The notes beneath the pieces are model-generated. The model was given only the letters and a program-made list of their open reading frames with translations, had not been told where the DNA came from and ran no database searches. A program made the position numbers and the translations under genes. This document shows positions 1-64,000 of a stretch of DNA of 64,000 bases, one piece after another. Source of the stretch: Podarcis muralis (taxonomy: Eukaryota); assembly GCF_964188315.1 (NCBI RefSeq), contig NC_135665.1, forward strand, positions 11,346,001-11,410,000. The letters are read 5' to 3'. How positions within the stretch are numbered: position 1 is the stretch's first letter; each line of letters starts with the position of its first letter.

Positions 1-159
1 TAAAGCAAGAGACTTGATGTTCGTTCAAAAAGCACATTCTGCAAGGTTAAAATTCAAGGACAGGACTGGGGAACACTGATTTCTCCTGGCCTATACCTGT
101 GGCCAGTTGCCAGGCAGTGCCTTAGTGCCAGGTAACTGATAGGCGGTGCTGGAAGCTGT

Positions 160-292
160 GAGATAGCTCAGTCAGTAGAGCATGAGGCTCTTAATCTCCA
201 AGCTGTGGGTTCAAGCCCCAAATTGGGCAAAAGATTCCTGCATTGCAGAGGTTTGGACTAGATGATCCTAGCGGTCCCTTGCAACTCTACGC
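160..292 (+). mobile_element. tRNA-Lys-derived SINE with a CR1-type 3' tail
   Basis: agctcagtcagtagagcatgaggctcttaatctc (tRNA-Lys head) followed by ggactagatgatcc..ggtccctt.caactct (CR1 tail). Confidence 0.75.
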
Positions 293-344
293 AACTTGGT
301 GGTTATACCAAGCAGGGTCACTAGCAAGGGCATTTGGCTAACTA

Positions 345-570
345 CAGTGGTACCTCGGGTTACATACGCTTCAGGTTACAAACTCTGCTAACCCAGAAAT
401 AGTACCTCAGGTTAAGTACTTTGCTTCAGGATGAGAACAGAAATCGTGCTCTGGCAGCGCAGCAGCAGCAGGAGGCCCCTTTAGCTAAAGTGGTGCTTCA
501 GGTTAAGAACAGTTTCAGGTTAAGAACGGACCTCCGGAACGAATTAAGTACTTAACCCGAGGTACCACTG
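345..570 (+). mobile_element. Tc1/mariner (Tigger-like) MITE, family 1
   Basis: TIRs cagtggtacctcgggtt / aacccgaggtaccactg, TA TSD. Confidence 0.9.
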
Positions 571-1857
571 TATTTGTAGGACCAGCTTTAATTCCCCTAA
601 AACTCAAAGCCTGGATACGTCATTTAACAAAACCTGCTACCATAAAATGTGTCAGCCGGCTTCATATCCTGTGACCCAACTGTGACAAGTGTATGGCGGA
701 ACACTTGAAAGCAGCACATTATTACTACTTGAAACAATAGTGGAAACTTATTTTGAGGGTTGGCGGTAGTGTTACACAATAGCAGTGGGCAAAGATGTCC
801 AGCAAGCCTGGTTAACGGAAATTGCAATTTATCCCATTTATCTGGGAGTAAGCTCTATGAAAGTTCTTGAGACTTCCTTCCAATTAGATATGTACAGGAG
901 TGTGATGTGAAGAACTTTCTCTGTTGAATTTGACCTGGCTCATACTACTGTTTGGTCTGCAACAGCGCGGCCATTGCCTTTCGCTGATCATGAAAGCAAT
1001 TGTTTCCATCCCGGTTTGATTTGTGTTGTTAGATCTTGGCTTTCTAACAGGAGAAGTGGATAACTGCAAGTGTTTACCACAAATGTATGTGGAATATTGC
1101 TAGTACAACAAAAGGCACAATTTAAAACTAGATGTGGGGGGGCACAGACCACTTCTCAGGGAGAGCTCTAGGCTTGGCATGTGTGTCCAGCTGCCTTGGC
1201 ACGTTCATTCATAACAAGGAACGATAATCACTGGCGTTATCCTGCAAAAGTAGGCAGCGCCGTTGGGAGTATACAAGCTGCCATCTGCCCTGTAACAATT
1301 CTGTCGAAATGCTGACCCCATTTCAGCTAATGAAACATTAAATCACAATCAAACAGCAAACCTTTCTCACTTTCACCAAGCGTCGTGATCCAAACCAGTT
1401 TGTTTGCTCGGCAAAAATGCTCGTGCCCAATATATATATTTTTCCTGTTTCTCCTTTTGACATCTGTATAAGAAGAAGTTTGAGTGGGTGGGGATGCTTG
1501 TGAAAGGGAAATGTAAACAATGTTGAGCATTCAGATCTGGTATGCACTTATCTCTGTCATATGACGCAAGTTTAACTTGATGAGTATTTGTGTTTAAAGG
1601 TGAAAGTAGGTGTTTTTTGGTTTGGTTTTGTTCTTTTAAGGTATTTTGCGACAGTGGAAGACTTCTTAGGCTTTGGTTTTGGTTGCTATATATTTTAGCT
1701 CAGAGATGGGAAACCTGTAGCAGCCTCCTAGACATTGGACCACAGCTCCCATCTTCGGTTACCAGTGGTTACTGGATGGACTTAATGGAAGTTGGAGTTC
1801 ACTACAGTCAGGTGGTCCCTATTTTACCATTAGTTTCACAGGAAAGTGAGGTGACCG

Positions 1858-2083
1858 GTAGGACTGGGCAATATATCAATACATCACCCAAAACTGCTTT
1901 GAAGCCCGCATCGCCACATCGGTTTTGCAATTTTTGACCTGGCAATATATTGTGAATCATGGTGTGTATATGCGTGTGTGTTGTGCAAAAATCACAATGT
2001 GGGAAAAGCCGCGAAGCCAGTACGTTGTGATGTTTAGCTGGTGGTGCATCACAATGTTGAAAGCCAGATATCACCTAGCCCTA
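1858..2083. mobile_element. Non-autonomous DNA element with TAGG(G)-type termini
   Basis: taggactgggcaatatatc ... gatatcacctagcccta imperfect TIRs. Confidence 0.6.
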
Positions 2084-2614
2084 CTGACCAGCCAATGTAG
2101 GTGTTAGAATTGCCCCAATGAAACTGTATTTGCACAAATGAATTCTCTGGGAAAGTCGCAACTATTTGTTTCTATAGCACTCCTTGGGGGAAATTGATTC
2201 TGTGTACAAACACAGAGGGCTGAAAGCCTTCAGCCACCTGCTTTGCAGTCGGCATTAACAATATTTTAATTGATGCTATGCAGTCGTGAAATTTAATTTA
2301 CTATAGCCCATTGCCGAAGCACAAGAGACCCAGTATTCATGGCCTGTTTAACAGGCTGAGACAAAAGTCAGGGCTGTGGAGTTTATAAACAACACATTAC
2401 CAAACCTCATATATTCATTCTTTTCCTTTTGATGGTGGAGATAGATGAGTCTAATAGCAACACACTGTTATATATATATTGTTCAAGTCAGTCGCAAAAC
2501 AACAGATAGGAAGCAGTGTTCTTCAAAGCAGCGAAGAGACTGCTGTGCTGCCAAATGTCAAAGGGCTCTTCCATCGTAAGCTGTTTCCAGTTCTCAGCCA
2601 CCACTTCCTGCTTC

Positions 2615-2644
2615 TCATACTGCGCCTTTCCGATTGCAGCTTTC
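2615..2644 (-). CDS. SEMA4D: SEMA4D alternative terminal exon D coding part (ESCNRKGAV*)
   Basis: cattcttatttag|GAAAGCTGC...TGA; phase 0 fits exon C. Confidence 0.8.
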   Translation of the reverse strand, partial: ESCNRKGAV

Positions 2645-5600
2645 CTAAATAAGAATGAATCGGGACAGAGAAAAAGCATTTTAATTCTCCCGTGCCACTA
2701 GTCTACATCAAACTTCGCTTTCTATGAACTTAGTAGTTAAATTACGAATCTCATTTTCCACTGATAATCGAGCTATCAACTGTATAATCAAGACTTTGCA
2801 CGTTCTCCATAATTTGCACTGCACTGTAATACCTTATTCAGCCTCATCGCTGTTTTCCAGTAAATTTCAGCCCAGCAGAACTGACGAAAACTGTCAGCAG
2901 TTCTGTTAATTCTGCTCAGAAAAGAGAGGCGTGGTGGAAAGAACAACTGAAGATTGGTATCTCACTGCTGTGTGCAAAGCAATAAAGCGCAGCTTAGGAA
3001 ATCTAAAATTTATCTTAAAAGGACGTCCATGAGAAAGTACAGATCCTCAATAAACTTTTCTGGGAAAGGTCTATCTTCCATAAAGCAGGGAAATTTGGAC
3101 TGGCTGCAGGCTTCAGTGCTTACCGTCTCATAAGCCTGGGGTATGGGGCCTTCCTGTTCAAGCATGGAGCAAGGCTCTAGCTGTGTTCTGAACTATGCAA
3201 TTTGTGAGAAGTAACAGTATGCCTTGAGGGGGCTGGTGCAGATGCCAGCTTCCTTTCTTGGGACTGCCTTGGTGTGTGTGATGCTTTTGGTCAAGAACAC
3301 CAGAGGCATGTAAGATCAGGCAGGAAGACTAGTGGGGAGCATTGCTTTAGCAGCTGTATGTGTCACTCTGATGGGTCTCGCATCTCAGCATGGCTGTGTA
3401 AGCAACCCCCCCCCCCATCATCTTTGATGTGTAATGAGCATATGACTCTAGCTATCGGAATCAAATGTGGCGATAAGAGGAAAGGGGGAAGTTGGTCTGC
3501 CAGGCTGCAACAAACCACTACCAAGAGATATGCTGGGTTTGATAGTCGCTGCGATCTCCAAACCATTGTGGGGCGCATGTGCGTGCATATTAACACTTTA
3601 TAGTCAGAGTGCAAAAATGCCAAGGATTTCTTCTCTTGGCCAGGTAACAGACCTCAAATGCAAAGCACCAAATTTCTCCAAACTGAGCAGCAAAATGTGG
3701 GTACGTGTTTGCCTGTTTCATACCACCTACCCAAGTTTTTTTCCAGCTCTCCATCCTTCTGTCATGCTCGCTGACGACGCTTCTCCAGTTAGCAAATTCC
3801 TTTGACCAGGTATCCTGGTAGCTGCTGCCTGCAAACAGTAAGCAATTAAATGACAAAGCTGGCACCTGTTAAGAATTCAAGCACTGGTTTCTTTAAAAAG
3901 ATCATTTCAAAGTGCCATAACTGGGACTTCCCTCCTAAACATTTGACCTTTTCCAATACTTAGCATACCCGAGTAGCAATTGTGAAAACCAAAACTTTCG
4001 TTCAGCACGGCAACATTTCAGGGAACGCACAAACAGGCACATAGCCCACCCCTGCAAATGGCAGTCACCTCTTGTGCAGCTTGCAAAACCTAAGAAGATG
4101 AATATGAGTTTCACATATAGAATGGATTGGGTGATAGTAAGAGCACATATATGGGACGCGGGTGGCACTGGGTTAAACCACAGAGCCTAGGGCTTGCCGA
4201 TCAGAAGGTCGGCGGTTCAAATCCCCGCAACGGGGTGAGCTCCCGTTGCTCAGTCCCTGCTCCTGCCAACCTAGCAGTTTGAAAGCACATCAAAGTGTAA
4301 GTAGATAAATAGGTACCCCTTTGGTGGGAAGGTAAACGGCGTTTTCGTGCGCTGCTCTGGTTTGCCAGAAGCGGCTTAGTCATGCTGGCCACATGACCCA
4401 GAAGCTGTACGCCTGCCCCCTCGGCCAATAAAGTGAGATGAGCACCACAACCTCAGAGTTGGTCTGGTGTCCCTTTACCCTCAAGAGCGTATATGCGTGG
4501 ACCAGTGTGTTTGCTTCTATTAAACTGCCCAGCATTAGGATTCCAGCTTTTCCCACAGTTCACAACCTCTGCTGCCTTCTATTGTGACTACAACCAATGA
4601 TTTGTGACAAAATGAGTCTGTGTTTTTAAGTGCCACTAACTTGTATCTCACAAAAGGGAGTGAATCAAAATAAAGAGGGATTCTTGCGCCTCTCTGGGTT
4701 AATGCCGCCTTTGTAGGTGACACCAGATCTGAAGTTCTGCCTGCTTAAATTTCCCAAAACACGTCACTCCTCGACGTCGCACCATTACCTTCAACAGTGA
4801 TGTAGGATATGGAGGTTTTGGTTCCAGCTTTGGAGATCACACGGCAGCAGTATTCCGAATCTTGCACTATAGCATCTTTCACCCAGCTTAGAAGATGCCG
4901 TCTTCCATCAGCCAGAGCCTGGGTCTGCTGGCTCACACACGCTTCCATTTTCTGCCCATTTTTCCCCCAAACAAAATATGCATCTCTGGGCCCTGTGGAA
5001 AATTGCAGTTGGCTAATTATTATGACAGATGGCACACGAAGTCCTTTTAAAGCAGGCATTGGGAACTGCAGGTGACGAGGCCTCACCTGGACTCCTCGTT
5101 TGGTCCATGAGGCCATTTTCTCCCAGACACACCCACCTACCATTCACCTGATGTCACATGATATACTACTACTACTGTCAGGGAACTGCCATCGGAGCTA
5201 GAGGCGGAGGGAAGGCTCCAGAGGGATGCTGGAGAGGGTCCCAGTAGGGAGAGAGGCAGCCCATCTACAGGGGAAGGAAATCAGCGTAACACCAGTGGAG
5301 AAGGGGGGCAGATGGGGGAATCGGAGAGGAGGCTCCAGGACTCTTCACCAGAGACCAGCGGAGAGAGTACGGGTACTCCGCTGCCCACACCCTCCCTGCG
5401 CAGGAGACTTCTGTGCAGGGAGAGTAGGAGGAGACTTGGCGTCAAAGAACTTTTATGCTGGAAAAGGTTCAAGAAACGCCCACTGACGGATTCTGCCAGC
5501 GACTGAGACAGCCACGAAGCTTGAGGCTGTCCAGACAGAAAGGGTTCAACCAGGTAACCTAGCCAGGAGTGGCGGCAACTTACACACGAGCAACCCCTAG

Positions 5601-8600
5601 AACCATTACAACTACTAATTAAATTTATATACCTCCCTATACCCAGGGGTCTCAGGGTGGTTCATAAAATAAAATCCATATATAAAACAACAAAATACGT
5701 AATAAAAATAGAAACAACAACCCAATAGCCCCCCCCCAAAAAAAAACACATTTTAAAAGGGCATAGGATGTCAACCAAAGGCCTGGTTAAAAAGGAACGT
5801 TCCCTGGGGAGAGCATTCAACAGACGGGGAGCCACTGCAGAGAAGGCCCTTTTTCATGTTGCCACCCTCCGGACCTCTAGAGAAGGCACACGAAGAAGGG
5901 CCTCAGAAGATGATCTCAGGGTCCAGGTAGGTTCATAAGGAAAGAGGCAGTTCTTGAGGTATTGCGGTCCTGAGCCATTTAAGGCCTTATAGGTCAAAAC
6001 CAGCACTTTGAATCGGGCCCAGAAACTAATTGGTAGCCAGTGCAGTCGGACCAGGATCAGTGTAATATGCTCAAACCGTCTTGCTCCGGTGAGCAACCTG
6101 GATGCTGAATTCTGCACTGGCTGAAGTTTCCGAACCGTCTTCAGAGGCAGCCCTTTGCAGTAATCTGACCATGAGGTCACCAGAGCATAGTCAACAGTAC
6201 TTAGGCTATCCCTGTCCAGTTAGGGGTGTAGCTGGGCCACCAGCCGAAGCTGATGGAAAGCACTCCGGGCTAATAATAATAATATAACAACTACTACTTT
6301 ATTATTTGTGCCCCACCCATCTGACTGGGTTGCTCCAGCCACTCTGGGCGGCTTCCAACACATACAAAAAGATAATAAAACATTGAACATTAAAAACTTC
6401 CCAATACAGGGTTGCCTCCAGATGTTTTCTAAAAGTTGTATAGTTCTTTATACATCTGATGGCAGGGCATTCCACAGGGTGGGCGCCACCACTAAGAAGG
6501 CCCTCTGCCTGGTTCCCTGTAACCTCACTTCTCGCAGTGAGGGAACCACCAGAAGGCCCTCGGCGCTGGACCTCAGTGTCTGGGCTGAACGATGGGGGTG
6601 GAGACGCTCCTTCAGGTATATATAGGCGCAAAGGAACAATGCTGACCCTTGGAGCACACTCCTGTTCGTTCTTTTGCAAGCATAGCTTGTGTTCACTGTC
6701 TTTTTCAACAGCTGTGGAACTTTTCCAACTCTCCCTAGGAAATGGAAATGGAAGCGTTTTGCACTTTAGCAAAAACACCCTTTTTTGAACCTGGAAACTC
6801 ATCTCTTTCTTCCTTTATAATGAGATGCAACACTTCTCCCTTCAAAGCACTGGTCTCTTTTCATGCACTCCTCTTTCATGTGATGCTTTTGGTCCAGCTT
6901 GTAAACATACTATCACGTTGCTGTGGCTAGCTATCCTTTTATTTGAGCCCTTTAACTGAGACCATGGCAAGGCCCATTCCGCAGGAGGAGAGCTGCCATG
7001 CTTGTGTCAATGAAGCACACTGCACAGATACATAGCAGAATGCCCTGACAACTTGGGAGTCACATGACTGCGTGTGATTCAAGTGTTGTCCGCCAACACA
7101 ATCTATGGCATTTGCAAGAAATCATGGAGAGAACTTCTCAGATCACATGACATGGAGCAGCAAAGTATCCGGAAGTGCTTTGAACACATAGGCCAAAGTA
7201 CTCTGTAAACTCCTGCCTAATTGCCCGTTTATAGCAGTAGGTGGAACAGGAAGCTATTGGGGAGATGTGTGCATATACAAGCAGAGGGTTAATACAATCT
7301 GCAGATTGGGGTGGGGGGAAGGGGGAAGAATATGAAGAAGATGCTGGACCAAATCCACCGCTCTGCAATTCTAAAGACACTATTATCTCAATATTATTTC
7401 CAAAACGTCAGTCTTCTTGGAAGCCGGTCAAAACGTATAATTCACACAACTCATTTTCCAAGCAGGCTACCCAAAAGAAACAATCTGTTCCGATATAGCC
7501 TGCAGATAACTTCGGCAACCTACAATCTTTTTGGTGGCTTCCCAATCGTGGACAGGCAATCTGGGGGGTGAGAGAGTAAGTGCTAGCTGCGCTGCTTTGC
7601 TCCTTTTCCCGTGATTGTCATTTCAACCTCAGTTATGACCTCAGTAATTGTAATCCACAATTAAACCGGCAGCCCCCGTTTGGATCGCAAGGGTCTCTAC
7701 AGTCTGTCAAGGAAACAAACAAAACATTTTGAATACTTACGTTCCACTTTATCTCCTCCTCCTGGATGCTTGAAGGATCAAAGAAGTCAAAAGTTATAGG
7801 GTGTGTCAATTAAAAGGCACACAAAATAATTAGTACATTGGGATCGATAAGAAGGTATTGAGAAGAATATATGCTGTCAGAATTTTATTTTTTGAAAGTA
7901 CAGGAATGCACAAAAGGAAAGGAAGAAATAACCTATCTGGAACTCGGAGACTTTGTAAGTGTGTTTTCCAGAGTTTTGCAGGACAGGCACCTTCTCTATA
8001 AAAAAGGCCGGCCTATAGCTATTTCCACATGGAATCAGTATCTGACCCAGGAGACAGCTGCCTCAGTGTAAAATTCTATGCAGCTCTGGTGAAAAACAAA
8101 GAATTCAAGTGAGTTTGGCCACTTGGTGACTCACTACTAAGAGCTTTCTATCAGGGTTCTGAGTCCATCTTCCACAATATTGTCTACACTGACTGATGGT
8201 GGCTCCCTGGGATTTCGGACACGTTGCCTCTCTCTGCCCAAGGACTGAACTTGGGAGCTTTTGCATGCAAAGAAGATGCTCTACAGCGGAACGACAACTC
8301 TTCCTCAGGCATAGCCCCCATAAGGAACCCCCACACAGATGCAATTTGGATTTGCAAACCTGCGCACAAGATTAAATCCCATTGGTCACAATGGGACATA
8401 CCGCTGAGTAGATTTGTATAGGATTATGTTACATTTCTTCCATTCGCTCAAGGCTCTTAATGCAATTATATTTTGCAAGTACACAGCCCCCTACTTATCA
8501 GATTTATCATCCTGTTTGCTATTATTCACACAGCGCCATCAACGTAATTGGCATTTCACAAAGCCTCCTAAGTGGGGGAAAGGGGTAGCTGACATGATTC

Positions 8601-11600
8601 ACTCCCTGCCTCCCTTGGTTGAACACTACTTGAGTGTCTGTGCTGTTAAGGCACATTGGGGAAAGGTTCCTCCTCCCTAGGGGTAAACCCTAGGTGCAGG
8701 TGGTGCTGTGGTCTAAACCACTGAGCCTCTTGGGCTTGCCAATCAGAAGGTTGGCGGTTGGAATCTGCACAATGGGGTGAGCTCCTATTGTCTGTCCCAG
8801 CTTCTGCCAACCTAACAGTTCTAAAGCACACCAGTGCAAGTAGATAAATAGGTGGCAGGAAGGTAAACGGCATTTCCATGCGCTCTGGTTTCTGTCATGG
8901 TGTCCCATTGTGCCAGAAGCTACTGTTAGATCCATCTTGAGACCGCTGCCATGGATACCAGCAGCCTTCAAGCAAGCAAACTTGCCTTATTATCGCTCCC
9001 TAGCATCCCACTGCCAGAGGATTGCCTCCTTCCATTCACCACTTTGTCTCCTCCAAGCGGAAGAAACCGGGGCAGTGCTGAATATCACATCCATTGCCAG
9101 GTGTGTCCTGCTGGAAATAAAAAAGGGCTTTCCCCTTGGCCTGCCTTTATATCCACTCAGCTTCCAAGTGCTTTTGTGACATCACAAGAAACCCACAGCC
9201 AATGGCAACAGCTGGGGAGGCATCATCTTCATTGCTTTGAGCCTCACAATGGCAAGAGGACCTATCAGTGATTGTGTGCTTGTTTATTAAGGAAGTGGGT
9301 GGAGCTCTGGTCTAAAGCACTGAGCCTCTTGGGCTTCCCAATCAGAAGGTTGGCGGTTTGAATCAGTGTGACGGGGTGAGCTCGCTTTGCTCTGTCCCAG
9401 CTCCTGCCAACCTAGCAGTCTGAAAGTACGCCAGTGCAAGTAGATAAATAGATGCCGCTGTGGCAGGAAGGTAAATGGTGTTTCCGTGCACTCTGGTTTC
9501 TGTCACGGTGTCCCATTGTGCCAAAAGCAGTTTAGTCATGCTGGTCACATGACCTGGAAAGCTGTCTGCAGACAAATGCTGGCTCCCTCGGCCTGAAAGA
9601 GAGATGAGCGCCGCAACCCCATAGTCCCCTTGGACTTGAGAGCACACCTTGCTGGCATTACAGGACAGACGTTCCTTTCTCTGCAAGAGTAACAACCCTG
9701 GGAAATCAGACTTCTAAAACACATGTGGAGCCTACAAAAGTGTTCACCCTCCAACCACTGGAGGGGTCAGGTAAGAGCACTCCTCTCCTCTCTCTCTTCC
9801 ACTTGATGCTAATTGTGTGGTGAAGGCAGCACAAAAAAAACAGCCTCTCTGTGGCAGACGCTCTCTGTTGGGCCTGTGATGTTTGAAAGTATTCACCAGG
9901 TGACTCACCCACCCCTGTACACAGTTCCAGGCACATCTGGTATTGCTATGTTTCATCTTGTAACATGATGCAGGTGAGCACTTTAGGATGTTCCAGGCCA
10001 GGTCAGAATGCCAGTTCCAGGAAAAGATGTCTTTAGTGGCATCTCTGTTGTACCTATTTTCTCCCTCCACCCCACATCACCCCCTTTAAAGGAACACTAT
10101 TAAAACCAGCCCCATTGTTGCAGGGCATGGCACTTTCTCTAGCTGAAGCTCTGGCAATATGGCTGGGGGAGGAGAAAGAGACTCAGGCTAAGGAGACTTG
10201 TGTACAGTCGTTCCAGCTCTGTTCTGGAAGTCCGTTCAACTTCCAAAATGTTCGGAAACCAAAGCACGGCTTCTGATTGGCTGCAGGAAGCTCCAGAAGC
10301 CAACCGGAAGCTGCAGGGGCCCCACTGGACATTCATCTTCCAAAAATAGTTCAGAAACCGGAACAGTCACTTCTGGGTTTGCGGTTTTGGGAGCCAAAAC
10401 ATTCTGGAACTAAGCTGTTCAGAAACCAAGGTACAATTGTACTTGTGGCTGCTGCCACAAGTCCTTTGTGTGCCACAGCTCACCAACTAGACAAGAGACC
10501 TGCCAAGTAGATTCTCTCCCCCAGACCCATTTGCCACCTTCATGCGACTGCAAAACATTCCTTTGGAGGTGCTGAGGAAAGCACACTCTAGCAAGCTAAC
10601 CTACATGGTGAACCAGTGGACATTAATTTCTTGGGAGTCGCCACCAAAGCCCAGTAGCCTCCGCCACTGCACAGCACAAAGCTGTCCTTAGAAGAGAGAA
10701 CCAATTCACACAACCAAGTTCCCCCCCCAGGTGGTGAATTTCCTCCCACCTGCTGCTGCTAGGCTGACTTGGATTTTGGAAGCCTCAGAAATGTCAAGGT
10801 TCATGGAGAACTTTGAATTCCATGTGGATCCAAGTCTAGGGAGACTGAAAAATAAATTAATGAATGACTGCGTGTTGGGGTAACTGGTTAAACCTGTGTA
10901 TTGTTCCAGGAATCCAAGAAGGCTTGCGGAATACTGAATGCTTGAAGATTATCTACTTCCTGCTACTATTGGGTAATAGTCAATATCAGTTGTACCCACA
11001 GCAGACCTGTTGAAAACAATGCCCTTAATTTCAAATATTTTCAGAGGGTCTACTCTGAGTTTAACTAACGGTATTTATTATTATGATTCATATAAAAAGC
11101 TTCCTTGGGTTAGTAATAACACTGGACTCAGCAGAAGTGCAGATGAATGAGCCTTCTGCTGTAAAACTCCATGTTTCCAGAAAGTAACTCCTCTTGCCAA
11201 AACAAACCCAGCTAAGGTAATATCAAATCACCTAACGAAAGCTTTTCAAGTCAGAATAAACCAAGAGGCGGCCAACGCCATCCTTCAAATTAATTTACTG
11301 CCTGTCCTATTTCTGGAGCTAATCTTAGATGAGGTCTCCCTGAAGGTCGCTGAAAATGAGATTATCAAGGATGGAAATCAAGTAGAGAGATGTGAGTAGC
11401 GGCGAAGTACGACTGCCAGGTAAGCTGCCAGGAAGAATAAAGAGCTTAGAGAATTGCTGTTGGGCTGCGGAAATCTTCAATTGGGTACCAATTCAGTGAC
11501 ATTAGCTGTGATCACCATTCTGGTGGCACACAAAGGAACATAGGGGCCAGACCAATGGTCCACAGAGCTCAGCGTTGTCTAAAATGACCGTCAGCGGCTA

Positions 11601-14600
11601 TCCAAGGTTTCTCCTGGTCCTACCTGGAGACTGAATGTGGGGTCTTCTGTAAGTGCCATCCCCCAGAGCTATAGCCCCTCCACATGTCAAAACGGAAGAC
11701 ATTTGGGCCAACCTAATAAAAATGCGTCAGGTTCCACTGGTGCTTATCACAGTCCATCAGGGGAAATAATTGAACCAAGACTACCCTATCGCCAATTCCT
11801 AATAAAGTTGTCAACAGCAAGAGATTTTAATAACAACTATCTGTCCGTCTGTTGATGTATTATATATTTTGTTTTCTGTCACAAAGGAAATCTGCTAGAC
11901 GGAGGCTCCAGAAGCATGAAAAGTGCGTATGTGACCACAGTAAAATTTAATCTCGGAAACGAATGCAACATCTGGCACAATTCCCCCATGTTGAGCTTTG
12001 CTGTGAGCTGAACGCGTAAGGATTTGAAACGCTATAACTTTGAAGATCCTTTCATGCAAAGCAAGCATTTGCTATGGCTTCTTGTCGCCCAGGCAGGAGG
12101 GAGAACTGGCAAGCCATGGCAGATCCCTTAAGTGGTGGGCAGGAAGTGTTTTCCCTGTGATCCTGCAAAGGCATGCCCATATCCAGGTGATGTTTGGGAT
12201 AATTCATGCAATTGCAGGATAGGCTGCAAGCTGCTGTTCAGAAACCCAGGGAAAGAACTAGAAGGAAGAAATCAGGACCCAAGTTTTTTTAAAGAGAGAC
12301 TGCAATACCTGAATACCTGTATACCTGAGTCCTGTATACCTGAAGGAGCGTCTCCACCCCCATCGTTCAGCCCGGACACTGAGATCCAGCGCCAAGGGCC
12401 TTCTGGCGGTTCCCTCATTGCGAGAAGTGAGGCTACAGGGAACCAGACAGAGAGCCTTCTCGGTAGTGGCGCCCGCCCTGTGGAACGCCCTCCCATCAGA
12501 TGTCAAAGAGATAAATAATTACCTGACATTCAGAAGACATCTTAAGGCAGCCCTGTTCAGGGAAGTTTTTAATATGTAATGCTGTACTGTTTTTAACACC
12601 GATTGGGAGCCGCCCAGAGTGGCTGGGGAAACTCAGCCAGATGGGCGGGGTATAAATAATAAATTATTATTATTATTATATTATGCAATCTCTCTTTAAA
12701 CGTTTTAAAGGGAAACGTATTAAAGGGAAACGTTTTAAAGGGAAATATTTTAAACTCTCGTTCAGGAAACCCTGCGACTCCGTGGGGAAGAGATGCACAA
12801 GCAAACATCCTAATGAACTGGCACAGGAGGCTCTGTGCCTGGCCATGGCTTGAGATAACTGAGGAACATTAAGGGGCTTCTGCCGTGTCAGCTCCTGCCA
12901 AATCCAGCACGAGGGGGAGATGGCCTGTGGTCCGCGCTGGATTTCTAATGAGAGATTCTTGGACTCGAGCTTCCCTGGCTGCCCACCTCCAGATGTGCGA
13001 TGACAGTCTCGGATTGCCGAGCGGGGAGGAAAACACTTTGCACAGCAGATGCTTGCCGGCCGTTTATTGCGCAGGAAATAATGAATGAGCCCAGGCATTA
13101 AAAATAGGCTTTGGCCTTGGTCTGTGTGGAATCAGGCACTGGACGAGATTGTATCTCTTTGAGGTAGAACATGGCCAGTATTTCCAGTACAGTGGTACCT
13201 CGGGTTACATACGCTTCAGGTTACATAGGCTTCAGGTTACAGACTCCGCTAACCCAGAAATAGTGCTTCAGGTTAAGAACTTTGCTTCAGGGTGAGAACA
13301 GAAATCGTGCTCCGGTGGCGCAGCAGCAGCGGGAGGCCCCATTAGCTAAAGTGGTGCTTCAGGTTAAGAACAGTTTCAGGTTAAGAACGGACTTCCGGAA
13401 CGAATTAAGTTCTTAACCCGAGGTACCACTGTACTAACTTGCTTGTTCTTTTTTTGCTGTTGCAGTTCTGCTGCTGCTCCCCACCCTCCTGATGAACAGC
13501 GAGCAGGTCCTTTCGCAGAGTGAGGAACTGTGGGTATCGTATTTCAGAGACTGCCTTGTGAATGCCATCACCATCGTGAGCTGCCACAGTGGGGAAACAC
13601 GCTCTCTTCCAGATCCTGCACTCAGAATTCCTCACTCTGTGGAAGGGCCACCTCGGTCCCTCCTCATTGAGGAGGTGGGGTGTGTGTGTGTGTGTGTGGC
13701 AGAGACCCTTGCCTTGCTGGATAGCTGAAGGCACCAGAAAAAGGTGGAACTGGAGGCTAACAATGAGGCGAGCAAAGGGGTCAAACTTGCTGCCCACGGC
13801 CAAAGACAATGGTATCGTTCTGTGGACCCAGGCTCCCTTGTGCCCTTGGCGAAGAGCTGTATTGGCACCTCCAAAGCCGGGAGAGACCATGTTTCCTTTT
13901 GTGCTCCACCAGTGACTTCCTCTGCAGCCATTGGGGTTGGGTCTGCTCTGCCCTTCCTCCCCATCTCCTTCGTCAGTCCATCCGTCTGTCTGCTAAACTC
14001 CCTCCCTCTGCTGGCTGCTTTCCCTTCTGCCTCCATCCTCCCTCCCTTTTTCCTCTTCCTGCTACTCTTGCCCTCTCTTGCCCTCCACCCACACTTCTAA
14101 TAGTACCACTGGCCCACTGGGGAGGGGGCCCCACAGGGCTGCTGCGATGGCCAACACCAGCGACTGGATTCCATCACCAAGGCACCCAGAGAAGACTATG
14201 TGCCTTGCCCAGCCTCCCAGAGCAGCAGAGTGGCCTGGGGAGCTTGTGGACGTGCTCCTGGCCACTCTTAAGATCTTTTCACCCTTGGCAGGGGCCAACC
14301 TACCCGGCCCCTAGGTATGCCCTTGAATCTGCATTCCGATTGGGCCAGTCCTGGCCACCTTCTTCCAAATGGTTATTTATATTCCATGTCAGAAGGTTCC
14401 TTCTCTCCAGGAAGTCTATATTTAGAGAAAGAAAAAGAACCAGATAACATGGAATTGGAGGTATGCAAGGCCCACACCAGACCTACAGAGCCTTGATTTT
14501 TACAAGAAATGCCACAAGTCCACTATTTTGTCCATCTCACATTCCTAAGAGCAAGAGTTGCAACATCAGATTCTTACACCAGTTCAATGAATCCAGAATT

Positions 14601-17600
14601 CACAATCCTAGACAGGGACTGAAATGACGACTCCACACAAAGAAGCGAGAGAAAAAATGATCAGAGAAGTGGATTTAGGGGCTAAATTCTCTTTTGAGTC
14701 ATCTGCCTTACGAGCTGAAACTGATAATTAAAACAGTACGGAAGAGCTTTCTTGAAAACCAGGCAAAGTCAAGAAGTGACTAGTGTGAAGTCTAGGTCAC
14801 TTGTACCTGCTGAAAAGTATAGTGGTACCTCAGGTTACATACGCTTCAGGCTACATACGCTTCAGGTTACAGACTCTGCTAACCCAGAAATAGTGCTTCA
14901 GGTTAAGAACTTCAGGATGAGAACAGAAATCGTGCTCCGGCGGCACGGCAGCAGCAGGAGGCCCCATTAGCTAAAGTGGTGCTTCAGGTTAAGAACAGTT
15001 TCAGGTTAAGAACGGACCTCCGGAACGAATGAAGTACTTAACCCGAGGTACCGCTGTAGTTTTGTTTTGTTTTAAGGTGCATTTCACAGGATGAGAAAAG
15101 CTTATGGCTACATTTCTGCAAGGAGGAAGACGGCCCCATCAGCAAGTTTCAGACCATGCAGAAGTTCCATTTTAATCTCTGCCTCTTGCTATCCTTTTCG
15201 GAATTTTGGCTGAGAATCCTAGCTGATACTGTGTATTCTGAGTAACACCCTATCTTAAAAGAAACAAAATGAAAAAGTAACCTGATTTTGCACAGTGAGC
15301 TACTTTGTTCAATTGCTTGTTATTCTGCAAAAAGTAAAGGAGGAATCAGATCTCTCTTGACGATAAGCTGCTTTGTGAATGTTATAAACCACAAGCAAGC
15401 CGGGAAGAGTTGCCACAGCCTCGTTCAGGAATGTGAAACTGCACAGATAAATCAGGATAAGAAAACACAAGACTTGAGAAGCAAAGAACTCCGCTGGATC
15501 AGATGAAACATCCACCCACAGCCAGCTGCTGCTTCTGGAAGTGTGGAGAGATGGAGGCTAGAAGCTTCCTCCATTTCTTCCCTAGCAACTGATATTTAAG
15601 GGCTTGCTGTACCCTCAGAGGACGCCACTGCTTATTTCCTTCCACTGTGAAGACTCTTTAACTCTTCCCTTGTGTTTCCAGTTCTTTTGATCAATTACTG
15701 ACTTATAACAGGCGTCTGACGTCTTGTCCAAGGTCTGCCAGACTTACTCAGGAGCCTCTATTGAGGGACTTTATCAAAAGCTCGTTTGAAGTCTGTGGAT
15801 ATGGTATCTACTGAATTACCTGCATCTACACATGCTTGGGGGGGACGCGGGTGGCGCTGTGGGTTAAACTACAGAGCCTAGGACTTGCCAATCAGAAGGT
15901 CAGCGGTTCGAATCCCCGCGACAGGGTGAGCTCCCGTTGTTCGGTCCCTGCTCCTGCCCACCTAGCAGTTTGAAAGAGCATCCTGCCCACCTAGCAGTTT
16001 GAAAGTAGATAAATAGGTACCACTCCAGCGGGAAGGTAAACGGCGTTTCCGTGCGCTGCTCTGGTTCGCCAGAAGCGACTTAGTCATGCTGGCCACATGA
16101 CCCGGAAGCTGTACGCCAGCTCCATCGGCCAATAAAGCGGCGTGAGCACCGCAAGCCCAGAGTCGTCCACGACTGGACCTAATGGTCAGGGGTCCCTTTA
16201 CCTTTACACATGCTTGATGCTCTCATAGAAATCCAATGGTTGAAGAGGCAGAACTTCCTCATGCAGAAGTTACTCCAGTTCTTTTTCAGAAGTCTGCTTT
16301 CCCAACTCCTCATCCTGACTTACCCCCAAGAACCTGAAAAAGTAGTCTTAAATTGCATACCTTCCAATCTGTGGCAGAGACTGATTTTACTGTCAAACTG
16401 AATTATTATTAGAATCTAGTTCTCCAAGGACTCTTTGCTATCTGGGTTTAGAGATTAGTTTTTTAGCCAGTCCACTGGACCAGGTTTTGGGGGTCCCTCA
16501 GACAAGTCTATGCAGCCTTTCTCCCTTCAGTTTGCCATTGCTAATGTCTGCTCACTCGCCCAGACAACTAGCTGGTAGACAAGGCGTAGTGAGGAAAATG
16601 AGTGTCTGTCACAGATGCTTCCCAATCAACACACTTTGATTTTATTTTTGCTTTCTTACACTTTTACCCATCTTCTTGTTGTTTTTTACGCTGACGTTAA
16701 TTCTCAATGCAAATCATTTTGGAAAGAAAGGCAGGATGCAAACACTTCAAATAAAATAAAATAAAAACCTTAGTTGTTTTTATGCATGGGTTTATAAATA
16801 AAATGTGTATCATGCTCTTTGACCTCAAGGTTCAACAACAGTTGGGACTTGCTGACATCTTGTTGTATGTTAAGAGCAAGAACGCTGCAACAGCTGGTGG
16901 CAGAAAATGTGCCCGTTTAGACTTATCTAATCCTTCATTAAACAAATTCACTTAAAATGTAGTTTTGAACAGAGTCTGAACAAGTTTATGGAGGAAATCA
17001 GAATTTAAGAGCAAGTTTAGATGTTGCATTTCTCAATTCACGTCGGCAATGCAGGCTGTCAGCCTGTGCTTGGTGTTTATGCCTGCATTGTGCCTACACG
17101 AAGGAAGCCCTGCTCCTCTTCTCTGGCTTTTGTAGTCACAGCAGCTGGAGAAAGCACTCAGAAAAGTCTGAAATTGCCGTAGTATCTTAACGCGTCCTTG
17201 GCATACTTCTGAAATTGTGCTGCTTCAGAGCAAGACTGGATGTGTATCCTAAGCTACATTTTGCAATTCTTAAAGTTGTGAAATCCAGCTGATGAAGCAA
17301 GGGTTTTTGTTCTTCTAAACGAGACCTTGTAGAAATAATTAACTAGATCTCTGGGAAGACAGGGGAGGGGAGGAGAAATACTTTTATTATCAGAAGGGGG
17401 AAGAAGGGAAGTACCAACGAAGCAAAGTTGTACCAAACTAAACATAGTACAAAAGCACATCTGATATTTGACGTCAATGGGCCAATTTCAGTACAGTGGT
17501 ACCTTGGGTTACATACACTTCAGGTTACAGACGCTTCAGGTTACAGACTCCGCTAACCCAGAAATAGTACCTCGGGTTAAGAACTTTGCTTCAGGATGAG

Positions 17601-20600
17601 AACAGAAATTGTGCTCCGGCGGCGCAGCGGCAGCAGGAGGCCCCATTAGCTAAAGTGGTGCTTCAGGTTAAGAACAGTTTCAGGTTACGAACGGACCTCC
17701 GGAATGAATTAAGTATTTAACCCGTGGTACCGCTGTACTGAAATTGGCCCATTGACGTCAAATATCAGATGTGCTTTTGTACTATGTTTAGTTTGGTACA
17801 ACTTTGGTACCGATCGAAAGGTCGGCGGTTCGAATCCCCGCGGCGGGGTGCGCTCCCGTTGCTCGGTCCCAGCGCCTGCCAACCTAGCAGTTCGAAAGCA
17901 CCCCCGGGTGCAAGTAGATAAATAGGGACCGCTTACTAGCGGGAAGGTAAACGGCGTTCCGTGTGCTGCGCTGGCTCGCCAGATGCAGCTTGTCACGCTA
18001 GCCACGTGACCCGGAAGTGTCTGCGGACAGCGCTGGCCCCCGGCCTCTTGAGTGAGATGGGCGCACAACCCTAGAGTCTGTCAAGACTGGCCCGTACGGG
18101 CAGGGGTACCTTTACCTTTACCTTTACCGCTGTACTGTATCTACAAACTGAATCACAAGAAGGAGAATAGCATAGATAAGATGTTTCTTGCCGTGCAGAT
18201 GCAGAAAAGAGTGTGATCCACACAATATTCAACATTCCCATTGCCCAAGATAAGACTCACACAACCTACTTCCTTTGGTGTGATAGAATCTACAGGTGTT
18301 TAAAAAAAATATTTTTAGTAGAGTGTATTATTTTAACTTCCCTTGTGCAACGTCTCAACCCTTGCACAGTCATGAGTTTGCTAGACCCTTAAAAATGTAG
18401 TATAAACACCAACAATTAGGAAACACTTGCCTGCGAGCGCTCCAGTTGGAGAACAGCCTTTTCCAAAAGTGCCATGGGCTTTGAAAACACTCAAACTCAG
18501 GATGCAAGGGAGAAACGTGCTAAGAGGAAGGCACGCTTGGCAAATCCACACCGTGATCAACTCCCGCCCGGAAACCAGTGTCCCCACTGTGGAAGGACGT
18601 GTGGATCCAGAATTGGCCTCCACAGTCACTTACAGACTCATTGTTAAAACCGTGTTTATGGAAGGCAATCTTACTCAGCTACGAGTGATCGCCAAAGAAG
18701 AGGAGACCCTGGAAAATCCAGGAAAAGGTGAACCAGGCCGTGGAGAGTCCTGACTTGGGGAAACATCTAACGATTCTAACCATTCTGCAATACCAGTTCC
18801 ACACACACCATTACACATAGAAAGCATCAAGCAGAACTTCAACAATAGTGTCCATATGCTTATATTGTAGCAGGAAGTGGTAATATGATTGAATCACCAT
18901 GAGCAAGCAAACAACTGCAAATAGAACCTGGGAGGAGACAAGAAGCAGCATTACGTTTGTAATCTGATCAGCTGGATAACCAGCAGGACTAAGTCATGGC
19001 GGCACCTGATGATCTATAATAAATCACATTAAGCAGCCCAAGGGCAGTTCTTACCAATGTACTTATGGTGCTAAGCCCTTTGGCCTAATTAGAAGACACA
19101 CAACAGCTACAGGGATGCAACATTTTATTTATTTCATCAGCTTGGTATATTAAGAGCAAGCCGAGTTATGGGATAAATCTTCAACACAGATTCCAAGGTC
19201 ACAAGCAAGATGAATATAGAAATGGCAGAAAATTTCATTTAATGAGATTGGAGTTTGAAGGGACAAGAGGTCATGTTGTTCAGCAATGGAATTGTACATT
19301 CTATTCATTTAAAGAATTTGGTTTTATAGCTTTGTTTGGATTGCCATGTTCCAAAATTCTGATTTGTATTCCAAGCAAACAAAGGAAAATCACCTAAACC
19401 AGTGTTTCCCAAACTTGGATCTCCAGCTGTTTTCAGACTACAATTCTCATCATTCCTGATCACAGGTCTTGCTAGCTAGGGATGACGGGAGTTGGTGGTG
19501 AAAGAATGGTGAGATGGTTTACTTGGAAATTGCATACCTATCCTGAAAAGTGTAGATCTGAAGAACTGTTAAATAAAGAGCTGGATTATTTAAAGAACCA
19601 AAACTAAAGATCATATCCCACCAACCCATGATTTTTTTAAACACAGATCGGGAGACATACATCAACACAGCATTGATTCCTAGATGGAAAACCAGTGCTT
19701 TAGCCTTAATATGGTTAACTCCAGCAGACAATATTTGACATAAGCCAGTTTATTAAAATTGTGAGTACAGTGGACCCTCCAGATATGAACTTAATTCGTT
19801 CCAGGGGTCAGTTCGCACCCCGAAAATTATGTAAATAGAGGCGTGCTTCTGCACATACACACACGGCAAAACCTGGACGTAAACACTTCCGGGTTTGCCA
19901 TGGCCGTAACCCGAAGATTCTGTATCCAGAGGGATACGTAAGTAGAGGTCAGACTGTACTTGTAAATACAAAATTCCTGAAAAAGACGCTCTCAAATATA
20001 CAGCACAAATAAACCAAAGTTTGGCAATATTTTTTGATCTGGAAAATGTTTCTGAAATGTCATTAAAGTTGCGGTAATGCTCCTATTTCCTGTAGCCACG
20101 TACGAAGGAAAAGACATTGGGGACTGATTCTAATGACTGACGTAAGAGAAGTTGTTACAAGGGCTGATTTTAAACCTTGTGTGCACAACCTGCGTAAAGG
20201 ATGCGTAAGGCCCTTCCAAGCCGACAACACTGATTTCTGCTGCCTGGGGAGACCCTACGCCCTCATTTTTTGCCACCAAACAATGCTGCCTGTGATGGGA
20301 GGAAGGACCGCAGTTTCCCACCCTCAACACAAACCTTTTTGACGCCCTGACCTCTCTTGCCATTTGACTCCCTGGGCTCGTGCACAAAAGAAGTTAAAGC
20401 AAATGCGATTTGGTGAATGCAACCTGCAGGAATGGGTAACAGCATCCTCCGACTTACCCGTAGCTTGGCAGAAGAGGAAGAAGGTGGTCTGGGCACCCAC
20501 GTGCCGGATCTGGTCACTTAGGAACGGTGGCATCAAGGTGACTGTGGCCAAATCTGCGCTAGACCAAACATCGGGCTGGGGACTGATGGATGGAGGACGT

Positions 20601-23600
20601 GAGTCACTTTCCATACAGGACAAAGAGGAGGAACCAGTAGGAGGGAAAGTTATGGGAGATGAAGCTGTGGCAGAGGAGGACAGAAAAGGAAAAAGAAGAA
20701 GAAAAGGGCACTAAGGAAAAAAGTTCTAAGAACATGCCAAAGAAATAGTTTGCAAAGGAGGGGGGAAATGAGCAGTGAACATTTAATCAAAAGAAAGTTC
20801 CTTCTTATTTCTGTTTTGAAATACAGGAAATCACACCTGTTCAAATCTTACAGCGAGAAAACCCTCTAAAGCTTCTGGGTTTTTTTTAAGACAAGTTATT
20901 ATTGCTCAAGGACAAGGATGAAATACAATGAACTTCAATATTTATTTCCTTATTTTTTTCATATATACAGAATCAAAAATAGAAAAATAAAAGCAAAAAT
21001 GAACCATACAAAATCTAGAACAGTTTACACTAAGACCATCTAAGGTGTGTGCTGGGGAAATATTTCAACAGGAACAAAGAAAAGGACTTTGGGACATGTT
21101 GCCTACTCAGTCGTCTCTATTTCTAACCATATTTACATGAGACACAAAAGACAGCGAGAGACAAGGATTTTTAAAAACTGTACAGCACAAAGGAGTTTTA
21201 CAGACAAATAGTGCCGTTGTTGAGTCCCAGGAGAGATAAAGTGGTCGACCCTTTGGGCAGTTTTCTGCTCTTCTCTGGTTTCTTTTCTCCAGTTGCCTTT
21301 TTGGAAAACATTGGTGGAAGTTGTGAAGAAACAGTGAAAATATTTGGCAAAGTTGATTATGGGGGTGAGAGAGGCTGGAGCCCTATTGCTTCCCAAACTG
21401 TGGGGGAAAGTTACAAAATGCATGACATCCTCAACAGTCTCTTTTGAGAGGTCCATTGCATGTTTGCCAAGGTCCGCATTGTATCTCTGAAACAGAAGCC
21501 TCTCACACTGCTGCGGTTCAGTGACTACTGTTTGTCCACAATAATCCACTTTTTAAAACCTTAAAACAATTCCATAAAATCAGTTAATGTGGCAGTGTCC
21601 AACTACATCTTTTTAACATCTTTTTTCTAAAGCTAAACTCCCCACAACCCAAAAATGAACATTAAGCTCTCAAAATGATTACCATATCAACGCCTCTTAA
21701 AAAAAAAGGGGGGGGGGGAGAGAGACAATTAACCGAAGCTTATCCCTGAGAACCTTATGCAACTCTAGAATACATCATATTCTAAAAAGGTACACAAACA
21801 GTTTTGGAAAGATCCAACATTTCTTTCACCAGCTAAAACTACCAGACAAATGCATTAAAATCACTAGATGCAAAGAAATGTCCCAATCTGGACAAAAAGG
21901 CTATTATTTACCAATCTGATAAACTAAACATCATTTCCAATTTGGAATTAAACTGAAATTAGATTTTTAATGGCAGTTAAATACGTGCAGGCAGGAGCTA
22001 CTGAAATCCTTTTTGGTATGACTCTGCAACAAGAGTTAATTTTACCTTCTATGAAAAAGAGGGATTAATCAAAATAGTCAGTATGCGCAAGTGTTAAATT
22101 ATCCTTGGCTGGGGAGCAGGGGGAGGGCAGCTTAGAAGCTCACCGTGTGAAACCGTAACTGGCCATTTAAAATAAAGAAGAAACACATAAGAAATAAGTG
22201 TGTAACAGAACCGTTTTCAGAAAATGCGAGATCTCTCTCTGCTCTATCCAGGTGTGAAATGACACTTTTTTTAAGTGTCACTTAAAAAAAGCTGAGAACA
22301 CGTAGCCCTTTCTGGCCCAGTTATCACATCTAAAATGTTTTATGTTCGAAAACAAATGGTTCAGAATGACAGTACTTTCATTAGGGGAGGTGGGGTTTTT
22401 CTCCTTTAATCCCCCTCAGCATCCGAGTCAGCAAATTTCAGTTCGCACTTGACATCAAAAGGTTTGTCCTTGACTTCCTTGTAAGACTGCGAATGGTCCT
22501 CATCGTGTTGAACATGGCCGTTTCCATAGTCTGCTTCAGTCTCGTATCCCGTGTCATGTGCCGGTTTTGGGTGCTCCCCGCTTTGGGTCAGGAGACTGCC
22601 TGGCTCCACCAGGGTCTCCTTCACGCTTTGCTCACAGTCAGAGAAATCGGCCTTGGGCTTCTTCTTCCCAAGCAACATAGCAGAACGAAACTTCAGGCAC
22701 TGGTCCGGCAGAAACCCTTTGTAACAGTTGTAGGCAAACAGGCACAGGAAGAGCACGAAAAAGAAGAGGAAGAGGAACATCAAGAGGGAGTTATCGTTGG
22801 ACCTCAGAAACATGGTCTTTGCAGAGACCTCGGGGGGCGAGTTCAAGAGCTCGACGTCAGGTGCGGTGCTCATGAGGGTGGGGACAATGGGATTCGTCAC
22901 TATCCTGGACGTTGTGACTGGTACCACCGGGGAGGTGGACATGTGAGCGGCCGAGTCTTGGATTGCGACAGTTGGCATTTTGGCTGCTTCCGCGTTGCGT
23001 TCTGTCGGTGTGGTTGGCTGGGTGGGGCTCAGCGTGGTGTGCTGGACTTTCCTCAGTTCCAAAACATGCTTCGCCAACACTTGCGAGAACTTCTGGTTCT
23101 TCACTTTTTCTTCCGACAGGCACTGATAGACGCCGCTGTCGCCCTCGGACAAATTGAAGATCAGCAGCGCCTTCTCCAGCAGCCGGTACTTCGGACTTTC
23201 CACCTTGAGCACATCGTCCTTGAATTTCCAAACCACCTGGGCCAGGTTGGACTTCTGAGAGCATTTTAGCTCTGCAGTGCTGCCATGCTTGAAAGTGTGC
23301 TGCAGATAATGCTCTCTTACTTTATCTGGAACAGCAAAATAAATGTAAACGAGAACAGAAATGAGTTTTCTTTTCGGTGTGGGGAGCAGGCCAATTCAGC
23401 CATGCAGGCATATACTGGGGAAAAACTACCAGCTCACAACACGTGTCACGCTAGCCTGAAACAACAACACAGGGTACAGCTTACAATGGATATGTATTTG
23501 TCTAGGATAAAGTGGTGGCATTCCTAAGTATCTCTGGAACTGCTTGCTAAACTGCTGCATTCCAAAGATGGAGAAATCTGTGCGATTAGCGTATGATTTG

Positions 23601-26600
23601 TGTACGGGGATGAGGGGAGTAACACATGAATGCTGCTCTAAGCCTTAAGTGTTAAATGATGATGTTCAGTCATCACAGGAACAAAGACTGCGTACATAGG
23701 CTCATCCCAAGAAAATGAGCACACATGAAATTGCCAGGGGGAAAAACCCAAACCCAGAAAGTGCAAAACCTCAAAAAATGAATGATCCGAAGAGTCATAA
23801 ACATTGCTGAAATATTTAAGTGCAACTACCTTTTATCTGAAATACTGCTTTGCGCTTAAATTCTTTTGCAAGAAAACACAACCGCCTGGTTCACACAACA
23901 CAGTAAGCCAAACTATGGCTTTCTGAGACCATAGTATCTTCCGAGTCTGGCAGGGTTCCATGTGTGCAATAGAGATTGCCAAACAGAGCTTTCAGTAACT
24001 CACACATGGTGGACAAAGCCAGAAAGTATTTGACCATAAGAAGCTGTGAGTCTATGAAGCTTTGGATCATGTGCCCAATACAAAGAAAATACTTGTGAGT
24101 TCTACTATACCAGGCCTTTTTGGTGGTGGCTCCCCACATATGGAATGTTCTCCCCAGGGAAGCATGCCTAGCACTATCACTGGCTACTTTTAGGCACCAG
24201 GCAAAAAACCTTTACAGGCTTTTGGTCTTTAGATAGTGTGGGTCTCTTTTAGTAGACGTCAATGCCTTTTTATGTATATCACTCCTTTTAGCTTTTTTTT
24301 TGGTTTAACTCTGTACTGGTTTCAATTTTCGTATTCTAGGTTGCTTTTCAGCTTTCTCTTTGGTTAAAAAAACTGACTAACAGCCCAATAAATAAATAAA
24401 TAAAACAGAATCTCTATTCAACGTATTCACACCATATTTTTTTCATTAATATGGAAGCAATAGCAACAGCAACTCTTTGCAGAAAATGTGCTGTTATGGC
24501 AAGAAATACCGCGTTGTTGCAGCCAAACTGCTGACTGAGGTTGGTTACAGGGAACACAGTTACTCCCTCGTTTAAAACAACTTCACCGGATACTGGTCCA
24601 TTTCCAGGCACAATTCAAATTGCTGGTTATGTGTGAACCTGCCTGGGTGCTAAGACCCTTGGGTGAGTGCCTTCTCTTGCTCCCATCAACATCACACCTA
24701 GTGGTAACACAAGAGATAGCCTTTTCTGTGTCTCAAGAGAAGCTGGACTGTCTCTTTTCTGCCAGTTTTCTTTCTCTCCTATTCAGACAGGCCTTTGGAA
24801 AGCAAAGAGCAAGTGATACTGATCAGCGGCGTGCTGTCAGCACAAACTGTTTTAACTGCTGATTCTAACTGTGCCCTGATGTGCTTAAATTAATGTTTCT
24901 ATTCTATAATGTTTTTAAATGTAAGCCACCTTGAATCCCAACTTGGGAGAAAGGTGGGATATCAATATGTTGATGGTGATGATACTCAATGGCTTGAGGC
25001 ATCATCTCTGGGCATGCAAAACTTGTCCTTTTGGAAGGCACACCCAAAAGTATTTTCAGCCAGAAACATTACATTAGACATTAATATGGTGGTACCTTGG
25101 TTTTCGAACATAATCCGTTCCAGAAGACCATTCGAGTTCTGAAACGTTCAAAAACCGAAAACTCAATACAGAAAATTCAATACGGAAGCAGTGTGGCATG
25201 TTTGACTTCCGAGGCATGTTCGAAAACTGAAGCATTTACTTCCGGGTTTACGGCGTTCGAAAATCGAAATGTCCGTCAACCGAGACGTTCGAAAACCAAG
25301 GTACTACTGTATTGATTTCATAAACCCCATGACAATTCAAGGGTATAAAAGGCAATTTCCTCAAGTAATTACAATAACAGCTCACAGAGGGGTCACCAAG
25401 ATGTGCCCTCAGAGGCCTTCTCTGAGTTCTGGCCCCCTGCCCCTCCGTCCCTCTCCTGAGAGAAGCCTCCTTCAGCCAACAGAAGACTTTTTTGAAGCCT
25501 AATTGTGGCATGGAGGAAAGGTTACATCTGGGGAACAGTTGTGGCACATGTGAGGGGGCCACAGACTGCGAATTGGCCCTATTTTTGGGGTGGAGGGGGG
25601 AAAGTAAAGTAAAAACAAGCCAAAAATAAAAAGGTGTGGGTTTTTTTATTGTAACAAAAAGCTACACATTAAATAAAAGTGTTAAGATATCGCACCAAGC
25701 AATTCTGTGGAGGAGCTCAGCCCAAATGTTTATTATACTTTATTATTTCCCCACCTCCTTTGGAAAGAAAGAAACGCTTACCAGCAGTACAAGAAGAAGC
25801 ATCGCCACTAATATTCTGAATCCAGTCCCTACAAAAGTAAAGAGACAGTCAGAGAGTCAATACATTTACCATCGTCTACCCACCCTACCCTCTGGGTGCA
25901 AATCTCTTCCCACCTGCAAATCTGTTATCTGCCTCCCTCCAAATGCCTGGAAAGGCGGCACGGGCAGGATTTGATAATATCCAAACAAGTGACGCAGGAG
26001 AGAGGGAGAGGAAGGAGCGCAGAAGCCGTCGGATCACCTTTTTGCTGAAGGGCAGCATTCCACAAAGTGACAAACAGACCCTTTATTTAAACAAACAAGT
26101 TGTGTGTGTTTGCAACAGTTTGGAACACAGTTTGGGAAAGCCGCTGCTCAGGAACCCTTTTGGAAAAACACTTCTCAGACATGGCAGTGATTTTGAGTCT
26201 GCTGACTCCAAATCTGTGCCGAAGCCAGGTAGCTTTCTTTACACACCTTTAAATGGGCAAAATCATGTAAAATATCTGCAATCTTCTAATACCTTTCTCC
26301 TATAGTGTGTGTGCTTGGGATATCTGGTATTAATTGTGCCCATGGAGGCGAAAGAAAGATCTAGAAAAAGAACAGCCCACAATTTTTTTCAGGCTAACAG
26401 CTGCTGTGCATTTGGCAGTGAAATGTTTCATAGGGGAAGTTAGAACCACACGTGTTATGTCTTGACATCCCGATATCACGTGTGTGAGTATCGTGCTTCC
26501 CTTTACGAAGCCACACAGAAGCTTTCTAGACTTTGGGAAGGAGGCGCCAGACTTTAATACTTCAATACTCCAAATTTACCAGGGACATTCAGGGAACTAG

Positions 26601-26856
26601 CCTAGTCCCCTAGTACAGTGGTACCTTGGGTTAAGTACTTAATTCATTCCGGAGGTCCGTACTTAACCTGCAACTGTTCTTAACCTGAAGCACCACTTTA
26701 GCTAATGGGGCCTCCTACTGCTGCTGCGCCGCCGGAGCACAATTTCTGTTCTCATCCTGAAGCAAAGTTCTTAACCTGAAGCACTATTTCTGGGTAAGCG
26801 GAGTCTGTAACCTGAAGCGTATGTAACCTGAAGCGTATGTAACCTGAGGTACCGCT

Positions 26857-26889
<33 letters not shown>

Positions 26890-29800
26890 ATTTATTTATT
26901 CCCTGCCCACCTGGCTGGGTTTCCCCAGCCACTCTGGGCAGCTCCCAACAGAATACTAAAAACACGATAAAACATCAAACTTTAAAAACTTCCCTAAACA
27001 GGGCTGCCTTCAGAGGTCTTCTAAAAGTCAGAAAGTTGTTTATTTCCCTGACATCAGATGGGAGGGTGTTCCACAGGGAGGGCATCACCACCGAGAAGGC
27101 CCTCTGCCTGGTTCCCTGAAACCTCACTTCTCGCAATGAGGGAACCGCCAGAAGGCCCTCAGAGCTGGACCTCAGTGTCTGGGCTGGACGAAGGGGGTGG
27201 AGATGCTCCTTTAGGTCTACTGGGCCGAGGCCGTTTAGGGCTTTAAAGGTCAGCACCAACACTTTGAATTGTGCTCGGAAACGTACTGGGAGCCAATGAA
27301 GGTCTTTCAGGACCAGTGTTACATGGTCTCGGCAACCACTTCCAGTCCACTGACCGCACACCACTGGGTAGGGAGGGATAACGTGGTGCTGCTGACAGCC
27401 TGCCTGCTGCAATGGGAAACTGACCCGTCCCACCTAATTGGTAAGCCAGAGAGAAGGAGTGGTGGAAAGTAGGCGATGATTTGACTTGCTAATACTGTGT
27501 ACTGCAGCTGTCAGCCTAGGGTGCTATTAGTAGGCAACTCCTGTAGTGGCCTGGTATTCGTGCCCAGCTTCCTGAGGATGCTTAAGGAGATTATCTCAAG
27601 GGGATTTGTAGGGAGCCCTGGAATAACATTATGAACAGCAGAAATGGGCCCTGAGATCATCAGTTGGGGTGCTTCCCCAAATTCCTTCTCAGAGATACTT
27701 TTGTTCTGTTTGAGACGTCCGGGTAGAGGGCAGTATATACCGTATTTTTTGCTCCACAAGACACACTTTTTTCCTCCTAAAAGGTATGGGGAAATGTCTG
27801 TGTGTCTTATGAAGCGAATGCTGCACGGAGGAGGGCTTGCTTTAAAGCAGCAAAGCGGGACAGGAGCCGCTTACACGAGTGTAACGCAAGCACAGTGGGA
27901 GCCGTGTAATCCCTCTGCCCCCACGCTCGGCCGCCCCACTGGGATGGGTGCGCGCACGTGTATACCACCCCCTTAGGATGACGCTCGCGTTGGCGACGTC
28001 CCACAGGTGACGTGCCGCCACACAAGACCCTCCCTCCGCCACTGGTCTTGCCAGGACAGTAGTGCCTTCCTTTGCAGAAATGTGAAATTTGAAGGGCGGC
28101 TGTGGTTTGGTCCTTGTGTTGTGTACAAAGGTGTGAATTAAGTAGGTGTGAATTTAAATGGGAATTGAATCAGATTTCTCCCCCATATGAAAGCCCCCAG
28201 AATTCTGCAATGAACAAAAAGGAAGAAAGTCCCACTTCTTTTGGCTTTATTAAAATAATTGTGTAGGGCCAAACCATACAGTCCATAGAACTAAGGGACT
28301 CATTGTGGGAAGCTCATATATTTCCATTGTCTGCCCCCCTTACTAGGGGATAAAGTCTCTCTTTGATAGTGATGATGGCTCTTAATGCCACTTTTGACTG
28401 CTGTTCACTTTACATGGTTGAAATATTATTCTGATATACCAGTAGTTTAGTCAATAGTTTAGTACAACATTTGATTCAGAATATTTTTTTTCTTGTTTTC
28501 CTCCTCTAAAAATTAGGTGAATTATGGAGCGAAAAATGCGGTAAATTCAATAAAAATTAATAATTAATAAAATACAGGCAGTGGTGGTGAGGAAGAACAG
28601 GCCTTCCAGCAGTGGGCTGTGCTCCTCAGAGAGGCTACCTGGTGCCTACTTCAATGTCCTTTGGGTGCCAAATACCTTTTTCGTTTCCCCAGGCTTTGAA
28701 AAAGTGAAGCCATTGCTCTTAACAGCTATGGGCGTCCCTTTTAAAACCCGGCTGCAGACTGGAGCAAAATGGCCGCCATGCTGGTCCACGCTCCCAGTAA
28801 ACCCACACTCAGCTGCCAGGCTAGAGAGTAGGGTGCCGCTGTGGACAATGTGGCCGGCCAACAAGTCTGCATTCCCACCATTTTCATCATCAGCCTCTTC
28901 CCACCGTTTCCCCTGGGGCCAGACAAAATGGGCGCTCCCATCCGGGAGAAGCTGTCATTATCTTTGTTTTGGCTTTACGTATGCCACCCGGAGTGTTTTT
29001 ACCAAGTACAGCTTAAAAACCATGAAATAAATATATAAAAGCAATACGAAGATGCGGTAAACAATGATTACGAAGATAGTTATCTGTTGCAATACCGGTA
29101 TGCTCTGCAATGACAAAATATCTGTAACTATAGAGCTTCTGGTTGTTGTTGTTTTTTGAAAACAGTAAGGCAGGTTCGCTGGAAGATGAACAGCTGGATA
29201 TGCATCTAGCCAGGGGTGTTCTGACTTGGGCAATTTGTTCTTTCAGAGCCTATGTTTGTGAACTTCTTTTCTGACACTTATAGTCCACCAGTCTTCCAGG
29301 CCTGCTACATTTCTTACATTTATATTCTAGGCCTGCTTAGCTCCAGCAAAGAGCCCTTCATGGGACCATGTGTTTTTCATACGTAAAGTAAAAAAATGTG
29401 TAGATTCTGTTGGTATACATTAATTATTATGTTGATTTTGAAAGACAATTGAAAGTTGCAGCGTGTGGGCTGTGCATTCTCTGTGCTGCTTTTTAAGTAA
29501 ATGCCTATGCCCCCAAAAGCCTGAACTCTGCACGAATCTATTTTGCATTATTTACTTTGCCCCTCTTGGTTATGCTAAGTGGCAAAGAACTCTGCACTCC
29601 ATGGTTCAGCAGGAACTTTAAGAAATCACTTCTCTTTCTCCCTACAGATTTTTGAGATTTCACCAAAGATTGCCCACACACTAGAAATGTCATGTGGTAC
29701 CTGTTTAGAACAAGAAAGATGACTTGTGAAAATCCTATGCTTGTTTACTTCAGTGCGAATTCAACTGAGTTCAAAGGATCTCAAGTAAACATGAACAGGA

Positions 29801-32800
29801 TTGCAAGAGGAACAAGGAAAGCTACAGAGCATTCTTCTCAGGGTGCTGCATTTTGTACCAATTTCTGCCTACAGTGTGCTCTTGCAATTATAGAATACAC
29901 AGAGAGCGAGAGAGAGAGGGAGAGTTTTGCATTCCTTAGTTGACCCACATAAATATATACATTTCCTCTACTTTGCAATACATCGGTGATACAGTGGTAC
30001 CTCTGGTTGCGAACGGGATCCATTCCAGAGGCCCGTTTGCAACATGAAAAGAACGCAAACCACAGCACCGCGTCTGCACACGCGCAGGTTGCAATTCGCC
30101 ACGTCTGCACATGATGTCATTTTGTGCGTTTGTGCATGTGGCAAAACCCAGAAGTAACCCTTTCTGGTACTTCCAGGTCGCTGCGGGACGTAACCCAAAA
30201 GAATGTAACATGAAGCGGACATAACATGAGGTATGACTGTAATTAGCAAACATCTAAGTGCTTTTACCTTTCGATCTCCCTCTCTTTGAAGATATCGACA
30301 CAGAGTGAGGCATGGGGATTCCAAGCACAGTACGGATCTCTTGCCAGGACGCAGTCCACACAGCTAGTGTATTTGTCACAAAATGCAACAGGAGACTGGA
30401 CTACTCCAGCGTTGGACCCGGCATAGAGATATTGCTTGCCCTGCAGAAAGAACATGGGGGGGAAAGTTACAACTTACTTTAGCATCTCGCAGGAACAGTG
30501 CCTTTGGGACAGTCCAGGACAGGCTACAAAACCCCCAGCAGAAATGACTGAATTCAACAGCTGCTTTCCCTCCACTCGACCCCAATGGCACGGTTGGGTA
30601 TTCTTGCTGTTCTGGTATCTCTCTCTCGCCCCCAGCCCAAATTCTTACTCAGTCCTACCTTTTTCGAAGAAAGTAGCAGAGTCTGAATGGGCTCAAAGTT
30701 TGGGAAGAGCTGCGTTTCTTCAATGATATGCATTCCGTTTTCGTAGCCAATGGCTTTGTGAAGGGCTCCTCGGTCTGAAACAAAAGGGCCACACTTTGGT
30801 ATATGTAAAAATCAAAATACAACACCAACACACACATAGTCTGATGTTTTCACCCTAAGGCCCCTGCTTCCTTCCCCTCGTGCCTTTCATTGTGTGTTTC
30901 ACTACACAGCTACCCAACCTTGAGCATTTTCATTCTCTATCCAACTTTCATTTCATCCTTTAATTCCATTTCTTCTCCTAAACTGCAGTCGTTTCACCCC
31001 TTCTGAGCAGTCTGCTACCAGGACATGTGCTTGATTCTTATACTTTGGCTGTAAACTCCCCCCCCCTTTTTTTGGTTAACCACCAACCTTTTTTAGACCA
31101 ACCTTGGAATCCCACAACGTTTAAGGTACAAGCTCCCTCAGCCCCAGAGAGCATGGCAAACAGCAAACCTAGGAGCTGTGGTCCATAAATATATGGGGAC
31201 CCAAGGCTTTGGAACATTATGGACTACTCAAAGTGTAGACAAGCTAAGAGTGATGCATAAATGCTCGCCTGAGAGATGTCATACTTGGGTGAGGAAATTA
31301 TTCTTCAACTTGTTCTTAAATCAACATAATGTTAAATGATTTAATTACAATGCTGGTCTGATAGAGTCATTTATTTATTTTTAAAAGTACAATCCACCTT
31401 TCCTTGAAAAGAAAAATTAAGCCAACTAACAACTGGCAATTAAACAATTGCTTTAAAAAAAAAGGGGGGGGTGTCACAGAAACAATTACTACACAATTAA
31501 ACAAAACCACATGCAAACAAAACTAAGGTAGCAACACTAAGCAGCCATTACCAAAATCTTTACCACATAAAAAGTGAGCAATTCTGAGGGAATTTCACAA
31601 CAGTGGTGCCATGACTGAAAAGGCCTTTTCTCTTGTATCCAAGCTGCTGAAGCTCAGAGATCTGGGTGTAGAGGAAGGTTTATATGGGAAGAGGCAGTCA
31701 TAAACGTATCGAAGTCCTGGGCCATTTCGGAGCCTCAAAGGTTTAAAATGCAGGACTCTGATTTGCAAATACCGTATTTTTCGCCCCATAGGACGCACCG
31801 GCCCATAGGACGCACCTAGTTTTTTTGGGGGGAAATAAAGGGGGGGGAATTATTTTCCCCCCAGGTGCGGGGCTGGGGCGGGGGAAGCGCCCCACGGCTA
31901 GCGGAGCGCTGTGCGAAGCCCCAAGCTTGGGGCGTGCTGAGCTCAGCGCGCCCCAAGCTTCTGGGTGCCGGCAAGCTCTCCGCTAGCCGTGGGAGAGCTG
32001 GGTCTCCCACGGCTAGCGGATAGCTTCCTGAAGCCTGTAGAGCGAGAGGGGTTGGTGCGCACCGACCCCCCTCACTCTCCAGGCTTCAGCGAAAGCCTGC
32101 ATTCACCCCATAGGACGCACACACATTTCCCCTTCATTTTTGGAGGGGGAAAAGTGCGTCCTATAGAGCGAAAAATACGGTATATGTGTTAGCAAACTAG
32201 TTGGCTGGTGTTAAGCCCCTATCTCACAGGCAATTTTTGCCAGTCTTAGAATCCAGGATGCTCTGAATTGCAACAAATATGTAGCTCACAAGACTGGCTC
32301 AATGAGCTGAAAAGCCACCTTATCATAGTGCGATGTCGTCCAGTTCTCAGAGTGCGGAAAACTCACCTGTGCTGATGAACATGACATCATACAAAGTGCC
32401 ATTCAGGGCCTGGACTCGGTCTACCACAATCTGTGTATACTTCACATCTCTCTTCACCAGTCGGGGCCGGTCTCCAATTGGGGTCACAGAGTCATCCATC
32501 AGAGGATGGTCTTTGACAAACTGCAGGGTTTTGTCGGGTAAGTTGAGCGTAGTCGTGATATTGTCTGCTCTGGCCTCCTTGTTTATACACTGTCCCAAGA
32601 AGAATGTATGTCACATGATTAATGAGGGCTTTAAAAAGGAAGAGCAACAGATTACTAATAAGCAAGACAGGGAAGCAGTTCTAAAACAGTTAAAGCATCA
32701 TTTAAAATAAAAACATTACAGCTGCTACCTTTTAAAATATGTATTTATTCACCGTGGGATAAGCCAGATTCATATCTTTCTTTTAAGCAGAGGTGTGCTC

Positions 32801-35800
32801 ATTCCATTGACAATCAAGAAATAAGCAAAGCGCCTGCGAAGTTTGTGCAGTCTCCTTCCATGGAGGCCTCTGGCATTTGTCTCAAACATTATCTGATTGT
32901 ATGAAGCAACAGCCATGTATGGCAAAAACATAACAAGGAGGTTCCCAGAAGTGGATAAAATTGTCTTAAACCGTGCAAGTACTCTTTTGTGCAAGCTTTC
33001 ACTTTATCTTGAAGTGGAAGAACATCTCTGTTCTCAGTGGCTAAAATATATCTTGATGATGGAATGCAAATATCTTTATAGGTAAATTACATGTATTTTG
33101 GTCTTCTTGCATAGTGCAGTTGTTTTGTGTACAGTAGCACCTTGGTACTCAAACAGCTTGGCTCCCGAACAAATTGGCTCCTGAACAGCACAAGCCTGGA
33201 AGTGAGTGTTCCGGTTTGCGAACCTTTTTCAGAAGCCAAACGTCCAGTGTGGGTTCTGATTGAGTGCAGAAAGCTCCTGCAGCCAATCGGAAGCCGCGCC
33301 TTGGTTTACGAACAGTTTCAGGAGTCGAACGGACTCCCGGAACGGATTAAGTTCAAGAACCAAGGTACCACTGTAGACTGCATTCAGATTTTACTATTCA
33401 GCACATTTTCTTACCGGATTCTGAATTGCGTAAGTAGCTTGCAGCCGAATGTTAAGTGTGAAGACCTCCTCACATGGTTCAGGTCACTCCTAACCATGCC
33501 TGGGACTCCCACCCCAAGGAACAATTTGCCTTGCGTGAATAGGATTGGTTCAAAACATATGGGCTATCATTTACACTGATAGCTTTGTGGGACTCATGCC
33601 ATGCAAGCTGAGGTCCTGGAAGCATCCACACCGCACAGGAACATGTGAATGAGGCCGCTGGCAAGCACCCCAACACCTGCTGCTAGGGGACAGAGGAAGC
33701 TGCAAATCTAAAATAGCAACCGACTAAACTAGCCAACCCATATTCTCTATGGGTGTGTTTGCAAGGAGCTTCCTGTGGCAAACTGTAAAAGAGGAGTATG
33801 TCATGGGAGAAACCATTACCGGCATTGGGTTGTGTAGGCATCACACACCTGCTGTGCTGGTCCTCTCCATCTGCCAGGAAGGGATTAGCACAACTTAGGG
33901 GGCCCAGAGGCCCTGAATGAGTGCATGTGGCACATGAACATTTGCTTATTATGAACAGGATCGTAACCAGCCCTCAGTTTATTCAGACTTACCGCTCCAG
34001 GCCGGGGTTTAGGAATCTCTCCGTTGTATCGCAACCATTTTGTGTGGGACTGCTCAACAGTCGCGATTTGCATGTACTTCCCTTTGGCAAAAACATCCTC
34101 CACTGTCGAGATGTTGTAGGCACAAACAGCTGATAGCCCAACGTTGTTCCTTAAAACACACCCCAAGGAAACCAAAATCAGCAACTTGTTTCACACTTCC
34201 TCAGAAACAAACACTTCCAAGTGTTCTTCAAGCGTTACTTACAATTGTGGGGAGAAAACCCCGTAGATCACTGGCTCCTTCGAACTTGGAGTCTTCAGGA
34301 TGAAGACATCATTGACAACGTTGAAAAATAAATTTTTCTCTGGTACAGAGCAAAGCAACCTGGCCTTGAGATAGGATGTCCATTTTTTCTGTAAAGTTCT
34401 GTGTCCACCTTGATCCCCCTTTAAAAGAAAAATGCATTCAAAAGTAAGCAGATGCCTTTTCCAGAGTATACAGAATTCTGCTACATTAAACTGAATAATT
34501 GCAACCAATATTTCAAGTATAGCGTGTATGGACAAATTCGCCAAACAAGGTGGATTGAGATTAGCATTAAGAGGTTACTATTAGCACATATAAAAAGGGA
34601 CGCGGGTGGCGCTGTGGGTAAAAGCCTCAGCGCCTAGGGCTTGCTGATCGAAAGGTCGGCGGTTCGAATCCCCGTGGCGGGGTGTGCTCTACTTGCACCC
34701 GGGGGTGCTTTCGAACTGCTAGGTTGGCAGGCGCTGGGACCGAGCAACGGGAGCGCACCCCGCCACGGGGATTTGAACCGCCGACCTTTCGATCAGCAAG
34801 CCCTGTCTTCCACAGGTGAGGCAGAACATAGCCTTATCCTCCATGGATCTGTCTAGCCCTCTTTTGAAAACATCCAAGTAGGTGGCCATCACCACCTCTT
34901 GTAGGACCAAATCCCACCCTTTAACCATGCACTGTGTGGAGAAGTCTCCACTCCTGGACATAAACTGCACACACTTAGGGCCTCAATATTCATGTGTCAG
35001 CTGATTCAGCTGCAAATCAGCAGAGAGACTCCGAGAAGAACAGTAAAGTTGATTCTTTTTTCCCAAGGAAACATAATACAAACAGAGAAACCTACGGTGA
35101 GACTGTCCCCAGGTAAAGCAGTTGCCAGAACTGATGATCTGGGCCTCCCACTTCCCCCTAAGTCTGTTCCCCATCCAGCTCTTTTCCTGGCAGTCTTAAA
35201 CTTTGTAAGGGGACGGGACTTCTTGCACTCTTTGTTCTGCTACATGCAGAAGTCTCTAAGCCCTTGGAGTCAAGGAGCTGAATACAGTAGGACTGGCAGG
35301 CTCCCGTGAATCTGTTCCAGCCTCAACCCCACACCTCTTCCTCCGCTGCCTTGTCCTACGTCTGCAGTGCTTTCTGCCTCTCCTTCCTCCCTCTCACTCA
35401 AGCCTGTTGCTTGTTCAGCATCCAACCATTCTGCCCCCCACTCCTGCCTCTGACCTTTCTTCCATGTCCCACCACCACTCCTCTGGCTCTGAGCCTTCCT
35501 CCTCTGAGGTTCCCCTAGGGGGTTCTCCAGCTGCAGCTCCCACCATTCCTCATTGTCCGGCCAGTCCCTGACAACATGTTACATTCATGGTCTGGGGACT
35601 GCTGCAGAAGCTATCCCTGTGAAGAGAGTGCCACCGTTCTGGTTATAGCTAAAGGTAAAGGGACCCCTGACCGTTAAGTCCAGTCGCAGGCGACTCTGGG
35701 GTTGCGGTGCTCATCTCGCTTTATTTTCCGAGGGAGCCGGCGTACAGCTTCCGGGTCATGTGACCAGCATGACTAAGCCGCTCCTGGCGAACCAGAGCAG

Positions 35801-36991
35801 CGCACAGAAACGCCGTTTACCTTCCCGCCGGAGCGGTACCTATTTATCTACTTGCACTTTGATGTGCTTTCGAACTGCTAGGTTGGCAGGAGCTCACCCC
35901 GTCACAGGGATTCGAACCACCGACCTTCTGATCGGCAAGCCCTAGGCTCTGTGGTTTAACCCACAGCGCCACCCGCCTTATGGGAGGAACGCCCAAATCT
36001 ACCCAATGTCAGCATTACACCTCCCCAAAATAGAGCAAACGCCAGTTTGGAGATCAGCTAATGAGTGGGCTCCCTTCGACCACAGTGGAAAGAGCCATGC
36101 TTACCAATCTAAAAATGTAACCTTCATCCAGCAAAGAATGAATTTTAAGTGCGAGCCTCTTATGGGTGAAATATACATTAAGCATTAAAATACCAACTGT
36201 GCTCTCCCAACTTTTGCCATGTCTGCACTTTTCGAAGAAAGCAGATGTCTTAATATGAAATGCATTCGAGGTAAGCAAGGATTTTATTTTTCACTGAGGC
36301 GGTTTCAAAGTAATGGTAGGCAATTTATTTTCCTATGTAACAAAAAATGCACATATTTTCCTCCTCCAATCTATATATAGCTCTGCATAAATCATTAAGA
36401 ATGAGAACCCAGTCACTTGACTGCAATAAAGGTAAAGGTAAAGGTACCCCTGCCCGTACGGGCCAGTCTTGCCAGACTCTGGGGTTGTGCGCCCATCTCA
36501 CTCAAGAGGCCGGGGGCCAGCGCTGTCCGGAGACACTTCCGGGTCACGTGGCCAGCGTGACAAAGCTGCTCTGGCGAGCCAGAGCCGCAAACGGAAACGC
36601 CGTTTACCTTCCCACTAGTAAGCGGTCCCTATTTATCTACTTGCACTTAAGAGTGCTTTCGAACTGCTAGGTTGGCAGGCGCTGGGACCGAGCAACGGGA
36701 GCGCACCCCGCCGCAGGGATTCGAACCGCCGACCTTTCGATCGGCAAGCCCTAGGAGCTGAGGCTTTTACCAACAGCGCCACCCGCGTCCCTTGACTGCA
36801 ATAGTGCCGGTTAAAAGCAATGACAGACAGTCAGCAGACGAGAGGACCATCACAACCACACCAAAGCTGATTTACTTCAAACTACTGAGATCTCATAAAT
36901 CTTGCAGAGTGTATCAGGTTCTGTTGCTTAATTACATCCACTGAGTTTTTAAGCATCTGGTTTTAAAATGCAACCTCACTGCCCCTGGAGA

Positions 36992-37038
<47 letters not shown>

Positions 37039-40000
37039 GGCAGGCAGCATGCTCAGTAAATGTTTCTGGAAATTTTGCAAATGTTTTTAAAAATTTAACC
37101 TTGTTTCACATCAAGAGGTTTCCCCCGAAGCCAGGCAGCTACTATTATGTTTAAAAGGCATGAGAACGACAGAATTAGGGCTGGTTGCAATCGTTTTCTT
37201 CCAGGCTGTGGCAGCTAGCCACCTGTCACATCACAGTCAAGCAAGAAATTTTCTTGGTGTGAGAAAAATGTTGGCTTTGTCTGGTACCCTTTAGAAATGC
37301 GTCTGGCATAGCTCAGGCATCCAGCTTCCCTTGAAATTACGATGGCTAGAATTCAATCGACAGCTTATGAGTGATGCGTGAAGCGAACTAAGCGGGAGAG
37401 TATAAAGAGTTCTTAGTCTCTCTTTTTTTAAAACTAAGAAAATTAATTTCCACCATCATCTAATAATGGGAGCAACTCGGTTTCCCTTACTGACACAGAA
37501 TGAACCATTTTTTGAATGCAGAATGCAATCTTGAATCCTTTTTCTTCTTCTGAAGTCTCGCTAAAGCTATGTCCACATGGAAGCATCCAACATTCGGGGA
37601 TTGGAGCTACGGTGCTCTGTTGGAAGCACTGTCTAAATCTTGAGGAAGGGAAAGACTCTCCTCCACAGAAAAAGCTCTGGACGCACAAAGGAAACACAGA
37701 ACCATGCAGACTGCACTGTTCATGCTAGTTGAGGGATATACGCAGTGAACCCAAACCACCAGGGCAAGGGGCGGGGAAGCAATATAAACAACATGACAAC
37801 ATCTTGGGATTGAAAGGGCCACAACTTTGTTCATTGCTTTGGCATAGGCACTGGGGATGTGTCCTGAATCAGCCAACCCAATTGCTGGCAAATTACTTTA
37901 TCAGGGTTGATTCGGGTTAAGGATCCCTCCCATGACACACATTAAATGTGGTTGATCTCTCCAGGATGCCATTTGAAGAGTTCTATGGCCCATTTGCCCC
38001 TGTCAGGGCATTCGAACAGAGTCCTTCTCCCTAGAGGCCTTTACCTAAACTTCTTGATAAGGAAGGGAGTTAGTCTCCTTGCCACCTGTTCTGCTTAGAC
38101 CAAGGATCCATGCCAATGACTTTATCTGCCAGTAATCTGTGACAATTGCTGTGAAATAGGTAACACCTTCAAATGTGGTCCACTTTGTCCCGAGGCAAAT
38201 TCCTTCCTGGCGCCAAATATCATCAACAGAGTAAAAAAGGTAAAGGCAGTGCTTTTTTCTAGGGGGACGCTTACCCCTAAACATTTTGTGAATCAAAGTT
38301 TGACCTCATTGAGGGGCAGTATTTGAATATGAGTAGGAAAATGAGAGTACCCATTAACATTTTTTTAGAAAAAAAGCACTGGGTAAAAGGTAAAGGACCC
38401 CTGGATGGGAAAGTCCAGTCAAAGGTGACTATGGGGTTGCAGCACTCATCACGCTTTTCAGGCCGAGGGAGCCAACATTTGTTCACAGACAGCTTTCTGG
38501 GTCATGTGGCTAGCAGGACTAAACTGCTTCTGGCACAACGGGACACTGTGACAGAAGCCAGAGCGCATGGAAAAGCCGTTTACCTTCCCACCGGAGCAGT
38601 GCCTATTTATCTACTTGCACTGGTGTGCTTTCAAACTGCTAGGTTGGCAGGAGCTGGGACAGAGCAACAGGAGCTCACTCCAAGGTGGGGATTCAAACTG
38701 CCAACCTTCCAATTGGCAAGTCCAAGAGGCTCATTGGTTTAGACCACAGCACCACCCTTGTCCCAGATAAACATGCACACAGTCACCATTGTGAGGCTCA
38801 AAGCAATGAAGCTGATGCCTCCCCAGCTGTTGCCATTGGCTGTGGGTTTTTTGTGATGTCACAAAAGCACTTGGCAACTGAGTGGATATAAAGGCAGGCC
38901 AAGGGCAAAGCCCTTTTCTGTTTCCAGCAGGACACACCTGGCCATGGATGTGACATTCAGCATTGCCCAGGTTTCTTCCACTTGGAGGAGGCAAAGTGGT
39001 GAATGGAAGGAGGCAATCCTCTGGCAGTGGGATGCTAGGGAGCGATAATAAGGCAAGTTTGCTTGCTTGAAGGCTGCTGGTATCCGTGGTTGGAAGCTGG
39101 CGGATGTCTCATGATGGACCTAACAGTAGCTTCTGGCACAACAGAGCACCATGACGGAAACCAGAGTGCACAGAAACACCATTTACCTTCCCGCCACAGT
39201 GGTACCTATTTATCTACTTGCACTGGCGTGCTTTAGTACTGTTAAGTTTGGCAGAAGCTGGAACAGAGCAATAGGAGCTCACCCTGTTGTGCAGATTCCA
39301 ACCGCCAACCTTCTGATCGGCAAGCCCAAGAGGCTCAGTGGTTTAGACCACAGCGCCACCCGCGTCCCCTGAGTGACAGAGTAACTCCATAGCAAGGCCA
39401 TGCACTGCCCGCTTACCTTTGGGCAGGGCCATAACATGTAAGGTGAGCAAGTGGGATGTCCACTGCCAATTGTGCTGCTGGAAGCAGCCTATTAAAATAC
39501 ACAGGACAGACCTGAGTGATAGCTGTGGTTCAGCCAGGTACGCCTCAAAAGTACCGCCCCTTAACTTGGCTGCGACTGGCCAGTTCAAATTTAATTGGTA
39601 GAGGATCCCACTGCCAGAGCAGCAAGTCATCTCTCTGTAAGCCTGGACATCTTGAAATATAAACTGCACATCTGGTCTACAGTGATTGGGGGGGGGGGAC
39701 TGCTAGCACACAAAACAGTGAGAGTGCTGTTTCCTCTCACCCCAAAATTATAAGGAAACAATGGGGAAATGGTTGAGCTCATTCTCACCTTACAAACTCT
39801 GGCTATCCTTGGAATCATCAGCTTGCCAAGAAATTCATATTCCACAGAAACCTCAGTGAAAAAGAAATACACTTTGTCGTCATCCTCGTCGGCACTGTTT
39901 GGGTCAGCTCTTATCACATCGGCAAAAATGAAATTTGGTTCTAGAGAAGTGAAATACAAAATTGCTTAATTTTAATAATTTTCCCCACCTCTCAATATTT

Positions 40001-43000
40001 CCTGTTAATTACTCATTGTGGACATTTTATATACACGCACGGTAGCTGCTCCTTGGTCCTAATAGTATATGATAAACTAGGTCTTTACTGTAGCAAATAT
40101 TACAATTTCTATATTTCACAAACCCTTCAAGAAAATTTGTATTCCAAAAGAGCTATTTTTGAGATCAAGATCCAAACACACTTTTAAAATGAGAAATCTG
40201 CTCTACAATTCCTTGAATTTTTGGTGCAAGTATTTAGACAGCCACATAAAGAACAAACACTGCTCTTATGGAATAATCCTTGAAGGAATCCTGTTAAGTT
40301 ATTACAATTCAGCACTGACTTACAGGAAGGGGTTGTTAGTCCATATTGCATTGTTATTCCCCCCCCCCCAACCCCTTTTAAGAGCATCTCAAAAGTCTCC
40401 TGATAATCGAAAATCAAATAAAGGATAAACCAAACCACAACACAGTTTCTTCAAGCTGCTTTAATGGATTTCATGAACTAAACCTAAGCTGTTTACAATT
40501 TCTGTTATTTCAAGAGGCGTATAGTCTCCAACCCAGACAGAAGACTGAAACAATTGTGTATTTCTTGTGGAATGGCAGCAGAAAGAGATCTTTCTGGCTT
40601 TGGAAACGTACAAAAGGGGTGCTATTTCGGTAAAGAGATTACTAGACAGTACATTTTAGGCACATTCCAACAAATGTTTATTTCCCTCTCCAGATCTTAC
40701 CGTTAAGCCAAGGAATTGCATATTCTGTCCGTAAAGGATTTTGCAACGAGTTCCTTGAAATAATTGGTTCACTTCCCAGGAAGTTGTAAGACGTTCCAGA
40801 GTAAAGATCCCCATCTTTGCAGCAACAAAGGATTACATGGATTAAAAATATATAGTAGTATTTAGCAGTATTTTTTCAAACTGAATGATGCCATACGCTC
40901 CTCCTATTACATCTTCCATCCCCTCCCAACCTCTCCCTCCTGCCTGACACCTGCTTGCAGAAGGCCTGCACTATATTGCTATATTCCCAGCTGCCAGGCT
41001 CCAACACACCTCTCCTCCCTCTCTACGTTCAATGAGCTAAGTCAAATTACCTGTTGTGTACGGTCTCCACTGTACCATTATTAAGATTTAATTCAAAAAT
41101 TACTCCACTGGATGGGCATTTAGTGCTGACCCAAATGACATTGGTTCAAATGGCTTTTAACCAAATTTGGTAGTTTAAGAAGCAGAGGACAAGATGGCTG
41201 ACAAAGATTATGTGTCTGGTCATAATGGGAAGAGGAGCTTTTAACAAAATCCTGGGGTAAATAGGAGTGGCTCAAGAAAAAGGAACTCAAGATATTAGTA
41301 CTTAAGCATAGGGTCTTCTTTGGATGCCAGTTCTTCCTATAACAAGATACAGAAACAGCAGGAGGTTTGTACTTACCAACCATAACTGATGTATAACTTT
41401 GTGCCGGATCAAATGGACACCTTCCTTTGCCATCATCGTTTCTACCCACAAGTTTAAACGATGTCAGGTTCTACAAAACAAATTTAAAAACCTCTTCTTT
41501 ACTTTCCACATGGAATGCAAACAACCACAACCACAACTCAGCATACAGCCATACCTCGGGTTGAAGTACAGTGGTGCCCCACAAGACGAACGCCTCGCAA
41601 GACGGAAAACCCGCTAGACGAAAGGGTTTTCCATTTTGGAGGCACTTCGCAAAACGAATTTCCCTATGGGGTTGCTTCGCAAGACGAAAAAATCTTGCGA
41701 GTCCCCGCGGGTTTTTTTCGCTCCCCCCCCTTTTTCCTAAGGCGCTAAGCCGCTTATCAGCTGTTCCGCTGATAAGCCGCTTAACAGCTGATCGCGAAAA
41801 GCCGCTAGACCGCTGTAGCGCTAATCCGCTAAGCTGTCAATGGGCTTGCTTCGCAAGACGAAAAAACCGCTAGACGAAGAGAATCGCGGAACGGATTCTT
41901 TTCGTCTTGCGAGGCACCACTGTAGCTTAGGGATGAATGTTTTCAGGTTGCTCTCCGCGGCGACCCGGAAGTAAAGTGGCGCGTTACTTCCGGGGTTTCA
42001 CCGCTTGCAAATGCGCAGAGCCTCAAAATGGCATCACACGCATACGCGGAAGCGGCGAAACGCGACCCGTGCAGACGCGTCTTACGTTTACTTCAGGATG
42101 CGATGGGGCTCTGGAACGGATCCCATTCGTATCCAGAGGTACCACTGTATAGCTCTGAACACTTCAAACCAACCCTTTCAGTACGATTAGAGATATAAAC
42201 TCATGCAACCACTTTCAGCTCTCTCTTTTACATTATAAAGTCAACCTGGTGGAATAACCGCAACTGTTACATGACGTTTCCAGATTTCAGCTTATTACAT
42301 TCAGGCCCATGACTTAAGCAACAGATGGGTGAAATTCAACCTTTAGATATGCTGAGGCAATTTACGGGCCTGGTTCAGTACACAATGATTTCTACACATC
42401 AAAACGAAGCTGAAAATAGTTGTGAGAATCAGCCCTCTGTCCCTTTGTTACGCATAAGAAGTAGGCACTTATAAAAGAAATGTGCAAAATATAATGCTTG
42501 TGATCTGGGGGTGGGGGGGGGAGAGACTTAAGTCTTTAAAGCCTGTGGCAGTTCCAATGAGATGAAATTAAGGTTGTGCTTAATTAATGCTGGATTGTAC
42601 ATATTTTTAAACAAAATATTTATTTATCAGCGGCATGATATTGCTATACGAATGAATTAATAAAACCATAAAGCGCAAAGTGCCAAAGATTATGATTTGG
42701 TGACATAGGAAAAGTCTCTGTAACACAAAGTACAGTGGTACCTCGCAAGACGAAAAACTCGCAAGACAAAAGGGTTTTTGGTTTTTTGAGCTGCTTCGCA
42801 AGACGATTTTCCCTATGGGCTTGCTTCGCAAGACGGAAACGTCTTGCAAGTTTGTTTCCTTTTTCTTAACACCGTTAATACAGTTGCGACTTGACTTCGA
42901 GGAGCAACTCATAGCACGCGGTGTGGTAGCCTTTTTTGAGGTTTTTGAAGACTGGTGATTTTTGAAGCTTTTCCAAAACTTTTCCGAAACCGTGCTTCGC

Positions 43001-46000
43001 AAGACGAAAAAAATCGCAAGACGAAAAAACTCGCGGAACGAATTAATTTCGTCTTGCGAGGCACCACTGTATTTGCCTTTAAAAAAAAATTATAACCTGG
43101 TGCTGTTACTTCTCCCATTGCACATACAGGCACATATGCATGGAAGTTGTCCCCTGAAACATATGTGAGGATACCATGGGATTGTGGGGAATGACAAATG
43201 AGGACAAACGAGGAATGAAACAAATGAGGACTTCGGTGTGTTATCCTGGTGTGCTAATACATACAGAGGAGCCAGCAGAAGGGAAGGAAAACATGGAGGT
43301 AGGAAGACAACACAGTTTAGATAGCCAGACAGACAGACACTAGGAAAAGAAGAGAGAGGTCAAGCAAGCAGCAGAAATAAAATAGATTGCGTCATGAAGA
43401 GTGACTGTACTTGGACCATCTTCTCTTGGCTGATTAAGCAGTTTTATGCATGACTCTTTCACCTGCAAATGCCTTTGTGCCTTCTATTGAGGTGTGCACC
43501 ATTAAAACCAGGAAGTCACTAATCGGCCTAATTGTTTTCTGAAACTGTGTATTTAAATGTCAAAAGCTTCCCCGAGTGGTACATTTGCACAAGATGGGGA
43601 GAAATAAAATAAATAAAATAACCATTGTAATTTGTACAAATTGGGAAACTGTGGTTACCAGCTTTGATCTATTAAATCACAGTTATAAGTTAGTTTAATA
43701 TTGTTCTGAAGGGGGTGCCACAGTGTCCGAATTAAATGGGAAAGTTCCTGGTTTAATCATGAACAGATACATGCGCCGAGATATGGGCCAGTTGAGTTGG
43801 ATGAAGAATTCTTGAGTGCCAGAAATGTCTCCAGGAAAATGGAAATGAGAAAAAGCCAGTGTATAGGTGGCAGCTGAGAGTAGAATAAGCTTTCTCTTGC
43901 CATAAAGTGCCAGTATACTAGCCAAAACAGTAAGGAACTATTCTGATGGAAGATAAGCTTTTTAAAAGAATGAAATTGCATTAATGGAACTGGAAAGTGA
44001 TTAATATGTAAATAAGGAAGCTGGCTGTGGCAAGGCCAAGAAAGGACAAATTCTGGCAACGTTGCGGAAAAGATGATAGACAGACTTACAGATAAGGGAG
44101 ACAAGAAAGGTCACAGTCTAACGTCAAAAATCCTGTTCTTGGGAAGAAAGTAAGGTCCGAGTGAAAGGAGAACGATGGGAGAGTCAAGAGACATGGAAGG
44201 TAGACAGAGGTGGGTTTTTAAACAGAAGGAGGACTTCATTCTGAAGTATTCAAGACTATGAGGCTATGGCATAGCCAGGAGCTGACAGAGACAAGACAGG
44301 CAGAGAAGGGAATCAGAGTATTTAGGGAGAGACACAAAAGGGATGTCAGTCACACAGAAAAGTTGGAAAACTTATGTACATGTCTGTGTCCTTTCATCAC
44401 CCAGTTCAGGAAAACTGCTTCTGCAGTTGCCCCTAAAAGAAAAAGTGTTCTTCCCGCTTACCAGATGATCACAGATGGGCTGAAATGCGTTAGTTCCACA
44501 TACATAAAGTGAAGTATCATCCAGCTGTTGCAAGACACGGACGTAGTTAAGGCACTCTGTCTGTAAAAGAGAAAAGGAGGAGGGAAATACTGAGATTTCA
44601 GAAAGTGCAATGAGAATAAGAAACCCTGTAAGCGACTTGCATGGCTTCAGACCTATACACACAAACAAAGTCAAGTCTTGGTTTAATTAGAAGAGATATG
44701 AACGATACTCACAGCTGTGCATGGATGCAACTGCTTTATTCTTCTCTTGCACAAGTGAGCAAACCGAGGAAATGTCCCATTAACTAGTTTCCTGTTTCGT
44801 CTTGAATAGGAAACCGTGGTTGATGTCTTCAGAACAAGCCATTATAGTAAACCATGGTTTTAAGTTTCCTTAACATCCTGGCTTGTTCAGAAGCTGTTAA
44901 CCATAGTTTCAGAGCTTTGGCAAAACGGAAAACCATGGTTAATGGAACACTTCTTGTGTTTGCTAAAGGGGCTGTATGCAACAGGTTGTTCATATTTTGG
45001 CTATGGATGTCTGAGCATGGCCGAAAGTTCACTCAAAACCCTGCTTGTTTTTCTCTAAAGCAGGGGTTTCAAAACTGGTCCACGGACCACCAGTGGGCCA
45101 TGAACTGAACTTCATACAGGTGTTTAGCAGAGTGCTTGTAAAAATGCAATTTAAAACCATATAGCATCTAGCACAGGACATTAGAATTCCTACGAGAGGC
45201 AGAAAAGTAAGTAAGTGGTCCGTCGAGACCTTCAGCCTTGGTCAAGTGGTCGGGGGTGAGGCAGAGTTCAGGACCAATGATCTAAAGCAGGGATGTCCAA
45301 CAGGTCAATCGTGATCTACTGGTAGATCCCCGCGAAGTTTTGGTAGATCGCGGTTGCTCTCCTTAGCATCGCTAAAACTGACTCCTGCCTCCCGCCTCGC
45401 CCCTCCCTCCATTGTTATTTGATCTCTGGAAGGGAAGACGGATCTTTCTCTGTGCTCGTTTTCATTCATAGCGATCTTTTTGTGAGTGACTTTACCCCTT
45501 TGTCCTTTGCCTTTATCCTCCCCAAAAAAGTTTTTATTTTAACCCCTAAAAAGGGTTTTTTTTCCCTCCTCTGTAAAAACAGCTCAACAATTTATAGCTG
45601 CCCCCCTCGGGCTTTTCTCCTCCCCCAAAAAAGCTGAACAACTTTGAGCTGAAACCCCCCAAAACGGGGGTAGATTACTGCCAGTTTTTAATTCTGAAAG
45701 TAGATCGCAGTCTCTTGAGAGTTGGTCACCCCTGCTCTAAGGCATACATGTTCAGCTGGTGGACCATGATTGACAGGTAGATTGCCAGGGTGCTCCAGGT
45801 CAACTTTAGGATTTAAAAAAGGGATTGCCTGTGTTCTACTGTTTGAGCATGCCTTGCCCTGGCCCCAGCAGTCTGTCCCATCGCTGTGGAACCTTGCCTT
45901 CCATTATGCAGCTGCTTTGTGGATGAAGGAGTGATAACTGCAGGTTGTTGTGTGATCAACTCTTGCCAATCCTTCCGAAAAGAAGCTCAACAACTCTTGC

Positions 46001-49000
46001 CAATCCTCCCCCCCAAAAAAGCTCGACAACTCTGGTCTATGCTCCCAAGAAAGCTCGACAACTCTTGGCAATGACAACGGGTAGATCACTGCTAATTTTA
46101 TTTTACTGGGAGTAGATCGCAGTCTCTAGAGAGTTGGACGTGCCTGATCTAAAGCAACAGCAACAAGGAGAAAAGCTAAATAAGCTCATCCATCAATGAA
46201 CTGCTTCTTCAAATATGTTGCAGCAGAAAGCCAAGGCTGCTTGCAGTTATGGGAGAGGTTGGCTCTTTTTCATACTTGGTACTGCTGCATTTGAAGAAGG
46301 AGGGAAGAAGGCAGCACTACCGTGCGGCAAACTATCAGCTCTACGTTTTTTATCATACATGCACACACAACCGTTCAGCATCATGACTTACAGGAACTAA
46401 CACAGCAAAAGAGACACATTAACTCTGCTGAAGGTTTAATTAAAGGGGCATGGAAAATTAATTACTTCTGCAATACTACTAGGAGAAAAAAAAACTTTCT
46501 TGAAAGTCAAGCTGATAAAGAGACAAGCCACAAACTCTTTTCACCTGTTTGGATTTGCCCTTTTCTGCACATTTCGTCTTCTTGTCTTCTGTGACCTTCC
46601 AAAACACCTGGAGGAAAACAGAACCAGGGTAAGAACAAATCAAAGGACCTTTTCAGTGCTCCCACAAAGAGCAATTAATATTACGGCGTCCCAAGCCATC
46701 CTGGGGCAAATGCAAGCAGCTATACACCTCTTTTTTAAAAAAAATAATAATAATTCTGCTCTCTTGGAAATGGGACTTTTCCAAACACACCTGCAGTACT
46801 GGAGTTGGAGAACCTTAAGCACATATGTAAGATTACAGTAAATAACTTCAAATTATTCATTGTGCTTCCCATGAATTGGATTTGCGTAGGAACTGTTCAC
46901 AATCTATAGTGGTGCCTTGGTTCTCAAACATGTTGGTTCTCAAACACCTTTGTTTCCAAATGCCAAAAACCTAGAAGTAAGTGTTCTGGTTTTCGAACGT
47001 TTTTCGGAAGCCGAACGTCCAATGAGGCTGTCGGCTATTGTTTCCGGGGCCCCTACACCAATCAGAAGCCATGCCTTGGTTTTCAAACATTTCAAAACTC
47101 AAACAGACTTCTGGAACGGATTAAGTTTGGCGCTTTTGTTTTTGCTATTTATTTTGTGTTTTTGTTTTTGAGGCTTTTTCGGTTAATTTGTTTTTGTGAC
47201 TGTGTGGAACCCAGTTCAGCTACTGATTGATTGTGCGCGTGCGGAAATGGATAAAAGCCCCTCATCCAAACAATGACTATCATCAGTGCAGGTATGAAAA
47301 ATATTTAATTTTAATTTTTATAATCCACAATACTGTCTTATTTATTTTACAGTATAGTACATTGATTATTGGGGACGCGGGTGGCGCTGTGGGTTAAACC
47401 ACAGAGCCTAGGACTTGCCGATCAGAAGGTCGGCGGTTTGAATCCCCATGACGGGGTGAGCTCCCATTGCTCGGTCCTTGCTCCTGCCAACGTAGCAGTT
47501 CGAAAGCACGGCAAAGTGCAAGTAGATAAATAGGTACCGCTCTGACAGGAAGGTAAACAGCATTTCCGTGCACTGCTCTGGTTCGCCAGAAGCGGCTTAG
47601 TCATGCTGGCCACATGACCCGGAAGCTGTACACCGGCTCCCTCAGCCAATAAAGCGAGATGAGCACCGCAACCCCAGAGTCAGCCACGACTGGACCTAAT
47701 GGTCAGGGGTCCCTTTACCTTTACTTTACATTGCGTATTGCTTTCATTTTATAGATTAATGGTCTTGTTAGATACTAAAATTCTTGTTAAATTGCTGTTT
47801 TAGGGGTTGTTTTTAAAAGTCTGGAATGGATTAATTCGTTTTGCATTACTTTCTATGGAAAAGCGCACATTTGGAACAACAGACTTCCAGAACGGATTAA
47901 GTTTGAGAACCAAGGTACCACTGTATTGGGCAAATGACAACCACTCCCCTTCCATCCAGCCATTTCCCAAACTGAGAAAACAATATAAGCAACAGGAAAG
48001 CAATAATATAAAACGAACTTGCATATTAAAGACTACGCAGCTAGAAAATGGCTGACAGGTTTCACCTGGTAAAAGCAGCTCTCTAGCTTTAAGCATGAAT
48101 GTAGCAAGGGGATTACATTTTGAAGCCCTACAACAATGCATATTCAGATGCACTCCTATAGTTAAGAGAGGAATGAATCCTATTACTTTGAGCATGCATG
48201 TTTAAATTAATTAAATATTAATTAATTAATAATTGTATTATTTATACCCCACCCACCTGGCTGGGTTTCCCCAGCCACTCTCAGCACCTTCCAGCACAGC
48301 TAAAAACACAGTATGTTTGGGCTTGGGCTGCTGATCATGAATATTTAGTATACAAAACTGCATACTTACCTCTTGCTTTTTTTCAGTAATGTTCAATGCA
48401 TTTAGCGCAAAGATCACTTCTCTAGCTCCTACGTACAAAACATCCTTATCTTCACTTAGCAACAAAGTTGAGTAGTTAAATATTTCGGGCTCTTGAAAAT
48501 ATACTAGATGAACTTCTGTTAAAATACAATTAAGGCAAACATTAATTCAAAATGCATTCATTTCAAGGCAAACTTTATTTACAATTGACTAAATAGTTGC
48601 TTGATTTCAAATCCTGGCCTAGATCCATTGATTTTGAGATCGTTAACTAAAGTGGCACAACCTAATGACTGGACATTAGTGAAATTGAAGGGAGAGAAAG
48701 CAATCCAAAAGCTTAAGCAAATGCAAATTCGCTGCCCTGGAGGCCAGGATTGTAGAAAGGGTCATTGGAATATTTGAAATGGGGTTCTTCCTGAGTGCGA
48801 AACAATGAAAAAATTGAGGGGGCCCTACAGTCAAATGATATGCAGAAGCCACAGAATGATAATGGCTTTTATTAGGACCAACCTAAATGCCAAAAATCTA
48901 TGTGAGCTTTCCGTATCTGTTCATCAGGCTGGAAGATGATCAAAACTTGGGAGGAAGATGGAAGAAACAATGACCGTGTTGTCACCCAAATTCCACAATC

Positions 49001-56727: not shown

Positions 56728-58130
56728 CCATTAATGCTTTGAGTGGAAGTAGTTGTTTTGTTCTGTGCATTCTGAATCTATCACCAATCAATCTCATTGG
56801 ATGAACTCTGCTTCAGCTATGATGGGAAAGCAAGAAAAAATGGCCACTTTCTCAATGCCAAACCCCTTTCATATTTAGCTCTATCACACATCCTATACAG
56901 ATTACAACTGGGATCTTGACACCACCAAAAGAGTACACAAGCCTCACCATTCTGCACTGGAAGCTGATTCTACCCAATCGCTGGAAGAAGCAGCAGCAGA
57001 TATTGGCTTTTCTACATGTTAGCATTCTGCGTGCAAGTAATTTTCGAAACAGAGATGGGGTGGGGGTATTAAAAAACGCAACACTCCTCCCGCCTGCATT
57101 CTCAACTGGCCCCAGTCTGAGGAAACTTGCAGGGCCTATGCTTGGCCTGCAGGTGTGCTCTGGCTTCGAGAAACATGGCCGTGCACGATTTGTGGCTAGC
57201 CAATCAAGGAACAGAACCCGATTCCAACAGATTTACCCTTTTGCCTGTAAAGAATACTGCATATCTGCAGCATAAGTAAACAATACAATTTAAGCATTCA
57301 ATCCGACAGTTGGCTGCTGCTTAATAAAATCCACCCGACAAACCATTTCTCTGCCAAGAGCTCGTTTAATGTGCCCCTTGGGGATGCGGAAGTACCATTT
57401 CTCAGGTATGCGCACCAAGCCCTACTGATGCGATCTGGGGCAGAAAGCCAAGAATATGCGCTTCACATCCAGTTCCACTTGGCTGCTAAGGAAAAGGTCT
57501 TTTGCCTGCTACAGTTATGCGAATACAGATAATAAGAGAATCTGGAATGCTTCCATCATGCCTTAAACGCATGGTTATTTTACTGAAAGGGTCTTTTGTG
57601 AAAATGGGTGTGTCTCAATATGCATCCCATTTCCAGCGCTTGTTTCCAATTAAGTAGCAACATTCGCTTGCAAACAAAGCATGCTGAATTGGGTGAGTAT
57701 GAAACAAATGTAAATGAAGATTAAGGTTGTTAATTTAAAGCTGCTGTTTAGACACAAGCCCCATATAAAAATCTATCTACATCATTCCAAATGCAGCAAA
57801 TAGTTTAAAACTTCTTCTTTTTATTATTATTCATTTCACTTCTATATTTTTAAGGGGGGAAATCTCAAGGCAGTTTACAACCTACATTAAAACATGCATG
57901 TGTTTGTAAAAATGTTGCTGATTCATAACTGGTACAACTACGCATCTCCATGCATTTTCAAGCACTTTCGGCCAAAATATTTTATATACCACCTTTCAAG
58001 TCCAGTTCTCAGGGAAACTTACAGATATAAAACAGTATCACATGTACAAACAACTTATAACAGAATTTGCCAATAGTAGTCGGAGCTGTAACAGAACCTA
58101 ATTTATCAACCACTTAGGGGCTGTGTGAAC

Positions 58131-58577
58131 TGTTAGAATTCCTGCTCCATAATTGCAGTCATGGGATTGTTGTCTATCACATGACGGTATATGTTTTGAC
58201 TCCACAAAGTGGGAAGTGACGGAGACAGGATGTTTGTGTTACTGTGTTCCGTGAAGTGGGACTATTGTCCTTTGTTCTTTCTCGCTTTGCTGTCTGATGC
58301 TAGAGAGAGAGGGAGCCATGTTGCAGTGCCCTGTGTGTGTTTATATGTAAATAAAGTAGATTAGCCAAAATGCTGAGTTACTGAGGTCTGTTACGCATGA
58401 TGCGCAAACTCTGCGGAACCCTAAGTGTGCCAGTGTCTTTTGGCGTCGGTTGCTGTGATGTTTGGGCAGAAGAAAGCTTTTGAAGCTCCCGAACGATCGA
58501 CCAGGAAGGAGGGAACATGCCAGTTGGGCATGTGTCTCTACCAGAGTCCTACTTGAGTATAAATTGAGCTCCTGACA
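58131..58577. mobile_element. Solo LTR (447 bp)
   Basis: tgttag...ctgaca ends; perfect 5-bp TSD TGAAC (58126-58130 / 58578-58582); AATAAA at 58350-58355 on +. Confidence 0.9.
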
Positions 58578-59504
58578 TGAACATCATTTTAATTTGGTGG
58601 TTTAGAAGTTATCAGATTATGTGCCAGTTCATATGGACTTACATAGAATAGACTTCAAACAGCGCACCAGCACAGAGCAGGCACTGCTACTGGTAACCAA
58701 CTATCTTACTTTTGAAGGCTTCTAAAGAAGACTTTAACAGCCAGATAGGTTCATATGGGAGCATTTGGTCTTTTTAATACACTTTAGGGATTTATAGATC
58801 AAAATCATTAGCCATATTTAGGGCAGGTTCACCCTGACAAAAAAAGCTGATCCTCTCCCCAAAATGCTCAAAAACTCTGGTCAACCCAACTGCCTGTTTT
58901 TTGTTTTTTGATAGTGGGAGTAGATCACAGTCTCTTGGAAGTTGGACGTCTCTGCACTAGAGTATGCCCTAATTCTGAGATGGTAGCCCTCTGTCTATGC
59001 TGTATGGCCACAGGTAGCCCACTGAGGTTTTAAAGACCTGACTCATTTTTGTATGGAAAAACATTCATGCATTTTGAAGACTCTATGACTGAACCCTCCT
59101 CCAAACAATGGATATCCCAGACACAGCTTTACCATCCCAGTGAGAACCAGGCCTTGCGTTAGATCGATTCCTCTCTCTCTCTCCCAGTGGGCAAAAATGA
59201 AGATTGATTTACAGCAACCTTTTCCAACAATCAGTTGCTTATTTCAGTATTAAACTTCCACCAGTTAATTACTTCTCCTCACCTCTGCACTACTTGACAT
59301 CAAAGTCTTAATCCAAATGACAGTGTTGAGACAAGGGTCTGCTCCAAAGCCTGGAACCTGCAGAAGCTCCACAGTCTGCCCACCCCAAGCCAACAATCTT
59401 GGCAACACGCGTCAATGAAGTTTAATAGAATCTGCCCAGTAGCTGGCTATGTGTAGTGCTGCTGGTTCAACAGCTGAGAAAAGTCAACTGCCTTGAAGAC
59501 CACC

Positions 59505-60640
59505 CTTTTTTATTATTATTAAAGTTTTTATTGTTTTACAGAAGTATGTGTAATGTCTCTCGTATTTTTTCCATGTAACATTTTTACAAATCAGTTTCAT
59601 TTGTTGAGACATTAGGAAGAAAAGGGGGGGAGGGGGGAAGATGGATGGGGGTGGGATCGGGTGGCGATGTTTCTATTTTGCTTAATGTATGTAGGGTTTG
59701 GTGTCAGCGTTACTTGTGCCTGTTCTCTGCTGTTCACTTGTGTTCCTTTGGTGGTGAGAGAGGTTGGGGGTTGACCTAGGGCAGGGGTCTGCAACCCGCG
59801 GCTCCGGAGCCGCATGTGGCTCTTTTACATCTTTGCCGCAGCTCCGGGGCGGATACTAGCGAGGGGAGGAGGCGCATTGTGCGCCCCGACACTCCTCACT
59901 GTGGCGGGCGCTGTACTGGCTGTGACGTCGCATGGGGGCGGTGCGTGCATTAGTCACGCACCGTCCCGACGTCACCTTCCCGCCCGCTGTCAGATCGCGG
60001 CTCCGGGGATATATTTGTTTTAAATGTCGCAATGGTTTTGCGGCTCCCAGTTGTTGTTTTTTCTTCGGAAACGGGTCCAAGTGGCTCTTTTTGTCTTAAA
60101 GGTTGCAGACCCCTGGCCTAGGGTGTGGTTGTTTGTTGGTGATTGGCTGTGATGATCTTTGTTTTTGTGTGTGAGTGGGGTGGGTGGGTGTTTTGGATCA
60201 GGTTAGCCATATTGATTTATTTGCTGTTGGTGGATTATTGTCATGTCTTGTTGGGCTGTGTATGTGATAAAGGGGAGGCGTCTTCTTCTGTTTGTCCCCG
60301 TGTCAGTTTCTGTTTATTGGTTAATTTTTCTAGTAGGGCTATTTCCCATACTATTTGGTACCATTGGCCCATGCTTACTCCTGACAGGTCTCTCCAGTGT
60401 CTGGTTATGGTTGAAGACCACCCTTTTATAAAAAAAAGATCTTGTTTGCTGTTGTGGGCCACCATCCGTTCTTGGGCTGACGCTCCATTGCTACACAGAC
60501 ATGCTACACAGACGTTGTTATGCAGACATGGCTGATTGAACATGTAACCAAAAAGGTGTGGGCAGGTGAGGAGGTGACAGAAAAGTGAAGCAGTAGCCAT
60601 ATGCAATGAGAAACAATGTTGTATGGAGGTCACGTGCCTA
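59505..60640 (-). mobile_element. L1/Tx1-clade LINE 3' fragment
   Basis: ORF 60241..60648 TITRHWRD..QWYQIVWEIALLEKLT resembles the L1/Tx1 ORF2 C-terminus; A-rich tail near 59505-59530. Confidence 0.65.
59782..60115. mobile_element. hAT MITE nested in the L1/Tx1 fragment
   Basis: Perfect TIR caggggtctgcaacc / ggttgcagacccctg; TSD acctaggg / gcctaggg. Confidence 0.9.
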
Positions 60641-63130
60641 TCATCCAAAAGAACCTGGAGGTGGTCCTAGGCCAGCCTTCACCACCCTGGTACCCTCTAA
60701 ATATTTTGGACTACAACTCCCATCAGCCCAGCCAGCATGGTCAATGGTTAGAGATGTTAGGAGTGGCCTGGAGGGCAAGTGACTGGTGAAGGCTGCCCAA
60801 TGTATGAACAATGCAAAAGTATTGTTTAGCTGTAAGGAGATGCGCAGGGATATAGACTCTGAAAATGGCACTACAACCATTTCTGCCCGGAAGTCGTTCT
60901 GCGTGCTACTTCAAAACCATCCAACTATCTTTTTCTATCAATCCAAGAGAAATAGCAGTTGCAATTAGCTGGTAGTAATTTAGAGGCAGTGGCAGACAAC
61001 TGCCATTGTGGATTCAATATTTGCTAAACAAGACCACTGGCCTTTCGCCATTCAGAAAAACAAAGCCTTAGCCTTCCTAAGAGTTAACGGAGTGTTTCAA
61101 CAATCATTCCTTAAGCAGCAGGGTTCAACATGCTGTGAGGGCAATGGAAGAAGCTAGATAATAGACAGAGAAAACAACATGCTCCCATACCTATTTACAG
61201 AGTGCAAAGTCCTGCAACAAGGGCCTCAGAGTTCTTGGGGAGATGCCTGTCAAGATGGGTTAAGAGGTCTCAAGTTAAGCATCGCATCCTGACAGACATT
61301 AGTTGCCGAGAAATATTCTTTAAGTCATTCATTACTGTGCAAGTACTACAGCCTTTCCAGACAAGTGACTATGCAGGCTATTTTACCGAATGAAACTCCA
61401 GCTCTATAATTGTTTAATTATATGGTTGTCAAAGCCACAAATAGCTTGTTTGAGGAGTACAAAGTTCAATACACACAGACAGAGAAGTTTTCATGATGTT
61501 TAGCTGAACGGCTTCCGTTGGCAGAAAGAGAAGCTGTATTTTTCATCTGTCACATGAAATTACTGTTCATTTTCTTAGGAAAGTTCCCCTACCCCTCCCT
61601 TACCTGGTTCATTCCAGACATTCACATTGTACTAGTTTGCTTCCCTGCAACTTTAAAGACACTGATTCCCAGAAGTAAAAAACAAAACAAAAATGTGTTG
61701 TTGTTTTTTAAAAACACCACTTTTGCCATGCCACCACAGATGAATTGAGGTACCTAAGAATATTTTGGTTTGCCATACAACTGGCTGGTCAGGATTCACA
61801 AGTGGAACATGCCCTGATCTTGGAGTGTGGGGGGGGGGTCCTTAAGTGACCTACCTAAACACTTTATTATTATTGCTGGGTTTTAAAAAGAACCACAACT
61901 ACAAGTTGTAATAGAAAACATCAAGGAAGGTAGGTTCTATTAGTTATAATATGCAATTGTAGTAATATAAATTCTGTTCGTATTAGAAATAATATGCAAC
62001 TTCAACATGAAAAGAAACATTTTTTTCATTGCTAGAGAAAAAAGGTCAGAAATTAGCATTCATATAATGCCAGTGACACTGGTTTACTGATCATTCTGAA
62101 AGAGAAAGGCGTCCCCAACCCCATCCCCATTTTCCTTCCTTCCAAATCAGACTTTGTACTGTGGCAATGGATTGTATTGTGCCCAAATTTTTCAACCCAA
62201 CTGCACAAAAAGCCATTCCATGATAAACCAAAAATACATGCACATAAGAAGTTTTCTGCAGTGAAGAAAGTTACCCAGTTTATCAGAAAACTCAGCTAAC
62301 CAGGCGATTCTACTGTGAAACTATGGTAGAGTCTACTGCTGTTTGTCTGTTTATTTCATAAAATCTATATACCACTTCATTATAGAAAAAATATCAAAGA
62401 GGTTCACACAAAAATGTTATCTCCTCTAACCAGTATTATATTATTGCTTGATTGTTTTAATGTAAACTGATAAGCATTAGTTATGTAAAATGCATGAAAC
62501 CTTTATGATCTATGCAAATAATTTGTTATCTGTAGTTAAATTGTAAAAGTCAAGTAAAAAAATTTCAGAAAAGAAAAGACAAGTCAGTTGACAATGTCAA
62601 TGGCAGATCCTTTTCTGCACTATGGACTACTTGGATTGGGGGGTGGGGTGGGGTATACAAAGCAGAAGAATCCATAAAGTGCTTGTCCCATAAAATTAAC
62701 ATCACAGAGCCCAGTTGAGGTTCATTATTGTATCGCTACCACAGCAACAAAAACATTTCTAACACAAAGATTTGCTTATTTTTAAAGAGAGAAGTAAAGG
62801 ACTATTATGATTCTTGAAATAATAAAAAGGGGTTTTTGAGTCATACATTTCACAGCGCTATCTATGAGCCAATGAACACTTTTAAAGATATGCAAACAAA
62901 AAACGGGGGAAAGGGGAAATGTAGATCAGTAGAGCCACCAGGGGGAAAAATGAACAGAATAAGAAGCTGGCTAGAATCCACTCTGTAAATCAGTAAACTT
63001 AACAGCAAATTAAGCTGCAAGATTCACTGTGCTAAGGGTCAAGTTGTTGGAAGAATCTGGATCTAAGTTTCTTTCTACCGGGCAAAGATCACCAGCAACT
63101 TAATTTGGGGTGGGGTAAAAGTGATATAAG

Positions 63131-63317
63131 GGACCTGGGTGGCGCTGTGGGTTAAACCACAGAGCCTAGGGCTTGCCGATCAGAAGGTCGGCAGTTCGAA
63201 TCCCCGCAACGGGGTGAGCTCCCGTTGCTCGGTCCCTGCTCCTGCCAACCTAGCAGTTCGAAAGCACGTCAAAGTGCAAGTAGATAAATAGGTACCGCTC
63301 CAGCGGGAAGGTAAAAA
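63131..63317 (+). mobile_element. Sauria SINE 5' half
   Basis: Head through gggaaggtaaa, then truncated. Confidence 0.9.
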
Positions 63318-64000
63318 GAATCCCCACTGAAAGCTCCTAACCATCAATTAACCATCAATTAACTTACTTTGAGAGATCTGTGTGTAGTATTAACACACAC
63401 AAAGGGGGGAGGATGGAAGTGAAATTGAAAAGATGATATAATACAGTACCTGTCACCATTTGGATTTTTTTTTTCTGTTTTCCTTCCCAGGAGTTAACTC
63501 TTTAAAGTATCTGTTTTCTTTATGGCATAGTAAATGAGGTCCAGCAAGGTAGCCCAGAAATCTTCAGTACTGTTAAAGAAAACAAAAAAATATTATTATT
63601 TAATAACTTTTATTCATCACTTTTGTGCCACAGCAACTCAAAGCAAGTTACAATATTTAAAACAAACATGTACGTCCATTTAAAACCAGCATTATACAAG
63701 CAACCTAAAATATAATTCTATTTTTTGTTGTTGAATAACTAGATTAAAACATCAACAAACAAAAATTGTAGGTTATGAAAAGGGACACAATCCCCGTCTC
63801 TCTCCCAAAAGAGGTAATAATAATAATAATAATAATAATATATTTATACCCTGCCCATCTGGTAATCATTGTAGAGCAACCTAAGAGGTTTCTGTGCCAG
63901 TACTAGGCTTAAAAACCGATTGAATTTGATCTAGAAAATTCATGCAAGACAGCCTAGTATGACAACATCTGGAGGGCCTCGGGTTCCCCACCTAGCTATG

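Follow-up and report, generated by a model that had tools for sequence, protein, structure and literature searches.

Downstream of its canonical last exon, SEMA4D of Podarcis muralis has four further exons, which give rise to a splice form that lacks a membrane anchor, and this form ends in a conserved tail of 42 residues that is predicted to be helical and carries all of its Trp, Phe, Met and Cys residues on a single heptad seam. The window, that is, the whole stretch of 64,000 nucleotides that was analysed, contains the 3' part of this gene. In our best reading, which we give about an even chance of being correct, the tail is an assembly device, a Trp-rich coiled coil locked by disulfides. 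The initial annotation had seen in it a tryptophan amphiphilic tetramerisation (WAT) peptide of the kind found in cholinesterases. The part of that proposal that stands is a real, spliced, helical, heptad-patterned and Cys-bearing tail on an isoform without a transmembrane segment; membership in the AChE_tetra/WAT family is not supported.

Exons and architecture of the tailed isoform

The exons that matter for the argument lie on the minus strand and are as follows:

30282-51422, minus strand: upstream SEMA4D exons encoding signal peptide, Sema domain and PSI, placed by collinear tblastn HSPs of two full-length SEMA4D isoforms
25782-25828, minus strand: 47-nt exon after the PSI exon, with a phase-1 donor
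22406-23325, minus strand: canonical last exon encoding the canonical Ig, stalk, transmembrane segment and cytoplasmic tail (276-aa ORF; acceptor ttccag/AT at 23325)
20458-20664, minus strand: exon B, encoding the conserved Pro/Ser linker and then the first half of the isoform-specific Ig, placed by sequence, splice sites and tblastn
4789-4992, minus strand: alternative-Ig exon, encoding the second half of the isoform-specific Ig and ending in ISYITVE (phase 1 in, phase 1 out)
3731-3828, minus strand: exon C, encoding the Trp-rich heptad helix (98 nt; phase 1 in, phase 0 out)
2615-2644, minus strand: coding part of exon D, ESCNRKGAV and the stop codon (2615-2617), with acceptor ...ttatttag/ at 2644

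The tailed isoform skips the canonical last exon, which is matched by tblastn with residues 550-669 of P0114. The donor of the 47-nt exon can join either that exon (G+AT, Asp) or exon B (G+CT, Ala), and in two orthologues, P0146 and P0097, the architecture switches at exactly this point. Phases are compatible along the tailed path, from 25782 (G/) to 20664 (CT...), from 20458 (G/) to 4992 (GG...) and from 4789 (G/) to 3828 (GC...), and the tblastn HSPs are collinear and on the same strand from 51422 to 3731. The alternative-Ig exon, whose orthologues are found by phmmer at 5.8e-21 and below, ends in phase 1 (GAA G/gtaatg), and its final G together with the GC of exon C gives the leading Gly of the tail. 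Exon C, which is matched by tblastn of the Xenopus and ground-squirrel isoforms, has an acceptor at 3828 (...tgtttgcag/) and a donor at 3731 (/gtaggt) and consists of this GC and 32 codons; exon D supplies E34, S35 and C36, and its 3' UTR runs on below 2615.

Splicing from the alternative-Ig exon to exon C and on to exon D is proved by RNA. The joints 4789 to 3828 and 3731 to 2644 are both present in contigs of two RNA runs, as CT..AC on the plus strand and hence GT..AG on the minus strand, and the joint between C and D is also found in four raw reads of a third run. RNA depth in the introns is far below that in the exons, and cover is continuous from exon D down to 2300. Translation, splice sites and RNA joints thus bear out the initial annotation in that exons C and D encode the 42-residue tail. 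Further upstream, phase compatibility and the orthologues suggest that exon B is joined to the upstream SEMA4D exons in this lizard as well. A long form with two Ig domains (~840 aa), as in Sceloporus and mammals, is not predicted here, since the window has no GT donor at the matching place (...ACA GAA C/GC AAC).

SEMA4D models without a transmembrane segment are widely annotated in RefSeq, from frogs to mammals and in one sturgeon. Full-length models of the same architecture come from frogs, turtles, crocodilians, lizards, birds, mammals and a sturgeon (for example Sceloporus X4, 732 aa; Alligator X2; Rhea X3; Xenopus X2, 729 aa; many frogs; Acipenser X4; primate entries of 738 aa), and the curated mouse records 'isoform 3/4 precursor' share it. 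The order is Sema, PSI, Pro/Ser linker, a second Ig of C1-like fold and the tail, and the linker contains a short proline motif, SP[IK]PFPP, that is kept from sturgeon to mammals. With a signal peptide and neither a transmembrane nor a GPI signal, the isoform is probably secreted. The domains that match its Ig best in structure are of the C1 set, among them those of beta-2-microglobulin and MHC class II; a Foldseek search with the model of Ig plus tail gave alignments that cover the Ig part only. C1-set domains usually work in pairs. The soluble form of SEMA4D has been described as a product of proteolytic shedding in PMC10935759, where no other soluble form is discussed, and in the literature searched we found no study of a spliced soluble isoform. 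Nor did any paper there contain both 'semaphorin' and 'tryptophan amphiphilic', which agrees with the initial annotation, to which no description of such an isoform was known.

The predicted tail helix and its heptad seam

In the AF2 model of an orthologous Ig plus tail monomer, the Ig is a beta-sandwich (pLDDT about 90) and the tail is predicted as a single uninterrupted helix (residues 142-181, pLDDT 85-93 over most of its length) that begins one residue after the last Ig strand, the G strand. A helix is predicted again in the full-length AF2 model of the Sceloporus isoform (691-722, pLDDT 44-63), which is too poor (mean pLDDT 57.5) to place the tail and docks it with confidence on neither the Sema domain nor the linker.

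The regularity of the helix is such that all seven of its Trp, Phe, Met and Cys residues (W8, F12, W15, M26, W29, W33 and C36) fall on one a/d heptad seam, a pattern that random placement reaches in 0.017% of trials with the best of seven registers (p ~2e-4). The strict 4-3 heptad that the initial annotation had read in the tail, with its near-terminal Cys, is confirmed. V19 and H22 complete the seam, which spans residues 8-36, at least four heptads; at the g positions, three residues out of four are apolar or small as well. The hydrophobic moment of the tail peaks at 103-105 degrees per residue, the period of a coiled coil, and is significant against shuffles. Trp at the core is unusual for two-stranded coiled coils, a point that speaks against a coiled coil.

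The comparison of orthologues that the initial annotation had proposed, carried out with 61 distinct tails, found the Trp and Met residues of the seam and Cys36 to be invariant or nearly so. H22, W29, W33, E34 and C36 are invariant, W8, W15 and M26 nearly invariant, and the ESC motif as a whole is invariant or nearly so. The full seam across orthologues is W8, F/L12, W15, V/A/I19, H22, M26, W29, W33 and then Cys36, with Leu at position 12 in mammals and frogs. Mean entropy is 0.35 bits on the seam and 1.29 at the other positions (Mann-Whitney p=0.0016). Cys36 stands on the heptad seam, at -7 from the C-terminus in this lizard and at -6 in mammals.

Competing readings of the tail

As a self-association module of the coiled-coil type, the tail would be one amphipathic alpha-helix placed directly after the last Ig strand. 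Through their tail helices, two or more secreted SEMA4D chains would associate in parallel orientation, and disulfides between the Cys36 residues of different chains would lock the assembly. The product would be a soluble Plexin-B/CD72 ligand that is stabilised by covalent bonds and may be of higher order. That the tails self-associate, that the disulfide links different chains and how many chains take part is what we infer from the pattern described above; the C1-set-like Ig domain has been counted as support.

The tail could in principle work as the cholinesterase peptide does, making SEMA4D tetrameric or anchored on polyproline with Cys36 in pairwise disulfides. Four helices lined with Trp and His would then close around a polyproline-II helix that could come from a partner protein or from the SP[IK]PFPP linker of the isoform itself. 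The PRAD of ColQ is LLTPPPPPLFPPPFF. We regard this reading as unlikely, and it is equally unlikely that the tail is the first device of the WAT/PRAD type known from proteins other than cholinesterases, be it by convergence or by divergence beyond detection. Searches for a family relationship, a check that the initial annotation had itself proposed, came back empty: Pfam hmmscan at E<=10 returned no family at all for the lizard tail, scans of this tail and 13 orthologous ones gave only chance matches (E about 0.06-0.1), and AChE_tetra (PF08674) had no match at E<=10 in any of the 14 (lizard, snake, birds, frog, mammals), whereas human AChE and BChE WATs, used as a positive control, reach 77.3 and 79.1 bits where the cut-off is 25. 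Among PDB sequences at E<=10, phmmer with the tail found no cholinesterase (IL-12 p40 appeared as noise at E about 0.7) and hmmsearch with the tail profile found no chain, while a WAT probe recovers the 1VZJ, AChE and BChE chains from the same set at 1e-25 to 1e-10. An ESM Atlas feature search returned Ig-related clusters with scores up to 0.64 and no cholinesterase, and a structure search there gave no match. Homology of the tail to the WAT peptide is therefore not supported by sequence comparison.

The resemblance at the level of pattern is nevertheless real. The WAT sequences given in the initial annotation match 1VZJ letter for letter; its gapped alignment, with one heptad inserted, is not the best one, since both hhalign and Smith-Waterman favour a register that has no gap and is displaced by one heptad, in which W15/V19/H22/M26/W29/W33 face WAT W10/F14/W17/M21/W24/F28. 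Every seam position then matches in kind, and the e positions agree too (R/K16, D/S23 and K/R30 with K11, S18 and K25). Alignment of the two profiles by hhalign gives a probability of only 7.9% with a pairwise P of 0.0044, and Smith-Waterman scores against shuffles reach p=0.0002 for the Xenopus tail, 0.02-0.04 for the lizard and about 0.1 for the human tail, which is no better than shuffles; the resemblance was noticed post hoc, so that these pairwise P-values overstate the likeness. In WAT peptides, Trp residues recur at equal spacing (i, i+7, i+14) and belong to a set of seven conserved aromatics, and the T peptide is C-terminal, alternatively spliced and amphipathic, with a Cys at -4 near the C-terminus (PMC1285061). 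The SEMA4D tail shares the alternatively spliced C-terminal amphipathic helix, by RNA joints, AF2 and hydrophobic moment, and the near-terminal Cys; apolar g positions and bulky Trp residues likewise favour more than two strands, and the conserved proline motif in the linker of the same isoform would fit. The WWW motif, however, is broken: one column reads W8, W15, H22 and W29 and the other F/L12, V/A/I19, M26 and W33, so that the central Trp17 of WAT aligns with the invariant His22, and the seam holds at most five aromatics (four in mammals and frogs) against the seven of WAT. The tail is moreover split over two exons, and its Cys is in register with the seam, unlike Cys37 of WAT.

Somewhat more probable, though still doubtful in our view, is that the helix does not form homo-oligomers and either folds back on its own Ig, with Cys36 paired to C637 in tetrapods, or offers a docking surface for another partner, which might be a receptor, the matrix or a membrane interface; in either version a free Cys might serve thiol-mediated quality control in the ER. 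The extra Ig Cys (C637 of P0146) is nearly invariant in tetrapods, which leaves an even number of spare cysteines in frogs, and its possible pairing with Cys36 within one chain speaks against an interchain lock there. The high pLDDT of the helix in the Ig plus tail monomer could reflect packing, and the invariant E/D21-H22 pair in an apolar seam hints at a specific contact or at a pH or metal switch. Amphipathic helices rich in Trp and Lys/Arg often sit at membrane interfaces. A fold-back turn is, however, not predicted, a single residue separating the last strand from a straight helix of 40 residues, and the full-length model, poor as it is, does not dock the tail. The sturgeon protein keeps the full seam and Cys36 and has neither the extra Ig cysteine nor the linker cysteine, so the tail Cys cannot depend on an intrachain partner in that species. 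We consider it highly improbable that exons C and D belong to unproductive or independent downstream transcripts and that the peptide has no function of its own. One RNA contig does run from exon C through the alternative-Ig exon into the upstream intron beyond 5200, and short models start in that intron (human hCG1985052, macaque LOC697570 and a Peromyscus 'isoform X4' of 183 aa), but the tail is conserved as protein from sturgeon to human with its invariant residues on a helical seam, the exon phases fit the SEMA4D frame, and both Ig halves are conserved, the first of them lacking a start codon of its own.

SEMA4D (CD100) serves as a signal in the immune system, in bone and among neurons, and from sturgeon to human the gene has continued to encode a soluble version with its own Ig and a Cys-bearing helix with a Trp heptad. 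If the tail controls valency, be it as a dimer, a tetramer or a proline-rich tether, it would set the strength and location of soluble SEMA4D signalling and would provide an epitope or an assembly state that is absent from shed SEMA4D. A tail that worked like WAT would convert the guidance cue from a dimer into a ligand that is tetrameric or anchored.

Likenesses to known assembly peptides

The WAT peptide (PF08674; 1VZJ; BChE tetramer 6I2T) resembles the SEMA4D tail in its approximately 40 C-terminal, alternatively spliced, amphipathic-helical residues, with Trp every seven residues on one face, Met or an aromatic at the neighbouring seam position, basic flanks and a near-terminal Cys, and in its place at the end of a secreted, already dimeric ectodomain. 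The SEMA4D seam is one heptad longer, has fewer aromatics and is encoded by two exons, its Cys follows W33 by 3 residues whereas that of WAT follows F28 by 9, and it has no known polyproline partner and no detectable sequence or profile relationship to WAT. According to a 2018 BChE cryo-EM preprint, the WAT/polyproline mode of tetramerisation has been seen only in cholinesterases.

Short parallel coiled coils of the leucine-zipper type share with the tail four heptads, an apolar a/d seam, a core Cys able to bond between helices and one buried polar residue, here His22, which is comparable to Asn16 of GCN4. They differ in that the SEMA4D d positions are Trp instead of Leu and the g positions are partly apolar, which argues for a wider interface or for more than two strands. 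Coiled coils designed with an all-Trp core assemble as pentamers.

The secretory tailpieces of IgM and IgA heavy chains offer a parallel in gene organisation. There, too, alternative 3' exons switch between membrane and secreted forms, and behind a C1-type Ig comes a short C-terminal peptide, in which a Cys close to the end drives covalent polymerisation. SEMA4D has the same kind of switch and the same succession of C1-type Ig and Cys-bearing C-terminal peptide, although the immunoglobulin tailpiece is made of 18 residues in beta-strands and the SEMA4D tail of a helix of 30-40 residues. Shed sSEMA4D, finally, is like the spliced isoform a soluble SEMA4D ectodomain that acts on Plexin-B/CD72 (PMC10935759), but it arises by cleavage of the membrane-bound protein and retains canonical Ig and stalk, whereas the spliced isoform owes its solubility to splicing and has another Ig domain together with the Trp-rich tail.

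Exon layout and transcripts of the tail-bearing isoform

Searches by tblastn with two full-length SEMA4D proteins, Xenopus isoform X2 (P0097) and ground-squirrel X4 (P0114), place the gene on the minus strand of the window, with collinear exon matches running from 51422 down to 3731. Four more coding exons lie downstream of the canonical last exon, and exon phases are compatible across the whole module.

Coding features at the 3' end of SEMA4D
25782-25828, minus strand: 47-nt exon with a phase 1 end; can join the canonical last exon or exon B
22406-23325, minus strand: canonical last exon; canonical Ig, stalk, transmembrane segment and cytoplasmic tail
20458-20664, minus strand: exon B; Pro/Ser linker and first half of a second Ig domain
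4789-4992, minus strand: alt-Ig exon; second half of this isoform-specific Ig domain
3731-3828, minus strand: exon C; first coding part of the tail
2615-2644, minus strand: exon D, coding part; end of the tail

The 47-nt exon is also the exact switch point in annotated orthologues, and translation of exons C and D returns the same 42 residues that the initial annotation had given for the tail. The annotated orthologues show a short form of about 730 aa (PSI, linker, isoform-specific Ig and tail) and a long form of about 840 aa in which the canonical Ig remains, together with some of the stalk. The long form uses an internal donor (in Sceloporus and mammals, after ...PTT.TE) for which there is no GT at the matching site in the window (22990-23017, ACA GAA C/GC AAC), so that only the short architecture is predicted in this lizard.

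RNA covering 2300-5200 contains the joints 4789->3828 and 3731->2644, with GT..AG on the minus strand. Two RNA runs from separate studies yielded contigs with both joints, a third run has the joint between exons C and D in four raw reads, and the exons are covered much more deeply than the introns. That exon B is joined to the Sema exons in Podarcis muralis is predicted from phase and orthology. A 539-nt contig (depth 44) spans the joint of exon C with the alt-Ig exon and beyond it continues unspliced into the upstream intron (4788-5200 and beyond), and matching short database models from human, macaque and deer mouse start in that same intron. Such a contig may result from an internal promoter or from intron retention, and its product may be the tail preceded by half of the Ig domain, lacking a signal peptide.

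At 3756, all covering RNA reads (7/7, two runs) carry A on the plus strand and not the reference C, which makes tail residue 25, a g position of the heptad, Met instead of Arg. As 60/61 other tails have Met, Ile, Leu or Val here, it is the reference allele that departs from the norm. A tRNA-derived SINE (4143-4433) lies within the intron that separates the alt-Ig exon from exon C, with SINE-like copies near 150-260, 9363-9695, 17709-18068, 38323-38742 and 47422-47649 and related ORF fragments repeated through the window; its summed contig word depths of about 1e5, with many variant letters, fit a high-copy transcribed repeat.

Conservation of the heptad seam

With the alt-Ig exon as query, phmmer against 1.84 billion representatives and subsequent region-restricted searches recovered the module in snakes, lizards (Sceloporus X4, 732 aa), turtles, crocodilians, birds, more than 20 frogs, one sturgeon and many mammals (mouse 'isoform 3/4 precursor', primate 738-aa entries, human hCG1985052). 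All seven W/F/M/C residues of the tail (positions 8, 12, 15, 26, 29, 33 and 36) fall on one a/d seam, a placement reached in 0.017% of random-placement trials, and V19 and H22 occupy the other seam positions. The hydrophobic moment of the lizard, human, frog and sturgeon tails is maximal at 103-105 degrees per residue, the 3.5-residue period of coiled coils. Among 61 distinct tails, H22, W29, W33, E34 and C36 are invariant and W8, E11, W15, E21, M26, K31 and S35 nearly so, with a mean entropy of 0.35 bits at the seam versus 1.29 elsewhere (p=0.0016).

Predicted structure of the Ig domain, linker and helix

AF2, run on a 33-sequence alignment with Peromyscus P0029 as first row, predicted a confident Ig sandwich and a single helix (142-181) that begins one residue after it, with pLDDT 85-93 over most of its length. 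For the entire Sceloporus isoform the model was of low quality (mean pLDDT 57.5), with a helix once more at 691-722 and neither tail nor linker confidently docked. According to Foldseek (orthologue model m3a2aae95f92c), the closest folds to the isoform-specific Ig are those of C1-set domains (for example beta-2-microglobulin and MHC class II beta-2), and the tail helix aligned to nothing. As BLASTP detects no resemblance between it and the canonical Ig of SEMA4D (E 0.57), the isoform-specific Ig is not a recent duplicate. Beyond the two canonical cysteines it carries a third, nearly invariant one (KMEAC in the window; C637 of P0146), found in tetrapods but not in sturgeon, and in the lizard domain the F-strand Cys is part of a CC pair.

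The linker starts, in exon B, with the motif ASSP[IL/K]PFPP..S(S/F)LS(C/S), a short proline-rich stretch kept from sturgeon to mammals (P0097, P0141, P0114, P0154) and followed by a Cys in amniotes only. It could be a docking site, and it is tempting to see in it a miniature of the polyproline partner (PRAD) of cholinesterases, serving the Trp helix, but AF2, from the 33-sequence alignment, shows the linker disordered.

Possible modes of assembly and the cholinesterase peptide

The initial annotation had likened the tail to the tryptophan amphiphilic tetramerisation (WAT) peptide of cholinesterases, whose sequences it gave correctly, as judged by the WAT chain in the PDB. WAT is a conserved T peptide in which seven residues are aromatic, among them Trp at equal spacing (WWW motif), and a Cys lies at -4; it assembles 4:1 around an antiparallel polyproline-II helix (PMC1285061; bioRxiv 10.1101/431288). 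Profile comparison, however, did not bear out the proposed kinship: none of 14 tails matched Pfam AChE_tetra at E<=10 (true WATs score 77-79 bits), a tail profile retrieved no chain at E<=10 from a PDB library in which WAT chains are present, and hhalign gave a probability of 7.9%. The best alignment is ungapped, placing W15/V19/H22/M26/W29/W33 on WAT W10/F14/W17/M21/W24/F28 with similar basic and Ser positions flanking the seam, but the match clearly exceeds composition-preserving shuffles in Xenopus alone (p=0.0002); in lizard and bird the excess is marginal (0.02-0.07), and in human there is none (about 0.1). Unlike WAT, the tail has an invariant His in place of the central Trp, fewer aromatics, a Cys in heptad register, one extra N-terminal heptad and a coding sequence split over two exons. 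Taken with the negative searches, these differences mean that family membership is not demonstrable for the tail.

We favour the idea that the tail serves self-association: it would form a parallel coiled coil, held together by Cys36, and so stabilise the semaphorin dimer or multiply it in an isoform that owes its secretion to splicing, not to shedding. This is suggested by the coiled-coil period, the seam-restricted conservation and the position of the Cys on the seam, by the exit of the helix from the Ig domain without a turn, and by the sturgeon protein, which retains Cys36 without any other spare cysteine; the bulk of the Trp side chains and the g positions, apolar in part, point to more than a simple two-stranded zipper. 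Alternatively, the helix could pack on its own Ig domain or bind another partner or a membrane, a possibility to which the extra, nearly invariant Ig cysteine of tetrapods lends some weight and which we consider less likely. A WAT-like tetramer centred on polyproline is distinctly less probable, given the negative family tests, and a non-functional transcript of exons C and D, contradicted by conservation from sturgeon to human, is hardly credible.

The isoform bearing the tail is already annotated in many genomes. In the literature searched we found no publication on its tail or on spliced soluble SEMA4D, nor any that pairs semaphorin with tryptophan amphiphilic; soluble SEMA4D has been described as a shedding product (PMC10935759). 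Self-association through the tail would be a variant on a known theme, the C-terminal oligomerisation helix with a cysteine. Should the tetramer nonetheless be real, for which the chance is small but real, it would be the first WAT-type device outside cholinesterases. The SEMA4D tail and WAT have a design principle in common, in which an alternatively spliced C-terminus carries a Trp-bearing heptad helix and a terminal Cys.

What the first reader, a model, noticed from the sequence alone, without database searches (positions are those of the whole stretch)
2615..23325. Conserved alternative 3' module swaps Ig+TM+tail for a different Ig and a secreted end
Seen: after the 47-nt exon 13 (phase 1), splicing can go to the 920-nt TM exon or to exons A-D. 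A-D encode a second Ig fold split across a 15.5-kb intron (FLFCQATG|GP..FVW..EYCC) and contain no hydrophobic TM stretch. From memory this matches human SEMA4D isoform 2 (C9orf164-derived), which is little studied; soluble SEMA4D is normally attributed to protease shedding. Intact frames and splice sites in a lizard suggest an amniote-conserved, genetically encoded soluble SEMA4D under purifying selection (inference).
Basis: partly seen in the sequence, partly recalled or inferred. Interest (0 to 1): 0.75.

Follow-up and report, generated by a model that had tools for sequence, protein, structure and literature searches.

The report
Lizard copy of SEMA4D isoform-2 ending
This lizard's SEMA4D gene can swap its membrane-anchoring last exon for four downstream exons that encode a different Ig domain and a tryptophan-rich helix with no membrane anchor; the variant is real, expressed and conserved in all land vertebrates, but it is already catalogued as human SEMA4D isoform 2.

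Summary
On the minus strand, the 47-nt phase-1 exon (25828..25782) is followed either by the canonical Ig+TM+tail exon (23325..22404) or by four exons: A 20664..20458, B 4992..4789, C 3828..3731 and D 2644..2615. All have open frames, AG/GT sites and phases 1-1-1-0, and none has a hydrophobic stretch.

RNA-seq of the same species shows the 25782>20664 junction (4 reads in one run, against 3 canonical). A transcript contig joins exon 13 directly to exon B, skipping A in frame.

The module is 93-97% identical to Podarcis 'semaphorin-4D isoform X2'. It is annotated in frogs, turtles, crocodilians, birds, marsupials and placentals. Human UniProt Q92854-2 ('semaphorin-4D isoform 2 precursor', 738 aa) shares a 90%-identity cluster with a gorilla protein that carries it. 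Mouse isoforms 3 and 4 carry it too.

Lizard-versus-snake dN/dS is 0.20 for A-C and 0.07 for the canonical exon.

A model built on the Podarcis orthologue gives a disordered Ser/Pro linker, an I-set Ig domain and a 39-residue helix with a 4-3 Trp/hydrophobic repeat and an invariant Cys.

Secretion and oligomerisation are inferred. Homology of the tail to the cholinesterase WAT peptide is not supported.

Verdict: real, functional-looking, already annotated, and uncharacterised in the papers I could search.

The parts
25782..25828 (-). 47-nt exon (last 15 codons of the PSI region), ends in phase 1; shared donor for both 3' choices
   Evidence: Joints from 25782 to 23325 and to 20664. tblastn of Podarcis P0104 residues 535-551.
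22404..23325 (-). Canonical terminal exon, coding part: semaphorin-type Ig, stalk, TM segment, cytoplasmic tail, stop
   Evidence: translation. Pfam ig E 8.7e-7. KD19 maximum 2.94. Joint 25782>23325 in all four runs. 82.6% identical to snake, omega 0.07.
20925..22403 (-). Canonical 3' UTR, ending about 260 nt upstream of exon A; AATAAA at 20946..20941
   Evidence: RNA depth and contig ends at about 20924-20953. Sequence. Conserved with snake as one 3-kb block that runs on through exon A.
20458..20664 (-). Alternative exon A (207 nt, phase 1 to 1): conserved Ser/Pro-rich linker with a Cys, then Ig strands A-B with the first Ig cysteine (..FLFCQAT)
   Evidence: Joint 25782>20664 with GT..AG, 4 reads with 4 starts in X23. 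66/68 identical to Podarcis lilfordi isoform X2. Snake orthologue with AG/GT, omega 0.35.
4993..20457 (-). 15,465-nt intron that splits the alternative Ig domain; holds SINE-like repeats and is not alignable to snake outside repeats
4789..4992 (-). Alternative exon B (204 nt, phase 1 to 1): Ig strands C-G with the core Trp (FVW) and second Ig cysteine (EYCC)
   Evidence: Weak I-set hit, E 0.058. phmmer gave 32 hits at E<=1e-10. Conservation with snake is limited to the exon, 5005..4782, omega 0.115. X9 contig joins 25782 to 4992.
3731..3828 (-). Alternative exon C (98 nt, phase 1 to 0): Trp-rich amphipathic helix ([16 protein letters not shown])
   Evidence: 32/32 identical to Podarcis raffonei and P. 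muralis X3. Helix 139-177 in the model of the Podarcis orthologue. Omega 0.12.
2615..2644 (-). Alternative exon D, coding part: ESCNRKGAV + stop, carrying the Cys that is invariant in 37 tetrapod sequences
   Evidence: C173 invariant. 9/9 identical to Podarcis lilfordi.
2245..2614 (-). Presumed 3' UTR of the alternative transcript; candidate ATTAAA at 2270..2265 (not verified by reads)
   Evidence: Sequence only.

Best explanation
This is the lacertid orthologue of the alternative 3' module that defines human SEMA4D isoform 2 (UniProt Q92854-2) and mouse isoforms 3 and 4.

The donor of the 47-nt phase-1 exon has two options. It can pair with the acceptor of the canonical terminal exon at 23325, giving Ig + TM + cytoplasmic tail, with polyadenylation near 20925. 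Or transcription reads through that poly(A) site and the donor pairs with the strong acceptor of exon A at 20664, 260 nt further on, followed by exons B, C and D.

The second route replaces the semaphorin-type Ig, stalk, TM and tail with four elements: a conserved Ser/Pro-rich linker, an unrelated I-set Ig domain split by a 15.5-kb intron, a 39-residue amphipathic helix with a 4-3 Trp/hydrophobic repeat, and an invariant Cys six residues from the end. The product has the signal peptide and the Sema-PSI receptor-binding part but no membrane anchor. It is therefore predicted to be a genetically encoded soluble SEMA4D.

I infer that the helix plus Cys hold the ligand as a covalent oligomer (at least a dimer), which semaphorin signalling requires.

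Shown here: the exon structure, the exon 13>A and exon 13>B junctions in RNA, orthology, purifying selection, and the absence of a TM segment. Predicted from a model: the I-set fold and the helix. Inferred: secretion, oligomerisation through the tail, and regulation by competition between splicing and polyadenylation.
For: Structure:
- Frames, phases and AG/GT sites are all as described.
- The whole SEMA4D coding region, 51434..2615, lies on the same strand.

Expression:
- The library is stranded and places the RNA on the minus strand.
- Joint 20664/25782 with CT..AC (GT..AG on the minus strand) has 4 reads with 4 starts in X23. The canonical joint has 3 reads in X23 and 3 in X24.
- An 808-nt contig of X9 continues from 25782 into letters that map uniquely to 4962-4991, which is the start of exon B.
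- Canonical transcripts end at about 20924-20953, next to AATAAA at 20946..20941.

Orthology:
- Identity to Podarcis lilfordi 'semaphorin-4D isoform X2' is A 66/68, B 63/67, C 30/32, D 9/9.
- Full-length isoforms of about 725-745 aa carrying the module are named semaphorin-4D in frogs, turtles, crocodilians, squamates, birds, marsupials and placentals.
- Human Q92854-2 / 'isoform 2 precursor' and mouse NP_001365249-53 are among them.

Selection:
- Snake locus L001 keeps exons A-C with their splice sites.
- NG86 omega is 0.35, 0.115 and 0.12 for A, B and C, and 0.20 from summed counts. Synonymous versus non-synonymous differences give Fisher p = 1.5e-13.
- Nucleotide similarity to snake is confined to exon B +/- 10 nt in that region.
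- In the 37-sequence alignment, the Ig residues C66, W78 and C119 and the tail residues W152, H159, W166 and C173 are invariant.

Fold:
- The AF2 model has mean pLDDT 79, with the Ig at residues 43-137 above 90 and a helix at 139-177.
- The best unbiased structural matches are I-set domains: MuSK Ig3 Z 13.2 (rmsd 1.6 over 90 residues), DSCAM, LRIG3 and titin.
- Pfam I-set scores above its cut-off in three orthologues.

No TM: the KD19 maximum is 0.69 in the module against 2.94 in the canonical exon.
Against: - Junction support is thin: 4 reads in one of two bulk RNA-seq runs and none in the other.
- The junctions 20458>4992, 4789>3828 and 3731>2644 were not examined in reads, because only one read-laying run of at most 6 kb was allowed. 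For this species they rest on the exon 13>B contig and on annotated isoforms of close relatives.
- The exon-A-skipped form lacks half of the Ig domain, so part of the output may be non-functional.
- dS between lizard and snake is about 1.1 and near saturation, so omega is approximate.
- No protein-level evidence exists for secretion, folding or oligomerisation. An exposed aromatic helix could instead cause ER retention unless a partner is present.
- No paper in the searchable library describes the isoform's function.
Confidence: 0.85

Rival explanations
1. Exons A-D belong to a separate small gene downstream of SEMA4D (a 'C9orf164'-type locus) with its own promoter. The link to SEMA4D would then be occasional read-through splicing.
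For: - Several genome annotations call the module a separate 'uncharacterized protein LOC...': snake Ahaetulla XP_058022118, elephant, lynx.
- Peromyscus has a 183-aa 'semaphorin-4D isoform X4' that is the module alone with its own Met.
- X9 holds a 408-nt contig that runs unspliced across the exon A acceptor, 20885-20489.
Against: - Exon A starts in phase 1 without a start codon and is in frame only when joined to exon 13.
- Direct 25782>20664 and 25782>4992 junctions exist.
- More than 200 protein clusters, including curated human and mouse RefSeq records, carry Sema-PSI plus the module.
- The stand-alone models begin with unconserved, intron-derived residues.
Confidence: 0.04
2. The alternative junctions are splicing noise, or a non-productive by-product of poly(A) read-through, with no protein function.
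For: - Read counts are low, and the alternative junction is absent from run X24.
- An exon-A-skipped form would break the Ig domain.
- No functional literature was found.
Against: - Frames and splice sites are intact from frogs to mammals.
- Omega is 0.20 with p = 1.5e-13.
- The structural Cys and Trp residues are invariant.
- The Ig model is confident.
- The stop codon lies in the last exon, so the mRNA is not an NMD target.
Confidence: 0.04
3. The product is not freely soluble. The Trp-rich helix plus Cys would act like the cholinesterase WAT peptide, wrapping as a four-helix bundle around a proline-rich partner (PRiMA/ColQ-like or scavenged polyproline peptides). That would tether or tetramerise SEMA4D and cause ER retention when the partner is missing.
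For: - Another first-stage note (s1-152519) made this suggestion.
- The pattern is W1 F5 W8 I12 H15 M19 W22 W26 followed by ESC near the C-terminus, a 4-3 aromatic repeat on a predicted helix.
- Pfam AChE_tetra is the family most often hit by the tails: 2 of 37, best E 0.066.
Against: - There was no AChE_tetra hit at E<=10 for the 21 tails listed individually, at E<=10 for ten longer module-bearing proteins, or at E<=1 for the window's exon C.
- A profile of 37 tails finds no cholinesterase chain in the PDB at E<=10.
- The third heptad Trp is His, and an extra heptad is present.
- The hydrophobic moment is only marginal: 5% of shuffles reach it.
- A simple two-chain coiled coil with a disulfide explains the same pattern.
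Confidence: 0.12

Closest known systems
Human SEMA4D isoform 2 (UniProt Q92854-2, RefSeq 'semaphorin-4D isoform 2 precursor', 738 aa); mouse isoforms 3 and 4 (NP_001365249-53); NCBI 'semaphorin-4D isoform X2/X3/X4' of other tetrapods
   Same: Same gene, same branch point after the PSI-end exon, and the same four-exon module (linker, Ig, Trp-rich helix, C-terminal Cys). The window is 93-97% identical to Podarcis isoform X2 and about 50% identical to the mammalian and frog modules.
   Different: Only species-level differences. The C-terminus reads CNRKGAV instead of CNKKxxx or CSKDxx. The internal donor that gives the roughly 840-aa 'both Ig' isoform in Sceloporus, Rhineura, birds and rodents is absent here.
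Proteolytically shed soluble SEMA4D (sCD100)
   Same: Both would deliver the Sema-PSI receptor-binding part without a membrane anchor (established knowledge for shedding; inference for the isoform).
   Different: Shed SEMA4D keeps the canonical Ig and part of the stalk and is made post-translationally. Here the canonical Ig is replaced by an unrelated Ig (no alignment at E<=100) plus a helix, and the choice is made at RNA processing.
Class 3 semaphorins (secreted: Sema-PSI-Ig-basic C-terminus with an inter-chain Cys)
   Same: The overall architecture matches, as does the idea of a C-terminal Cys stabilising the dimer (established knowledge for class 3; inference here).
   Different: The alternative Ig gets no Pfam Ig_SEMA-3_4_7A hit, and the roughly 730-aa isoforms lack PF28354 in their precomputed domains. 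No furin-type basic tail was seen. The module is not a member of that class.
Membrane/secreted switch of immunoglobulin heavy chains (competition between a poly(A) site and splicing to downstream exons)
   Same: One gene makes an anchored or a secreted protein by choosing between a proximal terminal exon with its poly(A) site and distal exons (established knowledge for the Ig mu chain). Here the distal acceptor lies 260 nt beyond the canonical AATAAA.
   Different: The polarity is reversed: the proximal choice is the membrane form. Regulation was not studied here.
Cholinesterase T peptide / WAT domain (Pfam PF08674)
   Same: Both are alternative C-terminal exon products of about 40 residues. 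Both form an amphipathic helix with aromatic residues in a 4-3 repeat and have a Cys a few residues from the end (PMC8518539).
   Different: Sequence-profile tests do not support homology. One heptad position is His, not Trp. The helix is one heptad longer and is encoded by two exons.

Membership tests
SEMA4D isoform-2-type alternative C-terminal module | Lies downstream of the canonical terminal exon of SEMA4D on the same strand | tested here: met
   Podarcis SEMA4D isoform X2 maps colinearly to 51434..3731 on the minus strand. The module exons lie at 20664..2615, below the canonical exon at 23325..22404.
SEMA4D isoform-2-type alternative C-terminal module | Spliced in frame from the phase-1 exon that ends the PSI region | tested here: met
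   Joint 25782>20664 has 4 reads with GT..AG. A contig joins 25782>4992. Phases checked.
SEMA4D isoform-2-type alternative C-terminal module | Sequence orthology to the annotated isoform, including human Q92854-2 | tested here: met
   93-100% identity per exon to Podarcis X2 and X3. The module is found in named semaphorin-4D isoforms across tetrapods. Human isoform 2 sits in the 90% cluster of gorilla P0205, which carries the module.
SEMA4D isoform-2-type alternative C-terminal module | No transmembrane segment or GPI-type hydrophobic end | tested here: met
   KD 19-residue maximum is 0.69 (A), 0.54 (B) and -0.91 (C), against 2.94 in the canonical exon. The C-terminus ESCNRKGAV is hydrophilic.
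SEMA4D isoform-2-type alternative C-terminal module | Product is secreted | not testable with these tools
   Needs expression of the cDNA or proteomics.
Immunoglobulin I-set domain (PF07679) | Profile match above Pfam's cut-off | tested here: inconclusive
Exon B alone scores 13.9 bits, below the 23.7 cut-off. Orthologues P0021, P0026 and P0001 score 25.3, 27.0 and 24.5 bits.
Immunoglobulin I-set domain (PF07679) | I-set beta-sandwich fold with the Cys-Trp-Cys core | tested here: met
   In the model of the Podarcis orthologue the Ig has pLDDT above 90. VIA-align gives Z 12-13 with rmsd 1.5-2.2 to MuSK Ig3, DSCAM, LRIG3 and titin I-set domains. C66, W78 and C119 are invariant. Foldseek's top C1-set hits have rmsd about 4.
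Cholinesterase WAT / AChE_tetra (PF08674) | Profile match to PF08674 | tested here: not met
   No hit for the window's exon C at E<=1. No hit at E<=10 for ten module-bearing proteins or for the 21 tails listed individually. Only 2 of 37 tails hit, best E 0.066.
Cholinesterase WAT / AChE_tetra (PF08674) | Three Trp at seven-residue spacing on an amphiphilic helix, with a Cys near the C-terminus | tested here: inconclusive
   W1, W8 and W22 are in register but position 15 is an invariant His. The Cys is invariant. The helix is predicted. The hydrophobic moment of 0.36 is reached by 5% of shuffles.
Cholinesterase WAT / AChE_tetra (PF08674) | [quoted passage not shown] | not testable with these tools
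   Needs co-expression or a multimer structure.
Class 3 (secreted) semaphorins | Semaphorin-type Ig (PF28354) followed by a basic furin-processed tail | tested here: not met
   No PF28354 hit on the alternative Ig. The roughly 730-aa isoforms list only Sema and PSI (+/- I-set), whereas the roughly 840-aa forms that keep the canonical Ig do list PF28354.

The most novel reading that the evidence does not exclude
The invariant Trp/His/Trp/Cys helix that ends isoform 2 may be a functional analogue, possibly an ancient relative, of the cholinesterase WAT peptide. It would assemble SEMA4D into disulfide-locked tetramers around a proline-rich partner. That partner could anchor the 'soluble' ligand to membranes or matrix, or control its exit from the ER. 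SEMA4D would then be the first non-cholinesterase client of that assembly system.
Probability: 0.1. Interest if true: 0.8.

Novelty: already known. Interest (0 to 1): 0.35.

Why it matters
Soluble SEMA4D (sCD100) is a biomarker and a drug target, and it is routinely explained by protease shedding.

The data here show that a second, genetically encoded anchor-less SEMA4D has been kept for about 350 million years. It has its own Ig domain and an invariant Trp-rich helix plus Cys. It is under purifying selection and is expressed in a lizard at a level comparable to the canonical junction in one sample.

None of this is new as annotation: human isoform 2 and mouse isoforms 3 and 4 are curated. But the depth of conservation, the three recurrent architectures and the coiled-coil-like tail give concrete reasons, and concrete reagents, to test whether part of 'soluble SEMA4D' is this isoform. 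They also allow a test of whether antibodies and assays aimed at the canonical Ig and stalk miss it.

Tried and rejected
- **Tandem-duplicate origin of the alternative Ig.** Rejected: BLASTP finds nothing (exon B versus the canonical exon, E 31; Podarcis alternative Ig versus the window's canonical Ig, no alignment at E<=100).
- **C1-set (beta2-microglobulin / MHC-like) Ig.** Suggested by weak C1-set and CL-kappa hits and by Foldseek's top list. Rejected in favour of I-set, because the search that does not rely on Foldseek gives I-set domains at Z 12-13 with rmsd 1.5-2.2, Pfam I-set passes its cut-off in orthologues, and the domain is split over two exons.
- **WAT homology.** Not supported. 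A profile-profile test could not be run because no tool supplied cholinesterase T-peptide sequences, and I did not type them from memory.
- **DNA of the closest relatives for dN/dS.** The look-up of encoding contigs has no record of Podarcis isoform X2, since only the longest product per gene is indexed. I used the snake locus instead.
- **The roughly 840-aa architecture in this lizard.** No phase-1 GT exists in the equivalent stretch, where the window reads GAACGCAAC. No such joint was listed.
- **Literature.** Six searches found no paper on the isoform's function. One paper only lists both human RefSeq mRNAs as PCR targets.
- **Fish.** No named fish protein appeared. This is not evidence of absence.
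- **ORF listing of the whole window** was uninformative.

Full report
**What is there**

The window holds a complete SEMA4D gene on the minus strand. tblastn of Podarcis lilfordi 'semaphorin-4D isoform X2' (P0104) maps colinearly from 51434 down to 3731.

The 47-nt exon 25828..25782 encodes [15 protein letters not shown] and ends in phase 1. Two continuations are open.

The first is the canonical terminal exon, 23325..22404. It encodes a semaphorin-type Ig (Pfam ig, E 8.7e-7), a stalk, a TM segment (19-residue hydropathy maximum 2.94) and the conserved cytoplasmic tail.

The second is four exons:

| Exon | Coordinates | Length |
|---|---|---|
| A | 20664..20458 | 207 nt |
| B | 4992..4789 | 204 nt |
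| C | 3828..3731 | 98 nt |
| D | 2644..2615 | ESCNRKGAV + stop |

All four have AG/GT boundaries, phases 1-1-1-0 and no internal stop. The A/B intron is 15,465 nt and cuts the Ig domain between the first cysteine and the core tryptophan. The maximum hydropathy in A-C is 0.69.

**How I handled the spliced model**

Each exon was translated and searched by reference on its own. Analyses that need the whole module (alignment, fold, tail profile) used database proteins, with the closest relative P0104:551-729 as the lead sequence. For dN/dS I summed per-exon counts.

I fetched no human contig. Human proteins appear only as names in cluster listings.

**Expression**

One run search and one read-laying run were allowed. 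I searched for runs with window:2240-5000. I then laid two raw bulk RNA-seq runs of the same species label (X23, X24) and two contig sets (X9, X1) on window:20300-25900.

- The library is stranded and places the RNA on the minus strand.
- The canonical joint 25782>23325 has 3 reads in X23, 3 in X24, and contigs in X9 and X1.
- The alternative joint 25782>20664 (GT..AG) has 4 reads with 4 different starts in X23 and none in X24.
- Canonical transcripts end at about 20924-20953, next to AATAAA at 20946..20941. Exon A, with a long pyrimidine tract before its AG, therefore lies 260 nt beyond the canonical poly(A) site.
- An 808-nt X9 contig leaves exon 13 at 25782 and continues with 30 letters that map uniquely to 4962-4991, the start of exon B. 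Exon A (69 codons) is thus skipped in frame in some transcripts.
- The junctions further downstream were not examined in reads.

**Relatives**

phmmer with exon B against 1.84 billion representative proteins gave 32 hits at E<=1e-10. Most were short, mis-called fragments that nevertheless contain exons A-D.

Cluster look-ups named snake, bird, Xenopus, rodent and other mammal sources. They also gave a full-length Xenopus 'semaphorin-4D isoform X2'.

I then used full-length database proteins with the search restricted to the module:

- About 20 frog species, plus turtles, crocodilians, two lizards (Hemicordylus, Tiliqua) and a bird (Rhea).
- More than 12 squamates, more turtles and crocodilians, many more birds, marsupials, ruminants and colugo.
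- 196 placental clusters.

The window is closest to lacertids: Podarcis lilfordi A 66/68, B 63/67, C 30/32, D 9/9, followed by Zootoca. It is identical to none of them.

The gorilla 738-aa protein that carries the module shares a 90% cluster with 'Isoform 2 of Semaphorin-4D, Homo sapiens, Q92854-2 / semaphorin-4D isoform 2 precursor'. Mouse NP_001365249-53 are 'isoform 3/4 precursor'.

Three architectures recur:

1. Exon 13>A-B-C-D, about 730 aa.
2. Exon 13>B-C-D, about 660 aa (Podarcis X3, Lithobates X3). This matches the X9 contig.
3. Canonical Ig plus the start of the stalk, then A-D, about 840 aa (Bombina, Sceloporus, Rhineura, birds, rodents). This form uses an internal donor after ..TRTE, and that donor is missing in this window.

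**Selection**

The snake locus L001 (Ahaetulla) contains the canonical exon and exons A, B and C, with AG/GT sites conserved and a 10-kb A/B intron.

| Region | Nei-Gojobori omega (lizard vs snake) |
|---|---|
| Exon A | 0.35 |
| Exon B | 0.115 |
| Exon C | 0.12 |
| A-C, summed counts | 0.20 |
| Canonical exon | 0.07 |

For A-C, dN is 0.23 and dS is 1.13. The excess of synonymous change gives Fisher p = 1.5e-13. dS is close to saturation, so the value is approximate.

At the DNA level, only exon B +/- 10 nt aligns in its region. The introns align only at SINE-like repeats. The canonical exon, its 3' UTR and exon A align as one 3-kb block.

In a 37-sequence tetrapod alignment, the Ig residues C66, W78 and C119 and the tail residues W152, H159, W166 and C173 are invariant. 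Mean pairwise identity is similar for the linker (0.57), the Ig (0.61) and the tail (0.52).

**Fold**

AlphaFold2 on the Podarcis module with that alignment gives three parts: a disordered residue 1-37, a confident beta-sandwich at 43-137 (pLDDT above 90), and one helix at 139-177.

Foldseek ranks C1-set domains first, with rmsd about 4. The exhaustive aligner ranks I-set domains first: MuSK Ig3 at Z 13.2 with rmsd 1.6 over 90 residues, then DSCAM, LRIG3 and titin. Pfam I-set passes its cut-off in three orthologues. I conclude it is an I-set domain.

The alternative Ig shows no detectable similarity to the canonical SEMA4D Ig.

**The tail**

The hydrophobic positions of the helix are W1, F5, W8, I12, H15, M19, W22 and W26, followed by ESC. 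This is a 4-3 repeat, as in coiled coils.

Another first-stage note (s1-152519) likened it to the cholinesterase WAT peptide. I tested this in three ways:

- Pfam AChE_tetra hits only 2 of 37 tails (best E 0.066). None of the 21 tails listed individually was hit, and neither was the window's exon C.
- A profile of the tails finds no cholinesterase chain in the PDB at E<=10.
- The hydrophobic moment is marginal.

The resemblance is one of pattern, not demonstrated homology.

**How it most likely works**

*Shown:* alternative use of a proximal terminal exon or of distal exons that start just beyond the proximal poly(A) site.

*Inferred:* the distal choice yields a signal-peptide-bearing Sema-PSI ligand without an anchor, which would be a secreted SEMA4D. 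Its new Ig and its helix plus invariant Cys would keep it oligomeric, as semaphorin signalling requires.

The rivals are weak. A separate gene is contradicted by phase, junctions and more than 200 annotated isoforms. Splicing noise is contradicted by conservation and omega. A WAT-like tethered or partner-dependent form remains possible at about 10%.

**Novelty**

Already known as annotation (human isoform 2, mouse isoforms 3 and 4, and NCBI X-isoforms). Six literature searches found no functional study. One paper merely lists both human RefSeq mRNAs as PCR targets.

- Direct junction evidence in a lacertid.
- Tetrapod-wide rather than amniote-wide conservation.
- Omega estimates.
- The recurrent exon-A-skipped and 'both Ig' forms.
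- The I-set assignment.
- A description of the invariant tail.

Noticed in passing
window 25782 joined to 4992 (run X9 contig): A transcript contig joins exon 13 directly to exon B, skipping exon A in frame. The product would lack the linker and the first half of the alternative Ig. The same form is annotated as isoform X3 in Podarcis and Lithobates.
   Followed up: partly
window about 23010-23020 (canonical exon, ..PTTPTER..): Other squamates, birds and rodents use an internal phase-1 donor here (after ..TRTE) to make a roughly 840-aa isoform with both Ig domains. That donor is absent in this window, which reads GAACGCAAC. No phase-1 GT exists between codons 85 and 135 of the exon.
   Followed up: yes
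window 23369..20441 versus L001 494..3372: The canonical SEMA4D 3' UTR is conserved with snake at about 71% over 3 kb, without a break, up to and through exon A. This is unusually high for a UTR at this evolutionary distance.
   Followed up: no
window 4192-4402, 8734-8825, 9333-9425, 15884-15975, 17813-18119: Copies of one SINE-like repeat in the A/B and B/C introns. All match the same element in the snake intron (L001 5970-6277).
   Followed up: no
window 21699-21720: Reads and contigs end here with runs of A (loose ends in X9 and X24). This could be a proximal poly(A) site about 700 nt after the canonical stop, or internal priming at an A-rich tract.
   Followed up: no
L001 (Ahaetulla) and P0111 (Pantherophis) tails: In snakes the otherwise near-invariant tail is altered: ..QHEKLLENWKNTLDSC.. 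replaces ..EHDKMMxxWKKTWESC... The snake gene model also reads through the exon C donor. This may reflect relaxed constraint on the tail in snakes.
   Followed up: partly
P0001, P0012, P0173/P0174, P0026 (database proteins): Several genome annotations split the module off as an 'uncharacterized LOC' gene (snake, elephant, lynx) or mislabel it ('LRIG1' in pangolin). Peromyscus has a module-only 183-aa 'semaphorin-4D isoform X4'.
   Followed up: partly
window 20489-20885 (run X9 contig record 8): A 408-nt low-depth contig runs unspliced across the exon A acceptor. It could be retained intron or read-through RNA, or a transcript that starts downstream of the canonical poly(A) site.
   Followed up: no
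alignment A1, columns 1-25: The predicted disordered linker begins with a strongly conserved proline-rich motif (ASSPIPFPPxGxSxLSC). Its Cys is present in amniotes but is Ser or Phe in frogs. Such conservation is unexpected for a mere spacer.
   Followed up: no
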